A DNA stretch of 64,000 bases from an uncultured Fibrobacteraceae bacterium (GTDB lineage: Bacteria > Krumholzibacteriota > Krumholzibacteriia > LZORAL124-64-63). Numbering within the stretch: position 1 is the first letter of the stretch; each line of letters begins with the position of its first letter. A program made the position numbers and the translations under genes. The stretch lies in contig CAYTFE010000001.1 in NCBI GenBank assembly GCA_964437115.1, positions 169,429-233,428 of the forward strand, in the 5' to 3' direction. Of this stretch, positions 1 to 64,000 are shown piece by piece. The notes below the pieces were generated by a model. It worked only from the letters and a program-made list of their open reading frames with translations. It ran no database searches and had not been told where the DNA came from.

Positions 1-5
1 GCTGT

Positions 6-647
6 TTGCCACCTAATCGCGCTCTTGATTTAGAGAATCATCTGAATGAATGTGCTGACTGTGCAGAAGAGAGTGCTGAACAGTTTAAATTACAACAAAT
101 TTTGAATATACCCGGTAGAGAATTGCCTGATAACTTTGAATGGAAATTGAATCTCCAACTCAATAGAGCACTTTATAATCGTGAAGGTCATGAATGGATA
201 GAGGAACCGCAGCATCGACGTTGGTATAAATTATTTATTCCATATTTTGTCACAAGTTTTTCAGTGGCAGCATTAGTAGCGTTTGTTCTTGTTTCTGATG
301 TATTTCAGCAAAATGATGTGCCTGTATTTAATTCCAATAATGGTCAAAATCTGGCAGGAGTGACACCAGTTAGCTCCACTGCGGGCGATACCGACAGACT
401 AACTCTTGGAACCCCAACCAAATCATCCTTCTTCTCAAATAATAATAGAGTAGGGTCCACAACAGTTTCCAGTCCAATTGCGGATTATAAATGGAAACAG
501 AAGTCATGGTCTGGTAAGGAACTTGAGGATTTACGCACCATAACATCCTTGAGAAATCAAAATAAAATTCTTAGTGCTGCCCTAAAGCATGCCCAATTAG
601 AAAATGAACACTTAAAAGAATTGCTTCAAACACAGAAAATTGATTAG
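6..647 (+). CDS. Putative zinc-finger (zf-HC2) anti-sigma factor, single TM. The N-terminus probably continues beyond the window edge.
   Basis: HLNECADCAEE matches the H-x3-C-x2-C anti-sigma zinc motif. A central hydrophobic helix (YFVTSFSVAALVAFVLV) is followed by an extracytoplasmic tail. The ORF opens at nt 6 with no room for a promoter or SD. Confidence 0.5.
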   Translation: MPPNRALDLENHLNECADCAEESAEQFKLQQILNIPGRELPDNFEWKLNLQLNRALYNREGHEWIEEPQHRRWYKLFIPYFVTSFSVAALVAFVLVSDVFQQNDVPVFNSNNGQNLAGVTPVSSTAGDTDRLTLGTPTKSSFFSNNNRVGSTTVSSPIADYKWKQKSWSGKELEDLRTITSLRNQNKILSAALKHAQLENEHLKELLQTQKID

Positions 648-697
648 ATTAAGTAATCGGTTTCGATTTGTTTCTTAATCATTCTCTGGAGAGCGCA

Positions 698-1732
698 ATG
701 CGTCGTGTTTTAGTGCTTCAATTTTATTTGTTGTTATTATTTCTTTCAGGATGTAATAAACCTGATAGCGATTACATTATTTCTGCTGTTGGTTCCTACG
801 GGGACGTAGCAATTATTACATCCTCAGAACAATTACAACAGAGACTTATTACGGAATTTGATAGTATAAATAGTGAAGAAACATTTGTTCTAAAAAAAGA
901 AAAAACACTGCACTTCAGATACTTTCCTGCGAAACACTGGAAAAATGCCCGCAACTACCGAAATGTAATTATTGCTCTTGATTGGAGCGATGGTGGCAAG
1001 GTTCAGGGTTTGGTTGAGGATATGATTTCTGAAGCACGACTCAATAAATTGCTAAATGGTTCCGGTGGGTTGGTTACAATAAAGGATCCATGGTACAGAA
1101 ATCAATTTGCAATAGTTGTAGTTGCAAATTCGGGCTCATCGCTGAAAAGGCTGTTAAAAGACAAAAGTGAGATAATCTCCAGGGAGATTCACAAAAGTAA
1201 TTTAGAGCGCATGATGGTAGACAATAAAAAACGTGGTTTTCATAAAGAAGTTGTTGCCAATTATAAAAAACATTTAGGTCTCAGTATTGAATTCCCGCTG
1301 GATTATAGACAAAACCAAATTATGCCAGAAGGATATAAAGGTTTGGAATGGATAATTCCAGGTCCACCTACTCGAGGTATATCTTTGGGCTGGATTGAAA
1401 CTGACGATTGCAAACTTGCCTTGGAAAACAAAGAATTTCTAGCAGAAGCCAGATCGGAACTTGGCAAATATCTGCATTCAGAAACAATTGTAATGTCATC
1501 ATTAAAGTGGGGTGAAGAGAAATTAGCTGGTATCGATGCAGTAAGATTAACCGGGGCTTGGGTGAGTGATGAAGTTGGTGTTGGTGGTCCATTTAAATGT
1601 TATTTTGTTTCTGATCCAAACCATAAACAGATCATTTGTATAGATTTACTTGTCTATGCTCCTGATAAAGATAAAATGGATTACTTCAGAAAAATGAGAT
1701 CAGTCATTGAAACTCTTTCTTTCAGTAAATAG
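698..1732 (+). CDS. Lipoprotein of unknown function (DUF4837-like).
   Basis: The signal peptide MRRVLVLQFYLLLLFLSGC carries an LSGC lipobox. A GGAGAG SD lies 5 nt upstream of the ATG at 698. The 668 start listed in the ORF track lacks an SD. Family assignment is from recalled resemblance only. Confidence 0.55.
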   Translation: MRRVLVLQFYLLLLFLSGCNKPDSDYIISAVGSYGDVAIITSSEQLQQRLITEFDSINSEETFVLKKEKTLHFRYFPAKHWKNARNYRNVIIALDWSDGGKVQGLVEDMISEARLNKLLNGSGGLVTIKDPWYRNQFAIVVVANSGSSLKRLLKDKSEIISREIHKSNLERMMVDNKKRGFHKEVVANYKKHLGLSIEFPLDYRQNQIMPEGYKGLEWIIPGPPTRGISLGWIETDDCKLALENKEFLAEARSELGKYLHSETIVMSSLKWGEEKLAGIDAVRLTGAWVSDEVGVGGPFKCYFVSDPNHKQIICIDLLVYAPDKDKMDYFRKMRSVIETLSFSK

Positions 1733-1743
1733 GGGAGTCGGTC

Positions 1744-2427
1744 TTGAAAACGCTTACAAAAATTACATTTCTATTGCTATTGATATCAATTATCTCAACA
1801 GTTTCCTATGCGCAGGAAAGCTCATCAAGGTTTTCATGGGGAATTTCCATGGGGATGTCTGCAGGTGGGGAATTAACGCGTATTCGTGAAAATAGCACAA
1901 GACGTTGGATGCCACCTTCAAATGAACCATTTAATGCATATAGATTTGAATTGACATTGCATGAAGGAATGGCGGTTAGTTCATTTGGAGAATTTAAAGT
2001 TACTCCCAGAGATTGTTTCCGTTTGTCTGTATTCAATTCTAGTTATGCGGTTATTGCACTGGCTAGACAAACTGACAATGCTGTAGTCACCAAGTGGGAT
2101 GATGTTAATGTGACTGGATTCGGTTTTTCATATCGACGAGTTATCTTATCATCTTCATGGCGTCCCTACATTACGGCTGGTCCTGCTTATCTTATGATAG
2201 ATAGTATTGACCCAGAAATGGACCAAAGTATATTGGCAGCGACAATCGGTGTCGGGTTCGAATATGATATTGCTAGAAATGTTCTTCTGACTTTTGATTT
2301 GGATGACCGTATTGGCAGTTTAGATTTCGCGGCATATGAAAATCTAGCCAATGATTCCGCAATTATTGAGGAAAACAGCCCAAGCAATTTTTTTTCGTTT
2401 ATGGTTGGGATGACAATAGGACTATAG
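1744..2427 (+). CDS. Outer-membrane beta-barrel protein (OmpA-like/porin-family barrel).
   Basis: TTG start with an AGGGGAG SD. Signal peptide ends ...VSYAQ. Alternating amphipathic beta-strand pattern and no other TM helix. Confidence 0.5.
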   Translation: MKTLTKITFLLLLISIISTVSYAQESSSRFSWGISMGMSAGGELTRIRENSTRRWMPPSNEPFNAYRFELTLHEGMAVSSFGEFKVTPRDCFRLSVFNSSYAVIALARQTDNAVVTKWDDVNVTGFGFSYRRVILSSSWRPYITAGPAYLMIDSIDPEMDQSILAATIGVGFEYDIARNVLLTFDLDDRIGSLDFAAYENLANDSAIIEENSPSNFFSFMVGMTIGL

Positions 2428-2653
2428 CTCTAAATATAGTTCTTATAGTCAAGTGCAATGTTTTGCTTGTTGTATAAATAATAGAGTGCACAGCATCGTA
2501 ACACAGTGTTATAAATAGAGATATGGTTTATTATGCTTTTTACAATACTTGCTTAATATTTTTCAATTTGCTTAACCACCCTTTTACTGACATATTCAAC
2601 TAACTTGAAAGAAAACGTCTAAATGACTCACAATTCAGCATTAGGGGCTTCAG

Positions 2654-3478
2654 ATGGGTAATATTATAGCGGTAGTTAATCCTAAGGGTGGAAGTGGAAA
2701 GACAACAACTGCATTAAACTTGGCTGCAGGTTTAACAAGGTATAGCGATATCTCATCATCTTGTTTAATTATCGATATGGATCCTCACGGTTGTGCAACA
2801 TCTTCACTGCTTGGAAAGATGGATGGGGAAGTACCTAGCAGAACTCTTTTTGATGTGCTCAGAGGTGCTATGACTCCTCATGATGGAGTTACCAGTACAG
2901 TTTATGATGAGAATATAGATTTGCTCCCTTCATGTCCTGCATTGGAGAGTATTTCAAGGACACATAAAGTGGATCGCTTGAAAAAAGTTACCGATGCTCT
3001 TTCAACGTCATATGGTTGGATAATAATCGATACTCCTCCAAATTTGGGATTCTTAACTCTTAATGCTTTAGTTACTGCTGACTATGTTATTGTTCCTACA
3101 CAATGCACAGGTCTTGCAGTTTCTACTTTGCAACAGGTAGCTGACGCAATTGATAAAGTAAAAGAGCGTCAAAATGTCTGGTTACAGAACTTGGGTGTTT
3201 TGGTTACCATGAAAGATGGTCGAACTGACTTACCAGCAGACCTGCTTAAACAGATTAAAAAGATATTTCCAAGAAAATTATTTAAAACATTAATTACAAA
3301 TAACATTAAAATTGAGGAAGCTCCTTCAAACTTTAATAGCATTTATTCCTATGATTCAGGTTGTCTTGGTGCTTCCCTTTACCGGGATTGGGTAAAAGGA
3401 GAATTGCAAAGAAAACACAAGGCACTGGAGAAAAAGAAAAATGAGAAGATGGAAGAGTTGAATATAAGCCAGGTTTAG
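2654..3478 (+). CDS. ParA/Soj-family P-loop ATPase (orphan, no ParB nearby).
   Basis: Deviant Walker A KGGSGKTTTALNLAAGL, an IDMDPHG motif, and a Lys/Glu-rich C-terminal extension (KKKNEKMEEL). Confidence 0.8.
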   Translation: MGNIIAVVNPKGGSGKTTTALNLAAGLTRYSDISSSCLIIDMDPHGCATSSLLGKMDGEVPSRTLFDVLRGAMTPHDGVTSTVYDENIDLLPSCPALESISRTHKVDRLKKVTDALSTSYGWIIIDTPPNLGFLTLNALVTADYVIVPTQCTGLAVSTLQQVADAIDKVKERQNVWLQNLGVLVTMKDGRTDLPADLLKQIKKIFPRKLFKTLITNNIKIEEAPSNFNSIYSYDSGCLGASLYRDWVKGELQRKHKALEKKKNEKMEELNISQV

Positions 3479-4146
3479 CGGACAAATGGATTATGTTCCA
3501 TTTCTTCGCCAACTGAAGTTGAAGGACCGTGCCCCGGATGGAGTGCGGTCTTTTCATCTAATGTATAGAGTGCGGTGCGGATGCTTTTTTCAAGAGTAGG
3601 AAAGCTCCCGCCAGGCAGATCGGTTCTGCCAACAGAACGAGCAAAAATCAAATCCCCAACAATAACATTTTCAGGCAACTTGATTACAATATGACCGGGA
3701 CAGTGTCCAGGTGTATGTATCAGTTCGAAGCCGTGGTTGCCCAATTTCAGCTGTGAGTTTTCTCCGGAAAAATATTCAACTTCAGGATCTTCAGTTCTAG
3801 GGAAGCCATAAGTAGACTGAACTGACTGCATTGATTCAATAACATGTTTGCCATCTTCATGTGCAAGTAAAGGTAGATTCCAGTTCTTTTGAATTGCTGC
3901 AGTTGCGCCGATATGATCAAAGTGACCGTGGGTGCAGAGAATCGATTTCAATTCACATTTTGTAGCATCAATTGCCCGAAGCAGGACGTTAGGTTCCTCG
4001 CCTGGGTCAACTAAAATTGCTGAGTTGTTTTCTGGGGAATGTATTATCCAGGCGTTCATTTCAAGAGGGCCAACTGTAATACAATCAAGTTTCCAGCCCA
4101 GATATTCTGATATAGAAATTTTCATGTTTTCAGTTGGCCCTCTCAA
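3475..4146 (-). CDS. MBL-fold metallo-hydrolase (glyoxalase II-like).
   Basis: HGHFDHIG (HxHxDH) motif and downstream His/Asp ligands. Its stop overlaps the parA stop by 4 nt (convergent). Confidence 0.8.
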   Translation of the reverse strand: MRGPTENMKISISEYLGWKLDCITVGPLEMNAWIIHSPENNSAILVDPGEEPNVLLRAIDATKCELKSILCTHGHFDHIGATAAIQKNWNLPLLAHEDGKHVIESMQSVQSTYGFPRTEDPEVEYFSGENSQLKLGNHGFELIHTPGHCPGHIVIKLPENVIVGDLIFARSVGRTDLPGGSFPTLEKSIRTALYTLDEKTALHPGHGPSTSVGEEMEHNPFVR

Positions 4147-4165
4147 ATTAGAAACAAGTCATTCG

Positions 4166-5488
4166 CTACTTATCGTCGTCGTAATATTCACGACCTAAAT
4201 GAGTAATGAGTTCTTCGCCCATCATCCAACGCAGAGTATTCTTTAGCTTCTTCTGTTGAATGAAGAGGTCATGCTCTGGCTGAAGACCTTCAGGAGTAAC
4301 TGGACTCTTCAGGTAGAATGAAAGCCATTCTTGAATTCCACCAAGGCCGGCCCGTTTGGCAAGATCCAGGAATAGAGCAAGGTCTAGAACAATTGGAGCA
4401 GCAAGAATCGAATCTCTACAAAGGAAATCGATTTTAATCTGCATTGGCATATTCAACCAACCAAAGATGTCTATGTTGTCCCAACCCTCTTTATTGTCAC
4501 CACGAGGAGGATAGTAATTTATCCGAACCTTATGATAAAGATCGCCATAAAGGTCTGGATATAACTCAGGCTGCAGGATGTTGTCCAGAACGCTGAGTTT
4601 TGATTCTTCTTTGGTCTTGAATGATTCAGGATCATCTAGAACTTCGCCATCACGGTTACCTAGGATGTTAGTTGAGAACCAACCACTCATTCCCAGAAGT
4701 CTGGCTTTGAAACCAGGTGCAAGGATGGTCTTCATCAAAGTCTGGCCAGTTTTGAAATCTTTTCCCATAGTAGGAGAACCAGTTTGCTTGGACAATTCTT
4801 CAAGAGCAGGGAAGTCTGCGCTCAAGTTCGGAGCACCGTTTGCATAAGGCACACCCATCTTGATTGCTGCATATGCATAAATCATACTTGGAGCAATAGC
4901 AGGGTCATTGTTGCGCAAACCATCTTCAAAAGCTTCTATGGTTGCATGTACTGCACTTTTTTCCATGAAGATTTCTGTAGAACCACACCAGACCATAACT
5001 AATCTGTCACAGCCTTTTTCCTTTTTGAAGTTTTCCATGTCAGCCATGAGCTGTTCAGCAAGGTTCATTTTATTTGGACCTGATTTAACATGCGTACCTT
5101 CAAGCATTTTGACATAGTAGTTGTCAAAAACGGCAGGCATAGGTTTGATTTGCTCTAGCTCAGGTTTCAGTTCATCAAGAAGTTTCTCTTCAAGAACACC
5201 AGCATTCATTGCAGCGTCATAAACAGACTCTTCAAAAATATCCCAGCCACCAAACTCGATATCAGCAAGTTCTGTAATAGGGACAAAGTTCTTAATTAAT
5301 GGTTGGTTGTTGTCTGTTCTCTTTCCAAGACGAATGTGACCCATCTGGGTCAAGCTGCCAATTGGTAGACGAATTCCTTCTCGTACTGCAATTACACCAG
5401 CAATGAATGTTGTGGCAACTGCACCCATTCCTGGTGTCAGAATTCCCAGCTTACCTGTAGCCGGCTTGACATTCAATCCGTTAGACAT
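4166..5488 (-). CDS. myo-Inositol-3-phosphate synthase (MIPS, NAD-dependent).
   Basis: About 440 aa with an NAD Rossmann N-terminus (GILTPGMGAVATTFIAG) and conserved MIPS blocks. A GAGGAG SD precedes the start. Confidence 0.8.
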   Translation of the reverse strand: MSNGLNVKPATGKLGILTPGMGAVATTFIAGVIAVREGIRLPIGSLTQMGHIRLGKRTDNNQPLIKNFVPITELADIEFGGWDIFEESVYDAAMNAGVLEEKLLDELKPELEQIKPMPAVFDNYYVKMLEGTHVKSGPNKMNLAEQLMADMENFKKEKGCDRLVMVWCGSTEIFMEKSAVHATIEAFEDGLRNNDPAIAPSMIYAYAAIKMGVPYANGAPNLSADFPALEELSKQTGSPTMGKDFKTGQTLMKTILAPGFKARLLGMSGWFSTNILGNRDGEVLDDPESFKTKEESKLSVLDNILQPELYPDLYGDLYHKVRINYYPPRGDNKEGWDNIDIFGWLNMPMQIKIDFLCRDSILAAPIVLDLALFLDLAKRAGLGGIQEWLSFYLKSPVTPEGLQPEHDLFIQQKKLKNTLRWMMGEELITHLGREYYDDDK

Positions 5489-5592
5489 ATCTCGCTCCTC
5501 GATTTAAATCTTGATTCAACCAGAATTTGGCAAAATCAGCAGTTCAGAATCAAATAAAGTGATTCTGAGAAATTTGATAACAATAATGTTTC

Positions 5593-5617
5593 ATGCAGAA
5601 AATTACCGTTTCTGCAT
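5593..5617. promoter_or_regulatory. Perfect 9-bp inverted repeat ATGCAGAAA-N7-TTTCTGCAT in the 330-bp divergent intergenic region between the MIPS and DegT genes; candidate operator.
   Basis: Read directly from the sequence: catgcagaaaattaccgtttctgcat. Confidence 0.4.
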
Positions 5618-5816
5618 AAGAATGCAAGTGTAATTATTGGACTAAAGGAAAGATTAGTTTCTTAGTCAAGCATAAAATTGACTGCTAGTGTTCATGGATT
5701 AACTCAAGACGTAATAAAAATTGTTATTTATGCTAATTTTAACTAAAGTGGGTATTATCCATGACGATATATGTAAGGTGTTCCAGAAGATACCTAACTA
5801 AAACAGGAGTTCGCTC

Positions 5817-6902
5817 ATGTCAATAACAGTCCCATTTATGGATCTTAAAGCTCAGGTAGCACCACTGCGATCTGAAATCGATGCAGCCATCAAAGATGTA
5901 GTTGATAACACTGCCTTTATTCTTGGCCCACGGCTTGAAAAATTTGAAAAGAATTTTGCTGAGTACTGTTCCACAGATCATTGTGCAGGGGTAGATTCAG
6001 GCACACAGGCATTGCATCTAATATTAAGAGGGTTAGGTATTGGGGCAGGCGATGAGGTTATAACGGTACCTAATACGTTTATTGCCACAATTGAAGCAAT
6101 TGCCTATACAGGTGCAAAACCAGTTTTTGTTGATGTAGATCCTGACACGTGGCTAATGGATCCCACAAAGCTCGCTGATGCAATTACAGATAAAACTAAA
6201 GCTATTCTTCCTGTTCATCTCTTTGGACATCCAGTTCCTTTTGACGAGATTAAAGCTGCTGCAGGTGATATCCCAATTATCGAGGATGCTTGTCAGGCTC
6301 ACGGTGCAAGGTATAAGGGACAGAGAATCGGTTCTCTTGGGTATGCCGCTGCATTTAGTTTTTATCCAGGTAAAAACCTGGGTGCATTTGGAGATGGTGG
6401 AGCAGTAGTCTCAAATGACATGAAGCTGAAAGGATTTATCGACAGCGTTCGTCACCATGGACAAGGTGCAAAAAATATGCACGATAGTATTGGTCACACT
6501 TCGCGCCTCGATTCGTTGCAGGCGGTGGTTCTGGATATCAAGCTGAAGCAATTGGATAATTGGAGTGAAATGCGTCGTAACAACGCTGCATTATATAAAG
6601 CAAAGTTACAAGGTTCATACAGAATGCCGGAATTGGTTTCTGAAACTGAGGCTGTACACCACTTGTTCCCAATTCAGTGTGGAGACCCAGAAGGAACTAT
6701 TGCTATGTTGCGCGAGAATGGTGTTTTTTGTGGAAGGCATTATCCAGTTTCCTGCAATTTGCAACCTGCTCTTAAAGGCATAATTGATGACAATATCAGT
6801 TTCCCGGTTTCCGAAGAACTTTGTTCCGGGATTGTTTCTCTACCTATGTTTGCAGAATTAACTGAAGAAATGGTAGACAAGGTATGTAAACATCTGCTAT
6901 AA
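5817..6902 (+). CDS. DegT/DnrJ/EryC1/StsC-family PLP-dependent aminotransferase (sugar or cyclitol aminotransferase).
   Basis: Conserved catalytic Lys context SFYPGKNLGAFGDGGAV and a typical fold-type I N-terminus. An AGGAG SD precedes the start. Confidence 0.85.
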   Translation: MSITVPFMDLKAQVAPLRSEIDAAIKDVVDNTAFILGPRLEKFEKNFAEYCSTDHCAGVDSGTQALHLILRGLGIGAGDEVITVPNTFIATIEAIAYTGAKPVFVDVDPDTWLMDPTKLADAITDKTKAILPVHLFGHPVPFDEIKAAAGDIPIIEDACQAHGARYKGQRIGSLGYAAAFSFYPGKNLGAFGDGGAVVSNDMKLKGFIDSVRHHGQGAKNMHDSIGHTSRLDSLQAVVLDIKLKQLDNWSEMRRNNAALYKAKLQGSYRMPELVSETEAVHHLFPIQCGDPEGTIAMLRENGVFCGRHYPVSCNLQPALKGIIDDNISFPVSEELCSGIVSLPMFAELTEEMVDKVCKHLL

Positions 6903-7021
6903 TTATTCAAGTTACATTACTGAAGTGACTATCTAATGATAGTTGGAAAGAGAGCATATGAGCATAAGCTAACGCGTTTCCGTTGATTTACAACAACTCT
7001 GTATACAGAGGAGATTAGACA

Positions 7022-7744
7022 ATGAAGGAAGACGCGGTAGTTTATTCCACCGTTGCTAACAATGTAACTTCTGCTCAGCCGGCATTATATGTCGTTGCTG
7101 ACGCTTCAAGTATCCACAGTTTTCAAGGAAAATTTAAAAGAGCATTCGATGTTGTTTGTGCTTTAACGGCTATGATTTTGTTGTCGCCGTTTTTTGCTTT
7201 ACTCTCTTTTCTTGTAAAACAATCCAGTTCTGGTCCTATCCTTTTTACTCAGGAAAGAATAGGCAAGGACGGCAGGCCATTTAATTTCTATAAATTCAGA
7301 ACTATGATTCACAACAGTGATGATGCTATTCATAGACAGTTTGCTTCGATGTTTATTTCTGGTGGAATAGGAGATGACTGTAAAGACGACAGCTTTAAAA
7401 TTTCTGACGATCCTCGTGTTACTAAAATAGGGGCATGGTTGCGTAAAACCTCACTTGATGAGTTGCCTCAATTTTTTAACATTCTAAAGGGCGACATGTC
7501 TTTTGTTGGCCCCCGCCCGCCAATTAAATATGAAATAGAACAATATCAGCCTCGTCACCATGAGCGGCTTCGTGTTACTCCCGGACTTACAGGTCTATGG
7601 CAAGTAAGTGGCAGGAGCTCTGTCTCTTTTGAAGAAATGGTTCGGCTTGATATTTACTATATCAACAACTGGTCATTCATTGAGGATTTCAGGATAATCT
7701 TCAAAACAATTCCTGTAGTATTAAAGGGAACTGGTGGTTGTTGA
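7022..7744 (+). CDS. Small monotopic phosphoglycosyl transferase (bacterial sugar transferase, PglC/WbaP C-terminal type).
   Basis: One N-terminal hydrophobic helix. FYKFRTM, DELPQFFN...KGDMSFVGPRP and GLTGLWQVSGR motifs. Confidence 0.8.
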   Translation: MKEDAVVYSTVANNVTSAQPALYVVADASSIHSFQGKFKRAFDVVCALTAMILLSPFFALLSFLVKQSSSGPILFTQERIGKDGRPFNFYKFRTMIHNSDDAIHRQFASMFISGGIGDDCKDDSFKISDDPRVTKIGAWLRKTSLDELPQFFNILKGDMSFVGPRPPIKYEIEQYQPRHHERLRVTPGLTGLWQVSGRSSVSFEEMVRLDIYYINNWSFIEDFRIIFKTIPVVLKGTGGC

Positions 7745-7857
7745 CAACCAGACCGTAAAAGCCTAATTTCGGTCAATAAATTCAAGGTAACTAAAGTTGT
7801 TTCACTAATGAGCCGCTGAAAGGCGTGCCAAACGCTCGTAATGGGCAAGGGGATACC

Positions 7858-8880
7858 ATGTCAACAAAAATGGCTGCAATCGGTTGTGGATATTGGGGAC
7901 CTAACTTAATCCGTAACTTCAACTCTCTTCCAGAAGTTGAACTCACCACGATTTGCGACCTTGATGAAGATCGATGTAATCATATGTCGTCGCTTTATCC
8001 AGAAATTACTGTGACAGATGATTACATGTCTATTATCAACGATGATTCTATAGATGCAGTATCAGTTGCCACGCCAGTAACGACTCACTTCCCAATTGGC
8101 AAGGCTGTCCTTGAAGCAGGTAAACACCTATTTATTGAGAAACCGATGTGTGCCAATGCAGAAGAATCTCGTGAATTAATAAGAATTGCTGAGGAAAAGA
8201 ATCTTCAGATTATGGTAGGCCATATTTTCCTGTTTGTTCCTGCAGTCAGAAAAGTTAAAGCGCTTATTGAGTCAGGTGATTTGGGCGATATTCATTATGT
8301 TAATATTCGTCGACTTAACCTGGGTATTTTTCAAAAAGATGCAAATGTAGTTTGGGACTTGGCTCCTCACGACATAGCTATGCTCAATTATCTATTTGAT
8401 GAGGCTCCTTTAACTGTTAGTGCAACTGGTAAATGTTATGTTCAGAAAGATAAAGGCATTGAAGATGTAGCCTTTTTAACTCTGGAATATCCAAATAATA
8501 AAATCGTAAGCATTCATGTCAGCTGGCTTGACCCTGACAAAATCAGAGAGTGTACATTTGTAGGTAGTAAGCAAATGCTTGTTTACGATGATGTATCTAT
8601 GACTGAGAAACTTAAAATCTTTGATAAGGGTGTTGACATTATGCCTCATTATGATGATTACAGCGAGTTCCATCTTGCATATCGTCATGGAGATATAATT
8701 ATTCCAAAAATAGATCAGGCGGAGCCACTGAAAATTGAGTGTGCTCACTTTATTGATTGCATCAATGGTAAAGCAACTCCATTGAGTGATGGAACAATGG
8801 GCCTGCAGGTTGTAGAGGTCCTTGAAAAGGCGTGTATTTCAATTAATGAGGGTGGCAAACCTCAACAACTTGGTGGCTAG
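7858..8880 (+). CDS. Gfo/Idh/MocA-family NAD(P) oxidoreductase (sugar 3-dehydrogenase or inositol dehydrogenase type).
   Basis: AAIGCGYWG Rossmann motif and an EKP motif (FIEKPM). The ATG at 7858 has an AAGGGGA SD, whereas the 7825 start lacks one. Confidence 0.8.
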   Translation: MSTKMAAIGCGYWGPNLIRNFNSLPEVELTTICDLDEDRCNHMSSLYPEITVTDDYMSIINDDSIDAVSVATPVTTHFPIGKAVLEAGKHLFIEKPMCANAEESRELIRIAEEKNLQIMVGHIFLFVPAVRKVKALIESGDLGDIHYVNIRRLNLGIFQKDANVVWDLAPHDIAMLNYLFDEAPLTVSATGKCYVQKDKGIEDVAFLTLEYPNNKIVSIHVSWLDPDKIRECTFVGSKQMLVYDDVSMTEKLKIFDKGVDIMPHYDDYSEFHLAYRHGDIIIPKIDQAEPLKIECAHFIDCINGKATPLSDGTMGLQVVEVLEKACISINEGGKPQQLGG

Positions 8881-8967
8881 AATTATGTAAATATTTGTTG
8901 CAGCAAAGATTTAGTTTGACACTGGAGTGAAGGATTATATCATTACAGTTCGCAAACAAACTGCGAT

Positions 8968-9043
<76 letters not shown>

Positions 9044-9049
9044 TTTAGA

Positions 9050-9083
9050 AGAGGAGGCTATATTGTCCTCCTCTTTTTTATTT
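9050..9083 (+). terminator. Rho-independent terminator after tRNA-Gly.
   Basis: agaggagg-ctatattgt-cctcctct followed by a ttttttattt tract. Confidence 0.6.
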
Positions 9084-9133
9084 CTGAATCTTGACTTTAG
9101 TATGCTGATGCTTCATTCTTTAGAATCTGTCAA

Positions 9134-9209
9134 GGCGGCATAGCCAAGTGGTAAGGCGACGGTCTGCAAAATCGTTATTTCCCCAGTTCGAGTCTGGGTG
9201 CCGCCTCCA
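9134..9209 (+). tRNA. tRNA-Cys (GCA)
   Basis: Acceptor ggcggca/tgccgcc, anticodon loop ctGCAaa, T-arm gttcgagtc, CCA encoded. Confidence 0.8.
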
Positions 9210-9213
9210 GTTC

Positions 9214-9244
9214 AAACACCGGCATCGTCGGTGTTTTGTTTTAT
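9214..9244 (+). terminator. Rho-independent terminator after tRNA-Cys.
   Basis: aaacaccg-gcatcgt-cggtgttt followed by a tgttttat tract. Confidence 0.5.
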
Positions 9245-9291
9245 GACAAATGTTGACTTTTGACAACTTCTGAAGCAAGATTCTTCTGTGT

Positions 9292-9379
9292 GCCGGGGTG
9301 GCGAAATTGGTAGACGCAAGGGACTTAAAATCCCTCGATACGTTGTATCGTGCCGGTTCAAGTCCGGCCCTCGGCACCA
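9292..9379 (+). tRNA. tRNA-Leu (TAA), class II with a long variable arm.
   Basis: Acceptor gccgggg/cctcggc (one G·U pair), anticodon stem-loop aggga-ctTAAaa-tccct, long variable arm, CCA encoded. Confidence 0.85.
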
Positions 9380-9409
9380 GAAACTTTAGTTTGTTGAAAG
9401 GAGTAGCAT

Positions 9410-10555
9410 TTGCGAATCGCTTTTCTGTCAATCGGCAGACATATTCACACCGAGAGATGGATACAGTGGTTTGCACAAAGAGGGCACGAATGTCACCTCC
9501 TCACGGTTCAGCCTGGCGATATTGATGGTGTGAAAGTACATGACATCCGCTCAATCGCCCGTCCCAAGCCTCTTCATTATGCAATTTCACTTGTAAAAGT
9601 TAAATCTGCTCTGAAAAAGATTAACCCGGATATTCTGAATACTCACTTTTTAACTGGTTACGGATATTGGGGACATTTTTCAGGAATGCACCCGAATGTG
9701 CTAACTGTTTGGGGCGATGATGTCTATGTAACCCCATATGAAAATAAATTAAAAAGAAAACTAGCAGAAGCTGCTATGAAGTCATGTGATGTATTGACCG
9801 GTGACTCTGTTGATATACTCCAGCAGTCTGTTAGAGATCTGGATGCAAATCCAGATAGGGCATATAGGGTTTTATGGGGTGTTGATTTTTCAGTATTCAA
9901 ACCGATGGATACTTCAAGCTGGCGCAAGGAGCTTGGTTTCGCAGAAAATGATATCATCTACTTTTCGCCTCGCAGTTTTACACAGCCTTATTACAATATT
10001 GATATAGTTATCAAAGCAGCTCAAATTGTTAAATCAACTGAACCACGAGCTCGATTTTTATTTGCTGGCTATGAAGGAGATCCTGCGCCTTTCTGGGAGA
10101 TGGCAACTGAGGCAGGTATCAATGATGTATCAAAGTTCATGGGGCGGATTCCGCACTCAGATTTTGCCAAAGTACTAGCAGGGAGTGATGTGTTTATCTC
10201 AGTCCCTTCAGTCGATGCCACTGCAGTAAGCCTGCTTGAGGCAATGTCATGTTCATCTGCAATTATTGTATCAGACTTGCCTTCCTCAGTGGAATGGGTT
10301 GAAGATGGCGTTTCTGCAAAAGTTGTACCTACTGAAAATGTGGAGTTACTTGCAAGGGCCATGCTTGAATATGCCAACGACTCTGACTCTCGGACAATAT
10401 TTGGTGCAAAAGCAAGGGAGTATGCTCACAAAGTTGCCGGGTTCGATGCTAACATGGAATATGTGGATAGAATATTTAAGTCACTTGTTGAAGATGATGA
10501 GTGCTGGCCAGAAGAAATTTTATTGTCGAATTGCAGGTCACAGGATGTCGATTAA
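9410..10555 (+). CDS. Glycosyltransferase family 1 (GT4-like, retaining).
   Basis: C-terminal EX7E-type motif (SLLEAMSCSSAIIVSD) and a GT-B two-domain layout. It begins about 30 nt after tRNA-Leu. Confidence 0.75.
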   Translation: MRIAFLSIGRHIHTERWIQWFAQRGHECHLLTVQPGDIDGVKVHDIRSIARPKPLHYAISLVKVKSALKKINPDILNTHFLTGYGYWGHFSGMHPNVLTVWGDDVYVTPYENKLKRKLAEAAMKSCDVLTGDSVDILQQSVRDLDANPDRAYRVLWGVDFSVFKPMDTSSWRKELGFAENDIIYFSPRSFTQPYYNIDIVIKAAQIVKSTEPRARFLFAGYEGDPAPFWEMATEAGINDVSKFMGRIPHSDFAKVLAGSDVFISVPSVDATAVSLLEAMSCSSAIIVSDLPSSVEWVEDGVSAKVVPTENVELLARAMLEYANDSDSRTIFGAKAREYAHKVAGFDANMEYVDRIFKSLVEDDECWPEEILLSNCRSQDVD

Positions 10556-11486
10556 ACTTTCAGTCATAATTCCTACATATAATAAAGCAGATTTGTTGCA
10601 ACAAACTCTAGATGCATTATCGAAGCAGAATTTAGATGTCTCCCAATGGCAACTTGTAGTGGTTAATGATGGCTCAACCGATAATACCGATGAAATCCTG
10701 AAAACATTTTCAGATATCTGGAAAGGTAATATTGAGCTTATAAAGCCAGAAGCTAACTTGGGCAGGGCCAAAGCTCGTAACCTTGGTGCAGAATCAGCCA
10801 GCGGTGATTACTTATTGTTTTTAGATGATGATATCGTGGCTCCAGTAAATCTTTTATCCAGCCATATGTTAAAACTTGATGCAGTGGGTGGGTTTGGGGT
10901 CATTGGAACTATTGTCACTTCAGCTGACTTGGTCGATGCTCCACATTTTTATTACATCGATTCCAGAGGTGTTGCAAAAATCAAGGCAGGCTTTGTTCCA
11001 GGTAAATATCTTGTGACCCAGAATTGTTCTATGCCACGTAAATTGTTTATAAAGGTCGGGGGATTTGATGAGAAATTCACGGCCTATGGTTTTGAAGATA
11101 TGGATCTTGGTATCAAACTTTGTAATGCCGGCCTGAAGTTTAGACTGCTAGATGGCCCTGTACCAATCCACGTTCACCATCATACCTTGAGTCAATACCT
11201 TGAGAAAAAACGGGAGTGTGGCGCTGAATCATTGGCACTTATTTCAGAAAAGCACCCTGAAAGTGTTGTCGATATGAGACTTAATTGGGTTCTTGAGAGA
11301 AGGCCTGGTTTTCTGATTAAATATTTCAGGTATTTGTCTACTTCGTTTTTTTATAAATTTGCTGTCAGTTTGGCAATTAAGTGGCCTTCCAACTCTGTGA
11401 ATAAGCCAATTTTCGAAAACATGTATTATAAACTCATGGACTTTTTAGTCATGGCTTCTTTTTATCGTGGATATCTGACATACTGA
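10545..11486 (+). CDS. Glycosyltransferase family 2 (GT-A).
   Basis: SVIIPTYNKADLL, VVNDGSTDNT and a DDD motif. Start assigned to the in-frame ATG at 10545. The 10236 start in the ORF track is a spurious out-of-frame extension across the GT1 3' end. Confidence 0.75.
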   Translation: MSIKLSVIIPTYNKADLLQQTLDALSKQNLDVSQWQLVVVNDGSTDNTDEILKTFSDIWKGNIELIKPEANLGRAKARNLGAESASGDYLLFLDDDIVAPVNLLSSHMLKLDAVGGFGVIGTIVTSADLVDAPHFYYIDSRGVAKIKAGFVPGKYLVTQNCSMPRKLFIKVGGFDEKFTAYGFEDMDLGIKLCNAGLKFRLLDGPVPIHVHHHTLSQYLEKKRECGAESLALISEKHPESVVDMRLNWVLERRPGFLIKYFRYLSTSFFYKFAVSLAIKWPSNSVNKPIFENMYYKLMDFLVMASFYRGYLTY

Positions 11487-11670
11487 CAAATGTATGACAG
11501 CAGCCTGACGTAATGACGCTATATTTCTTCTCAAGCTAATACTGACAAATTGTCTTTCAGAGTAGATGTTGGCTAACATGCGTCATATCAACATATTACT
11601 TTCTTTCATTATTTAAGGCACGGTACTTGTATTACATATATCAGCAATTCATGTGTAATTGACACTTTAA

Positions 11671-13584
<1,914 letters not shown>

Positions 13585-13597
13585 TAAGTAGAAGTGT

Positions 13598-13626
13598 AGG
13601 GCCGGCTTAGCCGGCCCTTTTATTTT
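13598..13626 (+). terminator. Rho-independent terminator after dnaK.
   Basis: gggccggc-ttag-ccggccc followed by ttttatttt. Confidence 0.7.
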
Positions 13627-13661
13627 ATCAAAATAAAAGTTGAAAAAATAGTAAAGTATAC

Positions 13662-13690
13662 TTGACAACATAATGCCGGAATGATATTGT
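13662..13690 (+). promoter_or_regulatory. Possible sigma-70-type promoter (TTGACA-N17-TATTGT) for the sigma factor gene.
   Basis: Motif read in the sequence. Unverified, and the lineage may use a different promoter consensus. Confidence 0.25.
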
Positions 13691-13840
13691 CCAATATAGA
13701 ACGAAATTATATTTATTTTCGTGAGACGTTTGGCAAAATAATCTAAGTAGTGTAGAGTGAGATAAAAAAGGATTGGGAAGCCATTCTATCATTTGCACTA
13801 TCCTGGTCCTTCGCACAGTCTATTTTCGGGAGGTGCAAAA

Positions 13841-14698
13841 ATGTTTGAAGTAGAATTAAGTTTGGATCGTCGAGAAAGCGGTTGCCTTCAAAATTACCTG
13901 CAGTCAATTGGTCGCTACGACCTGATTACCCGTGAGAAAGAGTATGAATTAGCCAAGCTCATAAGAAGTGGCGATAGAGATGCGCTTGATGCACTTGTTA
14001 ATGCAAATCTTCGTTTTGTTGTAACTGTTGCCAAGAAATTTTTAAATCAAGGGTTAAGCTACATGGATCTGATTGCCGAAGGTAATTTAGGTCTCATAAC
14101 TGCAGCAGGTCGCTTCGATGAGACTAGAGAGTTTCGTTTCATTTCATACGCAGTCTGGTGGATTAGACAATCTATCCAGAAGGCAATTGCTGAACAAACC
14201 AATACAGTTAGATTGCCAGTTAATCGAACTCAGCAAGTTCAGAAGATTAAGAAAATCACCTGGGAATTTGAACAGACCCATTATCGACTTCCTTCTGATA
14301 CAGAACTTTCTGAGCGAGTAAATATCCCATTAGTTAAAATGGCTTTGATAAAAGCAGCAAGCCGGCCACTTGCAAGTTTAGATGAGAATGTTTTTGATTC
14401 TGAAGATATGACACTTTCAGAAATATTGGCTGATGAGTCACTGCCAAATCCAGAGGATGGTTATCTCCAGGGAGAAGTAGTGTCATTAATTGGATCAGCT
14501 CTTGATATTCTGACACCAAGAGAAAAAAAAGTTGTTTCCAGGTATTATGGGCTTGAAGATCTTGAATCTGTATCACTTGAAACTATTGGTCAGGATATGA
14601 ATTTGTCTCGAGAAAGAATTCGACAAGTAAGAAACCAGGCTTTGCTTAAAATCAGAAAACATGTAGCTTCTATGGAAGCTGTTAAGTTTGCTTCATAA
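13841..14698 (+). CDS. RNA polymerase sigma-70 family factor, RpoD-like but short (about 285 aa, no region 1.1); likely the primary sigma of an FCB-type organism.
   Basis: Region 2 (DLIAEGNLGLITAAGRFD, YAVWWIRQSI), region 3, and a region 4 HTH (TIGQDMNLSRERIRQVRNQAL). The ATG at 13841 has a GGGAGG SD, whereas the 13793 start lacks one. Confidence 0.8.
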   Translation: MFEVELSLDRRESGCLQNYLQSIGRYDLITREKEYELAKLIRSGDRDALDALVNANLRFVVTVAKKFLNQGLSYMDLIAEGNLGLITAAGRFDETREFRFISYAVWWIRQSIQKAIAEQTNTVRLPVNRTQQVQKIKKITWEFEQTHYRLPSDTELSERVNIPLVKMALIKAASRPLASLDENVFDSEDMTLSEILADESLPNPEDGYLQGEVVSLIGSALDILTPREKKVVSRYYGLEDLESVSLETIGQDMNLSRERIRQVRNQALLKIRKHVASMEAVKFAS

Positions 14699-14750
14699 TC
14701 TATTTGACAGATTGCGTAAGCCAGAATAATTTACGCATTACTGATTGAGT

Positions 14751-14827
14751 GGGAGATTAGCTCAGCTGGCTAGAGTACTTGCTCGACACGCAAGGGGTCA
14801 CTGGTTCGAGTCCAGTATCTCCCACCA
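14751..14827 (+). tRNA. tRNA-Val (GAC)
   Basis: Acceptor gggagat/atctccc, anticodon stem-loop cttgc-tcGACac-gcaag, T-arm ggttcgagtcc, CCA encoded. Confidence 0.85.
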
Positions 14828-14905
14828 TTAACTACTGTAAAGAGGGGAGTGTCATAGGATTCTCCTTTTTTTGTTATTAGACTTGATGGGAAGTACGGGG
14901 TCATA

Positions 14906-16825
14906 ATGTCTCAACTAACGCTAACTCTTCCAGATGGTAATTCAATCAATGTTAATAGCGGAGCATCTTTTAGCGATGCCGTAGGCGTTATAGGAGCTGG
15001 CCTGCTAAGAAACTCGCTTGCTGTTACCTTTAATGACAAGCATTATTCCCTTTCCGATTTAGTCCCCTCTGATGGTTCTCTATCTGTTATAACAAAATCC
15101 AGTGAAGATGGATATGTCACGCTACGACATTCAGCTGCACACTTGTTGGCCTGGGCTGTACAGGAATTGTATCCAGGGACAAAATTTGCTTTTGGTCCAG
15201 CTATTGAGAATGGCTTTTACTATGACTTCGATAGAAAAGAACCATTTACTGAAGAAGATCTGATAAAAATTGAAAACAAAATGGTGGAATTGTCAAAAAG
15301 TAAGGAAAGTCTTAATCGGCGCGAAATCACTAAATCGGATGCTGAAGAACTCTTTGCTGATCAACCATATAAACTTGAGCAAATTTCCGAATTGGGTGAC
15401 GAAGCACTTACCGTATATCAAGTCGGCCAATTTCAAGATTTATGTGAAGGTCCACATGTCCCTGATACGTCACCTATAAAAGCAATCAAACTGCTGAGTG
15501 TTGCTGGCGCTTATTGGCGAGGCAACAGTGATAACAAAATGCTCCAACGTATTTATGGTACTGCTTTTTTCAAAAAGAAAGAGCTGGAAAACCATTTGCG
15601 TATGTTGGAAGAAGCGAAAAAGCGTGATCACAGGAAGCTTGGCCGTGAACTGGATCTTTATGGAATAATGGATGAAGCAGGTCCAGGTCTTTCTTTCTGG
15701 TTCCCACGTGGAGATATACTTCGAGACCAAATTATTAACTTCTGGAAAAACATCCATCGCCGGGATGGCTACGTAACAGTTACTACACCACATATTTCCA
15801 ATGCTGAGCTTTGGGAAACGTCTGGTCATATGGAGTTCTATAAAGACGACATGTATGTCTTTGAGCAAGATAATAAGCCCTATGTTGTCAAGCCTATGAA
15901 CTGTCCAGGGCATATCCTGATTTACAAACGCCAGAAGCGTGGGTATCGAAGTCTTCCAGTTCGTTATGCAGAGCTGGGAACTGTCTATCGAGCTGAACTT
16001 AAGGGCACATTGCATGGGCTGATGAGAGTTCGCGGCTTTACGCAGGACGATGCTCATATTTTTTGTACTCCAGATCAACTGGAAACTGAAGTCTCCAAGG
16101 TGCTGGAGCTTACTAAAGAAATTCTAAGCACTTTTGGTTTTACTGAATTCAAAGTTGAATTGTCAGTCAGAGATCCTAAGAACCCTGAAAAATACGCCGG
16201 CAGTGATGAAGAATGGGAGATGGCAGAAAAGTCGTTAGTCAACGCTATTAAACAGCATGGTTTTGATTATACTAGAGAAGAAGGCGAAGCTGTATTCTAT
16301 GGTCCAAAGATTGATGTGAAACTTATTGATGCTCTGGGCAGGCAATGGCAGGCGAGTACTGTTCAGTTTGATTTCAATCTGCCTCGCAGATTTGATGTTA
16401 CTTACACGGATCAAGATGGCAAAGATAAGTATGTATATATGGTTCATAGGGCCATAATGGGTTCATTGGAGCGTTTTATTGGAATTATAACTGAACACTT
16501 TGGTGGTAATTTCCCTATTTGGTTGGCTCCTGAACAATGTCGAGTTATGTCCGTCAGTCATGCTCAGAGTGATTATGCTTTGAAAGTTGCCGATGAACTT
16601 CGTCGTGCTGGTGTCAGGGTAGAGTCTGATGTTAGAGACGAAAAAATTGGATTTAAAATTAGAGAAGCTGAAGAAATGAAGATTCCTTATATGCTGATTG
16701 TTGGAGGCAGGGAACAGGAAACTCATTCTGTTGCGGTTAGATCACGTAAACACGGGGATTTAGGACAGATTGAGGTAATTGATTTTGCGACAAGAATTCT
16801 TGACGAATCGGCGGAAATGAAGTAA
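14906..16825 (+). CDS. thrS: Threonyl-tRNA synthetase.
   Basis: N-terminal TGS domain, class II aaRS motifs (HRA..GSLERF, FRGREMTH-like) and a C-terminal anticodon-binding domain. Confidence 0.95.
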   Translation: MSQLTLTLPDGNSINVNSGASFSDAVGVIGAGLLRNSLAVTFNDKHYSLSDLVPSDGSLSVITKSSEDGYVTLRHSAAHLLAWAVQELYPGTKFAFGPAIENGFYYDFDRKEPFTEEDLIKIENKMVELSKSKESLNRREITKSDAEELFADQPYKLEQISELGDEALTVYQVGQFQDLCEGPHVPDTSPIKAIKLLSVAGAYWRGNSDNKMLQRIYGTAFFKKKELENHLRMLEEAKKRDHRKLGRELDLYGIMDEAGPGLSFWFPRGDILRDQIINFWKNIHRRDGYVTVTTPHISNAELWETSGHMEFYKDDMYVFEQDNKPYVVKPMNCPGHILIYKRQKRGYRSLPVRYAELGTVYRAELKGTLHGLMRVRGFTQDDAHIFCTPDQLETEVSKVLELTKEILSTFGFTEFKVELSVRDPKNPEKYAGSDEEWEMAEKSLVNAIKQHGFDYTREEGEAVFYGPKIDVKLIDALGRQWQASTVQFDFNLPRRFDVTYTDQDGKDKYVYMVHRAIMGSLERFIGIITEHFGGNFPIWLAPEQCRVMSVSHAQSDYALKVADELRRAGVRVESDVRDEKIGFKIREAEEMKIPYMLIVGGREQETHSVAVRSRKHGDLGQIEVIDFATRILDESAEMK

Positions 16826-16938
16826 GTTTGCCGAGTTGATTATTGTTAGAAAAACAAAAAGCAAAAGTAGGTGTTTTTTAAGCACCTCACCGTTATCGGC
16901 CATGTTGAGGAAGGAACGGTTCGCGGAAGTATTTTCAG

Positions 16939-16967
16939 CGGGCCATTGTGTGCCCGTTTTTTTCTTC
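16939..16967 (+). terminator. Hairpin plus T-tract (cgggc-cattgtgt-gcccg-ttttttt) between thrS and infC; terminator or attenuator.
   Basis: Read in the sequence. Confidence 0.4.
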
Positions 16968-17001
16968 CATTTAGTATAGAAAATTCAGGAGGTAGGAAAC
17001 T

Positions 17002-17523
17002 ATCAAAGAAGACAAAAGACTCAGAGTTAACCGGATGATTAGGATTCCACGAGTTCGTTGCGTTGATGAAAACGGTGAACAGCTTGGTGTTTTGGAAACA
17101 CGAGAAGCTCTGATGTTGGCTGAATCACGAGGTTTGGATCTTGTTGAGGTTGCACCAACTGCAAGGCCGCCAGTTTGTCGATTTATGGATTATGGCAAGT
17201 TCCTTTATGAAGCCAGTAAAAAGGCTAAAAAAGCTCGCCAGCAATCACATACGGTAAAAGTGAAGACAGTTAAGTTTCGACCAAAAACAGATTCACATGA
17301 TCTTGAATACAAGACCAATAATATCATTAAGTTTTTGGGGCAGGGACACAAGGTGAAAATCATGCTTCAGTTCCGTGGTCGCGAAATGACACATATGGAA
17401 CTTGGCATCGACTCTCTAAAGGAAGTAGTGGAGTCAGTAGCAGAGCATGGTATACCTGAAGGAAGACCATCCAAAGAAGGTCGTACAGTTACAGTTGTGT
17501 TGGCACCTAAAGGTGAAGTCTAG
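17002..17523 (+). CDS. infC: Translation initiation factor IF-3, probably starting at a non-AUG ATC codon.
   Basis: IF3 N- and C-domains are present. An AGGAGG SD at 16987-16992 sits 9 nt upstream of the in-frame ATC at 17002. Translation from there gives IKEDKRLRVNRMIRIP..., which matches the conserved IF3 N-terminus. The first ATG (17035) has no SD. Confidence 0.8.
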   Translation: MKEDKRLRVNRMIRIPRVRCVDENGEQLGVLETREALMLAESRGLDLVEVAPTARPPVCRFMDYGKFLYEASKKAKKARQQSHTVKVKTVKFRPKTDSHDLEYKTNNIIKFLGQGHKVKIMLQFRGREMTHMELGIDSLKEVVESVAEHGIPEGRPSKEGRTVTVVLAPKGEV

Positions 17524-17595
17524 TAATTATTGCCAGTTTAGCTTATGTTGATCTGGTTTGGTTTACAATAGGTTGAATGAACGAAAGGTAAGAGA

Positions 17596-17802
17596 ATGAA
17601 GGGCCCAAAAATGAAAACGAACCGCGCTGCAGCCAAAAGGATGAAGCGAACTGGTTCTGGTAAATTGAAACGCAGCAAAGCATTTCATGGTCACCTTTTG
17701 ACATCAAAAGATGCAAAAAGAAAACGTGGTTTGAGGAAGTCGACTTTGGTTGCTCCTGCAGATATGGCAAGAGCTAACAAAATGTTGGCCGGCTCTAAAT
17801 AG
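17596..17802 (+). CDS. rpmI: Ribosomal protein L35.
   Basis: [22 protein letters not shown] is typical of L35. The real start could be the second ATG at 17611. Confidence 0.85.
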
Positions 17803-17840
17803 TTCAATTAGGGAATTTACTCTCATCAGGAGATAGAATA

Positions 17841-18194
17841 ATGCCAAGAGCGTTAAATAATGTTGCCGCAAGGCAGAAACGTAACAAAGTAATGAAGAAA
17901 GCCCGTGGTTATGTTGCGGGTCGTGGTAGTCAGTTTCGTATGGCGCGTGAACAAGTAGAGCGATCACTTGTTTTTGAGTATAGAGATCGCAAAAATCGAA
18001 AACGCGATTTTCGTAGACTATGGATTGTCCGTATCAATGCAGCAGCTCGTATTCATGGATTGAGTTATAGCAAGTTGATTAACGGTTTAAAAATCGCAGA
18101 AGTTGAAATCGATCGTAAACAATTGGCTGATTTAGCTGTGCATGATTTGGCGAGTTTCGGTAAGCTAGCTGACATCGCAAAAGCTGCTCTGTAG
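17841..18194 (+). CDS. rplT: Ribosomal protein L20.
   Basis: [23 protein letters not shown]...[20 protein letters not shown] is typical of L20. Confidence 0.9.
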
Positions 18195-18237
18195 CCCAGT
18201 TTCGTAACTATTTGGAAGCACGGAAGGAACTGGTCGC

Positions 18238-19263
18238 ATGGAGTGGTTGACTGAAATGCGGGAAAATGGTCTTGCTCTGATTGCAGGAGTCGATTCTATC
18301 GACTCCCTGGAGCAAGCCCGAGTGGAACTGTTAGGGCGTAAAGGTAAGTTGACTACGCAACTGCGTGGGTTGAAAGATTTACCTGATGATGAACGACCTG
18401 AAGCAGGCGCAGCTCTGAATAAGTTGCGCCAGGAATATGAAGTTTTGATTGAGGAGCGGAAAACTTCATTCGCAGCGCAAAAAGAAGCTTCAATGGCCGA
18501 TGGTTGCGATTTGACCTTGCCAAGCATAACTCCGGTTACTCCTGGCAATCGTCACCCTCTAACATCGGTGATCAACGAAATATGCGATATATTTTATGGC
18601 ATGGGATTTTCACGTGAAGATGGTCCAGATGTTGAATTGGACTATTATAATTTTACTGCTTTGAATTTTCCCGATGACCATCCAGCTCGCGACATTCAAG
18701 ATACTTTCTACATAAACGAAAAAGTACTCCTAAGAACACAAACTTCACCAGCTCAAGTGCGAATAATGGAACAACAAACTCCACCATTGGCAGTTATTGT
18801 ACCTGGCAGAGTTTATCGCAATGAGGCCCTTGACGCTTCTCATGTAGCTGAATTTTTTCAAATTGAGGGACTTTATGTCGGCAAAGACGTAAGTCTTGCA
18901 GATCTTAAAACAACTGTACTTCAGTTTGTAACACAGTTTTATGGCGAAGATGTTATTACACGCTTCCGACCTCACTTTTTCCCGTTTACTGAACCATCAG
19001 TTGAAGTCGATATGCAGTGCATGGCTTGTCATGGTGATGGATGTAACGTCTGTGGCAAAACAGGATGGCTGGAAATTATGGGTGCAGGGATGGTTCATCC
19101 AAACGTTTTCAAGTCTGCTGGATATGATCCAGATGAGTATACTGGTTTTGCGTTTGGACTGGGTATTGATAGAATAGCAATGTTAAAACATGCAATTAAA
19201 GACATTCGCTATCTATATGAAAATGATCTTAGATTTCTTTCACAGTTCAGGAGTGTACGTTGA
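18238..19263 (+). CDS. pheS: Phenylalanyl-tRNA synthetase alpha subunit.
   Basis: Class II motifs (FPFTEPS, GAGMVHPNV, GFAFGLGIDRIAML). Confidence 0.95.
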   Translation: MEWLTEMRENGLALIAGVDSIDSLEQARVELLGRKGKLTTQLRGLKDLPDDERPEAGAALNKLRQEYEVLIEERKTSFAAQKEASMADGCDLTLPSITPVTPGNRHPLTSVINEICDIFYGMGFSREDGPDVELDYYNFTALNFPDDHPARDIQDTFYINEKVLLRTQTSPAQVRIMEQQTPPLAVIVPGRVYRNEALDASHVAEFFQIEGLYVGKDVSLADLKTTVLQFVTQFYGEDVITRFRPHFFPFTEPSVEVDMQCMACHGDGCNVCGKTGWLEIMGAGMVHPNVFKSAGYDPDEYTGFAFGLGIDRIAMLKHAIKDIRYLYENDLRFLSQFRSVR

Positions 19264-21716
19264 ATATAAGTCTGAATTGGCTAAAAGATTTTGTAACCTG
19301 GGATTGCTCTGTTGAAGAGCTCGCTGAAAAACTGACTCTGGTTGGACTCAATGTTGAAGAAATAAGCGAGTATGTCAGGGAATATCCTGGTGTAGTTGTT
19401 GGTTATGTAGAAACTTGCGAACAGCACCCAGATGCTGACAAACTCAGCCTGTGTACCGTAAATAACGGTGAGTCTGTTTCACAGGTTATTTGTGGTGCTA
19501 CCAATGTCAAAGCAGGTATGAATATTGTTTTCGCCCAAACCGGTGCGATGCTTCCAGGTGAATTTAAAATAAAGAAAGCCAAGATCCGCGGAGTCGAGAG
19601 TTTTGGTATGATTTGTAGTGAGTCTGAACTTGGCCTTGCTGTAAACAGCGATGGCATAATGGAATTAGCTTCTGACTTGAAACCAGGAACTCCAATTGAT
19701 GAACTATTTGGATACAGGGATACAGTCCTGGATGTTGAAGTAACGCCGAATCGACCAGATCTTTTATGTCATCTCGGAGTAGCCAGGGAAGTTGCTGCCA
19801 TTACAGGTTCTTTACTTAACACTCCAGAGGTATGGTCGCCACCTAAAGCAGGCAAGGAGGTTGTTGATTTTACTGTTGAGATAGAAGAATTTACAGATTG
19901 TTCAAGATATACAGCACATCTTGCAAGAGAACTAAAAGTTAAGCCATCACCTCAGGAAATGATAAATCGACTTACGGCTGTTGGTCTAAGGCCAATAAAC
20001 AACATTGTTGATATTACAAATTATGTGATGTTTGAACTTGGTCAGCCAATGCATGCTTTTGACCTGAATAAAATAAGCGGCACCCGTCTTTTTACTCGTA
20101 AATCCAAGGGTGAAGAAAAATTCGTTACTCTTGATGGTATTGAACGGAATCTGTCAGATCAAGATCTTGTTATTGCAGATAGTATCGGGACTGTAGCTGT
20201 TGCGGGAGTTATGGGTGGACAAAGAAGTGAAGTTGATGAAGATACAACAGACCTTCTTCTTGAAAGCGCGTATTTCAATCCATCTCTAATTAGAAAAACA
20301 TCACGAAAATTGCAACTGCAGAGCGATAGCTCATATCGATTTGAAAGAACTGTCGATTGGGAAAATGTAGATTTTGCTGCCAAGAGAGCACTGTATTTAT
20401 TACAAAAAAATGCTGATGCTCATATAGTTTCAAATTTTGTTGATCGACAGGATCCAGACAGAGCTGAAATTAATACTGTTCCACTAAGAGTCGAGCAGGT
20501 TAACAGGCTTTTGGGTGCTGAAATTACAACTACAGAAGTGGTCGATATTTTAGCCAGCATTGGTTTGAAAAGTAAATTGCTGGGACAAGCTTCTGATCGG
20601 AAAAGTGTAACAGGTAAATTGATGGTAACAATTCCATCTTTCCGCCGAGATATTTTTATTGAAGTTGATTTGATTGAAGAAGTAGCCAGAATTTACGGTT
20701 TTAATAATCTTAAAATTGAATCGAACTTTAGAAGTGGAACTGGCGTAAAGCGCAGGGAATGTGATCAGGTCCTTGAAAAAGCTGCTGACTATTTGACAGG
20801 TTCAGGCTTCTCTGAAATTATAACTTCATCTTTTGTTTCATTGGAGAATGTTCTTAATCTGGGAATTACTGAAGATGACTATCGCTTTGATATGATGAGA
20901 ATTCACAATCCTCATCACGGTGGCGAAACTCTTCTGCGGACAACTATGGTTCCATCAATGCTGGATACGATTCGTCGAAACATCAACGCAGACGCAAATA
21001 TCCCGGTTAAATTGTACCAGACTAATACTGTTTTTCTTCCATCGCTGAAACTTGAACGTGAGATGCGACACGAAGATGAAAAGCTTTTACCTCTTGAGAG
21101 GAAAGTTCTTCAATTCGCAATAGCAGGTAATGAAGAGCAAGCTCATCATTCCTTACCAATGGTTTTGATGGAATTGAAAGGGATTATGGAGCAACTCTCA
21201 ATCAATCTGGGTGAACAATTGGTTATCACACCTGGTGGAGAAGAACCTTATTACCAACAGGGTCTGCAGTTCAATTTGAGTAACACATCTGTTGACAAAA
21301 TAGGTAGTATGGGACTTGTTTCAAGATCAGTATTGTCGAAATACAACATAGATTTCCCTGTTTCAATTGTTGAGTTGGACTTAGGCAGGTTTGGTTCAAA
21401 TGTTCCTACTGTGAAATTTGCTGATTATTCGAGATATCCAGCTTCAACCAGAGATTTATCTTTAATTGCTCCTGAAATAGTTAGTTACGAGAGCATAATT
21501 GAAGCTGTTGCAGATTCAGCAGGTAAGCTACTTGTTGATATTGAAATGTTCGACATTTATAAGGGAAAAAACATTCCTTCTGGATCAGTTTCTTTAGGAA
21601 TTCGCTTGAAATTTCAGTCAACCAAGAGTAGCCTGAAGAGCAAAGCTGTTGATGTAGCAATTAAAAAGGTTACAGAACGGCTTTCTGGCTCGCTTGGCGT
21701 CACCATAAGGGACTAG
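19260..21716 (+). CDS. pheT: Phenylalanyl-tRNA synthetase beta subunit.
   Basis: The TTG start overlaps the pheS stop (TTGA). MNISLNWLKDFV N-terminus, plus tRNA-binding, B3/B4 and FDX-ACB domains. Confidence 0.95.
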   Translation: MNISLNWLKDFVTWDCSVEELAEKLTLVGLNVEEISEYVREYPGVVVGYVETCEQHPDADKLSLCTVNNGESVSQVICGATNVKAGMNIVFAQTGAMLPGEFKIKKAKIRGVESFGMICSESELGLAVNSDGIMELASDLKPGTPIDELFGYRDTVLDVEVTPNRPDLLCHLGVAREVAAITGSLLNTPEVWSPPKAGKEVVDFTVEIEEFTDCSRYTAHLARELKVKPSPQEMINRLTAVGLRPINNIVDITNYVMFELGQPMHAFDLNKISGTRLFTRKSKGEEKFVTLDGIERNLSDQDLVIADSIGTVAVAGVMGGQRSEVDEDTTDLLLESAYFNPSLIRKTSRKLQLQSDSSYRFERTVDWENVDFAAKRALYLLQKNADAHIVSNFVDRQDPDRAEINTVPLRVEQVNRLLGAEITTTEVVDILASIGLKSKLLGQASDRKSVTGKLMVTIPSFRRDIFIEVDLIEEVARIYGFNNLKIESNFRSGTGVKRRECDQVLEKAADYLTGSGFSEIITSSFVSLENVLNLGITEDDYRFDMMRIHNPHHGGETLLRTTMVPSMLDTIRRNINADANIPVKLYQTNTVFLPSLKLEREMRHEDEKLLPLERKVLQFAIAGNEEQAHHSLPMVLMELKGIMEQLSINLGEQLVITPGGEEPYYQQGLQFNLSNTSVDKIGSMGLVSRSVLSKYNIDFPVSIVELDLGRFGSNVPTVKFADYSRYPASTRDLSLIAPEIVSYESIIEAVADSAGKLLVDIEMFDIYKGKNIPSGSVSLGIRLKFQSTKSSLKSKAVDVAIKKVTERLSGSLGVTIRD

Positions 21717-21732
21717 TTCACAGGAGATAACG

Positions 21733-21996
21733 GTGACTGATAACTGCAATATACTTGAAGAGAAAATGATGCGTGCTGTTGGCGCAATACGTGAACTTAA
21801 GAATAGCAATTCACGATTGATTCAACAAAGAGATGAACTCGAGGCCCGTGTTGAGGCTTTGCAAATAGAGATTGGTCGCATGAAAAGCAATATCGACGAA
21901 TCGCGATCAGATAATTATTTCGTCGATAATTTTGAAGAGAAACGTCGCTTGATTGAAGAGAAGGTTGGAGATCTGTTAGCAGAATTAGACTCCTGA
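21733..21996 (+). CDS. Small coiled-coil protein (ZapB-like?) upstream of zapA.
   Basis: 87 aa, predicted coiled coil, co-oriented 16 nt after pheT. Function inferred only from its position next to zapA. Confidence 0.35.
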   Translation: MTDNCNILEEKMMRAVGAIRELKNSNSRLIQQRDELEARVEALQIEIGRMKSNIDESRSDNYFVDNFEEKRRLIEEKVGDLLAELDS

Positions 21997-22056
21997 TGTA
22001 GGTAACGGAATTATTTTGTTACTAATCCTTTGCGGCTTTAGTTCGGGAAGACGAAT

Positions 22057-22350
22057 ATGGTCGATCCGAAAAGTGTAACAGTTAAAATCTACGGGCAGGA
22101 TTATACACTGCGCGGTGATACCGATGCGACCTATGTACTTAAGGTCGCCGGACTCGTTGATCAGAAAATGCAAGAAGTTGCAGCAAATTCCAATTTAATT
22201 GCTGTTGAAAAAGTTGCTATATTAGCTGCTGTAAATTTGGCAGATGAGTTACTTCGTGAACGTCATAGTCATAATGAGACTCTGCAAAAGTTGGAAGATA
22301 GAGTTTCCCAGGCAGCGGAATTTCTGGACAAAGAGTTGGAAAACCTGTAG
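22057..22350 (+). CDS. zapA: Cell division protein ZapA.
   Basis: 97 aa. VKIYGQDYTLRGD...ILAAVNLADEL pattern, typical of ZapA. Confidence 0.65.
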   Translation: MVDPKSVTVKIYGQDYTLRGDTDATYVLKVAGLVDQKMQEVAANSNLIAVEKVAILAAVNLADELLRERHSHNETLQKLEDRVSQAAEFLDKELENL

Positions 22351-22371
22351 ACTGTTATATAAAGGAATCAT

Positions 22372-22558
22372 TTCAAGATTCCCTACCATGTTTGTGATGT
22401 GCCGCTTGGTTTGAGCCAACGTTATTCGTGAGGATGGTCACGTTTTAAGTCGGCTGTCATGCCCCAAAGGGGGAAGGCAAAAGGTTAAACAGGCTATCCG
22501 CCTTTGGAGCAATTGGTTCAGTTGCTTCCGGTCACACGGCTTGGCGGGGAATCTTTAA
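22372..22558 (+). ncRNA. Structured RNA, candidate 6S RNA (ssrS-like), between zapA and rny.
   Basis: A long imperfect helix: AAGATTCCC (22375-22383) pairs with GGGAATCTT (22547-22555). Internal pairs include UGUGA/UCACA and CCAAAGG/CCUUUGG. The predicted RNA is about 185 nt, has locally higher GC, and encodes no ORF. In E. coli ssrS lies immediately downstream of zapA. Confidence 0.35.
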
Positions 22559-22604
22559 TTTTTCTAAATCTTCTGCCTCCTTTCCAGTCAGGGAAGGAAT
22601 TATA

Positions 22605-24164
22605 ATGACTTGGGAATATTATTTAGCTCTAGCAATCACTTTGATTGTTGGCTTTTTCGTGGGATTGCTTGTTCTTAATTTCATAAATAAGAAAAATGGA
22701 GAAATAGCTCGCGAAAAATCCCACCGCCTGATTGAAGAGGCAAACCGGGAGTCTGCGAATATAATTAAAACAGCTTCTCTTGAAGCCAAAGACGAATATT
22801 TTAAATCGAGAAAGTTATTTGAAAGTGAAACAGAGAAGACACGAGAAGAACAATCTCGTAGGACATCTGTTTTAGATCAAAGAGAAACTAACCTTCACAA
22901 GAAAGTAACTTTTGTCGATCATAAAGAAGCAAAATTAGAAAAAATAGAAACTGCACTTAAAGATAAAGAAGAATTGTTAAAAAAAGAAAAAGAACAAGCA
23001 TCTTTAATCGTGTCCAAACAGCAGGATGTACTTGAACAGATTGCTGGTATGACTGCTGAAAATGCAAAGCAAACTTTGATGGACAATATGCTTTCTGAAG
23101 CAAAACTAGCAGCTGCTAAATCATTATATGAAATCAAGTCTGATACAGAAAGAAGAGCTCGCAAAGATGCTCAAAATATTCTTTCACTGGCAATTCATCG
23201 ATATGCTTCTGAACATGTAGCTGAAACATCAGTTTCAGTTGTAGATCTTCCAAATGATGATATGAAAGGGCGAATTATCGGTCGTGAAGGCCGAAATATT
23301 CGTGCATTTGAATTATCGACGGGTGTTGATGTGATTATTGATGACACGCCTGAGGCGGTAATAATTTCTGGTTTCGATCCAGTTCGTAGAGAAGTAGCTT
23401 GTATTGCACTAAGAAAATTAATTAAAGATGGTAGAATTCACCCTGGAAGAATTGAAGAAACTGTTGAAAAAGTTTCGAAAGAAATGGATGAAAAGCTCAA
23501 CGATATAGGGGAACAAGCATGTATTGACCTTGATTTACAGAATGTTGACCACAGATTGTATTACCACATTGGTCGTCTTCATTATAGAACCAGTTATGGT
23601 CAGAACCTGTTGATTCATAGCAAGGAAGTTGCTGCTCTATGCTCAACGATTGCTTCTGAAATTGGGCTTGATCCTGTAGTTGCAAAGCGATGTGGCTTTT
23701 TGCATGACATAGGTAAAGCAACTGACCATGAAGTGGAAGGTCCACATGCTGAAATAGGTGGTCGACTCGCAAGAAAATTCAAAGAAAAACCCAATGTAGT
23801 AAATGCAATAGAGGGCCACCATCATGACATTGAGGCAATTTCACCTTACACATGGATAACTTCAGCTGCAGATGCTGTGTCAGCATCCAGACCGGGTGCA
23901 CGTCGCGAAAGCTTTGATAACTATATCAAGCGCCTGGAGAATCTTGAGCGAATAGCTGAAAGTTACGATGGCGTAGAAAAATCTTTTGCTATTCAAGCGG
24001 GAAGAGAAATTCGAATTCTTGTTGATAGCGCGCAAGTTTCAGATGCAGAGACTACACTTATGTCTGAAGAGATTTGCAAAAAAATTGAAGGTGAGCTGGA
24101 GTACCCGGGCCAGATTAAAGTCATGGTTTTACGTGAAACCAGATCAGTTTCTTACGCAAAATAA
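22605..24164 (+). CDS. rny: Ribonuclease Y (N-terminal TM, KH domain, HD domain).
   Basis: N-terminal TM, coiled-coil region, KH motif (IIGREGRNIRAFE) and HD motif (LHDIGK). Confidence 0.9.
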   Translation: MTWEYYLALAITLIVGFFVGLLVLNFINKKNGEIAREKSHRLIEEANRESANIIKTASLEAKDEYFKSRKLFESETEKTREEQSRRTSVLDQRETNLHKKVTFVDHKEAKLEKIETALKDKEELLKKEKEQASLIVSKQQDVLEQIAGMTAENAKQTLMDNMLSEAKLAAAKSLYEIKSDTERRARKDAQNILSLAIHRYASEHVAETSVSVVDLPNDDMKGRIIGREGRNIRAFELSTGVDVIIDDTPEAVIISGFDPVRREVACIALRKLIKDGRIHPGRIEETVEKVSKEMDEKLNDIGEQACIDLDLQNVDHRLYYHIGRLHYRTSYGQNLLIHSKEVAALCSTIASEIGLDPVVAKRCGFLHDIGKATDHEVEGPHAEIGGRLARKFKEKPNVVNAIEGHHHDIEAISPYTWITSAADAVSASRPGARRESFDNYIKRLENLERIAESYDGVEKSFAIQAGREIRILVDSAQVSDAETTLMSEEICKKIEGELEYPGQIKVMVLRETRSVSYAK

Positions 24165-24180
24165 ATCTGGAGTCATTAAG

Positions 24181-25059
24181 ATGAGTACACTGCTTTCAGG
24201 AAAAGATGTTCGCAATTTATTAATTGGTGAACTTTCATCCAAAGTTGATGAGATATCAAGTAAACCTGGTCTTGCTGTTATCCTGGTTGGAGAGGATCCT
24301 GCATCGCAGGTTTATGTTCGCAACAAGAGTAAAGCTTGTGAAAAGGCCGGATTCTCGCACCAGACTGTCAAGCTTGATGAATCAACAACTCAATCATATC
24401 TTCTTGATTTGATTAACGAGCTAAACACAGATTCTAAAATTGATGGCATTTTAATTCAAATCCCATTACCTGCGCATATTTGTGAAACGACAGTACAAAA
24501 TGCAGTTGACCCTGCAAAGGATGTTGATGGTTTTCATCCTGAAAATCTTGGGATGTTGCTAGCTGGAAATCCCAGGTACATCCCGTGTACACCAAAAGGC
24601 GTAGTGCATCTTCTCAAACATTACAACATACATACTTCTGGAAAGAATATCGCGATTGTTGGGCGCAGTGTAATTGTTGGCAGGCCATTGTCGATGCTGT
24701 TATCTATGAAGAGTGAAATGGGCAATGCAACTGTAACACTTTGCCATTCCAGAACAACAGATTTGGCTGAAGTTGTCTCCCAATCTGATATTGTTGTAGC
24801 TGCAATTGGTATCCCTGAATTTTTGACTAGAGAGCATATTGCAAAAGATGCGGTTGTTGTTGATGTAGGTATTAATCGTGTTAAAGACTCTTCAAATAAA
24901 TCTGGTTACAGATTGACTGGCGACGTTCATCCGGATGCACTTGATGGTTGGGCCTCAGCATACACTCCAGTTCCAGGTGGTGTGGGGCCAATGACAATTG
25001 CCATGCTTATGCAGAATACCTGGGATTCTCATTGCTTGAGGAATAATGTCGATGTGTAA
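24181..25059 (+). CDS. folD: Bifunctional methylenetetrahydrofolate dehydrogenase/cyclohydrolase.
   Basis: The in-frame ATG at 24181 has a GGAG SD. The 23986 start in the ORF track overlaps the rny 3' end in another frame. Motifs YVRNKSKACEKAGF, GRSVIVGRP and PVPGGVGPMT. Confidence 0.9.
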   Translation: MSTLLSGKDVRNLLIGELSSKVDEISSKPGLAVILVGEDPASQVYVRNKSKACEKAGFSHQTVKLDESTTQSYLLDLINELNTDSKIDGILIQIPLPAHICETTVQNAVDPAKDVDGFHPENLGMLLAGNPRYIPCTPKGVVHLLKHYNIHTSGKNIAIVGRSVIVGRPLSMLLSMKSEMGNATVTLCHSRTTDLAEVVSQSDIVVAAIGIPEFLTREHIAKDAVVVDVGINRVKDSSNKSGYRLTGDVHPDALDGWASAYTPVPGGVGPMTIAMLMQNTWDSHCLRNNVDV

Positions 25060-25954
25060 ATCTGTTTTAAAGAACACTTTTGCAAATGAAGTCACTGAAT
25101 TTGAAAGGTACTTGCAAGTTACCTTTGATTCTTTCACAGGCATTCCCACCAGACTCAAATCAGCAATGGGGCATAGCCTTTTTAGTGGTGGCAAACGACT
25201 TAGACCAGTTCTAGCTCTATGGACTTTTGATTCACTAGCGGATAGTTCTCAAATTGATAATCGTAAACAAGCCTTTTTGGTTGGCGTTGCTCTTGAAATG
25301 ATTCACACATATTCTTTGATTCATGATGACTTGCCAGCAATGGATGACGATGATCTGCGACGATCTCGGCCAACTTGTCATATCGAGTATGATGAAGCAA
25401 CAGCAATTCTTGCAGGTGATGGTCTTCAAGCTTTGGCTTTTGAAATATTGTCAAACGTTCCAGTCCATGGCGCTGCACTTGTAAATGATTTGGCTGTCAG
25501 TGCTGGATCTTCGGGAATGGTTGGAGGACAACAGCTGGATCTCGATAATGAAGGTCAAGATTTGTCTGAGTCATTGATCAAAGAAATTCATTCACTGAAA
25601 ACGGCTAATCTAATTGCTGTATCTCTAGTGATGGGTGCAAGGCTTGCTGGTTTGCGAGCAGACAAATTGGATGCTGTTAAATCTGCTGGCATGCTACTTG
25701 GTTTAGCATTTCAGGCAGCAGACGATATCCTCGATGTTACATCTGACAGTTCAACTTTGGGTAAAACTGCCGGTAAGGACATTCAATCAGAAAAACCAAC
25801 GTGGATCAGGTATGAAGGGTTAGCCAAGGCCGAAAAAAGAATGTTGCATTATGGTGACTCTGGTCAGCAACTGCTGGCTTCATTGTTGCCAAATAACGAT
25901 TCCTCAAGTAATCTCTTGGAACTGGTGCAAAATCTTTGGGAAAGGAATAGGTAG
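25046..25954 (+). CDS. ispA: Polyprenyl diphosphate synthase (farnesyl/geranyl-geranyl diphosphate synthase, IspA-type).
   Basis: GGKRLRP, first DDxxD (LIHDDLPAMDDDDLRR) and second (F)QxxDDxxD (FQAADDILD) motifs. Confidence 0.85.
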   Translation: MSMCKSVLKNTFANEVTEFERYLQVTFDSFTGIPTRLKSAMGHSLFSGGKRLRPVLALWTFDSLADSSQIDNRKQAFLVGVALEMIHTYSLIHDDLPAMDDDDLRRSRPTCHIEYDEATAILAGDGLQALAFEILSNVPVHGAALVNDLAVSAGSSGMVGGQQLDLDNEGQDLSESLIKEIHSLKTANLIAVSLVMGARLAGLRADKLDAVKSAGMLLGLAFQAADDILDVTSDSSTLGKTAGKDIQSEKPTWIRYEGLAKAEKRMLHYGDSGQQLLASLLPNNDSSSNLLELVQNLWERNR

Positions 25955-25962
25955 ATTTAGCT

Positions 25963-27882
25963 ATGTCAAAGCCAATCCTTGAAAATATAGATTCTCTTGA
26001 GCAACTTTCAGATCTGAATCCAAGACAGCTTGAGCAACTTTGTTCTGAATTGCGAGAAAAAATTATTTCAACTGTATCGAACACTGGTGGTCATCTTGGT
26101 GCCAGTCTTGGTGCGGTTGAGTTGACTGTTGCCCTTCATCTGGTTTTCAATTCTCCGAAAGATAAAATATTATGGGACGTTGGTCATCAGGCATATGTCC
26201 ATAAATTGTTGACTGGTCGCTTGGATAATTTCCACACTTTAAGACAAAAAGGTGGCATAAGTGGTTTCCCAAAACGATCGGAAAATGAACACGATATGTT
26301 TGGGGTGGGCCATGCAAGTACATCAATTAGTGCCGCACTTGGATTTGCAATAGCTCGTGATATTAAAGGTACTGAGGAAAAGGTTATTGCTGTAATTGGT
26401 GATGGTTCAATGTCTGGTGGCCTTGCATTTGAAGCAATGAACAATGCTGGCCAAGTACAGCCTGACATGATTGTTGTGCTTAATGATAATGAAATGAGCA
26501 TTTCACCTAACGTCGGTGCTCTTGCAAAATACCTCACCAGAATCACATCAGGGCAATTATATACCAGGTTTGAAGCTGATCTCTGGAAATTACTTGGAAA
26601 GTTACCTCATGGTGGCAAGGCACAAAAACTTGCTCATAGAGTCAAGGAAGGACTGAAACAACTCGTAGTACCTACAATTCTATTTGAGGAACTTGGGTTT
26701 AAATACTTTGGTCCAATTGATGGTCATGATATTGAATTACTTACTGCTACATTGAACTCTGTGCAACAAATCAAGGGTCCAACATTACTACATGTTGTTA
26801 CCAAAAAAGGAAAAGGGTACAGCTTTGCTGAAAGGGAAAAAGCAAAGTATCATGGAGTAGGCAGGTTTGATAAAACCCGTGGCTTGCAAACACTGCAAGC
26901 ATCAGTCTCAAGTTATACTTCAGTATTTGACAAAGCCCTTATGTCGATTGCAGAAGAAGATAAACGTGTTGTTGCTATCACAGCAGCAATGCCGGATGGA
27001 ACCGGACTTGGTCAATTCATGAAGATATATCCAGAGCGATTTTTTGATGTTGGTATTGCCGAAGGACATGCTGTTACTTTTGCAGCTGGTTTAGCATGTC
27101 AGGGGTTGAAACCTGTTGTTGCTGTATACTCAACTTTTTTACAACGAGCTTATGATCAAATTATTCATGATGTGGCACTCCAAAAATTACCAGTAGTATT
27201 TGCCATTGATAGAGGCGGGCTCGTTGGTGAAGATGGCCCAACTCATCACGGTGTTCTAGATTTTTCATTTATGCGTGTAATTCCAGATATGGTTGTAATG
27301 GCTCCTCGAGATGGTGATCAATTGGAATCAATGCTCAAGCTTGCATTCAAGCGATATGAAGGCCCTTCGGCATTGCGGTATCCTAGGGGAGCGGTGCCAG
27401 ACGCAATACCAGCATTAAACCCTGTTGATCAAACTATGACAGGATTATCAGAGCAAATTGTTTCCGGCAGTGATGTTTGTCTCATTGCTATAGGAACTAT
27501 GGTTTCAGTTGCTGTTGAAGTTGCCAAACAATTAAAATCAAGTGGAGTTGATGCTGAAGTAATTGATGCTCGATTTATTAAGCCACTTGATCAAGAAATG
27601 TGTTCAAGGGTTATCTTAAAGTTTGCACATATATTTACTTTAGAAGAGAATTCTATTTGTGGTGGCCTTGGCTCTGCGATACTTGAATGGGCTGCCGCTG
27701 AAAAATTGCTTTCCGAGACTTCAATTACATGCATTGCAATACCTGACGAATTTATTGAACATGGTACCAGATCTGAATTACTTGAGGATATAGGGCTGAC
27801 TGCTGAATCAATTGTGATCCAGGTGATATCAGAACTACCTAAATCAATTATTCGGGACCAAAAAGCCAGTTCGGCAAAATAA
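25963..27882 (+). CDS. dxs: 1-Deoxy-D-xylulose-5-phosphate synthase.
   Basis: TPP-binding GDG(X)n NDN motif (IGDGSMSGG...LNDNEMSI), a transketolase-like domain and a C-terminal domain. Confidence 0.95.
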   Translation: MSKPILENIDSLEQLSDLNPRQLEQLCSELREKIISTVSNTGGHLGASLGAVELTVALHLVFNSPKDKILWDVGHQAYVHKLLTGRLDNFHTLRQKGGISGFPKRSENEHDMFGVGHASTSISAALGFAIARDIKGTEEKVIAVIGDGSMSGGLAFEAMNNAGQVQPDMIVVLNDNEMSISPNVGALAKYLTRITSGQLYTRFEADLWKLLGKLPHGGKAQKLAHRVKEGLKQLVVPTILFEELGFKYFGPIDGHDIELLTATLNSVQQIKGPTLLHVVTKKGKGYSFAEREKAKYHGVGRFDKTRGLQTLQASVSSYTSVFDKALMSIAEEDKRVVAITAAMPDGTGLGQFMKIYPERFFDVGIAEGHAVTFAAGLACQGLKPVVAVYSTFLQRAYDQIIHDVALQKLPVVFAIDRGGLVGEDGPTHHGVLDFSFMRVIPDMVVMAPRDGDQLESMLKLAFKRYEGPSALRYPRGAVPDAIPALNPVDQTMTGLSEQIVSGSDVCLIAIGTMVSVAVEVAKQLKSSGVDAEVIDARFIKPLDQEMCSRVILKFAHIFTLEENSICGGLGSAILEWAAAEKLLSETSITCIAIPDEFIEHGTRSELLEDIGLTAESIVIQVISELPKSIIRDQKASSAK

Positions 27883-27897
27883 CATCGGAGGCCTGTA

Positions 27898-28779
27898 GTG
27901 GAAATCAAACGTATTTCAATATTTGGTAATCCTGAAAAACAGGATATCTGCCATGCTGTAAATACAATACTTGATAAGGTCAAAGACTGTTCTGTTAAAG
28001 TTAATATACAGGAAAGTTTGGCTGAAGTAGTTGGTAAAAAAGAATTGTCGGTTAAAGAAGATCAGCTAGCGGATTGCTCTGATGCTGTAATTGCTCTTGG
28101 TGGTGATGGTACAATGCTACGTGCTGCCAGGGTATTGCTTGGAAGCTCGGTTCCATTGATGGGGGTTAATCTTGGAGCTTTAGGTTACCTTACCGATGTT
28201 CCTCTTTCTGATCTTTCTGAAAGCATAGAATTACTACTATCTGGTGACTTTACAGTTGTTGACAGAAAGCGTTTATTTGGTTCGATAAAAAGTGGTAAAA
28301 ATAAAGATAAGACCTTTGAAGCTCTGAATGACATTGTTGTGAATATGGGATCGTTGGCACGACCACTGCTTATGGAAATAATTATTAATGGTGTAAAGTT
28401 GGGAAAATTTTTAGGTGATGGACTAATTGTTAGTACTCCAACGGGATCAACTGCTTATAGCTTATCAGCTGGAGGATCAATAGCTCACCCTGCTGTATCG
28501 GCAATATTAATAACACCAATATGCCCCCATAGCTTGGCTATGCGGCCACTTCTTGCTCCTGAGGGAGAAGTGGAACTAATCCTTCACGATGCAGCTGCTG
28601 GGGCAATGCTCACTGCTGATGGCCAGGTTGCAGGTGAGTTGGGCGATGGCGATAGAATTTCCTATAAAATCAGTGAGCACAAAGTAAAATTAATAAAGTT
28701 CAAAAATAACGATTATTTCCGCTCAATGAGAAGAAAACTCCAATGGGGTGCGATAAAACGACGGAGTTACAGGGAATAA
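27898..28779 (+). CDS. nadK: NAD+ kinase.
   Basis: GTG start with a GGAGG SD. GGDGTML and NEVVV-like (NDIVVN) motifs, and TPTGSTAYSLSAGG. Confidence 0.85.
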   Translation: MEIKRISIFGNPEKQDICHAVNTILDKVKDCSVKVNIQESLAEVVGKKELSVKEDQLADCSDAVIALGGDGTMLRAARVLLGSSVPLMGVNLGALGYLTDVPLSDLSESIELLLSGDFTVVDRKRLFGSIKSGKNKDKTFEALNDIVVNMGSLARPLLMEIIINGVKLGKFLGDGLIVSTPTGSTAYSLSAGGSIAHPAVSAILITPICPHSLAMRPLLAPEGEVELILHDAAAGAMLTADGQVAGELGDGDRISYKISEHKVKLIKFKNNDYFRSMRRKLQWGAIKRRSYRE

Positions 28780-28780
28780 A

Positions 28781-30499
28781 ATGTTACTTGAGCTTCGCAT
28801 TAATAATCTCGCAATTGTTGATGATTTGTCAATATCATTTGCGGAAGGTTTGACTGTAATTACAGGCGAAACTGGCGCCGGGAAATCTGTCATTGCAGGA
28901 GGATTAAGTTTATTACTTGGTTCCGCTGTAGCTAAAGAGTTAGTAAGACACGGTGAAAGCGAAGCCTATGTTGAGGCAATATTTGAAGTCAATAATATCG
29001 ATCCCCGATATGAACAGATTATAAGAAAAGGCATTCGTATAGGTTCTGATGGTATTATCGTTCTTCGACGGGAAATTCGACTTGAAGGTAGGGGCCGTGT
29101 CCTGATAAATGGTTTGATATCGTCATTGTCAATAATGTCTGATATTGCTTCTCTTTTATTATCAGTTCAAAGTCAGGATCAGAAACGCGAGCTAGGGAAC
29201 AAGTATTTTGCATTGAACTTCCTTGATGAAGTGCTGGATCTTGGGCAACTCAGGAAACAGCATGCATTGTTGTGGAAAGATTGGCGGAATTGTAAGCAAC
29301 TTCTGAATGCTAGAATTGCTGAGGATGAGTTGCTTTCAGAGCACCTTGAGTATATGTCTTACCAGCATAATGAGCTTACAGAGGCAAGACTTGAGTTAGA
29401 TGAAGAAGATCAAGTTGCAGATGAGCTTAAAGTTATCCGCAACCTTACAAGTCTAACAACTGCATCTTCAAAATGTAGTTCAATATTGGACAACTCAGAG
29501 CCCTCAGTTAGACAACTCCTTGCTTCCGCTATTAGCGCTTTGCCTCCAAGCGATTCTTCTGACCGAAAATTAAACGATATCAGGGAGCTATTGATTGCTG
29601 CTGATTCTGAATTGTCTGAGGCATCAGCATTGTTGAATAGTTTCCTGGATTCGTTGCCAACAGATGGGGCTCTGCATGATGAGCTTGAGTCACGTGAGGC
29701 ACTTTATCTGGAGCTGAAGAGAAAGTACAATCTTGATACAGCTGGTATGATTGCTTTAAAAAATGACCTGCAAGATAAAATTCAATCACATGAAACTGCT
29801 TGTTCAGATATTTCGCACCTGGAATCAAAATGTGATTCTGCTTTGTCAGTATTAAAAGAATGTTCTAGGGAGCTTCATAATAAACGAGTCAGTGGGTGGA
29901 AAGATGTAGCTGAAAAGGCTACACAGATTATCCAGAAAATGGATCTGCCAGATTTCCAAATGAGATTTGGCATAAACTATCTAACCTCTGATGAATATGA
30001 TTATGAACTTGAAGGTCATCCTGTTATTGCCAATGAGCATGGTGTGGATGATGTTGTTTTATCGGTCTGCACAAATTCTGGTGAAAAATATGGGCAAGTT
30101 GTTGATATGTCATCTGGCGGTGAACAATCGAGAATATTCCTGGGTCTACTTTCATTGCAAAGAAAGAACAATTATTCTCAGACAATGCTGCTTGATGAAG
30201 CAGATGCTGGTTTAGGTCTGGACTCTGCACAAAGCGTGGCCAGACTATTGAAAACTCTTTCAATAAGTGGGCAGGTATTATGCATTACTCATCTTCCTAC
30301 AATGGCTGTTGCCGGTGATTGTCATTTGTATGTGGAAAAAATAGAACTTGATGACAGAAAGATTGTATCAGTAACACAAGTTTCTGGAGCTGAAAGAATT
30401 GAAGAGGTTGCACGCTTGCTTGGTGGTCAACAGGTGATGGATTCAGAAGGTAAATCTCAATTTAAATATGCTAAAGATTTGCTTTCAAGCAGCATTTAA
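28781..30499 (+). CDS. recN: DNA repair protein RecN (SMC-like).
   Basis: Walker A GETGAGKS, long coiled coil, and C-terminal signature/Walker B (LLDEADAGLG). Confidence 0.9.
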   Translation: MLLELRINNLAIVDDLSISFAEGLTVITGETGAGKSVIAGGLSLLLGSAVAKELVRHGESEAYVEAIFEVNNIDPRYEQIIRKGIRIGSDGIIVLRREIRLEGRGRVLINGLISSLSIMSDIASLLLSVQSQDQKRELGNKYFALNFLDEVLDLGQLRKQHALLWKDWRNCKQLLNARIAEDELLSEHLEYMSYQHNELTEARLELDEEDQVADELKVIRNLTSLTTASSKCSSILDNSEPSVRQLLASAISALPPSDSSDRKLNDIRELLIAADSELSEASALLNSFLDSLPTDGALHDELESREALYLELKRKYNLDTAGMIALKNDLQDKIQSHETACSDISHLESKCDSALSVLKECSRELHNKRVSGWKDVAEKATQIIQKMDLPDFQMRFGINYLTSDEYDYELEGHPVIANEHGVDDVVLSVCTNSGEKYGQVVDMSSGGEQSRIFLGLLSLQRKNNYSQTMLLDEADAGLGLDSAQSVARLLKTLSISGQVLCITHLPTMAVAGDCHLYVEKIELDDRKIVSVTQVSGAERIEEVARLLGGQQVMDSEGKSQFKYAKDLLSSSI

Positions 30500-30558
30500 C
30501 TTTAAAAGCGAAAACGAGTTGACCGATGATTGACCGAACTATACTTTCCCAATACAAT

Positions 30559-30635
30559 GCGCCCGTAGCTCAGCTGGATAGAGCGTCTGCCTCCGGAGCA
30601 GAAGGTCGTGGGTTCAAATCCCGCCGGGCGTACCA
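30559..30635 (+). tRNA. tRNA-Arg (CCG)
   Basis: Acceptor gcgcccg/cgggcgt, anticodon stem-loop tctgc-ctCCGga-gcaga, T-arm ggttcaaatcc, CCA encoded. Confidence 0.85.
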
Positions 30636-30671
30636 TAACTGTTTCCACTCTTTCAGGTTGAGTATAGCATA

Positions 30672-30845
30672 ATGAGAAATTTAATCCTGATAATATTAGC
30701 ATGGGTTGTCATAAGGCGACTAATGCGTTTGATAGATTCATTTTTACAAAATCGGAAAAATGTTAAGCAAAAAGATGCTAGTTATGAACATCTAACCGAC
30801 CAGGAAATTAGTGATGCTGATTACGAAGAAATCAAGAAAAAATAG
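30672..30845 (+). CDS. Possible small membrane protein (57 aa, DUF4834-like: N-terminal TM, C-terminal ...[10 protein letters not shown]).
   Basis: Below the 60-aa ORF-track cutoff, so translated by hand. No convincing SD. Overlaps the next ORF by about 35 nt in another frame. Confidence 0.25.
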
Positions 30846-31197
30846 GAGTTCTTCCTCAGCATATAAGTCACGATTCAGTGGTGATGCAGAATCCTTCCCA
30901 TTACGCCAATATCTTCGTGCAAAAGATGAGATTGTTAGCCGTTCAATTATGGCTGTTATTTTTACCGGTTTTGCAATTGCCCTTTCAGTATTTTCAAAAA
31001 CCGTATTTTTTCTAATTAATCGTCATGGTCAAAATCTTCATAATTCAACCAAATGGTTTGCTGCTGGTTTTGTCTTGATTTTGGTTGCTGTAGCTTTGTA
31101 TCGGTGTTATCGTTGCATCGGGGAAGTAATTGCAATACGACAAGATATAAAATGCTATAAAAAACAGATTGCACAATCTGCGGATGAGCTCGACTAA
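30811..31197 (+). CDS. Hypothetical two-TM membrane protein (128 aa).
   Basis: GTG/ATG start with a CAGGA SD. Basic N-terminus followed by two hydrophobic helices. No recognisable family. Confidence 0.4.
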   Translation: MMLITKKSRKNRSSSSAYKSRFSGDAESFPLRQYLRAKDEIVSRSIMAVIFTGFAIALSVFSKTVFFLINRHGQNLHNSTKWFAAGFVLILVAVALYRCYRCIGEVIAIRQDIKCYKKQIAQSADELD

Positions 31198-31268
31198 AAT
31201 ATCGTGCTTGTTTTTGTTCGTTTCACATAGCTATTCAGTGAGATTCTTTTGTAGGAGAGGTCGCAAAA

Positions 31269-32561
31269 TTGTCAAAATCAAATTTCGAAAGTAAAAATGC
31301 TAAACTTGCAGTAATTGGACTGGGTTATGTCGGCTTACCGCTAGCTGTTGAATATGGTAAGGCTGGTTTTAAAGTTGTTGGAATTGATATTGACCAGAGC
31401 AAAGTTGAGCAGATTAACTCAGGCTCCAGTTATATTATTGATGTCCCAGATAGCGATATTAAGGAATTAGTGGATAAGGGATTATTATCGGCTTCTGTAG
31501 AATCCTCAGTAATATCTGAATGTAATAGCGTAAATATATGCGTACCAACACCATTGGGTAAGACTCAGGACCCGGATATTTCATTTATCGATGCGTCAGT
31601 TGATGCCATTGTGCCCTTTATGCATGATGGATTGTTGATAATTCTAGAGAGTACAACTTATCCAGGGACAACAGAAGAAGTGATACTGCCTAGATTATCT
31701 GAAAATGGAAAAATCGTTGGTAAGGATTTCTACCTTGCTTTTTCTCCTGAGCGAGTTGATCCAGGTAACAAACATTATCAAACAAAAAATATCCCTAAAG
31801 TTGTTGGTGGAGTGACTCCTGAGTGCACTAAAATGGCTGTTAGTCTATACGGTCAGGTTATGGATACAGTTGTTCCTGTTTCTTCATCTCGTGTTGCAGA
31901 GACAGTGAAGCTGCTTGAAAATACCTTCAGGAGCGTAAACATTGGCTTAGCTAATGAAATTGCTCTAATGTGCAGCTCAATGGGAATCAATGTGTGGGAA
32001 GTTATTGATGCTGCCTCAACCAAGCCATTCGGATATATGCCCTTTTATCCAGGCCCTGGATTGGGTGGTCATTGTATTCCAATTGATCCATTCTATTTGT
32101 CATGGAAAGCAAAGCAATCTGGATCTGATGCAAGGTTCATTGAACTTGCTGGAACGATAAATTCAAAAATGCCTGAGCATGTTGTGAATATTACAGCCAG
32201 TGCTTTGAATTCGTATAAAAAACCATTAAATGGTAGCAAGGCTCTTATTGTTGGTGTCTCATACAAACCAAATATCGATGATGTTCGGGAGTCACCTGCT
32301 CTGGATATTATCCAGCTACTTCATGATAAGGGAGCTGAAGTTTCCTGGTTTGATCCTGAAGTTGACTCTTTGACTGGTTTTGATTTTGCAAGGAAAATTG
32401 ATAAGTGGGGGGTTGATGAAATATCCGGCTATGATGTTGCAATAATTGTGACACCACATAGCTCAGTAGATCATCAAGCGATTATTGATGCAGATATTTT
32501 AACTGTTGATACACGAAACGCACTAGGGGCAACCGACAAGGAAAATATTTTCAGTCTGTAA
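31269..32561 (+). CDS. Nucleotide-sugar 6-dehydrogenase (UDP-GlcNAc/ManNAc dehydrogenase; WbpO/TviB/WecC type).
   Basis: TTG start with an AGGAGAGG SD. AVIGLGYVGLP NAD motif, catalytic Cys context (GGHCIP), and the three-domain UDPG/GMD dehydrogenase layout. Confidence 0.85.
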   Translation: MSKSNFESKNAKLAVIGLGYVGLPLAVEYGKAGFKVVGIDIDQSKVEQINSGSSYIIDVPDSDIKELVDKGLLSASVESSVISECNSVNICVPTPLGKTQDPDISFIDASVDAIVPFMHDGLLIILESTTYPGTTEEVILPRLSENGKIVGKDFYLAFSPERVDPGNKHYQTKNIPKVVGGVTPECTKMAVSLYGQVMDTVVPVSSSRVAETVKLLENTFRSVNIGLANEIALMCSSMGINVWEVIDAASTKPFGYMPFYPGPGLGGHCIPIDPFYLSWKAKQSGSDARFIELAGTINSKMPEHVVNITASALNSYKKPLNGSKALIVGVSYKPNIDDVRESPALDIIQLLHDKGAEVSWFDPEVDSLTGFDFARKIDKWGVDEISGYDVAIIVTPHSSVDHQAIIDADILTVDTRNALGATDKENIFSL

Positions 32562-32579
32562 TAGTTAGTAGGGGGAACA

Positions 32580-33521
32580 ATGAAGAAATGTCTAGTTACT
32601 GGGGGAGCAGGGTTTATTGGCTCACATATTTCAGCTGAGCTGGTCAGTCGTGGCTGTGAAGTGACAATATTAGATAATTTATCGACTGGTAAATTAGAAA
32701 ATATGGACTCATTTAAAGACGAAGTTAAGTTTGTTCAGGGTTCCATAACAGATATAAATCTTTTGCAGGAGAGCTTTGTAGGGATTGATACTATTTTCCA
32801 TCAAGCAGCGCTTGCATCAGTTCCAAGAAGTGTTGACGATCCAGTCACTTCTAATGACCATAATGTTAATGGAACTCTCAATGTTCTTGTCGCTGCAAGA
32901 GATGCTGGCGTAGATCGAGTTGTTTATGCCGCAAGCAGTAGCGCTTATGGTGATTCTGATGTACTTCCCAAAGTAGAAACTATGCCATCGAAGCCAATGT
33001 CTCCATATGCTGTTAACAAGTATGTTGGGGAATTGTATTTGAAGGTATTCAATGACATTTATGGACTGAGCACAATTGGGTTGCGTTATTTTAATGTTTT
33101 TGGTGAAAGACAGGATCCCCAAAGCCAGTATGCTGCTGTTCTGCCGCTTTTTATTACTCAATTGTTGACTGGGGATACACCTACAATCAATGGCGACGGT
33201 AGTTTTTCCAGAGACTTCACATATGTTGGCAATGTAGTTCACGCTAACATTTTAGCTGCTCAAATTGATAATCCAGATGGGGCGGTTGTAAATATTGCCT
33301 GTGGGGACAGAATATCTTTGAGCCAACTGTATGAGTCAATATCATCACTTCTAGGTGTTGACAAAGAACCTAATTATGCTGAGACTAGAATAGGTGATGT
33401 ACCTCATTCACAAGCGGATATTTCAATGGCGAAAAATCTACTTGATTATGAGCCGGTAACATCTTTCCAGAATGGCTTGGAAAAAACTGTGAATTGGTAT
33501 GTAGCCGATTCAAGTAAATAA
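32580..33521 (+). CDS. NAD-dependent nucleotide-sugar epimerase (WbpP/TviC/GalE type SDR).
   Basis: VTGGAGFIGSH, a YxxxK motif (YAVNKYVGE) and the extended-SDR fold. Confidence 0.85.
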   Translation: MKKCLVTGGAGFIGSHISAELVSRGCEVTILDNLSTGKLENMDSFKDEVKFVQGSITDINLLQESFVGIDTIFHQAALASVPRSVDDPVTSNDHNVNGTLNVLVAARDAGVDRVVYAASSSAYGDSDVLPKVETMPSKPMSPYAVNKYVGELYLKVFNDIYGLSTIGLRYFNVFGERQDPQSQYAAVLPLFITQLLTGDTPTINGDGSFSRDFTYVGNVVHANILAAQIDNPDGAVVNIACGDRISLSQLYESISSLLGVDKEPNYAETRIGDVPHSQADISMAKNLLDYEPVTSFQNGLEKTVNWYVADSSK

Positions 33522-33537
33522 GAGACTGGGGCTTCTG

Positions 33538-34482
33538 ATGAAAATGATATTTAGATTGCTGATATTTTTGTTGATTCTAATTCCTGCTTTAATATGCGCT
33601 CAAACTGGAGATGAAGTATATCTTCTGGGAGTGAGTGATGTGTTACAATTGAATGTTTTGCAGAGCCCAAATATGGATAGGCAATTGACTGTTAGACAAG
33701 ATGGAACTGTTGTGCTCCCTTCTATTGGTGCCATAGCTGTTGCAGGTTTTTCAGTAGTTGAGGCAGAGCAAATACTTAAAGACAAGCTCGTACTTTATGA
33801 TCGAGCTATCCAAGAAGTGACTTTGTCGATTGTTCAGTTCAATTCTTTACAGATATATATTCTGGGTGCTGTACGTCAGCCGGGCAGTTATACATTTTCC
33901 TCCCAGCCAACTCTTTGGGATTTAATCAGAGAATCTGGTGGAGTGACTGCAGAAGCCGTTTTGACCGATGTGAAAATAATTGCTAACGTTGATGGTGTAA
34001 ATGAATCTACAGACATGGATATTTCTGATCTCGTATCGGGCAACAATTCTGTAGCTCCAACTATTCTCAACTCCGGGGACACAGTTGTTATACCCTCTAC
34101 TTCGCAACTGTTTTTAACATCGTCAGTTTCTGGTGTGCAGGTATTTGGGGGAGTTGCTGCTCCTGGTACTTATCGAATCAAAAATCCAATGAGACTTGTT
34201 GATGTTTTAATGCTTGCTGGTGCTCCAACTGACGATGCTCAACTGGAGAAAGTAATTTGGGTTCATAACGTACATGGTGACCTCTATACCTCTAGTACTA
34301 TTGATTGCAAGTTATTTATGCTTGACGGAGATCTCGCAGGCAACCCGCTTGTATACCCTGGAGACGTTGTTCAGGTCACCTTGAATAGGGGCGGTTTTTG
34401 GAGAACTGTATATCCTTTGATATTAGGTACTCTTACTACAGTTGCTACTGTTGCATTTGCTGTGCATAGGCTTGGATTATAA
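33538..34482 (+). CDS. Polysaccharide export protein (Wza-like: Poly_export plus SLBB domains, C-terminal helix).
   Basis: Signal peptide, a PES-like motif region, repeated SLBB patterns, and a C-terminal hydrophobic helix (YPLILGTLTTVATVAFAV). Confidence 0.75.
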   Translation: MKMIFRLLIFLLILIPALICAQTGDEVYLLGVSDVLQLNVLQSPNMDRQLTVRQDGTVVLPSIGAIAVAGFSVVEAEQILKDKLVLYDRAIQEVTLSIVQFNSLQIYILGAVRQPGSYTFSSQPTLWDLIRESGGVTAEAVLTDVKIIANVDGVNESTDMDISDLVSGNNSVAPTILNSGDTVVIPSTSQLFLTSSVSGVQVFGGVAAPGTYRIKNPMRLVDVLMLAGAPTDDAQLEKVIWVHNVHGDLYTSSTIDCKLFMLDGDLAGNPLVYPGDVVQVTLNRGGFWRTVYPLILGTLTTVATVAFAVHRLGL

Positions 34483-34601
34483 ATATTAAAATAATTGTGC
34501 AGTATGGTGATATTTGTTGTATAGTATGTATGAGATTGATTGGGAGGTTAATCTATTAAATTATATCGACTGTGATGTAGTACAGGCAAAAGGGGGCAGA
34601 A

Positions 34602-35342
34602 ATGAACATAAGGCAATTAATAAATACTCAACAATACCACAAATATTATGAACCAAGTGTTGCTACAGTCAATAGTCCCAGTCAGTTACAGATATTTAGT
34701 TCATCAGAGAAATTCGGTAAAAGACTTTTCGACGTGCTGTTTTCCATCTTTATGATGTCATTGTTCATGTTGATATTTCCTATTATTGCAATAGCCATAA
34801 AAATCGATTCAAAAGGTCCAGTGTTTTATAGTCAAACCAGAATCGGGTTGAATAGAAGAAGACGACATTCAGGAAATACTGAGAATCGTAGATCGCTGGT
34901 TTATCCAGGTCGTCAATTTAAAGTGCTAAAATTACGTACGATGAAGACTGACGCTGAAGCTAATGGTCCGACTTGGGCTACTGAAAATGATAATCGAATT
35001 ACCAAAGTAGGCAAGTTGCTAAGAAGGTTCCGCCTCGATGAATTTCCACAGTTCTATAATGTGTTAAAAGGTGATATGAGCACTATCGGTCCTCGTCCTG
35101 AGAGACTTTGTTTCATTCGTCAGCTTGAAAATGATGTACCAGGTTATAATGAAAGACTATTAGTGCTTCCAGGAATTACAGGTTTAGCTCAAGTAGTTAA
35201 TGGATATGACACAAATTTGGAATCAGTTCGGAAAAAAGTTGCGTTGGATAAACATTATATCAGGAATTATTCAATATTCATGGATTTAAAGATATTAGTT
35301 ATTACAGTATGGGTTGTTATTACAGGTCGTGGAGCCAATTAA
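34602..35342 (+). CDS. Small monotopic phosphoglycosyl transferase (second PglC/WbaP-C-type copy).
   Basis: One N-terminal TM. DEFPQFYNVLKGDMSTIGPRP and GITGLAQV motifs. Has a 20-aa insertion rich in R/N relative to the first copy. Confidence 0.8.
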   Translation: MNIRQLINTQQYHKYYEPSVATVNSPSQLQIFSSSEKFGKRLFDVLFSIFMMSLFMLIFPIIAIAIKIDSKGPVFYSQTRIGLNRRRRHSGNTENRRSLVYPGRQFKVLKLRTMKTDAEANGPTWATENDNRITKVGKLLRRFRLDEFPQFYNVLKGDMSTIGPRPERLCFIRQLENDVPGYNERLLVLPGITGLAQVVNGYDTNLESVRKKVALDKHYIRNYSIFMDLKILVITVWVVITGRGAN

Positions 35343-35419
35343 ATAGAATACTTCCTTGCCGATTGTACCCTTAATCTTGTAGATTGTATTGAATCACAGT
35401 CTTCAAATTAGGGGTCTTA

Positions 35420-36814
35420 ATGCAGCCAGTAATTCTTGTCGTTGATGACGAGGCACCAATAATATCATTTCTCAGAAATACACTTGAGCAGCAGGATTAT
35501 AAAGTCGTTTCTGCCAGTGCAGGCCTGAGAGGTGTTGAAACAGCTAGTAAAGAGCAACCACATTTAGTACTTCTGGACTATATGCTTCCTGATATTGATG
35601 GCCTGGAAGTTATGCGTCGAATCCATCAGCAATATCCTAGCATGTGCATTATAATGATGACTGCTGATTCTACAGTAGCCACAGCAGTTAAGGCTATGCA
35701 TCAAGGTGCATTTGATTATATATCCAAGCCTTTCAATCTTGAGCAGCTTTTGGCATCGGTTAAGCGAGGACTTAAAGCATCCCTGGAAACTCGCGAATTA
35801 TTATTATTGAAAAGAACTGAAGGCAGTTCCTCAAATAGAGAACCTGAGGTAACTGATCTACCTGCATTGAGTTCAATTCTTGGCTCATCTCTTTATCAAG
35901 CATTTGATTCTGGGAAAACAATTTTGCTTGAAGGGGAGAACGGTGTCGGGAAAAAGTCATATGCAAAGCATTTATATGAAAAGTCAGACTTTGCTGCAGG
36001 TCCATTCTTAACTTTAAATTGCTCACTGCTGCCTGATGATGAAATAGAATCTGAATTATTTGGTGCAAACATTGATGAGTCGGACAGTCATACCAATACG
36101 GGTTTGCTGGAACTTTCTCATAATGGCGTGCTGTTTTTAGAGGAAATAGCTTCATTACCTTTATCGGTTCAGAAATTATTGTTAGACTCTATCAAAACTG
36201 GTACGTTTGTTCGTGTTAATGGACAAGCAAAGATTCATTCTAATTTCAAGCTGATTGTTAGCACTTGTAAAAATTTGCAATTGCTTGTTGATCAAGGGGA
36301 ATTTAGTGAAGATCTTTACTTCTTATTAAAAGCTACAGGCTGTGTAATTCCTCCACTAAGAGCACGAAATAGTGATATTATGCCAATTGCCCAGCATTAT
36401 CTTAGTCACTATAATGCTGTCTATCATAGACGAATTGCTGGCTTTAAACTTGATGCTGAACTTGCTATGGAGTCTTATCACTGGCCAGGCAATTCACGCG
36501 AATTGAGCAACTCAATTGAGATGGCAATCTTGAAAGCCGACTGTGACCTTCTTGAACCTGTTCATCTTGGGTTAACTCCGTCAGGCAAAACGGTTGAAAA
36601 TGACATTATCTCTAATATAGTTTCAGCAATGAGCCGGCCTCTTGATGAAGAGCCTGTTGATCTTGAAGTATTGTTGAATGAACTTGAAACAATACTAGTG
36701 TCAAAAGCAATGTCTGCAGCTGGTGGAAATAAAAGCAAAGCAGCACGATATCTTGGTCTGAACAGAGATAAAATTCGATATCGATTGAAAGCCCTTGCAG
36801 AGGAGCAGAATTGA
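35420..36814 (+). CDS. NtrC-family response regulator (receiver + AAA+ + Fis-type HTH) lacking the GAFTGA sigma-54 contact motif.
   Basis: Receiver domain (VVDDE...LLDYMLPDIDG). Walker A GENGVGKK, Walker B LFLEEI, and an Arg finger (PPLRAR). The position of ELFGHEKGAFTGA reads ELFGANIDESDSHTNTG. C-terminal HTH AARYLGLNRDKIRYRLK. Confidence 0.8.
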   Translation: MQPVILVVDDEAPIISFLRNTLEQQDYKVVSASAGLRGVETASKEQPHLVLLDYMLPDIDGLEVMRRIHQQYPSMCIIMMTADSTVATAVKAMHQGAFDYISKPFNLEQLLASVKRGLKASLETRELLLLKRTEGSSSNREPEVTDLPALSSILGSSLYQAFDSGKTILLEGENGVGKKSYAKHLYEKSDFAAGPFLTLNCSLLPDDEIESELFGANIDESDSHTNTGLLELSHNGVLFLEEIASLPLSVQKLLLDSIKTGTFVRVNGQAKIHSNFKLIVSTCKNLQLLVDQGEFSEDLYFLLKATGCVIPPLRARNSDIMPIAQHYLSHYNAVYHRRIAGFKLDAELAMESYHWPGNSRELSNSIEMAILKADCDLLEPVHLGLTPSGKTVENDIISNIVSAMSRPLDEEPVDLEVLLNELETILVSKAMSAAGGNKSKAARYLGLNRDKIRYRLKALAEEQN

Positions 36815-37308
36815 AATTCATAATACTACTTTTAGTAGCGATTGCCTTTTTACCAGGATGTGGGATTTATTCTGCATCATCAGGCAGAGTTGATGACTCG
36901 GTTAAAGAAGTCAGCATTCCATATTTGGTAAATGAAACTGCAGAACCTGGCATCGGACTAGAATTAACAGATGCAATAGTTGAAGCTATTCAGACTGATA
37001 ATACATTGAAAATTGTTGACGATTCAATCTCCAGTTCGGAAATAACAGGTCGTGTAGTGAGGTATAAACTCAAAGAAGCATTTACAACCTCTGATTTAAA
37101 GGTTGATGAGTACCAGGTACAGATTCTTGTAGAATTGTCGATGCGAGTAAAGGGTGCAGATTCTTACTTGTTTGAGAACAAAAAAATTGCTGGTACAGGA
37201 AACTATATTCTTGATGACCCTGAAGGAACTTCTGAACAAACTGCCCGAGTAGAAGCAGCTGGTGAAATTGTTCGAGAAATATTGGCTACAATTGTGGAGG
37301 ACTGGTAG
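36811..37308 (+). CDS. lptE: LptE-like LPS-assembly lipoprotein.
   Basis: TTG start overlapping the regulator's stop (TTGA). Lipobox LPGCG. About 165 aa, and positioned immediately upstream of holA as in the E. coli leuS-lptE-holA arrangement. Confidence 0.45.
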   Translation: MKFIILLLVAIAFLPGCGIYSASSGRVDDSVKEVSIPYLVNETAEPGIGLELTDAIVEAIQTDNTLKIVDDSISSSEITGRVVRYKLKEAFTTSDLKVDEYQVQILVELSMRVKGADSYLFENKKIAGTGNYILDDPEGTSEQTARVEAAGEIVREILATIVEDW

Positions 37309-38336
37309 TGGCCAAACGGAAATCTCCTGGAAATAACATTGAAACTCTCCGATCTGAATTTAAATCGGGCTCAACCAAGCAGATCTATCTACTTGAAGGG
37401 GAGAACCCAGATAAGGTCAGAGGTGTTGTAGATTATTTATCGAAATCTTTACTAGGAGAATCGGGAGCTGCTTTCAATTTTCACAAATATGATGGCGACC
37501 AGCATGGAATAGACAAGGTATTGCAACAGTCTGTTACCATACCGATGATGTGCAATTGTCAGGTGTTATGGATTAAGAACGCAGAAAAATCTGTTGCCGA
37601 TCAAGCATTAGAAGAGGCTTTAATTAACTATTTTGATAAACCAGAAAATTCTACTGTAATAATATTTTCTGCAAATAAATTTGATGGCAGAAAGAAGTGG
37701 GTCAAAAGTGCAAAATCGTATGGTTATTTCTATGATCTTAATCCTCCAAAGGGATTTGCTCTTGTAAATTCTACAATTACTGAGGCAAAAAAGCATGGTT
37801 TAATTCTTGATGATGAGCTTGCTGGACTACTAGTTGAGATGACTGGTGAGGATCAGGTAGCCATTACAACCGAGTTAGCGAAAATTGCATTGATTGTAGA
37901 TGATAATGGAGTTGCAAAAAGAGATGAGATTCTTAAAATAATCTTGGATCAACGCTCTGTTGATGTGTTTTCCTTTGTTAATGCAATTGGGCCTGGGAAG
38001 ACTGCCACTGGACTTGAGGTATTTAGAAAATATCTTGCAGAAGGCAGATCTGTTTATGAAATTGCGCCTTTACTGATATGGAAAATCAAGCAAATAGTTT
38101 TGGTTCAGTCTTTGCTTGATGAAGGTGTTTCGGAAAACGAAATTCCTGGTCGAGCTGGAATGTCTCCATATGCAGCAAAGCAATCTGTTTTAGCTGCTAG
38201 AAACTGGGGATCAAGCGGGGTTAAAGCAGCACTATTTGCATGCAATCAGTGTGAAAAAGACTTAAAAGGTAGTCCTCTTGGGCCCGAAATTGTTTTAGAG
38301 AGAACTATTCTCTCAATATGTAATCCTGATTCTTGA
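37308..38336 (+). CDS. holA: DNA polymerase III delta subunit.
   Basis: GTG start overlapping the lptE stop (TAGTG). IYLLEGEN N-terminal pattern, about 340 aa, and conserved position after lptE. Confidence 0.65.
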   Translation: MAKRKSPGNNIETLRSEFKSGSTKQIYLLEGENPDKVRGVVDYLSKSLLGESGAAFNFHKYDGDQHGIDKVLQQSVTIPMMCNCQVLWIKNAEKSVADQALEEALINYFDKPENSTVIIFSANKFDGRKKWVKSAKSYGYFYDLNPPKGFALVNSTITEAKKHGLILDDELAGLLVEMTGEDQVAITTELAKIALIVDDNGVAKRDEILKIILDQRSVDVFSFVNAIGPGKTATGLEVFRKYLAEGRSVYEIAPLLIWKIKQIVLVQSLLDEGVSENEIPGRAGMSPYAAKQSVLAARNWGSSGVKAALFACNQCEKDLKGSPLGPEIVLERTILSICNPDS

Positions 38337-38356
38337 GTAACTGAAAGGACTCTAAA

Positions 38357-38686
38357 ATGTCAGATTTCACTATGGAAATTACAGACGATAATTTTGAAGA
38401 AAGCGTTGTTAAATCAGATTTACCTGTAGTTATCGACTTTTGGGCACCATGGTGTGGCCCTTGTAAGTTATTAGCGCCTGTCATGGATCAGATTGCTGAA
38501 GAATATGCAGGGAAGATTTCTGTTGGAAAAATGGATATCGCCCAACATCAGTCTAAAGCAACTGAACTTGGTATCATGTCAATTCCAGCTTTGTTATTCT
38601 ATAAAGATGGCAAAGTAGTTGGATCAATGATTGGTAACCAGCCTAAAGACAATATCATTGCTAAAATCAACGAAATAATCGATTAA
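38357..38686 (+). CDS. trxA: Thioredoxin.
   Basis: WAPWCGPCK active site, 109 aa. Confidence 0.9.
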   Translation: MSDFTMEITDDNFEESVVKSDLPVVIDFWAPWCGPCKLLAPVMDQIAEEYAGKISVGKMDIAQHQSKATELGIMSIPALLFYKDGKVVGSMIGNQPKDNIIAKINEIID

Positions 38687-38797
38687 AATCATAGAGGAGT
38701 GCTTTCGCGTTTCTCTATAATTCACAGGTTAACATAATATACATTATGCGCAATACGCGAAGGTAAGTACTTAACCTGGTGGGTAGCTTTATGTTGA

Positions 38798-39151
38798 CTA
38801 TTTTACGGGTACTTTGTCTGCGAGATCATCAACAAATGGAATTGACCACTCTTCTCCTGAAAGACCTTTTACAAAGCCAATAACTGATATAGCCAGTAAG
38901 GCAATAAAACCAGCAAGATGCAATACAAAGCTTATCAGAAGTCCTAGAACAGGGATTGCACCAACAGTTGAATCAATGATGGATAAAACCAGCCAGAGAA
39001 TGATTTCTACAGTTAAAATTGCGAACCCTTGCTGACAGTGCCGAACTAAATATGGAGATTTTTCTTTAACAAGAAATACAGGTACTAAAACAAAAACAGA
39101 CAAATAACATACTGAACTTAACCATCGATCATTTGTGGTAACTGTAGACAT
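38798..39151 (-). CDS. Small multi-TM membrane protein (DUF4870-like).
   Basis: 117 aa with three or four hydrophobic helices. An N-terminal conserved block (CYLSVFVLVPVFLVKEKSPYLVRHCQQGFAIL) resembles the DUF4870 family. Confidence 0.45.
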   Translation of the reverse strand: MSTVTTNDRWLSSVCYLSVFVLVPVFLVKEKSPYLVRHCQQGFAILTVEIILWLVLSIIDSTVGAIPVLGLLISFVLHLAGFIALLAISVIGFVKGLSGEEWSIPFVDDLADKVPVK

Positions 39152-39281
39152 AGGGCCTCTCCTGTTTGTTGATTATTTATAAGTACTGGATAATAAGGAT
39201 TTTGACAATAGTTAACAGGGATATTATGAGAAATATTGCCAGTTTAATAACAACAGATTACTTTGAACGCAGGAGGAAATA

Positions 39282-39650
39282 ATGTCTGCGAAAGATCGAT
39301 TTAATAATGTTGATATTCTTGGATTGATACCAATTGCAAACTGCAAAAGTGTTGAAGAGTCTGGTGTAGTTAAATTATTGCTGCCCAGGTTCACGGGTAT
39401 ACTATTAGGGAAATTCCTTCAGCCCAGACTTCCAGATAATAGAGCATGGATCAAAGTTAAACTTGATGCTAGAGGTGTAACAATATGGGGTGCAATCAAT
39501 AAAGGCATGACAGTGAAAGCTATTATTCAAATATTCATAAACAATAATCCAGATGACAGTGAGCAAGCTAGTGATCGTGTGTGGCAATATTTACTGCACA
39601 TGGAAAGAAATGGCATGATTACAATACAAGAAAAAAGGACAGCTGGATAA
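39282..39650 (+). CDS. PqqD-like (RRE-fold) protein, solitary.
   Basis: C-terminal ...GVTIWGAINKGMTVKAIIQIFINN...VWQYLLHMERNGMITI matches the PqqD/RiPP-recognition-element pattern. AGGAGG SD. An 18-codon upstream ORF ends in a TAATG overlap with this start. Confidence 0.45.
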   Translation: MSAKDRFNNVDILGLIPIANCKSVEESGVVKLLLPRFTGILLGKFLQPRLPDNRAWIKVKLDARGVTIWGAINKGMTVKAIIQIFINNNPDDSEQASDRVWQYLLHMERNGMITIQEKRTAG

Positions 39651-39670
39651 GGAAGCTGCCCTCTTGCAAA

Positions 39671-39747
39671 TGGTACCCCTGACAGGAATTGAACCTGTGG
39701 CCCCTGGTTTAGGAAACCAGTGCTCTATCCAACTGAGCTACAGGGGC
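39671..39747 (-). tRNA. tRNA-Arg (CCT)
   Basis: Reverse complement reads gcccctgtagctcagttggatagagcactggtttCCTaaaccaggggccacaggttcaattcctgtcaggggtacca. Anticodon loop ttCCTaa, CCA encoded. Confidence 0.85.
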
Positions 39748-39819
39748 TTCAATGAGAAATAACGATTATTTGCAATATTTAACCAATACGATTCATCGGT
39801 GAAGGCCAGAATAGAAAAA

Positions 39820-40353
39820 CTAGATGTCATTACCGTATTTGACAAGTGAAAATATTGGATAATTTGAAAGAACCTTACTGCCGGGCAAATCGCACAGCTC
39901 AACTAGAAACAAACAACCGATGACAACTCCCCCGAGATCTTCACAAAGCTCTGCAGAAGCGGCTACTGTTCCACCTGTGGCAAGTAGATCATCAACTAAT
40001 AAACATTTATCTCCAGGCTTGAGAGCATCGTTATGCAGCTCCAGGGTAGCTTCTCCATATTCCAACTGATAAGTTTTTTGGATAACTGCGGCTGGAAGCT
40101 TCCCAGGCTTGCGAAGTACTGATAAAGGCTTACTGAGTCTGTCCGCCAAAGGTGCTCCAAACAAGAAACCCCTTGATTCAATTGCAACGATTATGTCGAA
40201 ATCAACATCCTGGATGATTTTCTCAAACTCATCCAAAGCATGTTTGAAAGCATCGTTATTTTGCAGGACAGGTGTTATGTCCTTGAATTGTATTCCTGGA
40301 TTTGGAAAATCAGGAATATTCCTGATTACTTTTTCAAGATCCATGTCAATCAC
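39820..40353 (-). CDS. apt: Adenine phosphoribosyltransferase.
   Basis: PRTase motif LLVDDLLATGGT, 177 aa. Confidence 0.9.
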   Translation of the reverse strand: MIDMDLEKVIRNIPDFPNPGIQFKDITPVLQNNDAFKHALDEFEKIIQDVDFDIIVAIESRGFLFGAPLADRLSKPLSVLRKPGKLPAAVIQKTYQLEYGEATLELHNDALKPGDKCLLVDDLLATGGTVAASAELCEDLGGVVIGCLFLVELCDLPGSKVLSNYPIFSLVKYGNDI

Positions 40354-40356
40354 CTT

Positions 40357-41022
40357 TCAGCGCAGCAGTCGTGCTGGGTTTATGGCCTTGTTATTTTTCC
40401 GGAGCTCAATATGCAGATATGGAGTGCTGCCAACAATTGGGCTATCGGTGACGCCTAAGCTATCTCCGCGTAACACAATCTGGTTTATTTTAACTCTGTT
40501 GGAGCCAGAAGCAAGAGGTCCAATTACTGAAGCATATTTTCCACCATGCTCAATAATGATGACATTGCCATAGCCCTCTTGAGTACCAATGTATCGGATA
40601 ATCCCATCAGCTGGTGAGTATACTTTTGTTCCAACTGGAGTGCTAATGTCTGTTCCAGAATAAGGAATTTTCAGCCATTTGGTTGGTGACTTTGTGCCAA
40701 AGGTTCGTTCAATATTTCCGGTTGTCCCTTTGAAAGGTTTTGACCATACAATTTTGGAGCCGGATATTTTGTGCATAGGATTTGGAATACGAAGGCTGTC
40801 TCCCGGATGAATCACATCACCTTTTATTCTGTTGGCTTTGCGAATCTCTGAAATCGAAACGCCAGAATGTGAGGCTATTCTACCTAGGGAATCACCATTT
40901 CGGACAGAGTAAAAGCCGTCTGAATCCTGAGTTGCATTTATAGGACTTGCTAACAGAAGAACGAATATAATTGCTGTACTGGCAAAAAAAGAAATATTGG
41001 CAGTTTTCATTAAAGATTCCAA
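40357..41022 (-). CDS. LysM-domain M23 family metallopeptidase.
   Basis: Signal peptide, LysM (YSVRNGDSLGRIA...), and an M23 HxH region (TPYLHIELR) with H...D ligands. Confidence 0.8.
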   Translation of the reverse strand: MESLMKTANISFFASTAIIFVLLLASPINATQDSDGFYSVRNGDSLGRIASHSGVSISEIRKANRIKGDVIHPGDSLRIPNPMHKISGSKIVWSKPFKGTTGNIERTFGTKSPTKWLKIPYSGTDISTPVGTKVYSPADGIIRYIGTQEGYGNVIIIEHGGKYASVIGPLASGSNRVKINQIVLRGDSLGVTDSPIVGSTPYLHIELRKNNKAINPARLLR

Positions 41023-41516
41023 AGTTTAAGTACTCCCATGGATCCAAGTGACATAATTACACCAGCAATGCAGATTCCAAGAATGACACATGGTACTGCC
41101 GTCCGCAAGGGTATCTTGAACAGGTAAGCAGCAACAGACCCAGTCCAGGCTCCGGTCATTGGAGCCGGAATGGCTACAAATAATATCAGCCCCAGAGCTT
41201 TATATTTGTTAATTAATTTACTGCGATTAGTTGTACGTTTGAACAACCAGGTAAGAAAACGATCTGCTATTGGGTATTTTCGGAGATTTCGGTCAGCCGG
41301 ACTCAGTAATAATAAAATGGGATAAACAGGAACAAAGTTTCCACAGATGGCGATAAAATATGTCAAAAAAGGATGGGTGTTTCCAAAATTATTAGCCAAT
41401 GGAGACCATGCATATGGAATCGCTCCCCTGAGTTCAAATATAGGTAACATTGCTATCAAAAAAGTAGCTACCGGGGGTGGTAATTGTTGGCATTGTTCTA
41501 TGATTGCATCGCGCAT
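41010..41516 (-). CDS. Small multidrug-export-family membrane protein (COG2426/Sm_multidrug_ex-like).
   Basis: LPIFELRGAIPYA motif near the N-terminus and four or five TM helices. Confidence 0.55.
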   Translation of the reverse strand: MRDAIIEQCQQLPPPVATFLIAMLPIFELRGAIPYAWSPLANNFGNTHPFLTYFIAICGNFVPVYPILLLLSPADRNLRKYPIADRFLTWLFKRTTNRSKLINKYKALGLILFVAIPAPMTGAWTGSVAAYLFKIPLRTAVPCVILGICIAGVIMSLGSMGVLKLWNL

Positions 41517-41599
41517 CGTGGTTAATCTTTCAGTCTAAAGCTTGTTGGTTGTTGTTAATCTGGAACACTGAAATGATTATATCATTCCATACTATTTTG

Positions 41600-42379
41600 T
41601 CACTGAGGTAATACCAGAGGTCCAGTGAAGTTTAATTCTTTTAAGGTTTCAACACTTTTCAGGCAAGTCATGTCAACGCAAAGTGGGGTCATTACAATGA
41701 ATCCGTTGATGTTCAATGTTGCATCAGTGTCTGGTGCCTTGTCCCAAGTCGGGCCACTGCCAGCAATCCAGATATATGGTTTGCCGCGGGGATCTTGCTG
41801 CTCAGTAATTGCGTCCTCATATATTCTGCTGCCTAGTCTGGTTGAACGAAGCCCTTTAATGTCATTTATCGGCAGATCGGGAATATTTATATTCAGAAGT
41901 GTTCCTTTTGCTTGAGGCAAGTTCATGATATCCAAAAACTTTGTTTGAATAAATGCGCTGCAAGTTTCCCAATGTTTTGGTGTCCAGTTGTTATTAGAGA
42001 TCGCAAAACTGGGCAAGCCAAGAATTGCACCTTCAAGAGCAGCAGCTACTGTACCAGAATACGTAACATCCTCTCCCATATTCGCACCGTGGTTGATTCC
42101 GCTGATTACCAGGTCAGGTCGATCATCTTTCAAAATATGTTGGACAGCAATCAGGACACAGTCTGTGGGAGTTCCAGAAACAGAATATCGATTTGGACCG
42201 TGCTCAGCAATTCTGACAGGGTCGTGAATGGTAAGAGAATGACTGGACGCACTTTGTTGATCGAGAGGTGCTACAGTTGTTGTGCGGACATCGGGTATTT
42301 TGGAAAAAGCTTCTTCAAGTACAGCCAGACCTTTGGCATTAATGCCGTCATCATTGCTTAGCAAAATGTGTTTCATCAA
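41600..42379 (-). CDS. surE: 5'/3'-nucleotidase SurE.
   Basis: ILLSNDDGINAKGL N-terminus and GINHGANMG motif. Confidence 0.9.
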   Translation of the reverse strand: MMKHILLSNDDGINAKGLAVLEEAFSKIPDVRTTTVAPLDQQSASSHSLTIHDPVRIAEHGPNRYSVSGTPTDCVLIAVQHILKDDRPDLVISGINHGANMGEDVTYSGTVAAALEGAILGLPSFAISNNNWTPKHWETCSAFIQTKFLDIMNLPQAKGTLLNINIPDLPINDIKGLRSTRLGSRIYEDAITEQQDPRGKPYIWIAGSGPTWDKAPDTDATLNINGFIVMTPLCVDMTCLKSVETLKELNFTGPLVLPQ

Positions 42380-43068
42380 CTTTTACTCCTGAAAAGTTTG
42401 TCGATATATAGTTTCCCCATGAGACGGAAAAATCGGAAAGTATCACGTGTTTTATTAATAGAACTCTGTTCATCACCATAGACAGTAGTAATAGGGACTG
42501 AACCGATGGAAGCTCCAGACCAGGCCAATTTCACCAGAATCTCAGATTCAAGATCATAATTAGTAGATTTCAAAACCAGGTTTTCCAGAGTAGTTGCTTT
42601 GAACAATCTATATCCATTTTGTGAGTCCGGGATATTGACACCAGAAACTCTACTTACAACCCAGCTGGTAAATATATTGGTTACTTTTCGTAGCCATGGC
42701 ATGTTTTCGTTATCATCCATTCTGGTACCGATAACAACATCATGTTTGTTGTCTTCAACTGACTGAACAAATCGATACAATTCACCAGGAAGGTGTTGTC
42801 CATCCGAGTCCATTGTAAAAACCCAATCAATGTCATTATTGTTAACAAAATTGAAGCCCGTTATCAAAGCAGCACCTTTACCTTTATTTACCGGGTGCTT
42901 GATGAGCTTGGCATTGTGCAACTCTGCAACTTCAGCTGTGTTGTCCGAACTACCATCATCAATAACCAGAGGAATAAAATCAGGATGAAGCTCAATAATT
43001 TCATCGATAACTTTGCCCAGGAATCGACCGGCATTATAGGCAGGTAAAATTACAATTGTTTTACTCAA
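42376..43068 (-). CDS. GT2 polyprenyl-phosphate glycosyltransferase (Dpm1/ArnC-like).
   Basis: VILPAYNA, DDGSSDNT and DSDGQH motifs. 230 aa with no TM. Its stop overlaps the surE start. Confidence 0.75.
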   Translation of the reverse strand: MSKTIVILPAYNAGRFLGKVIDEIIELHPDFIPLVIDDGSSDNTAEVAELHNAKLIKHPVNKGKGAALITGFNFVNNNDIDWVFTMDSDGQHLPGELYRFVQSVEDNKHDVVIGTRMDDNENMPWLRKVTNIFTSWVVSRVSGVNIPDSQNGYRLFKATTLENLVLKSTNYDLESEILVKLAWSGASIGSVPITTVYGDEQSSINKTRDTFRFFRLMGKLYIDKLFRSKS

Positions 43069-43945
43069 CTGGTCTCTCCTTGTTTAAGACAGGTTCAAAA
43101 ACGGTCCAGTATTCTGGTCTGGAGGCAATGATATCTTCAATGTGTGTAAAACACAATTGTTCAGTTGCAGAATCATTGTCACAAAGATCGATTGGAGATG
43201 AAAAGATCAGTTGGGAGTCAAGTGCTCCAGATTGTCTCAGATGTTGAGAAGGAACAATTATGGAGTTTGTTGCTCTTGCAAGTTTAAAATAACCTGTGGG
43301 AAGTATAGCAGAAGCACCAAGAATATTGATGGCTTCCCCGTGGCCAGTAAAATCTCTATCCCCGAGTACAGCAAGATGGCCACCAGAATTCAAATGTCTG
43401 AATAAGGTTAGTGGGTTTTCGCCGATAGTATAAATTTTAATTCCAAGTTTCAGGCGAGTCTCGTTGAACAGATCATTAATAAGAGGATTCGGGTGAGGCT
43501 GAACAATGACCATCAGGGGTTGTCCCATGGCAACCAGTTTTGCTGCAGACAGTTCCCAATTCCCACTGTGTGCCGATAGATATATTACTCCACGCTTATG
43601 ATGACTAATATTTGCCGTCCCTTTTACAGAAACCGACTCAACTAATTCATCGGGCTCGCCTGCAGACATAGTTAAAAATTCAGCGACAGTTTGACTGAAT
43701 GCAATAAATGGTTCAAGGGATGAGTAGGAATCATCATTATTGAATTCTGAAATTATCGACAGGTTATTTTCAACCGCATTATTTTCCTTGGCATGAGTAG
43801 CTTTAAAACAGCGTGCATTCAATGTAGATAAATAGTTGGACCGATCAAGCGACAAATGACTAGCAAGAAATTTACCTGCAAGGTACAGATAGTAGCTGAA
43901 TATAGTTTCTTTGCGGTGAGTGTTAGTATTTGCGGATCGATTCAT
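43061..43945 (-). CDS. LpxL/HtrB-family lipid A (Kdo2-lipid IVA) late acyltransferase-like.
   Basis: HSGNWE (Hx4D/E) acyltransferase motif, about 294 aa. Overlaps the GT2 start by 8 nt. Confidence 0.65.
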   Translation of the reverse strand: MNRSANTNTHRKETIFSYYLYLAGKFLASHLSLDRSNYLSTLNARCFKATHAKENNAVENNLSIISEFNNDDSYSSLEPFIAFSQTVAEFLTMSAGEPDELVESVSVKGTANISHHKRGVIYLSAHSGNWELSAAKLVAMGQPLMVIVQPHPNPLINDLFNETRLKLGIKIYTIGENPLTLFRHLNSGGHLAVLGDRDFTGHGEAINILGASAILPTGYFKLARATNSIIVPSQHLRQSGALDSQLIFSSPIDLCDNDSATEQLCFTHIEDIIASRPEYWTVFEPVLNKERPVE

Positions 43946-43962
43946 AAGACCGGAATTTGATT

Positions 43963-44040
43963 ATGGTCGGGGCGGCGGGATTTGAACCCACGACCCCTTG
44001 CACCCCATGCAAGTACGCTACCGGACTGCGCTACGCCCCG
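43963..44040 (-). tRNA. tRNA-Pro (GGG)
   Basis: Reverse complement reads cggggcgtagcgcagtccggtagcgtacttgcatGGGgtgcaaggggtcgtgggttcaaatcccgccgccccgacca. C1:G72 pair typical of tRNA-Pro, G37, CCA encoded. Confidence 0.85.
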
Positions 44041-44101
44041 ACCTTGGCCACAATGTAATACAGATAGATTATGCAAACAAGTTACAGTGGAACCAAGGGA
44101 T

Positions 44102-44482
44102 CTATTTACTGCTACCTGATTCATCGGCACCAAGTTCCTGGACAAGTTTAAGGATTTCAGAAAGCTTTTGTTTTAGTTGAGCATTGTCAGATGTAGTTGC
44201 TGGCCTATCAGCTATTTGTGTTTCATCATTACGAAGTTCAGATATTTCACGGCGACGCATTTTCCTAGCGCCTTCAATTTTGTAGCCTTGCTCATGAAGA
44301 AGACGCCGGATTGCAGCAATTTCTTCAATATCTTTTTTTTGATAAGTTCTGGTTCCTGAACGTGACCGTTTAGGTTTTAAGGTTGGGAACTCACTTTCCC
44401 AATATCTCAAAACATGTGGTTCAATACCAGTGTATTCAGCAATCTCGCTTATTGAGTAGTACATTTTGTCAGGCAATTCCAT
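44102..44482 (-). CDS. MerR-family transcriptional regulator.
   Basis: N-terminal [24 protein letters not shown], typical of MerR. Confidence 0.7.
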
Positions 44483-44487
44483 AATTC

Positions 44488-45492
44488 TTATTCAGCTTTC
44501 AAAGTTCGATCCATCAGATCCTTGATAGCTATCTCAGGATCTTTGCCCTGGAACAGCACATTGTAAACTTCAGTTGATATTGGAAGTTCCAGCGAGTGTT
44601 GTTTACTTAACTTCAATGCAGCTTCGGTCATTACAACACCTTCAACAATCTGAATAGATTTGTTGAGAATGTCATCAGGTGAGATGTTTTCACTGACAAC
44701 AGATTCACCAAAATTCCTGTTCCTTGAATGTCGACTGGTACAAGTTGTAATCATATCGCCAATTCCAGCAAGCCCGTAAAATGTTGCATTATTTCCGCCG
44801 AGAACAGAGCCAAGTTGCGTGAGTTCTGCAATTCCACGAGTCATCAGGGCGCCACGGATGTTGTCTCCATATCCGAGGCCATCACAAATACCTGTTGCAA
44901 TAGCCAAGACATTCTTAAATGCTGAAGATATTTCAACTCCGATAATGTCATGGTTGGTATACACTCTGAATCTATCAGTACTGAGCTTCTTTTGCCATTG
45001 ATGCCAAAGCTCGCTTGTGCCTGCGAGAACTAAAGCAGCTGGGTGATCTAGAGCTACTTCTTCTGCATGACTAGGGCCAAGTAATACTCCAACTGGATGA
45101 TTGTTTCCAGCATCATCAGTAGCAACTTCTTCCGAAATTACTTCACTCATACGTTGCAAAGTACTGAGCTCAAGGCCTTTAGACATGCTGATAACAGGAA
45201 TATCATTTTTGATGACACATTTACTGAGTTGAGCAGATACAGATCGCGTGACCTGACTCGGGGTCACGATGAATATCGCATCGGCATTAGGAGTTGCGGA
45301 TTCAAGGTCAAGAGTTGCTGAAATATTTTCCGGTAGTTTAATTTCGGGAAGGAAACTATGATTGCAGTGTGAGTTGATGGCTTCTACCTGGGAGGCTTCA
45401 ATCCCCCACATAACAACTTCATTCCAGTTTTTAGAAAGATGTAGCGCAAATGCTGTACCCCAACTACCTGTACCTAGAATAAGTGCATTCAT
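44488..45492 (-). CDS. gpsA: NAD(P)H-dependent glycerol-3-phosphate dehydrogenase.
   Basis: LGTGSWGTAFA NAD motif and GxxxN...KGLE blocks. Confidence 0.9.
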   Translation of the reverse strand: MNALILGTGSWGTAFALHLSKNWNEVVMWGIEASQVEAINSHCNHSFLPEIKLPENISATLDLESATPNADAIFIVTPSQVTRSVSAQLSKCVIKNDIPVISMSKGLELSTLQRMSEVISEEVATDDAGNNHPVGVLLGPSHAEEVALDHPAALVLAGTSELWHQWQKKLSTDRFRVYTNHDIIGVEISSAFKNVLAIATGICDGLGYGDNIRGALMTRGIAELTQLGSVLGGNNATFYGLAGIGDMITTCTSRHSRNRNFGESVVSENISPDDILNKSIQIVEGVVMTEAALKLSKQHSLELPISTEVYNVLFQGKDPEIAIKDLMDRTLKAE

Positions 45493-46145
45493 TTTTCTTC
45501 TCCTTCGTCATTATCAGGTGCTGCCAGTTTGCTTTCAGTTCCATCTTTCAATCTTCTGAGATTTGATCGATGTTTGAAAACAACCAGGCTGCAAAGGGCG
45601 AGAATAAACAAGAAGATTATAAGCGAAAAGTTTCCGGTTTTAAGTTGTACAAAAAGTGTTACAAAAGGCATTACACTTACCGCGCTGATCGAAGCAAGAG
45701 ATACTACTCTTGTGAACATCATGACAGAAGCAAATACGCCCAGTGAAATTAAAGCTGGGTATGTTGCAAGCACAAGACAGGCACCACATGAAGTTGCAAC
45801 ACCTTTGCCACCTTTAAAACCTGAGAAGGGTGATATTGTGTGGCCAAATACAACTGAAATTGCAGCGAGCAGTAAAATTAGATCGACATGAATAATTGGT
45901 TCATTGACGAATATTGAATGAATAAGCTGAGTAAGAAGTACTGCAGCCGCGCCTTTTCCTATGTCTAACATCAGAACAACGGCACCCCAAAACGGTCCAA
46001 GGTTTCTGAAAACATTTGTAGCTCCGAGATTGCCACTACCGCATTCACGCAGATCAATTCCCTTACGTGCTTTTCCTGCAATCAGGCTGAATGGTATAGC
46101 ACCTAGCATGAATGAAAGAAAAAGTGAAGCAATTGAATAAGACAT
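45489..46145 (-). CDS. plsY: Glycerol-3-phosphate acyltransferase PlsY.
   Basis: Multi-TM protein with GSGNLGATNVFR and GGKGVAT motifs. Overlaps the gpsA start by 4 nt. Confidence 0.9.
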   Translation of the reverse strand: MSYSIASLFLSFMLGAIPFSLIAGKARKGIDLRECGSGNLGATNVFRNLGPFWGAVVLMLDIGKGAAAVLLTQLIHSIFVNEPIIHVDLILLLAAISVVFGHTISPFSGFKGGKGVATSCGACLVLATYPALISLGVFASVMMFTRVVSLASISAVSVMPFVTLFVQLKTGNFSLIIFLFILALCSLVVFKHRSNLRRLKDGTESKLAAPDNDEGEEK

Positions 46146-46156
46146 GATCCCCCCGA

Positions 46157-47467
46157 TTAGTGTTTCTTCATTTTAACGAATATTCGGTTCCCAATGAATT
46201 TGTAATGTTCTCTTATCTGATTGTTAATAAACCGCAGATAGTTTCGTGCAAAAAACTTGGGGTTGTTCACAGATAATACAATTACCGGTGGCTCAGTTGA
46301 GGCTTGAGTTGCAAAATAGATTTTACCTGTTCCGCCTGATTGGAATCGAGCAGGTTGACGGGCAGTTATCTGCTCGATGAATGAGTTCAGTTCACTTGTA
46401 TCGATTCTTTTTTTTCTGTACTGCTGAACATCCCATACCATTTCCATAATTCTACCACTTCGCTGTTTAGTAAGTGCAGACAGCGTGAACCAAGGTGCGT
46501 ATGGGAGGAATGGGATTTCCTTGCAGAACCTTTCCCACATGCCAATATGGGTAGACTGGTCTTTTTCAATAAGATCCCATTTGTTAAATGCAACAACGAC
46601 ACCTTTACCACTGTTATGAATCAGACCGGCAATTTTTGAATCCTGGGCAACCGGACCGGCTTCAGCATCGATAACAAGTAACGCGATATCACATTGCTCC
46701 AATGCACGGACAGTTCGCATGTTGCTGAAAGCTTCAACTGCTTCATCCACACGGGATTTTCTCCTCAACCCAGCAGTATCTATTAAACGGATTGTATTGC
46801 CGTGCCATTTGATGTCGGTGTGAATTGAATCACGGGTTGTACCTGGTATATCACTGACAATAGCATCTTCTTTTCCAGTAAGTAGATTCAGGATGGTACT
46901 TTTGCCAACATTTGGTCGACCAAGAATAGCGACTTTACAATCACAAGGATGCTCTTCAGTACCTTCAGGGAAGCCATCAACTACCCGGTCCAGCAGGTCA
47001 CCAATATTGTGTCCATGCAAAGCACTGATTGAAAATGGGTCACCGAGCCCGAGTGAATTGAACTCATGAGCTGCGTAATGATGGTGTTCTTTCTCAACTT
47101 TATTTACAGCTACTACAACAGGTTTACCAGTGCGGCGTAGATGTTGAGCGATTGCATCGTCCCAGGTGGATAGTCCACCAGTTACATCGACTAGAAACAC
47201 AACAACATCTGCCTCATCGATTGAATCTTTGGCAACTTGCGTGACAACTTTATCAAATCTGGATACTTCATCGCCAAAAGGAACGATTCCACCAGTGTCG
47301 AGCAAATAAAATTGATGGCCGGCCCAATCGGTAATTTCCGATATACGATCCCGGGTAACACCTGCAGTTTCATGAACAACAGAGCGTCGACTTCCTAGTA
47401 TTCTATTAAACAATGTAGATTTACCTACATTTGGTCTACCAACGATGACAACTGTCTTGAGGGACAA
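46157..47467 (-). CDS. der: Ribosome-biogenesis GTPase Der (EngA), two GTPase domains plus KH-like C-terminus.
   Basis: Two G1 motifs (GRPNVGKST twice) and two DTAG/DTGG motifs. Confidence 0.95.
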   Translation of the reverse strand: MSLKTVVIVGRPNVGKSTLFNRILGSRRSVVHETAGVTRDRISEITDWAGHQFYLLDTGGIVPFGDEVSRFDKVVTQVAKDSIDEADVVVFLVDVTGGLSTWDDAIAQHLRRTGKPVVVAVNKVEKEHHHYAAHEFNSLGLGDPFSISALHGHNIGDLLDRVVDGFPEGTEEHPCDCKVAILGRPNVGKSTILNLLTGKEDAIVSDIPGTTRDSIHTDIKWHGNTIRLIDTAGLRRKSRVDEAVEAFSNMRTVRALEQCDIALLVIDAEAGPVAQDSKIAGLIHNSGKGVVVAFNKWDLIEKDQSTHIGMWERFCKEIPFLPYAPWFTLSALTKQRSGRIMEMVWDVQQYRKKRIDTSELNSFIEQITARQPARFQSGGTGKIYFATQASTEPPVIVLSVNNPKFFARNYLRFINNQIREHYKFIGNRIFVKMKKH

Positions 47468-47534
47468 GGTTCTACTCCTACTTTAGCAGTATTGCGCAAC
47501 TGCTTGTAAATCAGTGAGATGTGACTTGGTGAAG

Positions 47535-48830
47535 TTAGCTTATTTTGGCCCAGTAGTCAATCAGTCCTTCTTCATCAGGGACCTGAATATTATGGGCAAA
47601 TCCATGGCGAATATCGTCGATGTTCATGCTGTCCAGGGTCAGATTATCTGAATTGAACATTCTTGGTGGTAGCAGAACAAGACGCTCTCCAGAGAGCTGT
47701 GACAGAGAGTTACGAATATCCTGGCCAGTCAACAACCCCGAAATAGTAACAGAATTACCGTAGAATGTGTTATCAACAGCAACGATATCAACTTCTGGAA
47801 GTAGCGGGTTCTGGAAAATATGTTGCATTCGTGACTCAAAAGCATGTTTAGCAAGGTGGCCAGTGAGAATAGTTATCGGTTTTGTTGGCAGTTTGTTTTC
47901 ATTGTTCAATATCTCGATTTCGTCAGACCAGATATCGGACAGGCTACTTGTTGTGCCAATCCCATTGTCGAGTTGTGCAAAATCATCATAATGCTCTAGT
48001 GGTGGAAAAGGCTGCTCGGCAAGTAAGTAGATCTCATCACTGAGGTAAACAAAAGAATTGGAGTGTTTCTGCCTACTTCTCTGCTGCCATTTGGAGACTA
48101 TAGAAATAGCCTCAGTTGCGCCTTTTTTTGTAACTGGAGCTAGGTCAGGTAAACCGTCTCGATGTTGTGACAAGCCAACCGGCACAACAGCAAGAGTTTC
48201 AATATCAGGACACAATTCGTATAATTCTCTGATAGATTTATCCAGGATTTCGCCATCGTTCCAACCAGGACAAAGAACTATCTGAGTGTGTATTTTAATT
48301 CCACCACGAGTTAATTTTTTCAAAACCTCTATGACATCGATTCGTTTTTTAATACCAAGCATTTTAGTTCTTACATCAATATCGGTAGCATGAACCGAGA
48401 CAAACAGCGGGGTCATGTTCTGTTCAATTACCCGGTCTACTCCCCTTTTTCCAAGTGATGTCAATGTTATGTAGTTTCCGTATAAAAAACTGAATCGATA
48501 ATCCTCATCTTTTACATAAACACTCGATCGCATCCCTTTGGGATTCTGATCGATAAAACAAAATACACATTTACAGGCACAGGTTTTGAATTCCATAGCA
48601 GCAAAACAGGAAGTCACCTGGTCAAGAGCTTGAGGAGCGAATGACACTTGTGTAGTTGATCCATCAAGCCTTTGAATTGTGAGAACCATCCTGTCGCCAC
48701 TTGGCATGTAGTAATACAGGTCAAGCATGTCTTCAACTGGATGGTCGTCTACAGCTTTCACAAAGTCGCCGATTTTCCAGTCGTGCAATTTATCCAGTGG
48801 AGATGGAAATGGTTGTATCAGTTGTATCAT
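47535..48830 (-). CDS. PDZ-like plus radical SAM protein (DUF512 family), function unknown.
   Basis: CxxxCxxC cluster (CKCVFC) after an N-terminal PDZ-like region. About 431 aa. Its stop is 68 nt upstream of der. Confidence 0.65.
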   Translation of the reverse strand: MIQLIQPFPSPLDKLHDWKIGDFVKAVDDHPVEDMLDLYYYMPSGDRMVLTIQRLDGSTTQVSFAPQALDQVTSCFAAMEFKTCACKCVFCFIDQNPKGMRSSVYVKDEDYRFSFLYGNYITLTSLGKRGVDRVIEQNMTPLFVSVHATDIDVRTKMLGIKKRIDVIEVLKKLTRGGIKIHTQIVLCPGWNDGEILDKSIRELYELCPDIETLAVVPVGLSQHRDGLPDLAPVTKKGATEAISIVSKWQQRSRQKHSNSFVYLSDEIYLLAEQPFPPLEHYDDFAQLDNGIGTTSSLSDIWSDEIEILNNENKLPTKPITILTGHLAKHAFESRMQHIFQNPLLPEVDIVAVDNTFYGNSVTISGLLTGQDIRNSLSQLSGERLVLLPPRMFNSDNLTLDSMNIDDIRHGFAHNIQVPDEEGLIDYWAKIS

Positions 48831-49750
48831 GATTGCTCCGACAGGACTGAATCAATGAGTTTACGGAAGTTGGAGAGACTTATCGAATTTTCCGGTGAAC
48901 AACTCAAGAATTGTGGCTGTGCTTTAAACCAGGTGATTTGTCGTTTTGCATATTGTCGGGTTACTTCAATAATGCGCTCAGATAATGAGTCTTTTTGTAA
49001 TTCATTATTAAGGAACATTGATATTTCTCGATACCCGATTGATCGAAGGCCAGGTGAAGTTGTAAGGTGATTTTCCAATAATCCTGACGTTTCTTCTATC
49101 CAGCCGGACCGGAGCATAAGTTCCGTTCTATGAGCAATTCTTTGATGAAGTTCGCTTCGCTCCCTGTTTAAAAAGAGTAATGGAAATTCAAGGCTCAGAG
49201 CGGGATTTGGCCGTTGATCGGAGATTAATTGGCTCATAGTTTTGCCGGTTGTTTTGAAAATCTCCAGAGCTCTCTGACTGCGGTATCTGTCGTTGGGATG
49301 AATACGCTTGAAACTGTCAGAGTCGACTTTTTCAAGATCAGTACGTATTTCAGAATCAGACAGATTGTCGAGCTGTTCACGTAATTTTCCAGAGTTATCC
49401 TGGGGTATCTCCAATAAACCATTCTGCAGCACAGTCAAATACATTCCCGCACCACCAACCAGAATAGGCAACTTCCCTCGTTCAGTAATATCATTATGTA
49501 TATTGCAGAAATCATTACGAAATGCTTGTGCTGAATATGTGTCATCTGGAGATAGAAAATCTATTAGGTGATGTTTGCATACAGACTGCTCTTTTTCAGA
49601 TGGTTGTGCAGTACCAATTTTCATGCCTTTATATATCTGTCTACTGTCCAGAGATATAACTTCAACTGGGAATTGTTCAGCCAGAGACAATGTCAAGCCA
49701 GTTTTTCCTACTGCTGTTGGTCCTGCAATTACTGGACAGATATTTTTCAT
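48827..49750 (-). CDS. miaA: tRNA dimethylallyltransferase.
   Basis: P-loop GPTAVGKT, about 307 aa. Confidence 0.9.
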   Translation of the reverse strand: MKNICPVIAGPTAVGKTGLTLSLAEQFPVEVISLDSRQIYKGMKIGTAQPSEKEQSVCKHHLIDFLSPDDTYSAQAFRNDFCNIHNDITERGKLPILVGGAGMYLTVLQNGLLEIPQDNSGKLREQLDNLSDSEIRTDLEKVDSDSFKRIHPNDRYRSQRALEIFKTTGKTMSQLISDQRPNPALSLEFPLLFLNRERSELHQRIAHRTELMLRSGWIEETSGLLENHLTTSPGLRSIGYREISMFLNNELQKDSLSERIIEVTRQYAKRQITWFKAQPQFLSCSPENSISLSNFRKLIDSVLSEQS

Positions 49751-51520
49751 CTAACGACGTCCAAATCGTTTTTCCAAATCTTCAATTGTGAACTGGATAA
49801 GAGTTGGTCGGCCATGAGGACAAGATAGAGGGATGTCTGTTGCAAATAGTTTATCCACCAGGTTTTGCATCTCTGGAACAGTCAATAACTGACCGGCTCT
49901 AATTGCGCCATGACAGGCAAAACTGGCAAGCAGATCATTGGAATCTGCATTAGAGCTTTGATCTGTATCAGACAGGTCATCAAGGATATCCAAAAGCAGT
50001 TGTCCCTCCGACCAGTTCTTAACTGATGAAGGAATGCCCTGTACAATTATTGATTGGCCACCAAATGCTTCAGCAACAAAGCCCAAGGCTTGAAGTTCAG
50101 CCTGGTTGGATTGAAAAGTCTGAACTTGGGCTGGCGAAAGTTCAAGATGCACAGGAAAAAGCAATTGTTGAACAGGAATGGCAAAAGCACCATCATCAAC
50201 AGAAGCCTGAGCTTCATTATACAGAATTCTTTCATGACTGTTATGTTGATCAATTATTACCAGAGCACCTTTTATCTGTGTGCATATATATGTTCTGTGA
50301 AGTTGCCAGAATGGTGCTGAGCGAAGTTGAGAATTTTCGGAAGATGCTTGCTGTTGTGCAACAGATGAATTCGGGCTGTTATCAAACAATCCAGGTTGAG
50401 AGCTATTGCTATCAGTTGCAGAATATTTTGAAGCAAAATGCTTTTTCAAGTAATCATTTTGAGCTTCGTTTATAGAATCAAGATCTGGTGAATCAGACCT
50501 AGGAACATCGGGCAGAGGCGTCAGCTCGCGTAAATTCAAACCATCACGCAGTGACGAATTGATAAGAGAAAATACGGTGCGTTCAAGCATCAACCTTACT
50601 TCGGTTTTTGCTGGATGAACATTGATGTCTACTTCTCCTGCAGGAATCTGCAGAAAAAGTACAACAACCGGATGTCTCCCTGGTGGAATTACTTCTTTAT
50701 AGGCAGTTGCGATTGCTTGTGACAAAAGTGGACTTTTAACAGGTCTACGATTTATAAAAATAAACTGTTGAGTTCGATTGGGGCGTGTCCAGGTTGGCTT
50801 GCTGGCTAGTCCACCAACGGCTATGCCACCCTCTTCAGCTTCAAATCTCGTTAAGTGTTCTGAGGCGGGTCCGCCAAGCAAGTCCTTAACACGTGCAGGA
50901 AGTGAGTCAACTGTAAGGAGATCAAGAACCGGTGCATCGTCAGATAAAAGTTTGAAACGTATTTCCGGATAAGCCATAGCAATTGAAGTTACAACATTTG
51001 TGATTGCCTTTTTTTCAGCAGCCGGTGTTTTTAAATATTTTCTGCGGGCTGGAGTATTAAAAAACAGATCCTCAACAATGATTGTTGTGCCACGATTTCT
51101 TGATGCAGGCTCGCGCCTTTCTGTTGCCCCGCCACAGACACGCATCATTCCGCCAATATCTTCATCTTCCGACCGTGATGTTACAGTGCATCGGGAAACA
51201 GAGGCAATGCTGGCCATTGCTTCTCCCCTGAACCCAAATGAATCGACCTGAACAATATCAGCAGCAGAAACAATTTTGCTCGTTGCATGTCGTTCAAAAA
51301 CCAGAGGCAATTCGCGGAAAGGTATGCCGTGGCCATCATCTTCAACCGAAATTGACGTGATACCACCGTCAACAATATTAACATTAATTTTGGAAGCTCC
51401 AGCATCCAGTGAATTCTCAATTAGCTCTTTAACAACTGATGCAGGGCGTTCGATTACCTCACCGGCAGCTATTCTGTCGATTGAAACAGTATCAAGAATA
51501 CGGATTTGTTTGCGCGACAT
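49751..51520 (-). CDS. mutL: DNA mismatch repair protein MutL.
   Basis: GHKL ATPase motifs (ELIENSLDAG, DDGHGI). The C-terminal domain has the endonuclease-type CPHGRP motif. Confidence 0.9.
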   Translation of the reverse strand: MSRKQIRILDTVSIDRIAAGEVIERPASVVKELIENSLDAGASKINVNIVDGGITSISVEDDGHGIPFRELPLVFERHATSKIVSAADIVQVDSFGFRGEAMASIASVSRCTVTSRSEDEDIGGMMRVCGGATERREPASRNRGTTIIVEDLFFNTPARRKYLKTPAAEKKAITNVVTSIAMAYPEIRFKLLSDDAPVLDLLTVDSLPARVKDLLGGPASEHLTRFEAEEGGIAVGGLASKPTWTRPNRTQQFIFINRRPVKSPLLSQAIATAYKEVIPPGRHPVVVLFLQIPAGEVDINVHPAKTEVRLMLERTVFSLINSSLRDGLNLRELTPLPDVPRSDSPDLDSINEAQNDYLKKHFASKYSATDSNSSQPGLFDNSPNSSVAQQQASSENSQLRSAPFWQLHRTYICTQIKGALVIIDQHNSHERILYNEAQASVDDGAFAIPVQQLLFPVHLELSPAQVQTFQSNQAELQALGFVAEAFGGQSIIVQGIPSSVKNWSEGQLLLDILDDLSDTDQSSNADSNDLLASFACHGAIRAGQLLTVPEMQNLVDKLFATDIPLSCPHGRPTLIQFTIEDLEKRFGRR

Positions 51521-51604
51521 CTAAAGAGGTTTCCTTCTAGCCAAATTGCGAATCGATTTGTTACATGATAGATGCAATTTACTAGTCCCGTCAATGTCTG
51601 CAAA

Positions 51605-53104
51605 TTATTTATCGATTGTCTTTGATATTGCTGATTCAAACAAGTCATTCGCATTGTCGTATTTTCCCGGATATGTCACACGGCCGGCTTGAATGCCAAG
51701 TTTATCTGATTTGATAACTTCTTTAATTATTTGGATTAAGCGTCGTTCAAATCTGGAAACAGATTGAGATTCTTCAGGCGCGACAATAGCGATTGTATTG
51801 TCATTGACCATTGCTAGAGAGTCTGAACTTCTTACTGATTCGATGAGAATTCTGAGTATTGGAGTTACAGGAATGCTAAGCTTGATAACTGTCAAAGAGA
51901 AAGATGTATGATATCGATTTGAGCGGTCTATTTCATTCTTGAGTCGTGCAAGTAAGTCTTGTTCATTTTCAATTGCAGAATCACAGGTAGCACCAATAAA
52001 ATAGTTTTTGAAAGTTGGCAGCAGTTTTAAAGCAAATAAGGCGTCGTCTTTGCAGAACAAAGCACCGTCAAGTTGATGGACTGGAGTTTTCCCATGGAAT
52101 ACAACGGTAAAATCTGAATCATCAATAATAAGTAGATTTGCCGGAAAATCATCAGTGAATGCATAGCCAGATATGGCTTTGTCTTTTAATTCCATCAACC
52201 GATCCGGTATATTGTCTTGTGTCAGGTAGAACTCAACCTTATCGGAACCAAACAGCTGATTTAATACATCAGTATTGAAATCATTATTTTCGGCCAAACT
52301 GAGAACTGTTTCCATGGCGTTCAGAGCAAGATCTGGCCTGTGATTGTCGAGTGAATTGCTTATAACGGTATCGATATTGATTGCAAATGTTTCGAGTACA
52401 TCTTCAATTACTTCTGCAAAGTGTTCTTGGTATGAAGTAGTTGAAAATTCAACAGAAAGTGCCGATTTGAATTTCGTGGTTGTTAATGGAAGATACTCTC
52501 GTATGAAACCATATGAGCCATCGGTGCTATCTATTTTCAGCTTTCGCGATTTCAGTATTGAATTCTGCCAACCAGGGTGACTGTTATCAATTACCCCAAA
52601 CCTGGTAGAACCGTCTTTATCACTTTCAATGAGAAGTAACTTTGAGTCAGGTATTTCAATAGCAACTGATACAAAGTCGGCTTTGAATTCCATTGCAGCT
52701 GTGGAACACCAAACTGCAATTGCGTGATCCACACGATCAAATTCACAGGCTGTTTCATCCAGACTGAAATCACAAATTTCAGATTGAACTGCTGGAACTT
52801 TCATTTTGTGAAAAAAAGAGCTGGTAGAACATTTCGCAATGTTCAGCAGATGTGCGGTATCTGACAGAGAAGCTGAATGTTCCAGTGCGTCAGGATAAAC
52901 AAGAATGGAATTTTCTGGAATATTGTCTTTGCCTATCGATATCAACACTGGAAACCCTAATTTGACAGCTATCTCCTGTGCCGCAACAGAAAGGTTGTCA
53001 GGGTCGAGGATTGCATAAATACTGGCACCAGCGAATAAGGCCTTATCAGAGATAAGTCCAGATTCGTAAACTCCTGGCTGATACAGTATTACTTTCAAAA
53101 TCAC
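51605..53104 (-). CDS. Hypothetical 499-aa protein between mutS and mutL. Its C-terminal about 120 aa may form a highly degenerate GGDEF-like fold (GGEEF replaced by NDNT).
   Basis: No clear motifs. Weak positional similarity of RSNRYHTSFSLTVIKL ... AMVNDNTIAIV ... LGIQAGRVTYP ... DLFESA to GGDEF blocks. The N-terminal 380 aa are unassigned. Confidence 0.4.
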   Translation of the reverse strand: MILKVILYQPGVYESGLISDKALFAGASIYAILDPDNLSVAAQEIAVKLGFPVLISIGKDNIPENSILVYPDALEHSASLSDTAHLLNIAKCSTSSFFHKMKVPAVQSEICDFSLDETACEFDRVDHAIAVWCSTAAMEFKADFVSVAIEIPDSKLLLIESDKDGSTRFGVIDNSHPGWQNSILKSRKLKIDSTDGSYGFIREYLPLTTTKFKSALSVEFSTTSYQEHFAEVIEDVLETFAINIDTVISNSLDNHRPDLALNAMETVLSLAENNDFNTDVLNQLFGSDKVEFYLTQDNIPDRLMELKDKAISGYAFTDDFPANLLIIDDSDFTVVFHGKTPVHQLDGALFCKDDALFALKLLPTFKNYFIGATCDSAIENEQDLLARLKNEIDRSNRYHTSFSLTVIKLSIPVTPILRILIESVRSSDSLAMVNDNTIAIVAPEESQSVSRFERRLIQIIKEVIKSDKLGIQAGRVTYPGKYDNANDLFESAISKTIDK

Positions 53105-53188
53105 TCCCTGGATTGTAGGTACAACAATCCCATGAGTTTATTTTCGGCTATATAAAGCAATGCTTTACATTATTTTCTATATTTTAAG

Positions 53189-55846
53189 TTATTTTTGGGT
53201 AAGCTGCTTCTTCAATTTCGCGAGCCACATAAATGCATCCATGGGGCTTATTTTATTAATATCAAGATCCTGAAGGTTATCCAAAGCAGATCTTTCCTGA
53301 TCGGTGAATAATGATAGTTGATTATGTGCCTGAGAAATGTTTTCGGCGACGATAGAAAAACCGGTAGCATCGAAATTTCCATCGGACAGTGCACGTTGGT
53401 CTTCCAAAGCGAGATTATTCAATATTTGCTCAGCTCTGACCAATACCGGCTCAGGTATGCCAGCAAGTTTAGCGACATGAATTCCATAACTTTTGTCACT
53501 GCAACCTGGTTTCACAGAGTGAAGGAAGATAATCTTTCCCTCCCACTCTTTAACATCCATCTGCATATTTACCAATCGATTCAAGGAAATATCCAGTTCA
53601 GTTAATTCATGGTAGTGAGTTGCAAATATAGTTCGAGGTGAAGGGCTTGAATCTGCATGTAAGAATTCAGTAATTGCCCAGGCAAGAGACAGGCCGTCAT
53701 AAGTTGAGGTGCCACGACCAACTTCGTCCAGGACAACAAGACTGCGTTGTGACATAAGATGTAATATTCTGGCGGACTCGGACATTTCTGAAAAGAATGT
53801 CGATTGTCCACGTGCTACATTGTCGCTAGAACCAACTCGAGTGAATATACGATCGGTAATACCAATCCGTGCCGATTCTGCAGAAACGTGTGAACCTGCT
53901 TGAGCTAGCAAAACAATAAGTGCATTTTGGCGTAAATACGTTGATTTACCGCCCATATTTGGACCAGTCAGCAGGACAATCTGTTGTTCGTTGCAATCAA
54001 GTGCAGTGTCATTGGGAATAAACTCAGATTGCAGTAATTGTTCAACAACTGGATGTCGACCTTTGCGTATGTCCAGTATTAATGAATCATCGCAAACAGG
54101 CTGGCAGTAGTTATGTTTTTCAGCAAGCTCGGCAAAAGACGTCACAAGATCGATTGTAGCAAGGATGTTTGCTGCTTCAGTTAAACTGGAAATATAATCA
54201 GCAACAGAAATAACCAGCTCAGCATAAATGCTGGATTCCAGTTCAGAAATACGATTTTCAGCCTCGATGATTTTGTTCTCAGCCTCTTTTAGCTCAGGAG
54301 TATGATATCGACAGGCATTAACAAGAGTCTGTTTCTGCTCATAATGGTCCGGAACTTTATCAAGATGTTTTTTGGTGACTTCCAGGTAATACCCGAACAC
54401 TTTGTTAAAGCCAACTTTTAAAGTTGGTATACCACTGCTGCCTCGTTCAGATTGCTGTAGGTTTGCAAGGAAACCACGTGTGTCAGAAACTATTACACGG
54501 TAGCTATCCAGTTGCTCACTGAAACCGGTTGCTATGTACCCACCAGATTTCAATAGAGCTGGAGCATCATCTGTCAGAGTAGACGTAATTAATTCTGCGA
54601 GATGAGTAAAGTCGGGTACTGAGCTCGATTCAGATAATTCTGAAACTGACTTTTTGAAATCAAGACTGATGCTATTTAATAACTCTTCAAAAATATTGAG
54701 CGATTTTCCTAATTGCAACAATCTCGATGGCCCAATACGGCCGGAGATTGTTTGTGCTGACATTCGCTGCAAGTCCCCAACACCTTGGAGAAGCGTACGG
54801 ATATTTAATCGGGAATCACGGTCACTTCTACTTGAGCTAACAGTTTGATGCCAGTTGGTAAGTAACTCAATGTTTGTTAAAGGCTCAGCCAGACGATTTT
54901 CTAAAAGTCGGCGTCCCATAGCTGTTATTGTATAATCGATATGATGGATGACTGAGCCTTCGCCCCTGTCACCTCTGAAAGTTTTGAATATCTCGAGATT
55001 GCGCAGTGTTTCTTCGTCGAGCAAGAGTTTATCGCAACGATTAGTGTGGATCAGGGTTGTAATTTGAGCAGGCTTATTCATAGATAGAGTGGAATAATAT
55101 TTCAGTACTGCGCCTGCTGAGCATACAGCAAATGTATAGATATCGTCTTCAAGGTCAAACGGGTCGAGATTCAAAAAACCAAAGTGTTCACACAAGCAAG
55201 TCTTGGAGAATGAAGGATGAAACCATGACGCACTAACAGTATTAACTACAGTTCCAGGAAGTGATTGACGCCAGTTTAAAATTACTTCTGGTTCGGTTGT
55301 TTCAGAGACAATTGCTTCGCGAATATTAAATCGCTCACAAATAGCGAACAAAGATATATGCTCCTGGCCGCACTTGAATTCGCCTGTAGAAGCATCTAGA
55401 ACAGCCCATCCGGCCGTTCCATCTTTACTTTGATGATATGCAAGACAGTAATTTGACGCATTGGCTTCAACAAGGTCAGGTGAAGTAGCCGTTCCGGGAC
55501 TTATAACTTCAACAACTTCCCGCTTTACTAAGCCCTTGGCTTGAGCAGGATCCTCAACTTGTTCACAAATTGCTACTGTATGCCCAGCACTCAAGAGCCT
55601 TGTCAAATATGTTTGAATTGCATGATGTGGAACACCTGCCAAAGGAACAGGATGGTCACTGTTCTTGTCTCTTGTTGTTAAGGTAACTTTTGCTGCATCA
55701 GCGAGTATTTTTGCGTCATCAAAAAATGTTTCATAGAAATCCCCCATTCTGAAAAGCAAAACGGTGTCAGGATGTGCATTTTTAATTTCCAGATACTGTT
55801 TAAGCATAGGGGTAAGTTTTATTTTGCTATCTTTTGACTTGCTCAT
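53189..55846 (-). CDS. mutS: DNA mismatch repair protein MutS.
   Basis: Mismatch-binding N-terminus (GDFYETF), Walker A GPNMGGKST, and C-terminal HTH/dimerisation region. 885 aa. Confidence 0.95.
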   Translation of the reverse strand: MSKSKDSKIKLTPMLKQYLEIKNAHPDTVLLFRMGDFYETFFDDAKILADAAKVTLTTRDKNSDHPVPLAGVPHHAIQTYLTRLLSAGHTVAICEQVEDPAQAKGLVKREVVEVISPGTATSPDLVEANASNYCLAYHQSKDGTAGWAVLDASTGEFKCGQEHISLFAICERFNIREAIVSETTEPEVILNWRQSLPGTVVNTVSASWFHPSFSKTCLCEHFGFLNLDPFDLEDDIYTFAVCSAGAVLKYYSTLSMNKPAQITTLIHTNRCDKLLLDEETLRNLEIFKTFRGDRGEGSVIHHIDYTITAMGRRLLENRLAEPLTNIELLTNWHQTVSSSRSDRDSRLNIRTLLQGVGDLQRMSAQTISGRIGPSRLLQLGKSLNIFEELLNSISLDFKKSVSELSESSSVPDFTHLAELITSTLTDDAPALLKSGGYIATGFSEQLDSYRVIVSDTRGFLANLQQSERGSSGIPTLKVGFNKVFGYYLEVTKKHLDKVPDHYEQKQTLVNACRYHTPELKEAENKIIEAENRISELESSIYAELVISVADYISSLTEAANILATIDLVTSFAELAEKHNYCQPVCDDSLILDIRKGRHPVVEQLLQSEFIPNDTALDCNEQQIVLLTGPNMGGKSTYLRQNALIVLLAQAGSHVSAESARIGITDRIFTRVGSSDNVARGQSTFFSEMSESARILHLMSQRSLVVLDEVGRGTSTYDGLSLAWAITEFLHADSSPSPRTIFATHYHELTELDISLNRLVNMQMDVKEWEGKIIFLHSVKPGCSDKSYGIHVAKLAGIPEPVLVRAEQILNNLALEDQRALSDGNFDATGFSIVAENISQAHNQLSLFTDQERSALDNLQDLDINKISPMDAFMWLAKLKKQLTQK

Positions 55847-56805
55847 AATTCATCAGCTGTATCAACGACTATTGATTCCAGTTCAAATTTATTCTGATAG
55901 AATTCACATGCAGATTCAGCATCAGGTCTGGTTTTCCATGACCCAAGTCTAAGTTTGTAAATCATCGCGCCAGTATCAGAGTTGAAACTCTCTATCTCCA
56001 AGCCTGGAATCATGTCGTGCCAAGAAGAAATGAAAGTAATTGCATTTGATCTGTCATAAAACGCAGCAAACTGGATAGAAAAGCGACCATCGGTTTGTAT
56101 ATTAATAGCCTCCTCTAGCGGTTGTAGAGTATCAGGAATGTCAGGCAGATTGGTGTTTGTATTTATTGCCAAGCAGGCCAACGACGTTGGATACTCAGAT
56201 AAGATAAATTCAGCTGTTTTGAGTGACTTGTTCGGGTCCGAAAGTTTGGTTACGTGATACAAAGCCCATAGAAAAGATGGATCGTTATAAATCTTGTCGA
56301 TGTTGTCCAATATCTGCTCTGCTTTGGAACGCTCGCCTCTTCTTAAAGCAATCATAGCTTTATAATACAGTGCCCATGAGAACTCAGGATTAGATTTGGA
56401 TATTGATGAAAACAGTTCATCGGCAGTATCATAATCGCCATTAAGATAATGAAGTATTGCGGACAGGAATGGAGTCTGGTTTTCAGTGGAATCTTCCGAG
56501 GAATAACCTGGCTTTGCCAGGACTAGTCGGCTTTTTTCGATTTTAACGAAATTTTCAAACTGCGGAAAGTTTACAAAATACTTTGCAGATTCATTGAAAA
56601 GGATAACCAACTCTTCTGGATCTGATTCCAGCCTGATGCGCCAATATAAGTAGTCTACTCCTTTTTGGCCATTGACTCCAAGTGAGTCAAGCATGGCAGT
56701 TGTAGTAGAATAATCGGCAGAATTAAAGTTGAAGTCTACTTCTTCCCATTGAGCGCACGCAGGCACTGTAAGTAAGAACAATAGTAGAAAAACAATTTTA
56801 TTCAC
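55843..56805 (-). CDS. TPR-repeat protein with a C-terminal SPOR (peptidoglycan-binding) domain.
   Basis: Signal peptide NKIVFLLLFLLTVPACAQ if translation starts at a GTG. That GTG has a GGAGG SD and overlaps the lapB stop (GTGAATAA). The ORF-track start at 56982 is an upstream out-of-frame extension. C-terminal FSIQFAAFYDRSNAITFISS...YKLRLGSWKTRPDAESA is SPOR-like. Confidence 0.55.
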   Translation of the reverse strand: MNKIVFLLLFLLTVPACAQWEEVDFNFNSADYSTTTAMLDSLGVNGQKGVDYLYWRIRLESDPEELVILFNESAKYFVNFPQFENFVKIEKSRLVLAKPGYSSEDSTENQTPFLSAILHYLNGDYDTADELFSSISKSNPEFSWALYYKAMIALRRGERSKAEQILDNIDKIYNDPSFLWALYHVTKLSDPNKSLKTAEFILSEYPTSLACLAINTNTNLPDIPDTLQPLEEAINIQTDGRFSIQFAAFYDRSNAITFISSWHDMIPGLEIESFNSDTGAMIYKLRLGSWKTRPDAESACEFYQNKFELESIVVDTADEL

Positions 56806-57973
56806 CAGTGTGTGCCTCCGCCAAAGTTGACTTTGCAACAGTGTCAAAGTTGTTACAAGAAGAGCAATACCAGCGTTTTGAATTGTAAGCTTTATCACAT
56901 TCAGAACATTGCCAGTTAAGATTGTCAGGTGACATATAAATGCTTTCCCAGACACATGTAAAATCACTTGGAGGCAAGTCATTAACTAGAAGTTTAATGA
57001 ATGGTGCAACAGCGACTGGTGTAAATTGTGGATCTCCAGATTTGTTCGACAACATTCTAACAGCTCTTTCTCTATCCCCAACTTTGTCATAGAGGATAGC
57101 CAGAGCAACAATAAGTGAAGCTGGCGCAGAATCATTATGGCAAGCAGATTCCAGAATCGGAATTGTTCTTTCATAACGACCACTACTTAGTAAGGCTTTT
57201 TCAAGAAGCGGGAAAAACAGATCGCCATGAGTTGGAAAATTCAGAAGACCTTCTGTTGAGATTTCAGCACACTTCTCAAAATCTTGCTCAACAAGAGATG
57301 CGTGAGATTCAATTACAAGACGGAAAGAATAATTTGAACTATCCTTGCCTATCGATTTTACCAGTTTCATGGCAAGAGCACTTTGCTCATCAGAAATTGC
57401 AATTTGTGCACGATCCAACTGATAAAGTTCATACCAGTTATTAAAGATGTCTTTATGACTTGCAGACACTTTTTTCACAGCAGACTTGAGTGTTTTTGCA
57501 GCCTCATCATGCTTTTCCATACCAGCCCATTGCTGGAATCGGCACTGCCAAAATATCGGTGTTGCAGGATTCTGACGTTGAAGAGTATCAAGAAGTTCTT
57601 TTGCCTCTTGCCACTTATTGAGGACAATGAGGTCTTGCGCAAGTGCCAATGATATTGAAAACTGCTTTTGAGTACTAACTCCAGGTCTGACAGTTAAGCC
57701 CCGGTGAAGTACAGCAGCACGTCTTGCATCTCCGCTTTCACGCAGAAGGTTTGCAAGTTGCAGATATGGATCAATAGACGACGGGTCATTATCAATTGCT
57801 TCACGCATCGATAAAATGGCCGCACTTATATCTCCGCTGAGCCACTGCTCCAATCCACGAGTGTAAGAATCTTCTTGGACAGTGGAGCGTTTTCTGTGAA
57901 TAGAAAAAAACCAAAACACTATTGCAGTTATGGCTACAATAGAAAATACAAACAACCAGAATTGTATTGTCAT
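56798..57973 (-). CDS. lapB: LapB (YciM)-like LPS assembly regulator: N-terminal TM, TPR repeats, C-terminal rubredoxin-like zinc ribbon.
   Basis: N-terminal TM (FWLFVFSIVAITAIVFWFF). TPR repeats. C-terminal CSECDKAYNSKRWYCSSCNNFD gives CxxC...CxxC. About 391 aa, matching the E. coli LapB architecture. Confidence 0.65.
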   Translation of the reverse strand: MTIQFWLFVFSIVAITAIVFWFFSIHRKRSTVQEDSYTRGLEQWLSGDISAAILSMREAIDNDPSSIDPYLQLANLLRESGDARRAAVLHRGLTVRPGVSTQKQFSISLALAQDLIVLNKWQEAKELLDTLQRQNPATPIFWQCRFQQWAGMEKHDEAAKTLKSAVKKVSASHKDIFNNWYELYQLDRAQIAISDEQSALAMKLVKSIGKDSSNYSFRLVIESHASLVEQDFEKCAEISTEGLLNFPTHGDLFFPLLEKALLSSGRYERTIPILESACHNDSAPASLIVALAILYDKVGDRERAVRMLSNKSGDPQFTPVAVAPFIKLLVNDLPPSDFTCVWESIYMSPDNLNWQCSECDKAYNSKRWYCSSCNNFDTVAKSTLAEAHTGE

Positions 57974-57976
57974 TTG

Positions 57977-58291
57977 TTATTCCTCCACACTCTCATTGTC
58001 AATATCCTTGAGAGGTAATTTACGCAGTTCAGCAATTTCTTTATCCCTGTTTCTGAGAATATTATTAGCGCCTCGTAATTGGTTGCGAAGACGAATTTCA
58101 CGGATGCCTGCAATCATTAGGCTGAAAACAATTCCAAGTAGAAAAGAGGCAATCATTACATAATAAAGAGACAGATCAAGATACTCTTTGTTCAAGACCT
58201 TGATATCAACCGATTGTGAACTGTTTTGGGTAAAGAAAACAGCAAGTATAATAATTACCAATAGATAAATGATACTCTTAAATATTAACAT
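57977..58291 (-). CDS. lapA: LapA (YciS/DUF1049)-like small inner-membrane protein.
   Basis: 104 aa with two TM helices and a C-terminal charged coiled segment. Immediately upstream of the lapB-like gene. Confidence 0.55.
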   Translation of the reverse strand: MLIFKSIIYLLVIIILAVFFTQNSSQSVDIKVLNKEYLDLSLYYVMIASFLLGIVFSLMIAGIREIRLRNQLRGANNILRNRDKEIAELRKLPLKDIDNESVEE

Positions 58292-59624
58292 CGGCAGTTC
58301 CTTTCATGGTGGCCGCAGAAACGATTTTACCTAAAAATGAAGACCCGTTGCTGCCAGTTATCTTCACCGAAATTAAATCGCCAGGTTGAGATTCAGTTCC
58401 ATCGACAATAACCTTGCGGTTATTTGCAGATCTGGCTTTTACTGAATTTTCGGAATGTCTAGCTTCTCCCTCAACTACAACAGACCATATTTCACCAACA
58501 GCGTCTTTTGTTATATTCTGCCAGACTTCTTCCTGAACATCCAGCAATTCCGACAATCTTTCTTTTTTAATTTCGATCGGCACATCGTCAATCATTTTAC
58601 ATGCTGGTGTTCCTGGTCGTTCTGAATACTTGAAACAGAAGGCCTGATCGAATTTGACATCGCGCATCAGCTGGACAGTTTGCCTGAAATCATCATCTGT
58701 CTCACCCGGGAATCCAACAATGAAATCTCCGGAGAATGTTACATCAGGAATCTTTAGCCTAGCTTGCTCTATAATTCGCATATAGTCAGCAACTTTATAA
58801 TATCTTTTCATTCTTTTTAATACCCGATCACTACCACTTTGGGCAGGGATATGAAGCCATGGACAAACTGCATCAAGTTCTGCAATTGTATCAATCAACT
58901 CATCGTCGATGTCACAAGGGTGGCTGGTCAGAAAACGAATACGATCAAGATTTTCAATTCTGGAAACCTGTTGAATCAGTTTGGTAAAATTCATCCCTGG
59001 AGCGCTATATGCTGTAACATTTTGACCAAGCAGAGTTACTTCCCTGCCACCTTGATCAACAATGTTTTTAATCTCATCTAAAATCATCAGAGGAGATTTT
59101 TCACGTTGTGGACCACGAGTCGATGGCACAATACAGTAGGTGCATTTGTAATCGCACCCTTTATGAATAGTAACTAAATGAGAATTATTGACAGGATATG
59201 CTTCAACTGGCGCAACATAGTGAACATCATCCTGGTGGCCGGTTGCTACATTGACTTTAGCGTTTCCAGCTACTGCATTTTCGAGCAGTTGAGGTAATTG
59301 TGCATATTGGTCTACGCCAGCTATAAGGTCAGGTCGATGAGAAACTTCATGAAGCTTTTTACCCAAACGTTCGGCCATACAACCGCAAATACCGATTATT
59401 TGTTTAGGGCGATTTGCACGTTTCTGTTTTATGCGCAAACTACCTATGCGGCTCAGAATTTTGTGTTCAGCATGGTCTCTAACTGAACAGGTATTTATCA
59501 AAACAGCATCAGCAATTTCAGGCAATTCAACGGTAGTATGACCAGCATCTTCAAGTATGCCAGTAATAGCTGTAGAATCATACGAATTCATCTGACAGCC
59601 ATAAGTTTCAATAAATATCTTCAA
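58278..59624 (-). CDS. miaB: tRNA-i6A37 methylthiotransferase MiaB.
   Basis: N-terminal UPF0004 (FIETYGCQMNSYDS), radical SAM CxxxCxxC (CDYKCTYC), and a TRAM domain. Confidence 0.9.
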   Translation of the reverse strand: MKIFIETYGCQMNSYDSTAITGILEDAGHTTVELPEIADAVLINTCSVRDHAEHKILSRIGSLRIKQKRANRPKQIIGICGCMAERLGKKLHEVSHRPDLIAGVDQYAQLPQLLENAVAGNAKVNVATGHQDDVHYVAPVEAYPVNNSHLVTIHKGCDYKCTYCIVPSTRGPQREKSPLMILDEIKNIVDQGGREVTLLGQNVTAYSAPGMNFTKLIQQVSRIENLDRIRFLTSHPCDIDDELIDTIAELDAVCPWLHIPAQSGSDRVLKRMKRYYKVADYMRIIEQARLKIPDVTFSGDFIVGFPGETDDDFRQTVQLMRDVKFDQAFCFKYSERPGTPACKMIDDVPIEIKKERLSELLDVQEEVWQNITKDAVGEIWSVVVEGEARHSENSVKARSANNRKVIVDGTESQPGDLISVKITGSNGSSFLGKIVSAATMKGTADVNI

Positions 59625-60967
59625 GACTCGTCTCCATTAATTTCAATTGTCTGCATTGTAGTTGCAGAAAGTACACCATTTTCAGGAGCACCGATTTTCA
59701 CTTTAAGCAGAGTTCCAGTTTTACATGTCTCTGGAACTTGAATTGTTGTAAAGTTATCCAAAGTAGCATTAATATGTCCAGGAATACCCTGCCCACTCTC
59801 CACTATAGCTTCATGCCAGGTACCTTGCAAACCTTGTTCAAATAGATCTTTTTTAATTTCGCTCAATTGCCTGAGTTTCTTTGAACGCTCAGATGCAATT
59901 AAGGGGTTAACTTGTTTCATTTGTTCAGCTTTTGTGCCCGGTCTGGAAGAATACTGAAATATATGCATATAAGACATTGGCAGTTGTTCAAGTGCTGAAT
60001 ACGTTTCCTCAAACTCAGAATCTGTTTCTTCAGGAAAACCTGTAATTATATCTGCTCCAATCCCAAATCCCGGCAGCAACTTTTCAGCTTTCTTAATTAC
60101 AATAATTGCAATGTCTGTGCGATATGGTCTTTTCATTCTTTCAAGTACAGAATCAGACAAACTTTGCAAAGAGAGGTGCAAGTATGGTTGTAAGTTTTTG
60201 AATTCACTGAAAAGTGAAAGTAACTCATCGTCAACTTCATTTGGATGAATACTGCTTAATCGGAATCTCAACTCAGGGAATTGAGTCAATATTATGGTTA
60301 ACATTTCATACAACGAGATTCTCTGTGAAAAATCGTTGCCATAGCTGCCAACATTGACACCAGTCAATACAAATTCAATGAAACCTTTATTGGCTAGTCT
60401 TTCAATTTGCTCTGCAATATCTTCTACAGTTCTGCTACGGGCCGGTCCCCTTGCTTTCCAAATCAAGCAATAAGTGCAGCGAAGATTACAGCCATCCTGA
60501 ATCTTTACAAAAGCCCTGGTCTTTCCTTCAAAATTTGAAATTAATTCCGATCTGAACTGCATATGTTTATGAAAAGACTCAACTTCTAAAATTTTTGTAT
60601 TCGAAATAATTAAATCAGGTAACCAGTCGGATATATTTTCTCTTTCCGAAATACCATAAATGCCATCAATTTCCGGAATATCTGAAAGAACTTCAGGTTG
60701 TGTCTGGGCATAGCAACCCGTGACAACTACTTTTGCCCCTGGGTTTTTATTCTTTATTCGACGAGCAGTTTGTCGAGTCTTCTGATCAGCTTTACCAGTA
60801 ACGGTACAACTGTTTATGATGAATACATCGGCATCGGAATCCCAAGGCACCACTTCACAATTAATATTGGCAGGTAAAGCGGTTTTCATAGCTTCAGTGT
60901 CATACTGATTTAGTCGACAGCCAAGCGTGTAGAAAGCTATTTTTACTGTTGTGGTACAGTTATCCAA
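59621..60967 (-). CDS. mtaB: MiaB-family methylthiotransferase, MtaB-like (t6A37 methylthiotransferase).
   Basis: KIAFYTLGCRLNQYDTEA N-terminus (MtaB/YqeV-type), radical SAM CNLRCTYC, and a TRAM domain. Confidence 0.75.
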   Translation of the reverse strand: MDNCTTTVKIAFYTLGCRLNQYDTEAMKTALPANINCEVVPWDSDADVFIINSCTVTGKADQKTRQTARRIKNKNPGAKVVVTGCYAQTQPEVLSDIPEIDGIYGISERENISDWLPDLIISNTKILEVESFHKHMQFRSELISNFEGKTRAFVKIQDGCNLRCTYCLIWKARGPARSRTVEDIAEQIERLANKGFIEFVLTGVNVGSYGNDFSQRISLYEMLTIILTQFPELRFRLSSIHPNEVDDELLSLFSEFKNLQPYLHLSLQSLSDSVLERMKRPYRTDIAIIVIKKAEKLLPGFGIGADIITGFPEETDSEFEETYSALEQLPMSYMHIFQYSSRPGTKAEQMKQVNPLIASERSKKLRQLSEIKKDLFEQGLQGTWHEAIVESGQGIPGHINATLDNFTTIQVPETCKTGTLLKVKIGAPENGVLSATTMQTIEINGDES

Positions 60968-61039
60968 AACATCTCCATAACAGAAAACGGGAAGGATTTC
61001 TCCTCCCCGTCACTATCATTAATAATCAGAATACACTGA

Positions 61040-63154
61040 TTACTCTTCTTCTTTTACTTCTTCCTCAGTCTCAGAAGATTCAGCTTCTGCAGCATTATCA
61101 TCTTCTACAACTTCGGGAGCAGCTTCTTCTGTTACTTCTGCTTTTTCTTCCATTTTCTCCTCAGCAACTTCTTCAGTTTCAGCTACACTATCTTCAACAG
61201 ATTTATAATCTGCATCAGTCATATCCGCAGCTTCAGCTTCTTCTGCATAAGGATCAACTGGAGACTCGTCATCATCTTTTTTAGAATCAGATTTCTTTGC
61301 TTCTTCTGCTTCAGCAGCTTTATCCGCTTCAACAACATCTTCCATAATTGGATGATCAGCCAGGAATTCTTCCAGAAGCTCAGCATGGTCTTTGTAATAA
61401 TCGGCAATCGAAAGAACGATGCGACGATTCTCAGAGTCCATTTTAATTACCTGCATAGGCAATACTTCATCTTCACGGAAGTGGTACAAAGGTTTCTCAA
61501 CCTGAGGAATTCCACAATGACCTGTTGGGACAAAGCCCTCAAGGTTTTCATCGATCTCGACAACTACGCCGTGATCCAGCATACGGATTACCTTACCATT
61601 GATTTCGCGTCCATTTGGATAGTCCTCAGCAATTTGTGGCCAAGGATTTTCCTGCATTTGTTTGATACCCAAACTTATGCGGCGTTTTTCGGTATCGGTG
61701 TCCAGAATCTGAACTTGAATACTGTCGCCTTTACGGACAACTTCTTTTGGATGACGAACACGCTTGGTCCAGGACATATCAGAGATATGAACCAGTCCAT
61801 CAATGCCTTCTTCAACTTCAACAAAAGCACCAAAATCTGTCAGGTTGCGAACGCGACCTTCAATGATGGTACCTACTGGGTAACGAGTTGAAAGAGTCAA
61901 CCATGGGTCATCTTCACATTGCTTCAAGCCAAGAGAAATTTTCTCACTGCTTTTGTCAACTGTGAGAACCATTACTTCAACTTCATCGCCGATTGAAAGA
62001 ATCTTTGATGGGTGTTTGATGTGACGTGTCCAAGACATTTCGCTGATATGAATAAGGCCTTCAATGCCTTCTTCAAGTTCAACAAAAGCACCGTAGTTTG
62101 TAATGCTGACAACTTTTCCGTCGACAACAGTTTCTGGTGCATAGTTTTTCTCAACGTGCTCCCAAGGGTAATCCAGCAATTGTTTCAGGCCTAGAGAAAT
62201 ACGTTCGCGGTCACGGTCGAAATCAAGAACTTTAACATCGATTTCTTCACCAATTGTTACAACTTCACCAGGGTTCTTGACGCGTCCCCAGGAAAGATCT
62301 GTAATGTGAAGCAGACCGTCGATTCCGCCAAGGTCAACAAAAGCACCAAAATCAGTGATGTTTTTGACGATACCTTTGCGCACCTGATCTTTATCCAACT
62401 CAGACATGAGATTTGATTTTTTGGATTCGCGCTCTTTCTCCAGAACAACACGACGACTCACAACAACGTTGCGACGACGTTTGTTTTTCTTGATGATTTG
62501 GCAACTGATTTCAGTTCCGATAAGATCGTCAAGATCCGGAACCTGACGCAAGGCAACTTGTGAGCCAGGAAGGAATGTGTCTACATTCCACAACTTGACT
62601 ACGAGTCCACCCTTGATGCGACGGTCAACAAGACCAGAAACAATATCGCCATTCTCATGAGCGACTTTTATTTTGTCCCAGACTTTCAGGAAGTCAGCAC
62701 GTTCCTTGGAAAGAACAACAAGACCGTCCTGGTCTTCGAGGCTTTCCAAAAATACATCAAACTCATCACCTTCGGAAAGGCCTTCAGTCTGTTTAAACTC
62801 TTCGATCGGGATAACGCCTTCACTCTTGAAGCCGATGTTCAGAAGAACTTCGCTCTCCCTGACTTCAACTACAGTTCCGAGTAAAATCTGACCTTGACGA
62901 ATTTCGTTCAAAGTCTCCTCGTAACCATTCAAAAGAGCTAGCATTTCATCATCGCTTAATTCTGTCTCGTCTTCTTCGATATAATCTCGGTTGACGATAA
63001 TATTGCGATCAAGTTCTTTGGTCAATTTTGGCGTGGTTGCCAACATAGCAGATCCGGAAGAGTCCTCTGATCCATTATTATCAACAGGACGGTTCTCAGT
63101 TGCGGAAGGATCAGCGCTAAATGCTTGATCCCCCTCATTGGGGTTAGAATTCAT
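61040..63154 (-). CDS. rpsA: 30S ribosomal protein S1 with six S1 domains, flanked by acidic N- and C-terminal extensions.
   Basis: Repeated S1-domain signatures (G.V..I.DFGAFV...GLLHIS...W). AGGAGG SD. The roughly 100-aa C-terminal tail is Glu/Ala-rich. Confidence 0.9.
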   Translation of the reverse strand: MNSNPNEGDQAFSADPSATENRPVDNNGSEDSSGSAMLATTPKLTKELDRNIIVNRDYIEEDETELSDDEMLALLNGYEETLNEIRQGQILLGTVVEVRESEVLLNIGFKSEGVIPIEEFKQTEGLSEGDEFDVFLESLEDQDGLVVLSKERADFLKVWDKIKVAHENGDIVSGLVDRRIKGGLVVKLWNVDTFLPGSQVALRQVPDLDDLIGTEISCQIIKKNKRRRNVVVSRRVVLEKERESKKSNLMSELDKDQVRKGIVKNITDFGAFVDLGGIDGLLHITDLSWGRVKNPGEVVTIGEEIDVKVLDFDRDRERISLGLKQLLDYPWEHVEKNYAPETVVDGKVVSITNYGAFVELEEGIEGLIHISEMSWTRHIKHPSKILSIGDEVEVMVLTVDKSSEKISLGLKQCEDDPWLTLSTRYPVGTIIEGRVRNLTDFGAFVEVEEGIDGLVHISDMSWTKRVRHPKEVVRKGDSIQVQILDTDTEKRRISLGIKQMQENPWPQIAEDYPNGREINGKVIRMLDHGVVVEIDENLEGFVPTGHCGIPQVEKPLYHFREDEVLPMQVIKMDSENRRIVLSIADYYKDHAELLEEFLADHPIMEDVVEADKAAEAEEAKKSDSKKDDDESPVDPYAEEAEAADMTDADYKSVEDSVAETEEVAEEKMEEKAEVTEEAAPEVVEDDNAAEAESSETEEEVKEEE

Positions 63155-63253
63155 GGGTTATTTCCTCCTAAGAAACATATTTACCCGATTTGTGAATCGA
63201 GTATGACGGTATAATACATTCTAAATGACATAATTGCAAGATTCTAGGGGCAG

Positions 63254-63988
63254 TTATTTACGTTTTCTAAAGGTTAATTTCTCTTTTTTTGCAGCATAAA
63301 TTCGCTGCCAACTGGTCTGTTCCTTTTCCCAATTCGTTAGTGGTGTCTCTGCGAAGGTTCTATCCTGCATTTCACGATAAATATGGTCAAATAATGAGCT
63401 AATTCGTTGATTTATAGCTCTACGATCAAGTGTTTCGACCAAATATGGCAATGCATCCATGAAAACAGGGCGTTCTATTCTAACCTCAAGTGGTGAACGC
63501 ATAGATCCACCAGGCTGAGGCTCAGTTGTCCCTCTGACAAAAACAGGCACAGTTGGAGCTTTAGATCGCTGAATCAGGATAGCCAAACCACCACGAACCG
63601 GGCCGGGCTCACCAAGAGGTCTACGCATTCCCTCAGGGTAGAATTTGATGCATTTCCCCTCTTCAAGCGCCTCTGCTGCACGATCAAATGCCGATGGATC
63701 ATAAGCAGCTCGTTTTATCGGAATTGTGTTTACAAAAGCGAATAAATGATTCATTGGCCATGGCTTGAAAAGTTCTTCCTTGGCAACAGCACAAATTGCG
63801 CCCAGGCCGTGGAAAGTACCGCCTATAATTGGTGGATCCCAAAGACTGATATGATTTGGTGCGATTATGAAACCCTCAGGTCGGACCAGGTTTTCTCTGC
63901 CAAAAGTTTTTGCGCCAACAAAACGCAATAGTACATTCATCGCTGTTAAAACCATCTTATATTTCAGTGTTTGTGAAGCGATGGGCAA
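63254..63988 (-). CDS. plsC: 1-Acyl-sn-glycerol-3-phosphate acyltransferase (PlsC family). The N-terminus lies within 12 nt of the window edge.
   Basis: HxxxxD motif (NHISLWDP) and FPEG motif (FYPEGMRR). Confidence 0.75.
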   Translation of the reverse strand: MPIASQTLKYKMVLTAMNVLLRFVGAKTFGRENLVRPEGFIIAPNHISLWDPPIIGGTFHGLGAICAVAKEELFKPWPMNHLFAFVNTIPIKRAAYDPSAFDRAAEALEEGKCIKFYPEGMRRPLGEPGPVRGGLAILIQRSKAPTVPVFVRGTTEPQPGGSMRSPLEVRIERPVFMDALPYLVETLDRRAINQRISSLFDHIYREMQDRTFAETPLTNWEKEQTSWQRIYAAKKEKLTFRKRK

Positions 63989-64000
63989 ATGCTTTTCAGG

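Follow-up and report, generated by a model that had tools for sequence, protein, structure and literature searches.

A gene for myo-inositol-3-phosphate synthase (MIPS) lies here beside genes for an aminotransferase, a phosphoglycosyl transferase (PGT), an oxidoreductase and glycosyltransferases, which raises the question of whether they serve one pathway. The earlier note had read the amino-sugar genes conservatively, as a UDP-GlcNAc3N-type pathway into a glycan, and had raised a second reading in which inositol is converted to scyllo-inosamine. We analyzed the whole stretch of 64,000 nucleotides, called the window. The locus is probably composed of two functionally separate units placed back to back, with genes for a lipid-linked envelope glycan on the plus strand and an inositol 3-phosphate supply on the minus strand.

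Table 1. Features of the locus, in window coordinates.
Feature	Position	Strand	Evidence
MBL-fold hydrolase, YcbL/GloC (glyoxalase II-like) type	3475-4146	-	PF00753, E 7e-24
myo-Inositol-3-phosphate synthase (MIPS), 440 aa	4166-5488	-	PF07994, E 1.5e-99; PF01658, E 7e-32
AT-rich spacer, 328 bp, GC 0.32	5489-5816		sequence and GC
PLP-dependent DegT-family aminotransferase	5817-6902	+	PF01041, E 7e-104
Small monotopic phosphoglycosyl transferase (PGT)	7022-7744	+	PF02397, E 7.5e-70
Gfo/Idh/MocA NAD-dependent oxidoreductase	7825-8880	+	PF01408, PF22725, PF02894
tRNA-Gly(GCC), tRNA-Cys(GCA), tRNA-Leu(TAA)	8968-9379	+	ARAGORN, Rfam
Retaining glycosyltransferase, Pfam Glycos_transf_1 = CAZy GT4	9410-10555	+	PF00534, PF13477
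Family 2 glycosyltransferase (GT2), 313 aa	10545-11486	+	PF00535, E 1.7e-29

As listed in Table 1, Pfam searches recovered every gene of the set described in the earlier note, each where the note had placed it. Some starts can be refined. Gene callers placed the start of the MBL hydrolase at 4125, and the oxidoreductase possibly starts at 7858. The true start of GT2 is at about 10545, where it overlaps the GT4 stop, rather than at the long TTG open reading frame at 10236; the 313-aa form was called on all contigs. The identical synthase was found on 24 independent metagenome contigs (JGI, ENA and Logan samples), and in all five of these that were displayed it had the same neighbors. The arrangement is therefore no artefact of assembly. 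The synthase and aminotransferase genes diverge from the spacer, in which promoters are presumed to lie. Promoter-like matches in the spacer were no commoner than in shuffled sequence, and an Rfam search of it matched no family.

The aminotransferase was compared with solved structures. It aligned over its full length with 7b0d (325 bits), DesV (305 bits), QdtB (291 bits) and WbpE (253 bits), whereas 2-deoxy-scyllo-inosose (aminocyclitol) aminotransferases scored just 129-139 bits in partial alignments. The PLP lysine is retained as K186 in the motif FSFYPGK. These similarities predict a nucleotide-sugar C3-aminotransferase. Against this prediction, the top match, 7b0d, carries the name "Glutamine--scyllo-inositol transaminase", a label of untraced basis. 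Aminocyclitol enzymes of the StrI/StsC and BtrR type share both superfamilies with this locus, Gfo/Idh/MocA and DegT, but they differ by the gap between those partial scores and the 253-325 bits of the sugar C3-aminotransferases, and neither an inositol monophosphatase nor any other aminocyclitol gene was found near the cassette.

The Gfo/Idh/MocA family includes inositol dehydrogenases. The curated family that best fits the oxidoreductase is NF040723, the archaeal UDP-GlcNAc 3-dehydrogenase (195 bits, E 2e-57, full model covered), although this score falls short of the 450-bit equivalog cut-off. The IolG model TIGR04380 gave 110 bits against a cut-off of 355. The motifs E105-K106-P107 and D178-x3-H182 are present. 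Identity to bacterial GnnA was about 21% (67-78 bits), which is not above the similarity to IolG, and WlbA scored 62-67 bits by profile. GnnA was the structural match with the best target coverage (TM-score on target 0.90); neither sequence nor fold sets the enzyme nearer to bacterial GnnA than to inositol dehydrogenases, and solved structures failed to place it. Gene context and the archaeal model predict a UDP-HexNAc 3-dehydrogenase. The earlier note had held that tight clustering of both enzymes with UDP-GlcNAc 3-dehydrogenase and 3-aminotransferase clades, together with a lack of activity on inositol or inosose, would speak against inosamine. The aminotransferase does group with the C3-aminotransferases, but the oxidoreductase does not group tightly with bacterial GnnA or WbpB.

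The PGT scored 296.6 bits with TIGR03025, barely over the cut-off of 295.55, and 193 bits with the WbaP catalytic domain compared with 130 bits for PglC. It has a D146-E147 dyad and a PRP motif and is the initiating transferase of a sugar 1-phosphate onto polyprenyl phosphate. Three tRNA genes separate the cassette from GT4 and GT2, and this spot is variable in relatives. Two of them (L086 and L087) have a MarR/Fer4/NrfD/cytochrome c3 block between tRNA-Gly and tRNA-Cys and an additional GT4 gene after the oxidoreductase. The solved relatives of GT4 (BshA, MshA, PimA, PimB' and WaaG) scored just 33-49 bits; they are generic GT4 matches and reflect which GT4 structures the PDB contains. GT2 is EpsD-like (157 bits, below the cut-off).

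The decisive evidence on the cassette came from gene context. We compared 79 metagenome loci outside the lineage, with oxidoreductases 48-59% identical to this one. The gene immediately upstream of the oxidoreductase is an orthologue of the PGT in 47 of 52 loci, and the one immediately downstream encodes a left-handed-beta-helix (LbH) acetyltransferase in 45 of 58. Of 49 loci, 25 have the aminotransferase orthologue (44-58% identity) no more than 3 kb away. The same pattern was seen in 11 small sequence clusters and in the single large one. The nearest solved relatives of the acetyltransferase are sugar 3-N-acetyltransferases, namely FdtD/WxcM (4mzu), 7s43, WlbB (3mqg) and QdtC. The surroundings are loci of exopolysaccharide type, in which RfaH/UpxY-like, FemAB/PEP-CTERM and Wzz-like genes occur. 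The oxidoreductase, aminotransferase and PGT make up a cassette that is widespread and serves a 3-amino sugar on a lipid-linked glycan. Half of the loci have no nearby aminotransferase yet keep the N-acetyltransferase; since that enzyme needs an amine, a partner encoded elsewhere appears to be common. The inositol synthase was found in none of the 79 loci, including the 28 with at least 3.5 kb upstream, enough to show it. Between the oxidoreductases inside and outside the lineage, 94 conserved positions are common and only three are group-specific, so at the level of sequence there is no sign of a specificity shift in the synthase-adjacent enzyme.

The synthase matched PDB 7NWR, the Bacteroides thetaiotaomicron BT_1526 synthase, with 566 bits (E 7e-169), and is 68-81% identical to synthases from many phyla. 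BT_1526 belongs to the Bacteroides inositol-lipid cluster BT_1522-BT_1526 (Heaver et al. 2022, PMC9246714). The present locus differs from that cluster in its partners: no phosphatidylinositol-phosphate synthase or PgpA-like phosphatase was found in the window, and no CDP-alcohol phosphatidyltransferase or PgpA-like gene within 10 kb in lineage relatives. Both adjoin the orthologous synthase in loci of Bacteroidota, KSB1, Calditrichota and Gemmatimonadota. In a set of 80 GTDB loci with the synthase, taken from other lineages, 14 carry the CDP-alcohol phosphatidyltransferase and seven the PgpA-like gene; absence of an adjacent phosphatidylinositol-phosphate synthase, seen in 66 of the 80, is the norm. 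Glycan genes adjoin the synthase in only two of the 80, L006, which is syntenic, and L023. The MBL hydrolase, downstream of the synthase and co-directional with it, has the zinc motif H73-x-H75-x-D77-H78. Among solved structures it is most similar to 7ev5, 2zwr and two hydroxyacylglutathione hydrolases, 2xf4 and 7l0b (114-135 bits).

Co-location of the synthase and the cassette recurs across one deep uncultured lineage, so it is not chance in a single genome, and it was seen only in that lineage. The adjacency of synthase and PGT/oxidoreductase persists over genomes of 40-70% GC. It belongs to a stretch of conserved gene order that exceeds 20 kb and takes in housekeeping genes; from FabF, RNase III, a sigma factor, DUF4837 and ParA through DnaK, RpoD and ThrRS, the order is kept. 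Within the lineage the PGT, oxidoreductase and GT4 are 60-73% identical (GT4 60-70%), which is unusual for variable O-antigen loci. The aminotransferase is patchy. It is absent, with no remnant, from L006, L089 and L090, so the partner of the oxidoreductase is not always nearby. Protein clusters at or above 61% identity number only some 40 for the aminotransferase, whereas the oxidoreductase and the synthase have more than 120 apiece. On conservation of the neighborhood, a check proposed in the earlier note, the MIPS-MBL-cassette arrangement is kept within the lineage, apart from the patchy aminotransferase, and the MBL-synthase pairing is retained only there.

Taken as a whole, the adjacency probably reflects inherited gene order and not a common pathway. 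Family memberships, gene-context counts and synteny are observed here; from them we infer which substrates are used, at which carbon (C3) the oxidoreductase acts and where the glycan ends, as follows. The oxidoreductase would oxidize C3 of a UDP-HexNAc, most likely UDP-GlcNAc, with NAD+, and the DegT enzyme would transaminate the 3-keto sugar to UDP-GlcNAc3N. The PGT would transfer the sugar 1-phosphate to undecaprenyl phosphate, and the chain may then be lengthened by GT4 and GT2, whose genes lie on the far side of the tRNA genes. The synthase would supply inositol 3-phosphate for uses encoded elsewhere, which in related phyla are inositol phospholipids; the glyoxalase-II-like hydrolase that follows it would have a housekeeping role. 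The conservative reading in the earlier note is supported by the grouping of the aminotransferase and by the 79-locus context.

The same chemistry could instead provide a GnnA/GnnB-type GlcN3N backbone for lipid A rather than an undecaprenyl-linked glycan. In this lineage the pair has no 3-N-acetyltransferase as a neighbor, nor does the window contain one, and GnnA/GnnB are known to require none; the fold match to GnnA is also in favor. There is a precedent in the Bacteroidota: GlcN3N-containing lipid A and gnnA/gnnB are reported for Capnocytophaga canimorsus (PMC3342949). We regard this as unlikely, because the sequence of the oxidoreductase is no nearer to GnnA than to IolG, no lpx gene is adjacent, out-of-lineage cassettes lie in exopolysaccharide-type loci, and the PGT, a near-invariant upstream neighbor inside and outside the lineage, is useless for lipid A synthesis. 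It is just as doubtful that the oxidoreductase works without the aminotransferase on the sugar of the PGT, for example by 3-oxidation and epimerization or as a ketoreductase, with the aminotransferase a sub-branch add-on. The three members that keep the PGT and oxidoreductase but lack the aminotransferase, the smaller number of aminotransferase clusters and the missing acetyltransferase fit this. However, the conserved positions are near-identical to those of orthologues whose neighbors include a 3-N-acetyltransferase and a 3-aminotransferase, and partners encoded elsewhere appear to be common.

Two other explanations would make the synthase a functional partner. In one, which is quite improbable, the PGT and glycosyltransferases attach inositol or inositol phosphate to a conserved envelope glycoconjugate, or glycosylate it. 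The lineage-wide adjacency, the atypical conservation of the glycan genes and the GT4 matches to MshA, PimA and PimB' are in line with it, as is L023 (Krumholzibacteriota), where synthase, Wzx-like, DegT and PGT genes are packed operon-like on one strand. But L023 is one of 79 non-syntenic synthase loci, the GT4 matches mirror the content of the PDB, many lineages have the cassette without the synthase, and the neighboring housekeeping genes are equally syntenic. The other is the inosamine pathway, in which inositol from the synthase would be oxidized to scyllo-inosose by the Gfo/Idh/MocA enzyme and transaminated to scyllo-inosamine by the DegT enzyme for a glycan or lipid. The divergent, deeply kept adjacency, the closeness of inositol dehydrogenases to the oxidoreductase, the name of 7b0d and a window without phosphatidylinositol-phosphate synthase agree with it. 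We consider it very improbable. The pathway is unsupported because the cassette occurs elsewhere without the inositol synthase, in loci that include a sugar 3-N-acetyltransferase. The aminotransferase resembles nucleotide-sugar C3-aminotransferases much more than aminocyclitol aminotransferases and is dispensable in the lineage, the oxidoreductase shows no shift and scores far below the IolG cut-off, and the MBL protein is glyoxalase-II-like. The adjacency is inseparable from the 20-kb synteny, and in other phyla the synthase is tied to phosphatidylinositol-phosphate synthase and PgpA-like phosphatase genes.

Among known systems, the preferred two-unit reading resembles in its trio logic the UDP-GlcNAc3NAcA pathways of Pseudomonas aeruginosa (WbpB/WbpE/WbpD) and Bordetella (WlbA/WlbC/WlbB), each with a Gfo/Idh/MocA 3-dehydrogenase, a DegT C3-aminotransferase and an LbH 3-N-acetyltransferase. 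WbpE is a full-length match of the aminotransferase, and WlbB is among the best solved matches of the acetyltransferase in orthologous cassettes. In contrast, WlbA is distant from the oxidoreductase, WbpB was absent among the matches listed, and the window has no acetyltransferase. The Wbp/Wlb substrate is a uronic acid; in the present case the gene for a WecC/TviB-like 6-dehydrogenase is 22 kb distant and stands outside the cassette. GnnA/GnnB (GnnA structure 7BVJ), which make UDP-GlcNAc3N for lipid A, share the predicted chemistry, but the constant PGT neighbor here points to a polyprenyl-linked glycan. The archaeal NF040723 enzyme, represented in Methanococcus by MMP0352 with its aminotransferase and acetyltransferase partners MMP0351 and MMP0350, differs in that the present gene is bacterial and contextually tied to a PGT. 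It is alike in acting on UDP-GlcNAc itself and in being coupled to a DegT aminotransferase.

The genes listed in the earlier note were all found at their places by ORF listing, a tRNA search and Pfam/NCBIfam scans of the window. The mechanical ORF of GT2 (10236-11486, +) begins 309 nt too early, at a TTG within the GT4 gene. Its true start is about 10545, as judged from all gene calls and a Pfam match that starts at residue 105.

Genes of the synthase locus and the adjoining glycan cassette (positions in the window)
Feature	Position	Strand	Remarks
MBL-fold (metallo-beta-lactamase-fold) hydrolase	3475-4146	-	3' of synthase
myo-inositol-phosphate synthase, 440 aa	4166-5488	-	PF07994, PF01658
Spacer, 328 bp	between synthase and aminotransferase		
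DegT aminotransferase	5817-6902	+	PF01041
Bac_transf phosphoglycosyl transferase (PGT), 240 aa	7022-7744	+	TIGR03025
Gfo/Idh/MocA oxidoreductase	7825-8880	+	Pfam
tRNA-Gly, tRNA-Cys, tRNA-Leu	8968-9379	+	
GT4 glycosyltransferase	9410-10555	+	
GT2 glycosyltransferase	~10545-11486	+	end at 11486

The locus is flanked by a ParA-like gene on one side and by DnaK, RpoD, tRNA-Val, ThrRS, IF3 and PheRS on the other. An identical synthase was read on 24 contigs drawn from several sets of samples. Its neighbours are the same on each of the five contigs displayed, and the arrangement is therefore real. The spacer has no more promoter-like sites than expected by chance, and an Rfam search gave no match.

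The synthase scored 334 bits to PF07994 and 110 bits to PF01658, both over the gathering scores, and matched PDB 7NWR over its full length (566 bits across residues 6-427). 7NWR is BT_1526 of Bacteroides thetaiotaomicron (Heaver et al. 2022, PMC9246714). The protein is thus a myo-inositol-phosphate synthase of the BT_1526 type. By sequence comparison, the adjacent MBL protein is of the glyoxalase-II-like YcbL/GloC type and carries no mark of an inositol-phosphate phosphatase.

To place the DegT aminotransferase (PF01041, 348 bits), we compared it with solved relatives. Full-length matches were found to 7b0d (325 bits), DesV 2oga (305 bits), QdtB 3frk (291 bits) and WbpE (253 bits), and all four have a lysine in line with K186, the PLP-binding lysine in FSFYPGK. 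DesV, QdtB and WbpE are nucleotide-sugar C3-aminotransferases. Perosamine synthase and ArnB gave about 150-160 bits, and the 2-deoxy-scyllo-inosose aminotransferases 2c7t, 5w70 and 5w71 (BtrR/RbmB-type) gave 129-139 bits in partial alignments. By these scores C3-aminotransferases are its nearer relatives, ahead of C4-aminotransferases and aminocyclitol aminotransferases, and we predict that it is a nucleotide-sugar C3-aminotransferase acting on an NDP-3-keto sugar. An aminocyclitol aminotransferase of the StsC/BtrR type was rejected on the same low scores, the comparison being with solved enzymes, among which StsC has no structure. The deposit name of 7b0d is "Glutamine--scyllo-inositol transaminase". 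A literature search gave no paper behind this name, and since it is unverified we gave it no weight.

The PGT scored 296.6 bits to TIGR03025, just over the cut-off of 295.55. It has the Asp-Glu dyad (D146-E147) and G-P-R-P at 163-166, and its closest solved match is the catalytic domain of WbaP (193 bits). These features mark it as a monotopic phosphoglycosyl transferase of the PglC / WbaP catalytic-domain type.

The best curated family for the oxidoreductase is the archaeal UDP-GlcNAc 3-dehydrogenase NF040723, whose whole model was covered at 195 bits, below the cut-off of 450 bits. As the protein fails the cut-off of the sole available family model, we describe it as UDP-HexNAc 3-dehydrogenase-like and not as a member of NF040723. 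The inositol 2-dehydrogenase model (IolG, TIGR04380) gave 110 bits where 355 are required, and the alignment stops at residue 234. With a single sequence or the 17-sequence profile, GnnA, inositol dehydrogenases, WlbA and others all gave 60-100 bits (67-78 bits for GnnA 7bvj). A Foldseek search with the AlphaFold model (pLDDT 85) returned the solved relatives all at E ~1e-24. Because GnnA, inositol dehydrogenases, glucose-fructose oxidoreductase and 1,5-anhydrofructose reductase score alike, solved structures do not place the oxidoreductase. E105-K106-P107 and D178/H182 (D-x3-H) are invariant in 86 oxidoreductase sequences, and these motifs do not discriminate because they are common to the entire superfamily. 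When 17 lineage and 69 non-lineage oxidoreductases were aligned, 94 positions were conserved in both groups and three were group-specific (G92/A, M186/I, L284/Y). Nothing in this alignment suggests a changed substrate for the oxidoreductase beside the synthase.

Protein searches gave large sets of synthase homologues (at least 77% identity) and oxidoreductase homologues (at least 61%) that share contigs. We inspected eight lineage contigs (L006 and L086-L092), which are syntenic with window 1-16825 over a block of more than 20 kb. All eight keep the same left part, in which FabF, RNase III, TPR, sigma, DUF4837, ParA and MBL genes are followed by the synthase reading towards MBL. All eight also keep the right part: (aminotransferase), PGT, oxidoreductase, (GT4a), tRNAs, GT4b, GT2, DnaK, RpoD and ThrRS. 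The members have GC contents of 0.40-0.70 and DUF4837 proteins only 32-44% identical, which indicates a deep lineage. Their NCBI labels conflict (Krumholzibacteriia, Gemmatimonadales, Fibrobacteraceae and "bacterium").

Conservation of this neighbourhood in related genomes was a check proposed in the earlier note. Throughout the lineage the synthase stays beside the cassette. The housekeeping genes around them keep their order as well, so this closeness cannot be taken as evidence of a pathway. The aminotransferase itself is patchy: the window, L086-L088, L091 and L092 have it, L006, L089 and L090 lack it, and a search for pseudogene remnants in these three found none. At identities of at least 61%, its protein clusters number about 40, while the oxidoreductase and the synthase have more than 120 each. 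Across the lineage, PGT, oxidoreductase and GT4b share 60-73% identity, which is higher conservation than is typical of an O-antigen locus. No 3-N-acetyltransferase adjoins the cassette in the lineage, and none was found in the 64-kb window. Between tRNA-Gly and tRNA-Cys, L086 (1220-5163) and L087 (1257-5192) carry a block of MarR, 4Fe-4S, NrfD and cytochrome c3 genes, and L086-L091 have an additional GT4 gene 3' of the oxidoreductase. As both are missing from the window, the tRNA cluster is a variable spot.

The decisive test of the link between synthase and cassette was a survey of neighbours centred on the oxidoreductase. A metagenome scan with the 17-sequence oxidoreductase alignment gave 79 out-of-lineage loci (GC 0.33-0.68), from soil, peat and sediment, whose oxidoreductases are 48-59% identical to that of the window. 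Neighbours were counted among the loci with room to show them. An orthologous PGT lies directly 5' of the oxidoreductase in 47 of 52 loci, a hexapeptide (left-handed-beta-helix, LbH) acetyltransferase of ~172 aa lies directly 3' in 45 of 58, and an aminotransferase orthologue (44-58% identity) lies within 3 kb in 25 of 49. The synthase was found in none of the 28 loci with at least 3.5 kb upstream, and neither it nor a phosphatidylinositol-phosphate synthase or the MBL hydrolase was found in any of the 79 (632 kb in total). The sample is skewed, with one sequence cluster making up 56 of the 79 loci; the other 11 clusters keep the associations (PGT in 9, acetyltransferase in 8, aminotransferase in 5). 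Two of the loci, L094 and L137, have the window's order of aminotransferase, PGT and oxidoreductase without a synthase. With the synthase at 0/79 and the score under the cut-off, IolG membership of the oxidoreductase was rejected.

The nearest solved relatives of the acetyltransferase are FdtD/WxcM 4mzu, 7s43, WlbB 3mqg and QdtC, all of them sugar 3-N-acetyltransferases. Pairing with both a C3-aminotransferase and a 3-N-acetyltransferase is thus seen for orthologues of the oxidoreductase; in the window the aminotransferase is there alone. The out-of-lineage loci are of the exopolysaccharide type and often also carry an RfaH/UpxY-like antiterminator, a FemAB-family PEP-CTERM-associated protein and a Wzz/GumC-like protein.

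The synthase was also followed from its own side. A GTDB scan listed 80 loci from many phyla, with synthases 68-81% identical and mostly 68-74%, and those from other phyla served as the out-group. Among the 80 listed, L006 alone is syntenic with the window, and it lacks the aminotransferase. The commonest partners by tblastn were a CDP-alcohol phosphatidyltransferase (14 of the 80 listed) and a PgpA-like protein (7 of 80), the same kinds of gene as in the Bacteroides inositol-phospholipid system. Loci with such phospholipid partners belong to Bacteroidota, KSB1, Calditrichota, Gemmatimonadota and Zhuqueibacterota. These partners speak against the inosamine link that the earlier note had raised. 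A window search found neither gene (best E 0.2 for the phosphatidyltransferase and 4.1 for PgpA), and an inositol-phospholipid cluster at the window's synthase was rejected. Their absence says little, because 66 of the 80 listed loci share it.

By phmmer, used for higher sensitivity, glycan genes adjoin the synthase only in L006 and L023 among the 80 loci listed. L023 is a Krumholzibacteriota MAG locus (CAVSGG010000010.1, 10001-17593). Here the synthase heads a run on one strand in which a Wzx-like gene (polytopic, GC3 0.83), a DegT aminotransferase gene and a PGT gene come next, and adjacent genes overlap or lie 10 nt apart. A Wzy-like (Wzy_C) protein and a PglF-like dehydratase converge on this run, and a hexapeptide transferase and a second DegT are in the vicinity. 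The arrangement occurs once among the 79 listed non-syntenic GTDB loci. Four Gemmatimonadota loci (L028, L035, L053 and L075) have a distant paralogue of the Gfo/Idh/MocA family, sharing 25-28% identity with the oxidoreductase of the window, at the same distance of ~4.4-5.2 kb upstream of the synthase; in L053 a phosphatidyltransferase also adjoins the synthase.

The best-supported account is a four-step route to a 3-amino sugar, with substrates inferred from family and gene context. The oxidoreductase would oxidize a UDP-HexNAc at C3, the aminotransferase would form the 3-amino sugar, the PGT would transfer the sugar phosphate onto undecaprenyl phosphate, and GT4 and GT2 could extend the chain. 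UDP-GlcNAc is the favoured substrate because dTDP-sugar genes and a 3,4-ketoisomerase are missing from the cassette and because the best oxidoreductase family uses it. The chemistry matches that of WbpB/WbpE/WbpD, WlbA/WlbC/WlbB, GnnA/GnnB and the archaeal UDP-GlcNAc 3-dehydrogenase systems. Systems of this kind are already known, and this one lies in a poorly known lineage. The conservative reading of the earlier note, a UDP-GlcNAc3N-type sugar, is borne out by the C3-aminotransferase scores and by the company of PGT and 3-N-acetyltransferase in orthologous loci. The synthase and MBL hydrolase are best regarded as a unit separate from the glycan cassette.

The bolder proposal, in which myo-inositol is converted through scyllo-inosose to scyllo-inosamine, did not hold up: the oxidoreductase failed as IolG, the aminotransferase failed as an aminocyclitol enzyme, and the cassette stands without the synthase outside the lineage. 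A broader form is that the lineage's PGT and glycosyltransferases use the synthase product to build an envelope glycoconjugate with inositol, inositol phosphate or inosamine. The lineage-wide adjacency, the missing 3-N-acetyltransferase and the operon-like run of L023 would fit it, yet we consider it very unlikely. The slight chance we allow for some inositol-glycan link reflects that missing gene and L023, together with the patchy aminotransferase and the high conservation of PGT, oxidoreductase and GT4b. These points also give some room to two other variants, each unlikely: a GnnA/GnnB-like route to lipid A, or an oxidoreductase that acts without the aminotransferase.

If the 3-amino-sugar reading holds, an uncultured marine lineage joins the many bacteria in which a 3-amino HexNAc is the first sugar of a lipid-linked glycan. 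The locus would then also show how conserved gene order can give rise to a suggestive neighbour, here the inositol synthase. It would stand for a new class of bacterial inositol glycoconjugate only if the inositol-glycoconjugate reading proved true. For annotation, PGT, oxidoreductase, LbH acetyltransferase and DegT aminotransferase form a recurrent unit, whose oxidoreductase the source databases now call only a "predicted dehydrogenase".

A second glycan block lies at 31269-35342 (+) of the window. It holds an NDP-sugar 6-dehydrogenase (WecC/TviB-like), a TviC-like UDP-GlcNAcA 4-epimerase, a Wza-like exporter and a second Bac_transf PGT, followed by a sigma-54 response regulator and LptE. This block could supply a HexNAc uronic acid, i.e. 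a WbpB-type substrate. Within 42376-43945, a Lip_A_acyltrans-family acyltransferase gene (43061-43945, -) is followed by a PpgS-like polyprenyl-phosphate GT2 (42376-43068) and then SurE. At E <= 1e-20 the acyltransferase matches a single NCBIfam model, "phosphatidylinositol mannoside acyltransferase", with 74 bits (the cut-off is 209). It is possibly a hint of inositol-lipid chemistry, or a plain LpxL-type enzyme.

Window ORFs without a Pfam match are 6-647 (+, 213 aa), 30811-31197 (+, 128 aa), 39282-39650 (+, 122 aa) and 51605-53104 (-, 499 aa), the last between MutS and MutL. A 6S (SsrS) RNA gene at 22377-22554 (+) scores 73.6 bits, above the gathering score of 46.4, and has PheRS-beta on one side and RNase Y on the other.

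Follow-up and report, generated by a model that had tools for sequence, protein, structure and literature searches.

A canonical 6S RNA gene (ssrS) of about 180 nt, at 22377-22554 on the plus strand, almost certainly accounts for the structured spacer between zapA and rny in the DNA analyzed here, a 64-kb stretch from an uncultured Fibrobacteraceae bacterium that we refer to as the window. The assignment is carried by a full-length match to the family covariance model, by a fold with compensatory base changes in related genomes, by the strand that those changes and the models select, and by the position of the element between zapA and rny. The RNA is a routine member of a long-known and nearly universal RNA family.

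An open reading frame (ORF) listing of the window places the element in the order infC, rpmI, rplT, pheS, pheT, an 87-aa ORF, a 97-aa ORF, a 254-nt spacer (22351-22604) and a 519-aa ORF. The features of the locus are as follows.

18238-19263: pheS, upstream of the ZapB-like ORF, zapA, the 6S RNA and rny
19260-21716: pheT, directly before the ZapB-like ORF
21733-21996, plus strand: ZapB-like coiled-coil ORF, 87 aa, with a GTG start and GGAGA 6 nt upstream
22057-22350, plus strand: zapA, 97 aa, cell-division protein ZapA (PF05164, 69.1 bits; gathering score 23.8)
22377-22554, plus strand: 6S RNA (ssrS) gene, full-length match to RF00013, 178 nt
22605-24164, plus strand: rny, ribonuclease Y, 519 aa (TIGR03319, 669.5 bits; cutoff 454), with Pfam RNase_Y_N, KH and HD domains

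The two short ORFs are named with some caution. The 97-aa product scores under the cutoff of the NCBIfam ZapA equivalog models (61.2 vs 80) and is therefore described as a ZapA-family protein, not as a curated equivalog. The 87-aa product reaches 25.7 bits against the Pfam ZapB model (PF06005), under its gathering score of 31.5, so we call it ZapB-like, or a coiled-coil protein, rather than ZapB; no NCBIfam model matches it. A homologue of this ORF lies between pheT and zapA in all 19 of the nearest related loci described below (phmmer E 1e-44 to 7e-12), and zapA homologues stand directly upstream of the 6S RNA in the same loci. Some of the coiled-coil homologues overlap the 3' end of pheT. 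The conserved place of the 87-aa ORF before zapA is consistent with a role in cell division, although it is no proof of one, and in these lineages the protein may represent a so far unnamed, ZapB-like partner of ZapA.

To identify the RNA, the whole window was scanned with Rfam 15 at the gathering threshold, after which positions 21700-22700 were searched with all 4227 families at E<=1. RF00013 (6S/SsrS) matches 22377-22554 on the plus strand with 73.6 bits, 27 bits over its gathering score of 46.4 (E 1.3e-12), and the match runs over model positions 1-187 of 187; it is the one copy of 6S RNA that the scan finds in the window. No competing family appears in 21700-22700, where the search returned, besides RF00013, two 13-bit noise matches to unrelated families, and no match to 6S-Flavo, Ms1 or any other polymerase-binding or 6S-like Rfam family is seen there at E<=1. 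The gathering-threshold scan of the whole window also returned seven tRNA genes, at 8968-9376 (plus strand, a cluster of three), 14751-14824 and 30559-30632 (both plus), and 39674-39747 and 43967-44040 (both minus), and beyond these and the 6S RNA it found no rRNA or further Rfam family above threshold.

These results weigh directly on the reading that the structure belongs to some other RNA class, either an Ms1-like or 6S-Flavo-like polymerase-binding RNA or an unrelated small RNA that resembles 6S in shape. Rod-shaped RNAs that contain internal loops can resemble one another, and the organism lies in or near the FCB group, whose Bacteroidota use a divergent 6S-like family. However, the RF00013 match spans the entire model and includes the conserved blocks beside the bubble, and the permissive scan yields nothing else but noise, which makes a different class extremely unlikely. 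The suggestion in the preliminary description that the structure might be another small RNA falls with it.

The composition of the spacer agrees with a structured, non-coding RNA. The GC content of the RNA is 0.52 (0.46-0.49 in 180-nt windows across it), compared with about 0.35-0.43 in the flanks. Within 22420-22604 no ORF of at least 40 aa was found, the region containing short mechanical ORFs of 22-33 aa and two 56-aa ORFs that extend into it from zapA; substitutions among relatives track base pairing rather than codons, which marks the 6S stretch as non-coding. Folded on its own, the plus strand has a minimum free energy (MFE) of -73.1 kcal/mol, as against -55.4 +/- 4.2 kcal/mol for 200 dinucleotide shuffles (z -4.17), and none of the 200 shuffles folds as well. 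Fold energy was dropped as a test of strand, the minus strand being comparably stable (z -4.60), and the strand was settled instead by G-U pairs, covariation and covariance-model scores.

Much of what had been proposed for this region from the sequence is borne out by these analyses. A coiled-coil gene, zapA and then an RNA do follow pheST, with the ORFs where they had been placed and zapA supported by its Pfam match; the stretch between zapA and rny is GC-enriched and ORF-free as described; and the long helix with perfectly pairing ends, as well as the 6S-like length and rod shape, are recovered by the full-length 178-nt RF00013 match and by the two structural models presented below. The covariance-model search and secondary-structure prediction suggested as checks both came out in favor of 6S RNA. 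The proposal that a 6S RNA in this lineage may not be catalogued was overstated, as this is a plain RF00013 member that any Infernal/Rfam pipeline would call.

The RNA has the layout of a rod with a closing stem, a central bubble and an apical stem, on which the Rfam alignment and an independent RNAalifold consensus of 14 sequences agree. Its elements, located by mapping alignment columns onto window positions, are listed here.

22377-22404, plus strand: closing stem, 5' arm, pairing with 22529-22553 (RNAalifold helix 1, 23 pairs, 95.3% of cells paired)
22411-22418, plus strand: conserved UUGAGCCA element, 5' strand of the bubble-side helix, whose partner is UGGUUCAG at 22514-22521
22419-22431, plus strand: central bubble, 5' strand (ACGUUAUUCGUGA), unpaired in the Rfam alignment and the RNAalifold consensus
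22432-22499, plus strand: apical (terminal) stem-loop, helices 3-6, with both-side changes in 11 of 17 pairs
22500-22513, plus strand: central bubble, 3' strand, likewise unpaired in the Rfam alignment and the RNAalifold consensus
22506-22528, plus strand: potential alternative hairpin GGAGCAAUUG-GUU-CAGUUGCUUC, present in the single-sequence MFE fold
22529-22553, plus strand: closing stem, 3' arm, pairing with 22377-22404

The predicted fold is closed at the base of the rod by its outermost helix, in which AAGATTCCC (22375-22383) pairs with its exact reverse complement GGGAATCTT (22547-22555); this helix can be extended to 22375-22556. Helix 2, formed by UUGAGCCA and UGGUUCAG, has 8 pairs (97.1% paired), is near-invariant in the 14 sequences and fits uGAgCC / GGuUCa in the Rfam consensus; UGAGCCAAC and GGUUCA do not vary among the 14, and both align to the Rfam consensus blocks that flank the bubble. 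The sequence of the 5' bubble strand differs among relatives, and the apical stem-loop varies in length, with whole RNAs of 162-179 nt.

Related loci were collected using the RNase Y protein as query, and 80 were fetched from species-representative genomes. The two closest come from unclassified marine-type metagenome-assembled genomes (MAGs) of about 41% GC, with RNase Y identities of 96% and 95%. These two, MAG isolates Ust_3 and SI048_bin22, stem from samples of the marine, oxygen-minimum-zone type. The next 17, also MAGs, have identities of 59-68% and 60-73% GC, and are labeled Fibrobacteraceae, Fibrobacter, Gemmatimonas, Latescibacterota, Krumholzibacteriia or plain 'bacterium'. All 19 share the order pheT, ZapB-like ORF, zapA, 6S, rny across a GC range of 40-73%, and in 17 of them RF00013 has a same-strand match immediately before rny. 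In the remaining two, L012 (3760-3935) and L014 (3742-3917), the 6S RNA is present by alignment and scores about 170 bits with R1, a clade covariance model that we built from 14 sequences. Their ends are the same as those of their neighbors, and it is apparently a longer, different apical stem that made the Rfam scan miss both, even under permissive settings. As they were recovered by position and clade model where the Rfam scan lost them, gene order is a useful guide in the search for divergent 6S RNAs in MAGs.

The RNAalifold consensus of the 14 sequences contains 48 pairs, 13 of which show pair-preserving changes on both sides. Standard pairs occupy 95.2% of cells, compared with 34-55% when the 3' partners are slid by 1-3 columns. 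The covariation score is 0.259 vs 0.147 in column shuffles, with none of 500 shuffles reaching the observed value; kinship among the relatives, most of which are MAGs, inflates such shuffle-based statistics, and the slid-partner control is the one that addresses it. An alignment from the model search (A3) mixes plus- and minus-strand matches and was therefore kept out of the pair counts. The compensatory changes cluster in the apical stem while the closing stem and bubble-side blocks are near-invariant, which is the usual pattern in 6S RNA. The fold is conserved in related genomes, conservation whose absence the preliminary description had named as grounds for abandoning the idea.

Covariation of this kind also answers a further reading, on which the element is a GC-rich inverted repeat that arose by chance, or a decayed remnant without function. 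Both strands fold well, as those of any long inverted repeat would, but the 13 compensatory pairs are found across genomes of 40-73% GC, and the R1 score is strand-specific and comes on top of a full-length match to a curated family, so that we give this reading practically no weight. With R1 the window reaches 157.7 bits on the plus strand vs 22.5 on the minus strand. Furthermore, the consensus contains an invariant U-G pair in the closing stem (alignment columns 8/178) and an invariant G-U pair (columns 39/147), both of which would turn into A-C mismatches if the other strand were read; together with the preference of R1, this puts the gene on the plus strand.

In the alternative hairpin at 22506-22528, the 3' bubble strand pairs with sequence that lies past GGUUCA. 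The single-sequence MFE fold retains both stems of the rod but closes the bubble in part through this hairpin, and the open-bubble conformation therefore rests on the comparative model, not on thermodynamics alone. When the segment from each of the 20 clade members is folded alone, all 20 form a hairpin of 7-12 bp with -11 to -15 kcal/mol, and the stem survives an indel as well as substitutions on one side of a pair (A-U to G-U, U-A to U-G). For this tally the sequences were folded one by one; pair counts for the hairpin on alignment A1 were abandoned, MAFFT having shifted some rows by one column there. In more distant loci the 3'-bubble hairpin is placed differently.

In the literature, 6S RNA is described as a competitor of promoter DNA for the housekeeping RNA polymerase holoenzyme and as the template for short product RNAs, which trigger a rearrangement and the release of the enzyme (PMC4793215, PMC8876501, PMC10578484). 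The mechanism we propose for the RNA described here is taken from the family and from the E. coli and B. subtilis RNAs; its expression, exact ends, polymerase binding and product-RNA synthesis are inferred. The central bubble of the rod would mimic an open promoter; the RNA would fit into the active-site cleft of the RNA polymerase holoenzyme with its housekeeping sigma factor and sequester the enzyme, typically as growth slows. 6S RNAs are characteristically abundant, discrete transcripts, often with a build-up in stationary phase. Once nucleotides return, the polymerase would start on the 5' bubble strand and transcribe it into a short product RNA, reading on into the conserved UUGAGCC helix. 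This synthesis would unzip the helix, the 3' bubble strand would refold, probably into the 22506-22528 hairpin, and the enzyme would be released. The sequence holds the parts that such a cycle needs, namely a bubble between conserved helices and a conserved alternative hairpin. By this analogy 22419-22431 would be the template region in which product-RNA synthesis starts, and the 22506-22528 hairpin is a candidate for the rearrangement that frees the polymerase. With the product-RNA start site of E. coli placed on the window by alignment, the product RNA would start at C22419 and read 5'-GUUGGCUCAAACC; the predicted product complementary to 22407-22419 is 5'-GUUGGCUCAA.

How the RNA might be transcribed was considered using the sequences on either side of it.

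22325-22363, plus strand: weak candidate promoter region, within and just past the 3' end of zapA
22578-22598, plus strand: hairpin UCCUUUCC-AGUCA-GGGAAGGA in the rny leader, outside the 6S RNA (fold -11.1 kcal/mol)

A promoter scan found TGGACA-17-TAGACT at 22325-22353, and TTGGAA (22336-22341) followed by a 16-nt spacer and TATAAA (22358-22363) can be picked out by eye. The scan for sigma-70-type promoter consensus before the 6S RNA gives 1 site vs 2.4 expected by chance, which is not significant, and by eye the promoter-like hexamers at the end of zapA are kept only in the two close AT-rich relatives. Downstream, a U-rich stretch follows the closing stem in the AT-rich clade. The one terminator-like match inside the RNA (22427-22442) was set aside as merely part of the apical stem. 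In the high-GC relatives the zapA stop codon lies 0-25 nt from the 6S RNA, and inspection by eye revealed nothing resembling a promoter ahead of the RNA and no U-tract behind it; nor did the sequences on either side of the RNA show a shared motif by eye in the 17 relatives with an Rfam match (without L012 and L014). In several high-GC relatives (L003, L005 and L006) a TAG abuts the first base of the 6S match (...tag|GATTCCC), an apparent zapA stop; if it is indeed that stop, any 6S promoter would have to fall within zapA, unless the RNA arises by processing of the zapA transcript. Since no promoter or U-tract is seen in the high-GC relatives, the RNA may be cut from a zapA-6S-rny transcript, in which case it would still be a 6S RNA. 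Judged from these sequences, processing from such a transcript appears at least as likely as independent transcription.

The adjacency of 6S RNA and rny is much broader than this clade. Scored with R1 and RF00013, 36 of the 80 fetched loci, from several phyla, carry a plus-strand 6S RNA upstream of rny. Besides the nearest relatives, these loci are:

Moduliflexus/Vecturithrix/UASB bacteria: L020, L022, L023, L026, L029, L033
Acidobacteriota/Holophagae/Thermoanaerobaculia: L027, L039-L041, L050, L052, L055
Nitrospinota: L024, L053
Unclassified MAGs: L036, L037

The fetched Bacillota and Planctomycetota loci and the single Bacteroidota locus gave no 6S match. [quoted passage not shown]

The rny leader contains a conserved structure of its own. 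The 3' arm of the hairpin at 22578-22598 is the Shine-Dalgarno (SD) sequence of rny, whose ATG is at 22605, and an anti-SD/SD hairpin of -11 to -17 kcal/mol precedes rny in 19 of 20 clade loci that range from 40 to 73% GC. Versions of it are listed for L001-L018, one example being UUCCUUCCG-UUA-CGGAAGGAG, and no Rfam family matches it. The hairpin may regulate how RNase Y is translated, or autoregulation may act on it.

It is here that the alternative offered by the preliminary description, a structured 5' leader of rny, has to be weighed, in the form that the upstream structure is primarily a cis-acting element, for example one governing the processing or stability of the RNase Y mRNA, rather than a regulatory RNA in its own right. 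The 6S element is on the same strand as rny and 50 nt upstream of its start, their adjacency is kept in the 36 loci, no U-tract terminator was seen by eye between the RNA and rny in high-GC relatives, and the SD-covering hairpin indicates that the rny leader is itself under selection. Yet the element matches the 6S family over its full length, and elsewhere that family stands before unrelated genes, preceding fau in E. coli and adjoining rarA and uspA in lactic acid bacteria (PMC8414754), which argues that the structure is not tied to rny. We thus regard a primarily cis-acting leader as very unlikely. Part of the suggestion survives, in that co-transcription with rny is possible, but co-transcription with a downstream gene would not alone contradict a 6S role, and the RNA would still be a 6S family member.

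The conserved (pheT)-zapA-6S-rny order in FCB-group, Acidobacteriota, Nitrospinota and Moduliflexus-like loci raises the speculative idea of a functional coupling beyond inherited order. The 6S RNA would be cut from a zapA-6S-rny transcript, possibly by RNase Y, and the SD hairpin would make RNase Y translation depend on that processing. We think this unlikely, although if it were true, the level of a polymerase regulator would be tied to that of the main mRNA-decay nuclease.

The order zapA-6S-ygfA is described as typical of Gammaproteobacteria (PMC9788540). In the annotated E. coli chromosome zapA is followed 41 nt later by ssrS and then by fau, in agreement with the preliminary description, which placed ssrS just downstream of zapA in enterobacteria, and the E. 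coli 6S sequence has one match per genome, at the annotated ssrS, in 5426 complete genomes. The locus in the window is one more example of how the zapA-ssrS adjacency known from Gammaproteobacteria reaches into uncultured FCB-group lineages and other phyla, here with rny downstream. The locus should be labeled ssrS (6S RNA), and the spacer is neither an unexplained structured element nor a hunting ground for small ORFs; beyond correct annotation, the 6S locus matters little.

Comparison with better-known 6S systems places the RNA among the canonical members of the family. 6S-Flavo is the divergent 6S-like family of Flavobacteriia. Like it, the RNA described here is a 6S-like RNA from FCB-group bacteria, the group to which record titles assign the nearest relatives of the window, but it is of the canonical RF00013 type, with no 6S-Flavo match at E<=1. 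B. subtilis 6S-1 (bsrA) belongs to the same family, and both organisms use RNase Y. The 6S-1 product RNA of B. subtilis is initiated with G, and the product RNA predicted here also begins with G (5'-GUUGGCUCAAACC). Unlike the arrangement in this clade, Bacilli do not have 6S beside rny, in line with the fetched Bacillota loci, and the 64-kb window contains one 6S copy. B. subtilis 6S-1 presumably shares the cycle of sequestration and product-RNA release proposed above (PMC4793215, PMC8876501).

E. coli ssrS differs from the RNA in the window in having fau (ygfA) downstream instead of rny, and in a primary sequence that is unrelated outside the conserved blocks. E. coli 6S has an analogous 3'-bubble hairpin, CCUUGAACC/GGUUCAAGG, in a different register, as GGUUCAAGG forms its 3' arm there, whereas GGUU lies in the loop here. 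In other respects the two agree closely. They belong to the same family, share the layout of closing stem, bubble and apical stem with the UGAGCC and GGUUCA blocks, are of similar length (184 nt in E. coli, 178-184 nt here), and both have zapA upstream, the RNA beginning 41 nt after zapA in E. coli and 26 nt past the zapA stop codon in the window.

Follow-up and report, generated by a model that had tools for sequence, protein, structure and literature searches.

The 464-aa response regulator encoded in the window (the whole stretch of DNA analysed here, 64 kb) is probably a DNA-binding protein that is controlled by phosphorylation, is dead as an ATPase and works independently of sigma-54, having decayed from a canonical sigma-54 activator. 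GAFTGA, the arginine finger, the Walker B aspartate and the sensor-I asparagine are gone from its AAA+ module and, as all of them are needed for remodelling, the regulator probably does not act via sigma-54. A first-pass annotation had proposed sigma-54-independent action from the missing GAFTGA; the loss of the three other elements strengthens this proposal, which we regard as probable. In public records the gene is labelled "sigma-54-dependent Fis family transcriptional regulator", and the "sigma-54-dependent" part of this label is probably wrong. The class of atypical EBPs is already known, and the window regulator is a further example of it rather than something fundamentally new. The coordinates of the features discussed below are collected in Table 1.

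Table 1. Features of the regulator and its locus, with positions numbered along the window
Feature	Position	Strand	Basis
Sugar block: nucleotide-sugar dehydrogenase, TviC-like epimerase, Wza/EpsE-like exporter, polyprenyl glycosylphosphotransferase	31269..35342	+	neighbourhood
Conserved 77-bp intergenic region; likely sigma-70-type promoter TTGCCG-N18-TAGATT and GGGG ribosome-binding site	35343..35419	+	promoter inferred
13-nt direct repeat, two copies, CTTGCCGATTGTA and CTTGTAGATTGTA, with starts 21 nt apart, over the putative -35/-10	35355..35388	+	repeat kept in L001, L002, L031
Regulator gene, REC / degenerate AAA+ / Fis-HTH response regulator	35420..36814	+	ORF call, Pfam
Receiver domain, residues 5-114 (D9, D10, D53, T81, K103)	35432..35761	+	Pfam E 7e-31
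Walker A GENGVGKK, residues 172-179; K178 kept, Ser to Asn, acidic residue after Lys to Lys	35933..35956	+	motif table
L1 loop ANIDESDSHTNT, residues 216-227, in place of the sigma-54 contact motif GAFTGA	36065..36100	+	NtrC1 register
Walker B LFLEEI, residues 238-243 (E241-E242); Asp to Glu at 241 (NtrC1 D238-E239)	36131..36148	+	NtrC1 register
Sensor-I segment VSTC, residues 280-283; conserved Asn to C283	36257..36268	+	motif table; Asn at least 90% in alignment A2
Arginine-finger segment FSEDLYFLL, residues 295-303 (S296, L302)	36302..36328	+	NtrC1 register
Sensor-II segment GNSRELSN, residues 357-364; R360 kept	36488..36511	+	R360 invariant in alignment A2
Pre-HTH segment, residues 386-419; constraint newly gained in the degenerate clade	36575..36676	+	identity comparison, dN/dS
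Fis-type HTH, HTH_8, residues 420-458	36677..36793	+	Pfam E 4e-10
lptE, lipoprotein gene, TTG start	36811..37308	+	Pfam LptE E 4e-8, lipobox LPGC
holA, DNA polymerase III delta subunit, GTG start	37308..38336	+	annotation
trx, thioredoxin; closes the conserved regulator-lptE-holA-trx unit	38357..38686	+	synteny

Domain architecture and motifs of the AAA+ module

Pfam recognizes Response_reg, Sigma54_activat (PF00158; residues 159-305, 118.7 bits against a cut-off of 20.2, E 2.8e-34), AAA_lid_14 (residues 314-384) and HTH_8 in the regulator, and its AlphaFold model is well folded (pLDDT 86). The receiver and the Fis-type HTH named in the first-pass annotation are both borne out, the former with its whole acceptor set intact. 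In a 45-sequence alignment D9, D10, D53 and K103 are invariant and T81 is nearly so; with the acceptor residues fully conserved, phosphorylation is arguably still in use.

The regulator scores below the NCBIfam equivalog cut-offs for NtrC (TIGR01818, 280.7 against 558.6), AtoC (NF008469, 276.9 against 714), NtrX (NF051870, 267.2 against 600) and PEP-CTERM PrsR (TIGR02915, 242.3 against 502.6). Membership in the last of these families, prompted by weak PEP-CTERM-type matches of the exporter and the transferase, was rejected, as every score lies under its cut-off.

The motif register was taken from an alignment to NtrC1 of Aquifex aeolicus (PDB 1NY5, 4L4U), the best-scoring solved relative (E 1e-68, no large gaps), which shares the REC, helical linker and AAA+ architecture of the window protein; the motif table sets the latter against 55 matches outside its clade. 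GAFTGA, located at the tip of loop L1, contacts sigma-54, and its presence, or that of a tolerated variant, is a defining criterion of functional bEBPs (PMC3162934). At the position of the NtrC1 GAFTGA (F216) the window protein reads ANIDESDSHTNT, which confirms the absence of the motif. Displacement of GAFTGA by an indel is ruled out, since the NtrC1 register is unambiguous and the letters 'GAF' occur in the regulator only at residue 96, within an unrelated motif of REC. In the AlphaFold model the L1 and L2 insertions remain as structural elements, with the hairpin preserved at L1 and a pLDDT below 50 at its tip (residues 220-224).

The AAA+ core had initially been described as intact, with Walker A, Walker B and the arginine finger all present, and most of this description does not hold, because the finger arginines, the Walker B aspartate and the sensor-I asparagine are replaced. 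It stands for Walker A, where the lysine is kept. The canonical relatives read GE[ST]G[TV]GK[DE] there, with one exception ending in G (P0038), and the full-length orthologue from a sister sublineage, P0403, reads GENGVGKR; the P-loop GENGVGK[KR] is thus common to both degenerate sublineages. Walker B is DE in all of the 55 matches except P0010 (HE), against E-E in the window protein, in which the glutamate at the aspartate position could still bind Mg2+. Both finger arginines are lost in comparison with the NtrC1 segment FREDLYYRL, i.e. R293 is replaced by S296 and R299 by L302; R299 is the trans-acting arginine finger, equivalent to PspF R168, and R293 is the second arginine, equivalent to PspF R162 (PMC7175178). 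Our guess is that the sensor-II arginine, or one belonging to the conserved PPLRAR motif, whose arginines also survive, was mistaken for the finger in the first pass.

Only the Walker A lysine, the switch asparagine and the sensor-II arginine remain of the catalytic-motif residues. At GAFTGA, at the sensor-I asparagine and at both arginine positions the window clade stands apart from each of the 55 other matches, as it does, P0004 and P0403 excepted, at the Walker B aspartate; in alignment A2 the positions that it has lost show conservation of 90% or more. None of the other proteins among the 149 closest 50%-identity representatives is devoid of both arginines. From these replacements we infer that the ATPase activity of the regulator has been lost.

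Positional orthologues, divergence and selection

In relatives, the place between the sugar block and lptE, holA and trx is taken by proteins that carry fully canonical motifs and share 36-45% identity with the window protein, and for this reason we regard the latter as the decayed positional orthologue of a canonical activator. The canonical positional orthologues come from FCB-group MAGs (P0005, P0007, P0008, P0020, P0049 and the L058 regulator) and contain GAFT[DS]A, both arginines (FREDLYYRL or FRGDLYYRL), the sensor-I asparagine and, save for N-E in L058, a D-E Walker B. All of them precede lptE and holA, usually overlapping the lptE start, and trx follows except in L058. The gene order regulator-lptE-holA-trx appears to be ancestral.

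It is this unit, and not the sugar genes, to which the regulator is deeply linked. At L033 the sugar genes are replaced by a PAS-HisKA-HATPase histidine kinase gene that overlaps the regulator start, and at L058 other genes separate them from the regulator, with the orthologues staying beside lptE-holA-trx in both cases. The earlier statement that the gene closes an EPS block is therefore acceptable only loosely, and the suggested tie to EPS regulation finds no support in the pattern of conservation.

The decay is confined to one narrow, low-GC, uncultured marine FCB-group lineage, which accounts for just one 50%-identity cluster out of 1.84 billion representatives. The placement goes no further than the FCB group, the nearest named MutS matches being Gemmatimonas sp. 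(60%) and Ca. Krumholzibacteriia (57%). An identical protein (P0406) is present on 12 public contigs, P0403 of the sister sublineage is encoded on a 269-kb contig, and a metagenome scan with two weak peptide patterns derived from the clade alignment yielded at least one extra fragment, L035. A truncated sister-lineage version, P0004 on L034 (a 1.5-kb contig with 2.3x coverage), has neither REC nor Walker A; it is probably an artefact, the same sequence being the C-terminal part of the full-length P0403.

The L1 replacement differs between the two degenerate sublineages (ANIDESDSHTNT in the window, ESRVESSKI in P0403). As Walker B of P0403 still reads LYIDEI, i.e. with DE kept, the loss of the Walker B aspartate is a later step; the residues found in the two sublineages thus indicate that GAFTGA, the arginine fingers and sensor I were lost first.

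Divergence is unevenly distributed along the protein. The AAA+ core shows 64-73% identity between canonical orthologues and only 36-44% between the window protein and any of them, unlike REC, HTH and the neighbouring genes, which are equidistant in the same comparison; with all the canonical positional orthologues named above, the two ranges for the core are 64-82% and 34-44%. Identities of the window protein to the canonical orthologues reach 42-56% in REC and 34-66% in HTH (about 60% for all but P0049). Of the folded domains, the AAA+ core is the one that varies most inside the degenerate clade. The pre-HTH segments of the window protein and P0403, on the other hand, share 74% identity, compared with 35% in a canonical pair at matched genomic distance, and the HTH is 88% identical to that of P0403. 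At matched genomic distance, constraint has shifted from the AAA+ core to the pre-HTH segment. Residues 395-405 of this newly constrained segment are helical in the AlphaFold model, and the segment may represent a new interaction surface.

Across four genomes the regulator gene contains no stops or frameshifts, and its dN/dS is 0.05-0.08 overall (REC 0.07-0.11, AAA+ core 0.02-0.07, pre-HTH 0-0.06, HTH 0.01-0.05), values that are approximate because dS is near saturation in some comparisons. The overall dN/dS rules out a pseudogene.

Promoter region and genomic partners

The 77-bp region upstream of the regulator differs by 2-7 mismatches among the four genomes, while the flanking genes have a dS of 0.6-1.1. 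A CCTTGC[CG] box, followed after 17-18 nt by a -10-like hexamer, is common to this region and the GC-rich canonical loci L028 and L032. To judge from these sequence features, the region likely carries the promoter of the regulator-lptE-holA unit. The 13-nt repeat pair is a possible candidate operator, though it could also have arisen by chance. Downstream, the stop codon of the regulator and the TTG start codon of lptE overlap in TTGA, and 1 nt is common to the stop codon of lptE and the GTG start codon of holA, in agreement with the translational coupling to lptE-holA noted earlier.

The absence of an adjacent histidine kinase, also noted earlier, can be extended, as none is encoded in the window or within about 9 kb past each of its ends (about 83 kb in total). 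The same 83 kb contain no rpoN, no other canonical EBP and no paralogue of the regulator. The orphan status of the protein is unconnected with its lack of GAFTGA, because the canonical regulators P0005, P0020 and L058 are orphans too.

The -24/-12 consensus (GG-N10-GC) has no zero-mismatch occurrence in the window, its best match (11 of 12 positions, at 28355) lying inside nadK. Loose matches are more numerous than expected (59 against 37.6) and include no intergenic consensus site; their excess is probably compositional. No convincing -24/-12 site was found near the sugar genes or in the syntenic loci of degenerate or canonical relatives.

Mode of action and alternative explanations

There are precedents for GAFTGA-less EBPs that act independently of sigma-54 (PMC3162934), and it has been proposed that atypical EBPs such as VpsR, NtrX, TyrR and HupR link sigma-54 to sigma-70 regulation in evolution (PMC6158489). 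VpsR of Vibrio cholerae (PDB 7V2B) resembles the window protein in its REC-AAA+-HTH organization, its lack of GAFTGA and its degenerate Walker B; it has no ATPase activity, acts together with the sigma-70 form of RNA polymerase and has polysaccharide genes as its targets (PMC6158489). The two proteins are homologous (E 2e-33) but not orthologous and belong to different phyla, and Walker B is N-D in VpsR and E-E in the window protein, whose AAA+ segment scores 74 bits against VpsR and 116 bits against NtrC1. VpsR needs c-di-GMP, whereas for the window protein such a need can only be hypothesized.

The alphaproteobacterial NtrX (Brucella abortus, PDB 5M7N) shares the REC-AAA+-HTH organization and has a shortened L1 without GAFTGA; its mode of action is repression (PMC6158489). 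The alignment with the window protein spans residues 4-459 of the latter (E 5e-56), but NtrX keeps both arginines (FREDLFHRL) and a D-E Walker B, which the window protein has lost. NtrX is encoded beside its kinase, NtrY.

In the NtrC proteins of Rhodobacter capsulatus and Caulobacter crescentus, GAFTGA is absent owing to L1 deletions, and both act at sigma-70 promoters and require phosphorylation; ATP binding is needed by Rhodobacter NtrC, and Caulobacter NtrC needs its Walker A and B residues and apparently hydrolysis too (bioRxiv 10.1101/2023.06.06.543975). These two NtrC-family members keep working Walker A and B motifs, whereas the hydrolysis residues of the window protein are gone, and they have adjacent NtrB kinases and nitrogen genes as targets, whereas the window protein has no adjacent kinase. 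To our knowledge, most of the known atypical EBPs have no close canonical orthologue with which they could be compared.

Based on our observations, we suggest that the ancestor of the regulator was a canonical sigma-54 activator encoded directly upstream of lptE-holA-trx, as in related FCB-group lineages. The AAA+ module has lost GAFTGA, both finger arginines and the sensor-I asparagine, and later the Walker B aspartate, but it retains the P-loop lysine and its overall fold, and the protein still has its receiver domain and Fis-type HTH. The present protein would no longer be able to remodel the sigma-54 holoenzyme and would most likely act at sigma-70-type promoters, either as a repressor or as a recruitment-type activator, the choice between the two being a guess. 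The sigma-70-like promoter region conserved upstream of its own gene is indirect support for a role at such promoters. The part left to the dead AAA+ domain would be that of a scaffold for nucleotide binding and oligomerization, and phosphorylation of Asp53 by an unlinked kinase would be the switch. Such a mode of action would resemble those of VpsR, NtrX and the Rhodobacter and Caulobacter NtrC proteins; candidate targets are the regulator's own conserved promoter region and cell-envelope genes.

Alternatively, the nucleotide pocket might have become a receptor of a small ligand, e.g. c-di-GMP, with the ligand as the main input and the adjacent polysaccharide genes as the output. The P-loop is indeed kept in both degenerate sublineages though the catalytic residues are gone, the gene sits after a Wza-like exporter and a priming glycosyltransferase, and both VpsR and FleQ are EBP-family polysaccharide regulators that bind c-di-GMP (PMC6158489). 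We nevertheless consider this explanation improbable, given that the REC acceptor residues are fully conserved, that the linkage to sugar genes is not conserved across the orthologues and that the neighbourhood holds no clear GGDEF or EAL gene (one weak match, E 0.003).

A protein that retains the AAA+ fold and oligomerization surfaces but has lost catalysis could also be an anti-activator with a dominant-negative effect, forming mixed inactive rings with a canonical EBP or competing for its enhancer sites; similar sites are possible, as its HTH and those of the canonical orthologues share about 60% identity. However, the canonical orthologue was replaced at this locus, not duplicated, and the 83 kb inspected hold no paralogue and no sign of other EBPs, which makes this role very unlikely.

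It is extremely unlikely that the regulator is still a sigma-54 activator, working with a non-canonical L1 loop. Its Sigma54_activat score well over the Pfam cut-off, the L1 and L2 insertions persisting in the model and the canonical orthologues at the same locus would fit such a role, but GAFTGA is wholly replaced by residues that are not conserved between the degenerate sublineages, the syntenic loci lack a convincing -24/-12 site, and open-complex formation by the sigma-54 holoenzyme needs ATP hydrolysis (PMC7175178), for which both arginines and the sensor-I asparagine are missing. Finally, a decaying non-functional relic, its frame kept for the translational coupling or the promoter of the essential lptE-holA, would agree with the joint loss of several catalytic motifs, the low conservation of the AAA+ core in the clade and the apparent lack of the 5' half of the gene on the low-coverage contig L034, but is almost certainly not the case, being largely refuted by the selection analysis (low dN/dS in the four genomes, HTH and REC included) and opposed by the full-length P0403 and the identical protein on 12 contigs.

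We therefore return to the phosphorylation-controlled, sigma-54-independent regulator as the preferred explanation. Since the degenerate protein and its canonical orthologues share one conserved slot, the losses can be ordered and the shift of constraint can be measured. Anyone predicting regulons in this lineage, which is abundant, marine and uncultured, would be led astray by the current database label.

That an EBP stays linked to lptE-holA across these lineages hints at an undescribed tie between two-component signalling and outer-membrane biogenesis; a literature search for an EBP-lptE association returned nothing relevant. It is conceivable, if doubtful, that EBP-lptE-holA-trx is an ancient envelope-biogenesis module, and that after the loss of the sigma-54 system its orphaned activator became a sigma-70 regulator with a new contact at residues 386-419. 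If so, the window regulator would constitute a dated, phylogenetically bracketed natural case of the conversion of a sigma-54 activator into a sigma-70 regulator, in which a streamlined low-GC marine lineage would have converted its orphaned activator instead of discarding it.

Gene context and orthology of the regulator

The regulator gene, whose position the first-pass annotation gave exactly, encodes a member of the NtrC family of sigma-54 activators (enhancer-binding proteins, EBPs). Its receiver (REC) and Fis-type HTH domains, also noted in that annotation, were recovered by Pfam, and the REC acceptor residues D9, D10, D53, T81 and K103 are intact. As the protein scored far under every NCBIfam equivalog cut-off (NtrC, AtoC, NtrX, PrsR, LuxO and others), it is a family member, but no named regulator. 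Among solved structures it matches Aquifex NtrC1 (E 1e-68) and Brucella NtrX (E 5e-56) best. The AlphaFold model is confident (pLDDT 86), with each of the four domains folded and the L1 hairpin retained; tip residues 220-224 of the hairpin are at pLDDT < 50.

Coordinates of features in the window and in the regulator protein
Feature	Position	Remarks
Second glycan cluster	5817..11486 (+)	DegT aminotransferase, second Bac_transf priming transferase, GFO/IDH/MocA oxidoreductase, GT4 and GT2 glycosyltransferases
Sigma-70-family sigma factor	13793..14698 (+)	compact, 301 aa, regions 1.2 to 4; downstream of dnaK; under RpoD, RpoS and RpoH equivalog cut-offs; sole sigma factor in window
Best -24/-12 match	28355..28370	TGGCACGACCACTGCT, inside nadK
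Small ORF	30811..31197 (+)	128 aa
13-nt direct repeat	35355..35388 (+)	CTTGCCGATTGTA and CTTGTAGATTGTA, 21 nt apart
Regulator	35420..36814 (+)	464 aa
Receiver domain	residues 5-114	Pfam, E 7e-31
Sigma-54 interaction AAA+ domain	residues 159-305	Pfam, E 3e-34
AAA+ lid	residues 314-384	Pfam
Fis-type HTH	residues 420-458	Pfam
ORF between mutS and mutL	51605..53104 (-)	499 aa; no Pfam family, sole match GGDEF (E 0.003); 497-aa gene called at this position on independent contig L059
Methylthiotransferase pair	58278..59624, 59621..60967 (-)	tandem overlapping 448-aa radical-SAM genes (UPF0004 + Radical_SAM, MiaB/RimO-like); adjoins LapA-domain and TPR (LapB-like) genes

The window is a housekeeping region with the order thrS-infC-rplT-pheST, rny, folD, ispA, dxs, nadK, recN, sugar block, regulator, lptE, holA, trx. 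The sugar block comprises four genes, for a nucleotide-sugar dehydrogenase, a TviC-like epimerase, a Wza/EpsE-like exporter and a polyprenyl glycosylphosphotransferase. The TTG start of lptE overlaps the regulator stop (TTGA), and lptE shares 1 nt with the holA start. Neither rpoN nor a second EBP was found in the window or about 9 kb past either end, and the same holds for a histidine kinase, in agreement with the first-pass remark that none is adjacent. An ECF sigma factor gene lies just past the left end (contig L060). The second glycan cluster is located 20 kb upstream of the sugar block, which is therefore not the sole polysaccharide locus in the window. Between recN and the sugar dehydrogenase gene, the small ORF, with two hydrophobic stretches and no Pfam family, is kept in place and sequence in related loci (106/127 residues identical in L031, 39/131 in L028, 27/94 in L032). 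The motif SRF...FPLR(Q/K)YLR is common to the window, L031 and L028, the shorter L032 ORF having the LRQYLR part only, and the product seems to be a small membrane protein that is conserved among these loci.

Of the proteins with canonical motifs, those closest to the regulator sit in the same slot. Around P0005 (45% identity) and P0020 (40%) the order is that of the window: sugar block, regulator, lptE, holA, trx and a MamF-like gene. The locus of P0049 (36%), which represents the most distant syntenic lineage, reads dxs-nadK...dehydrogenase...PAS histidine kinase-regulator-lptE-holA-trx, and its PAS-HisKA-HATPase kinase gene (L033:6151-8004) overlaps the regulator start. This suggests that the ancestral unit was kinase-regulator-lptE-holA, the kinase having been lost or moved in other lineages. 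On contig L058, also with a canonical regulator, other genes separate the sugar block from the retained regulator-lptE-holA. Taken together, these gene orders indicate that regulator-lptE-holA is the conserved unit (followed by trx in every lineage but L058), not an EPS block plus regulator; the first-pass view that the gene closes the EPS block holds only loosely. By its position, the window protein is orthologous to a canonical sigma-54 activator. We found no description of an EBP-lptE-holA linkage in these lineages in the searchable literature, and it appears undescribed so far. MutS comparison places the organism, approximately, in an uncultured FCB-group lineage (nearest named: Gemmatimonas sp., 60%, and Ca. 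Krumholzibacteriia, 57%). Among the syntenic relatives motif decay coincides with a strong GC drop, from 62-69% in canonical-regulator lineages (L028, L032, L033) to 40% in the window clade and 31% on a short contig of its sister sublineage (L034).

The 77 bp in front of the regulator show no more than 2-7 differences among four genomes. This stretch contains a CCTTGC[CG] box followed 17-18 nt on by a -10-like hexamer (TTGCCG-N18-TAGATT in the window), an arrangement that recurs in GC-rich canonical loci (TTGCCC-N17-CATAAT in L032, TTGCGC-N17-GATACT in L028). The region reads as a conserved, likely sigma-70-type promoter of regulator-lptE-holA, and the 13-nt direct repeat, which overlaps both the putative -35 and -10, may be an operator. 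Loose matches to TGGCAC-N5-TTGCW (at most 2 mismatches) were more frequent in the window than in shuffled sequences (59 vs 37.6 +/- 5.2), which is probably a composition or codon effect; no intergenic consensus site was found among them.

Decay of the sigma-54 contact and ATPase motifs

The protein was aligned with NtrC1 and the 60 best database matches, with numbering after NtrC1 (F216 in GAFTGA, D238/E239, R293/R299) set by pairwise alignment. NtrC1 R299 corresponds to PspF R168, the trans-acting finger touching the gamma-phosphate (PMC7175178).

AAA+ motifs of the window protein
Motif	Canonical	Window protein	Remarks
Walker A	GESGxGK[DE]	GENGVGKK	Lys retained
L1	GAFTGA	ANIDESDSHTNT
Walker B	LFLDEI	LFLEEI	Asp to Glu
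Sensor I	AATN	VSTC	Asn to Cys
Arginine-finger segment	FREDLYYRL	FSEDLYFLL	Arg gone at both positions
Sensor II	GNxRELxN	GNSRELSN	Arg retained

Four features that define a functional sigma-54 activator are thus missing (GAFTGA, the Walker B Asp, the arginine finger and the sensor-I Asn), while the switch Asn N200 is intact. The replaced L1 loop had been recognised in the first-pass annotation; displacement of GAFTGA by an indel is ruled out, as no similar string occurs elsewhere in the protein. The same annotation described an intact AAA+ core with an arginine finger, which proved incorrect. Judged by the alignment, the protein no longer has the motif that contacts sigma-54, nor the residues on which ATP hydrolysis depends. 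In L058:6107-7501, P0133, P0154 and P0183, Walker B has N-E rather than D-E, yet GAFTDA and both arginines are present; this Asp can thus be replaced even in members that appear to be sigma-54-competent.

In a sister sublineage, whose MutS and HolA share 78% and 77% identity with those of the window, the regulator slot holds a full-length protein, P0403 (458 aa), which has neither GAFTGA (ESRVESSKI instead) nor the two arginines (FNEKLYYLL), but a sensor-I Cys and an odd Walker A, GENGVGKR. As these losses are common to both proteins, the sigma-54 loop, fingers and sensor I were gone before the sublineages split; Walker B DE is retained in P0403, so the change of its Asp is later and confined to the window sublineage. 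The unlike L1 replacements indicate that no new sequence is conserved in the loop. On L034 (1486 bp, 2.3x coverage) the regulator frame of P0004 opens only past the Walker A region, after an unrelated ORF. On a 269-kb contig this protein is present at full length, as P0403; L034 is either a chimeric assembly or a genuine deletion variant, and the 5' truncation is most likely an artefact of low coverage.

The degenerate form is rare. In the database search its close relatives were P0001-P0004 only (67-91% identity), every other match being at most 45% identical; GAFT[DGS]A, the sensor-I Asn and the two arginines were present in all 55 of these examined, and the DE Walker B in each except P0010. 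An exhaustive HMMER search of 1.84 billion 50%-identity representatives returned a single degenerate cluster (P0002, 915 bits), the next scores falling to 326 bits. Of the 149 representatives nearest to the window protein, 110 match the canonical motifs at each of five positions and about six have independently lost GAFTGA, with no other case of loss of both arginines. A protein identical to that of the window (P0406) is encoded on 12 public contigs of up to 437 kb, which points to a recurrent environmental organism as source.

Selection and possible mode of action

Across four genomes (window, L001, L002, L031) the regulator has neither stops nor frameshifts, and its dN/dS is 0.05-0.08 overall (dS 0.6-1.1), with 0.02-0.07 for the AAA+ core, 0.01-0.05 for the HTH and 0.07-0.11 for REC; some dS values are near saturation, which makes the ratios approximate, but dN is uniformly small. 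The regulator is still functional and under purifying selection. The neighbouring lptE, holA, trx, transferase and epimerase genes are about equidistant among the window, L028 and L032 (mostly 43-61% identity; lowest, 33%, for holA of the window and L032). Divergence of REC and HTH tracks these neighbours, whereas that of the AAA+ core does not: canonical orthologues share 64-73% of it, the window protein only 36-44% with any of them. In pairs matched for genomic distance (MutS 78-80%), identities in the canonical P0007/P0008 versus the degenerate window/P0403 were 69 vs 73% for REC, 82 vs 59% for the AAA+ core, 75 vs 71% for the lid, 35 vs 74% for the pre-HTH segment (386-419) and 80 vs 88% for the HTH. 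The ATPase core, the best conserved domain in the canonical pair, has become the least conserved of the folded domains in the degenerate pair, and the pre-HTH linker, freely variable in canonical proteins, is highly constrained there. Such a shift would be expected if the ATPase and sigma-54 constraints had been lifted and a new functional surface gained.

Based on these motifs, we suggest that the protein lacks ATPase activity and would be unable to remodel the sigma-54 holoenzyme. Instead, it probably binds DNA as a regulator of sigma-70-type promoters, switched by phosphorylation and working as a repressor or a recruitment-type activator; its AAA+ domain would now be a nucleotide-binding and oligomerisation scaffold. 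Direct precedents exist. VpsR, without GAFTGA and with an N-D Walker B, is devoid of ATPase activity and makes open complexes with the sigma-70 polymerase, and NtrX is a repressor (PMC6158489); Rhodobacter NtrC must bind ATP but need not hydrolyse it, and Caulobacter NtrC, without L1, is active at sigma-70 promoters (bioRxiv 10.1101/2023.06.06.543975). The window protein shows the sole sequence-level hallmark of such atypical EBPs and probably works like them. The first-pass interpretation as a GAFTGA-less NtrC homologue with atypical-EBP precedents is supported in part, without its intact core and EPS-block unit.

Less probably, the degenerate pocket could serve ligand sensing, or the protein could be an anti-activator. 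Retained sigma-54 activity is difficult to reconcile with the loss of GAFTGA, both arginines and the sensor-I Asn, and a non-functional relic with the purifying selection. Regulation at sigma-70-type promoters is the reading we prefer. Loss of GAFTGA as such is not new, as Francke et al. counted about 110 defective homologues among roughly 5000 (PMC3162934). What distinguishes the window protein is its clean evolutionary bracket (canonical orthologues occupy its slot in related lineages, and its losses fall into two steps) and how complete its catalytic decay is.

Follow-up and report, generated by a model that had tools for sequence, protein, structure and literature searches.

PopA and other receptors with a degenerate GGDEF domain use the inactive domain as an I-site sensor for c-di-GMP that controls protein-protein interactions; these PopA-type receptors have Rec input domains and operate in a biological context other than that of the protein described here. 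PelD, in which a degenerate GGDEF domain incapable of c-di-GMP synthesis comes after a GAF domain, binds c-di-GMP via R367, D370 and R402 in the P. aeruginosa protein and via R363, D366 and R395 in the B. cereus protein (PMC7112168). For B. cereus PelD a Kd of about 100 nM was reported, and alanine variants lose binding (PMC7112168). The I-site has also been described in diguanylate cyclases. In DgcR, one subunit contributes R206xxD209 and its partner R163 to the binding of dimeric c-di-GMP; R237 is the equivalent of PleD R390; an AxxA variant of DgcR still folds and is still catalytically active (PMC8041772).

The window, by which we mean the whole stretch of 64,000 nucleotides that was analysed, harbors a gene which is located between mutS and mutL and which we call X (Table 1). 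The identity of the neighbors is clear from their scores, with MutS reaching 844 bits on TIGR01070 (cut-off 641.7) and MutL 503 bits on TIGR00585, 'mismatch repair endonuclease MutL' (cut-off 180). The initial annotation described the three genes as co-oriented with gaps of about 85 nt; indeed all are on the minus strand, and the mutS-X and X-mutL gaps are 84 nt each.

Table 1. Features of the X locus (window positions; residue numbers refer to protein X).
Feature	Residues	Position	Strand	Description
miaA		48827..49750		abuts mutL
mutL, endonuclease type		49751..51520	-	TIGR00585; downstream neighbor of X
sigma70-type promoter-like element		51565..51594	-	TTGACG-N18-TATCAT; X-mutL spacer; from a generic promoter scan
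X ORF	499 codons from GTG	51605..53104	-	unknown gene between mutS and mutL
Dead GGDEF-fold domain	381-499	51608..51964	-	alpha-beta-alpha-beta-beta-alpha-beta-alpha
R455		51740..51742	-	invariant; aligns with DgcR R237 = PleD R390
N434-D-N-T-I438		51791..51805	-	in place of GG(D/E)EF, from alignment to DgcR
R425-S-S-D428		51821..51832	-	RxxD, primary I-site; invariant in 40 sequences
R394-S-N-R397-Y398-H399		51908..51925	-	Arg, Tyr and His invariant; R397 aligns with DgcR R163
Short linker	373-380			AlphaFold model
GAF-like domain B, shortened	278-372	51989..52273	-	AlphaFold model
Long connecting helix	233-277	52274..52408	-	typical of tandem GAF/PHY dimers
GAF-like domain A	117-232	52409..52756	-	AlphaFold model
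Disordered linker (GAF1 scar)	101-116	52757..52804	-	low confidence, pLDDT 46
N-terminal alpha/beta domain	1-100	52805..53104	-	motifs PGE, DP.G, AE.mG.PV; pLDDT about 90
sigma28/FliA-type promoter-like element		53142..53167	-	TAAAG-N14-GCCGAAAA; ends 37 nt upstream of the GTG at 53104
mutS		53189..55846	-	five MutS Pfam domains; upstream neighbor of X

The GTG at 53104 is the first possible start of the X ORF. Since all homologues start with MKVILYQPG and a GGGAG sequence sits 5 bases 5' of a TTG at 53098, the true start is probably this TTG, which would give a product of 497 amino acids. Comparison with the 83%-identical orthologue in locus L001 gave a dN/dS of 0.128 for X, and values of 0.035, 0.064 and 0.093 for MutS, MutL and MiaA, respectively. 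Within X, constraint is strongest at the two ends, with values of 0.041 for the first 100 residues and 0.084 for the C-terminal domain. Purifying selection acts on the gene, and MutS and MutL evolve 2-4 times slower than X. X is therefore a real and conserved gene, as the initial annotation held, with orthologues throughout the phylum. A pseudogene or chance ORF is ruled out by the dN/dS of 0.13, and a mobile or defence insertion by the core-genome synteny and the unremarkable base composition; a PADLOC search gave no defence-system match.

Among 5.8 billion protein clusters, a word-indexed search yielded only six relatives of X (54-100% identity), which are without Pfam domain and are named no further than 'hypothetical protein'. 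Searching 1.84 billion representatives exhaustively with a HMMER profile gave 59 proteins at E ≤ 1e-3, mostly of 700-780 amino acids. The relatives of the neighboring MutL (57-67% identity) belong, where named, to Candidatus Krumholzibacteria, and in three genomes with such MutL relatives mutS and mutL are separated by the gene of a protein of 713-750 amino acids with a canonical GAF domain at residues ca. 136-288, which matches Pfam GAF at E values of 1e-14 to 5e-17. Sequence alignments showed that residues 1-75 of X correspond to the N-terminus of these long forms and residues ca. 110-499 to long-form residues ca. 295-750 (BLASTP E = 3e-29 to 5e-18, 22-25% identity), with 16 residues in X in the slot that holds the canonical GAF domain in the long forms, where it spans 182-214 residues. 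Because the two ends align and the middle is missing, the X clade can be regarded as a shortened orthologue that, judged from these alignments, lost its first GAF domain (GAF1, ca. 190 residues) relative to the sister lineages. Loss of GAF modules recurs in the family: P0152 also lacks GAF1, and P0151 and P0169 are without the last GAF-like module. The N-terminal and C-terminal domains are retained in all full-length members. Searching with the family alignment returned the X clade plus unrelated GAF histidine kinases, and a scan of GTDB genome contigs with a shallow alignment returned two close MAGs only; for the metagenome scan, a 13-sequence subset of the 40-sequence family alignment served as query. 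The family occurs in a single phylum-level lineage, the Krumholzibacteriota; neither Pfam nor NCBIfam has a model for it, and it corresponds to no curated family.

The structure of X was predicted with AlphaFold. With six close homologues the pLDDT was 52.6; 34 distant members were then added, and the resulting 40-sequence family alignment gave a model with a mean pLDDT of 88.6 and a pTM of 0.58. The modelled protein is soluble and globular throughout, with no transmembrane anchor. Its best whole-chain Foldseek match is the phytochrome-linked cyclase IsPadC (E = 2e-13), and further whole-chain matches include DosP, the tandem GAFs of CyaB2 and PDE2A, and phytochromes. In the predicted structure domains A and B both have the GAF fold; at the sequence level neither Pfam GAF nor GAF_2 or GAF_3 matched X, and conserved pocket residues are absent from the two domains. 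The near-invariant residues of domain B are K339, D346, F350 and D354. For the N-terminal domain, Pfam and the PDB gave no significant match: Pfam hits were scattered, and a PDB profile search gave a weak match to Gfo/Idh/MocA Rossmann proteins (E 0.03). Designed repeat proteins that appeared as relatives of this domain in the PDB profile search are artefacts, and matches to dihydroorotate dehydrogenase from single-sequence and shallow-profile searches of Pfam, NCBIfam and PDB sequences are spurious. The N-terminal domain is thus an orphan that belongs to no known family. This domain, the two GAF-like domains and the loss of the canonical GAF domain relative to the sister lineages were absent from the initial annotation.

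The C-terminal domain of X scores 17.7 bits against Pfam GGDEF (PF00990), which is below the gathering cut-off of 23.8, and the match, which is found in all six close members, covers residues 418-492 only. Despite this sub-threshold score, homology to GGDEF cyclases is indicated by the profile of the C-terminal domain from 24 family members, which matched DgcR in the PDB with an E value of 7e-8, followed by IsPadC (2.6e-7), a Geobacter GGDEF protein (2e-5) and DosC (1e-4). On the basis of this profile and the predicted structure, the domain is homologous to the GGDEF cyclases and has a nucleotidyl-cyclase-like fold. The family consensus 'lRssDrvalledgtllvlaPEe' aligns on DgcR 'FRKSDIISRFGGEEFVILFPET'. 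The initial annotation had proposed a degenerate GGDEF domain in which NDNT replaces GGEEF and had seen no recognisable catalytic motif, and the DgcR profile alignment bears out both points. The position of the GG(D/E)EF motif is variable in the family, with NDNTI in X and PDGVT, DDGTL, DEKTL and others elsewhere. Moreover, the beta1-alpha2 segment is missing: X has 'IKLSIPVTP' where DgcR has 'IDIDKFKNINDTYGHEIGD', and this lost segment (D-x-FK-x-x-ND) bears the metal-binding Asp as well as the guanine-binding Asn and Asp. Because of NDNTI in place of GGEEF and the deletion of the metal- and guanine-binding segment, synthesis of c-di-GMP by X is excluded as far as sequence can tell. The idea of X as an unusual but active diguanylate cyclase has the GGDEF fold in its favor and is contradicted by these very features, which leaves it with practically no probability.

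In the 40-sequence alignment nine residues are invariant, and all are located in the C-terminal domain: E391, R394, R397, Y398, H399, R425, D428, R455 and P479. Several of these are I-site residues. The RxxD motif of X is five residues upstream of the GGDEF position (N434), and in the alignment with DgcR (chain 6zxm, the numbering of which is native+20; the three Arg and the Asp land on the right letters) R425 corresponds to R206 and D428 to D209 of the primary I-site. R455 corresponds to the extra Arg of the primary site and R397 to the secondary I-site Arg. The I-site residues are thus invariant in a family whose members are otherwise 20-30% identical. Since these presumably surface-exposed residues are kept in a domain that is stripped of its catalytic residues, X is probably a c-di-GMP receptor that acts via the retained I-site, as judged from alignment and conservation. 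Of the three roles that the initial annotation had offered for X, i.e., a repair accessory, a c-di-GMP-type signalling input or something unrelated, the signalling input fits best, the I-site residues being the family's invariant residues.

Conservation of this kind could also be structural. Ordinary GGDEF domains often conserve E391, R394, R397 and Y398 as well, for reasons of structure, and E391, R394/R397, Y398, P443-E444 and Y478-P479 all match generally conserved GGDEF positions. Together with GAF-like domains that are without conserved pocket residues and escape detection by Pfam, this would suit a ligand-free pseudoenzyme scaffold in which the GGDEF and GAF folds are only structural or dimerisation modules. 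We regard such a scaffold as unlikely: the RxxD motif and the equivalent of PleD R390 are probably on the surface and are dispensable for the GGDEF fold, as the AxxA variant of DgcR illustrates, and invariance of the I-site despite loss of every catalytic residue is better explained by ligand binding, as in PelD. The ligand might of course differ. At its former I-site X could sense a different molecule, such as another cyclic dinucleotide, GTP or (p)ppGpp, or one of its GAF pockets could take up a ligand. In line with this, the canonical GAF domain that the long forms have in addition might accommodate a small ligand, and no GG(D/E)EF-containing ORF was found in the window or the fetched loci. 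A literature search gave no paper linking Krumholzibacteria with diguanylate cyclases. A different ligand is nevertheless quite improbable, as the counterparts of the conserved residues make the contacts to c-di-GMP in DgcR, PleD and PelD, and the canonical GAF domain is dispensable, having been lost in the clade of the window and in P0152.

The spacer upstream of X contains an element that resembles promoters recognized by sigma28 (FliA). In the published consensus the -35 part is TCTAAAG and the -10 part GCCGATAA; it is also given as TAAAGTTT-N11-GCCGATAA (PMC12784957, PMC4866697). FliA-bound promoters of E. coli include TCAA and GCCGAAAT variants, which are also found here, and drive the c-di-GMP genes ycgR and yhjH (PMC4183435). 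The element of X reads TGTAAAG...GCCGAAAA, i.e., TAAA-N15-GCCGAAAA, with one mismatch in 12 positions to TAAA-N15-GCCGATAA, and is the sole match to the motif in the 64-kb window. The motif was first noticed in the data and then scored against the literature consensus (PMC12784957, PMC4866697, PMC4183435) in 18 distinct mutS-X spacers, with 410 kb of other locus sequence for comparison. Allowing up to 3 mismatches in 12, it occurred in 15 of the 18 spacers (22-fold enrichment; three spacers were without it); with up to 2 mismatches it was present in six (86-fold enrichment), and with at most 1 mismatch in three and nowhere else in the 410 kb. The spacing was exactly 15 every time. From this pattern X seems to have a sigma28 (FliA)-type promoter to itself, and a sigma28-like element fits a c-di-GMP effector that is tied to motility. 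In one Krumholzibacteriota MAG most flagellar and chemotaxis genes were reported (PMC10936416). The sole sigma factor encoded in the window (13793-14698) was considered as a FliA candidate and rejected, as it is RpoS/RpoD-like.

The X-mutL spacer contains an element of another class. TTGACG-N17/18-TA(N2-3)CTT is present in all 25 distinct X-mutL spacers, where shuffling predicts 0.5 with TTGACG. X and mutL therefore appear to have separate predicted promoters of different classes, and this weakens the operon argument for a role of X in repair. The initial annotation was right about the size of the gaps, but with their conserved promoter-like elements, sigma28-like in one and sigma70-like in the other, they are not simple operon spacers. 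No terminator was predicted in the mutS-X or the X-mutL spacer, so read-through from mutS and into mutL is possible.

To what extent the position of X points to mismatch repair can be judged from other genomes. Thirty loci were gathered from close relatives, MutL-anchored sister genomes, the GTDB scan and the metagenome scan, and were searched by tblastn with the proteins neighboring X in the window. In all 29 loci with readable flanks (the 1-kb locus L030 was left out of this count) mutS precedes and mutL follows the family gene on the same strand, which answers with yes the question, raised with the initial annotation, whether orthologues are always flanked by these two genes. The order persists even though identity falls to about 51-55% for MutS and to 22-31% for X; the loci represent the family without its most divergent members P0136, P0146, P0173 and P0179. 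Across the lineage the longer order lapA-lapB-SPOR-mutS-X-mutL-miaA-DUF512-der-plsY-gpsA, a block of about 20 kb, is mostly kept too. Where this block is disturbed, the mutS-X-mutL-miaA core outlasts its surroundings: in L009 synteny diverges after miaA, and in L017, L018 and L020 ca. 1.1-1.3 kb is inserted between miaA and DUF512.

These observations bear on the proposal that X is a mismatch-repair accessory or regulator which binds MutS and/or MutL, perhaps with its N-terminal domain, and couples repair, and with it the mutation rate or the recombination barrier, to a second messenger that the dead GGDEF domain senses. The same-strand order in every locus despite the sequence divergence, the persistence of the core and the lack of predicted terminators in the spacers all agree with it. 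On the other hand, the loci come from one phylum-level lineage in which the block of some 20 kb of unrelated housekeeping genes is equally conserved, so that the mutS-X-mutL linkage is not independent evidence of shared function but can be explained as inherited within that block. In addition, X and mutL each have a conserved promoter-like element, of different class; features of DNA binding, nuclease or ATPase activity or clamp binding are absent from X, which evolves 2-4 times faster than MutS and MutL; and a literature search found no c-di-GMP effector acting on MutS or MutL. X also gave no Pfam, NCBIfam or PDB match to mismatch-repair components (MutH, MutS2/Smr, UvrD, exonucleases or the clamp). 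The repair accessory suggested by the initial annotation is thus not supported, its linkage argument being weakened by inheritance with a longer block and by separate promoter-like elements, and we consider a repair role of X unlikely. A more specific version, in which X would be a c-di-GMP-gated switch that binds MutS/MutL through its N-terminal domain and tunes repair efficiency, is somewhat less likely still. In that case the c-di-GMP level or the motile/sessile state would set the mutation rate and the recombination barrier, and the mutS-X-mutL arrangement would be kept throughout the Krumholzibacteriota. The unbroken gene order across the phylum remains curious and is a point against unrelated functions.

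Taken together, we favor with a probability of roughly 0.55 the reading that X is a soluble, catalytically inactive GGDEF protein, most likely a c-di-GMP receptor, with its own putative sigma28-type promoter and an inherited position between mutS and mutL. In the protein the N-terminal alpha/beta orphan domain is followed by the two GAF-like domains, with long helices as connections, and then by a truncated GGDEF fold; the protein may dimerise through the GAF helical stalk in the manner of tandem-GAF and phytochrome proteins. An intercalated c-di-GMP dimer would then cross-link the dead GGDEF domains of the two subunits in the way of the product-inhibited enzymes DgcR and PleD, with contacts from the primary site (R425, D428 and R455) and the secondary site (R397). 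The resulting change could be passed to the conserved N-terminal domain as output or partner-binding module; the strong constraint on this orphan domain makes it probably the output module. X would be expressed with late flagellar and chemotaxis genes, like E. coli YcgR, and mutL-miaA would be transcribed from its own sigma70-type promoter. The position of X between mutS and mutL would be an inherited feature that carries no sign of shared function.

If this reading is correct, X represents an undescribed family of soluble c-di-GMP receptors and a diguanylate cyclase stripped down to its allosteric site, and it opens a first way into the second-messenger signalling of a phylum that is uncultured. 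Should the fixed position between mutS and mutL reflect function after all, c-di-GMP and mismatch repair would be directly linked for the first time. The two conserved putative promoter motifs are of use in their own right, since they provide initial sequence models of the sigma70-type and sigma28-type promoters of the phylum.

Among described proteins, the closest functional analogue of X is PelD, whereas its closest structural relatives are the GAF/PHY-GGDEF cyclases. X and PelD share a GAF domain followed by a dead GGDEF domain with an RxxD motif and an Arg some 30-35 residues further on (R425/D428/R455 in X); the offset from the RxxD Arg to the extra Arg is +30 in X, +35 in P. aeruginosa PelD and +32 in B. 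cereus PelD. No relationship between X and PelD was detected at the sequence level. PelD is membrane-anchored and encoded in the pel operon, whereas X is soluble and encoded between mutS and mutL, and no pel genes were found among its neighbors (mutS, mutL, miaA, lapB). Furthermore, X has two domains of the GAF type, and the long forms have three, and X differs in its unrelated N-terminal domain and its more truncated GGDEF domain.

[quoted passage not shown] DgcR and PleD are active enzymes with Rec inputs, whereas X is without active site, so that its GGDEF domain would serve as an I-site only. With IsPadC, PDE2A and CyaB2, X shares sensor-type GAF/PHY modules joined by long helices and, as in IsPadC, a helical linker that leads into a C-terminal GGDEF domain; X differs in having no PAS domain, chromophore pocket or cNMP-binding motif and in its dead output domain, and signal flow is probably reversed as compared to IsPadC-type proteins. 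Finally, X resembles E. coli YcgR (with PdeH) in being a c-di-GMP-related gene behind a promoter of the TAAA-N15-GCCGATAA type, that of the FliA regulon. YcgR is a PilZ protein and a demonstrated flagellar brake, whereas the promoter class of X and its link to motility are predictions from DNA sequence.

The segment encoding MutS, protein X (the candidate c-di-GMP receptor) and MutL is bracketed by genes for tRNA A37 modification, with miaA (48827-49750) on one side and two adjacent, overlapping methylthiotransferase genes on the other. This arrangement is conserved in the related loci L001 and L002 and on the contig that encodes the related protein P0006. The conserved block around mutS-X-mutL contains lapA/lapB-like genes and, downstream, plsY, gpsA and a lipid A acyltransferase-like gene, and is thus rich in envelope-lipid genes, which are conceivable as another target for a c-di-GMP effector. 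The LapB-like protein gives weak matches to NCBIfam LapB and carries a C-terminal CxxC...CxxC motif. In its listed form of 379 aa, the TPR/SPOR ORF shares 185 nt with the lapB-like gene; since its orthologues are called at 320 aa, its true start is probably near 56805. In the Krumholzibacteria locus L009 (10098-15395) the usual gene order downstream of miaA gives way to genes for two Peptidase_C14 proteins, one of which is a 1163-aa WD40/CARDB/caspase-like protein.

Features of the window, with strand and supporting remarks
Feature	Position	Strand	Remark
Cluster of three tRNA genes	8968-9376	+	
Group-2 sigma factor, 301 aa, RpoS/RpoD-like	13793-14698	+	
6S (SsrS) RNA	22377-22554	+	Rfam 73.6 bits vs gathering score 46.4
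TTGACG-N17/18-TA(N2-3)CTT element	51565-51594	-	X-mutL spacer
GGAT/GTTGGAT box region	53110-53135	-	Between sigma28-like -10 and X start codon
TPR/SPOR ORF, 379 aa as listed	55843-56982	-	
LapB-like TPR protein; LapA-domain protein	56798-57973; 57977-58291	-	LapA-domain gene precedes
MiaB and MtaB radical-SAM methylthiotransferase genes	58278-59624; 59621-60967	-	NCBIfam

Shortened members of the X family, of about 547-567 aa, are found in L027, L028 (6001-7660) and as proteins P0151, P0152 and P0169. Different GAF modules are missing among them and the shortenings are independent, which suggests that the GAF stalk is free to vary in length during evolution, with both terminal domains fixed.

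Elsewhere in the window, the tRNA cluster has a Gfo/Idh/MocA oxidoreductase gene on one side and glycosyltransferase genes on the other, and the surrounding region (5817-11486), with genes for a DegT aminotransferase, a sugar transferase, GT4 and GT2, looks like a polysaccharide biosynthesis cluster. The sigma factor, which scores below every NCBIfam equivalog cut-off, is encoded downstream of dnaK and adjoins a tRNA gene. The RNase Y gene (22605-24164) lies directly downstream of the 6S RNA.

In the mutS-X spacers of the window and of several lineages, a conserved GGAT/GTTGGAT box follows the CCGA core of the sigma28-like element at a distance of 17 nt. In loci L007, L024 and L025 a TTGACA also overlaps the sigma28-like spacer, so these loci may have either an operator or a second promoter that overlaps the first. 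Upstream of mutL, the TTGACG-N17/18-TA(N2-3)CTT element was found in all 25 distinct spacers (the window and the X-mutL spacers of L001-L029), from AT-rich as well as GC-rich lineages. This element may provide an initial model for the phylum's housekeeping promoter, with a -10 that appears to be TAnnCTT rather than TATAAT.
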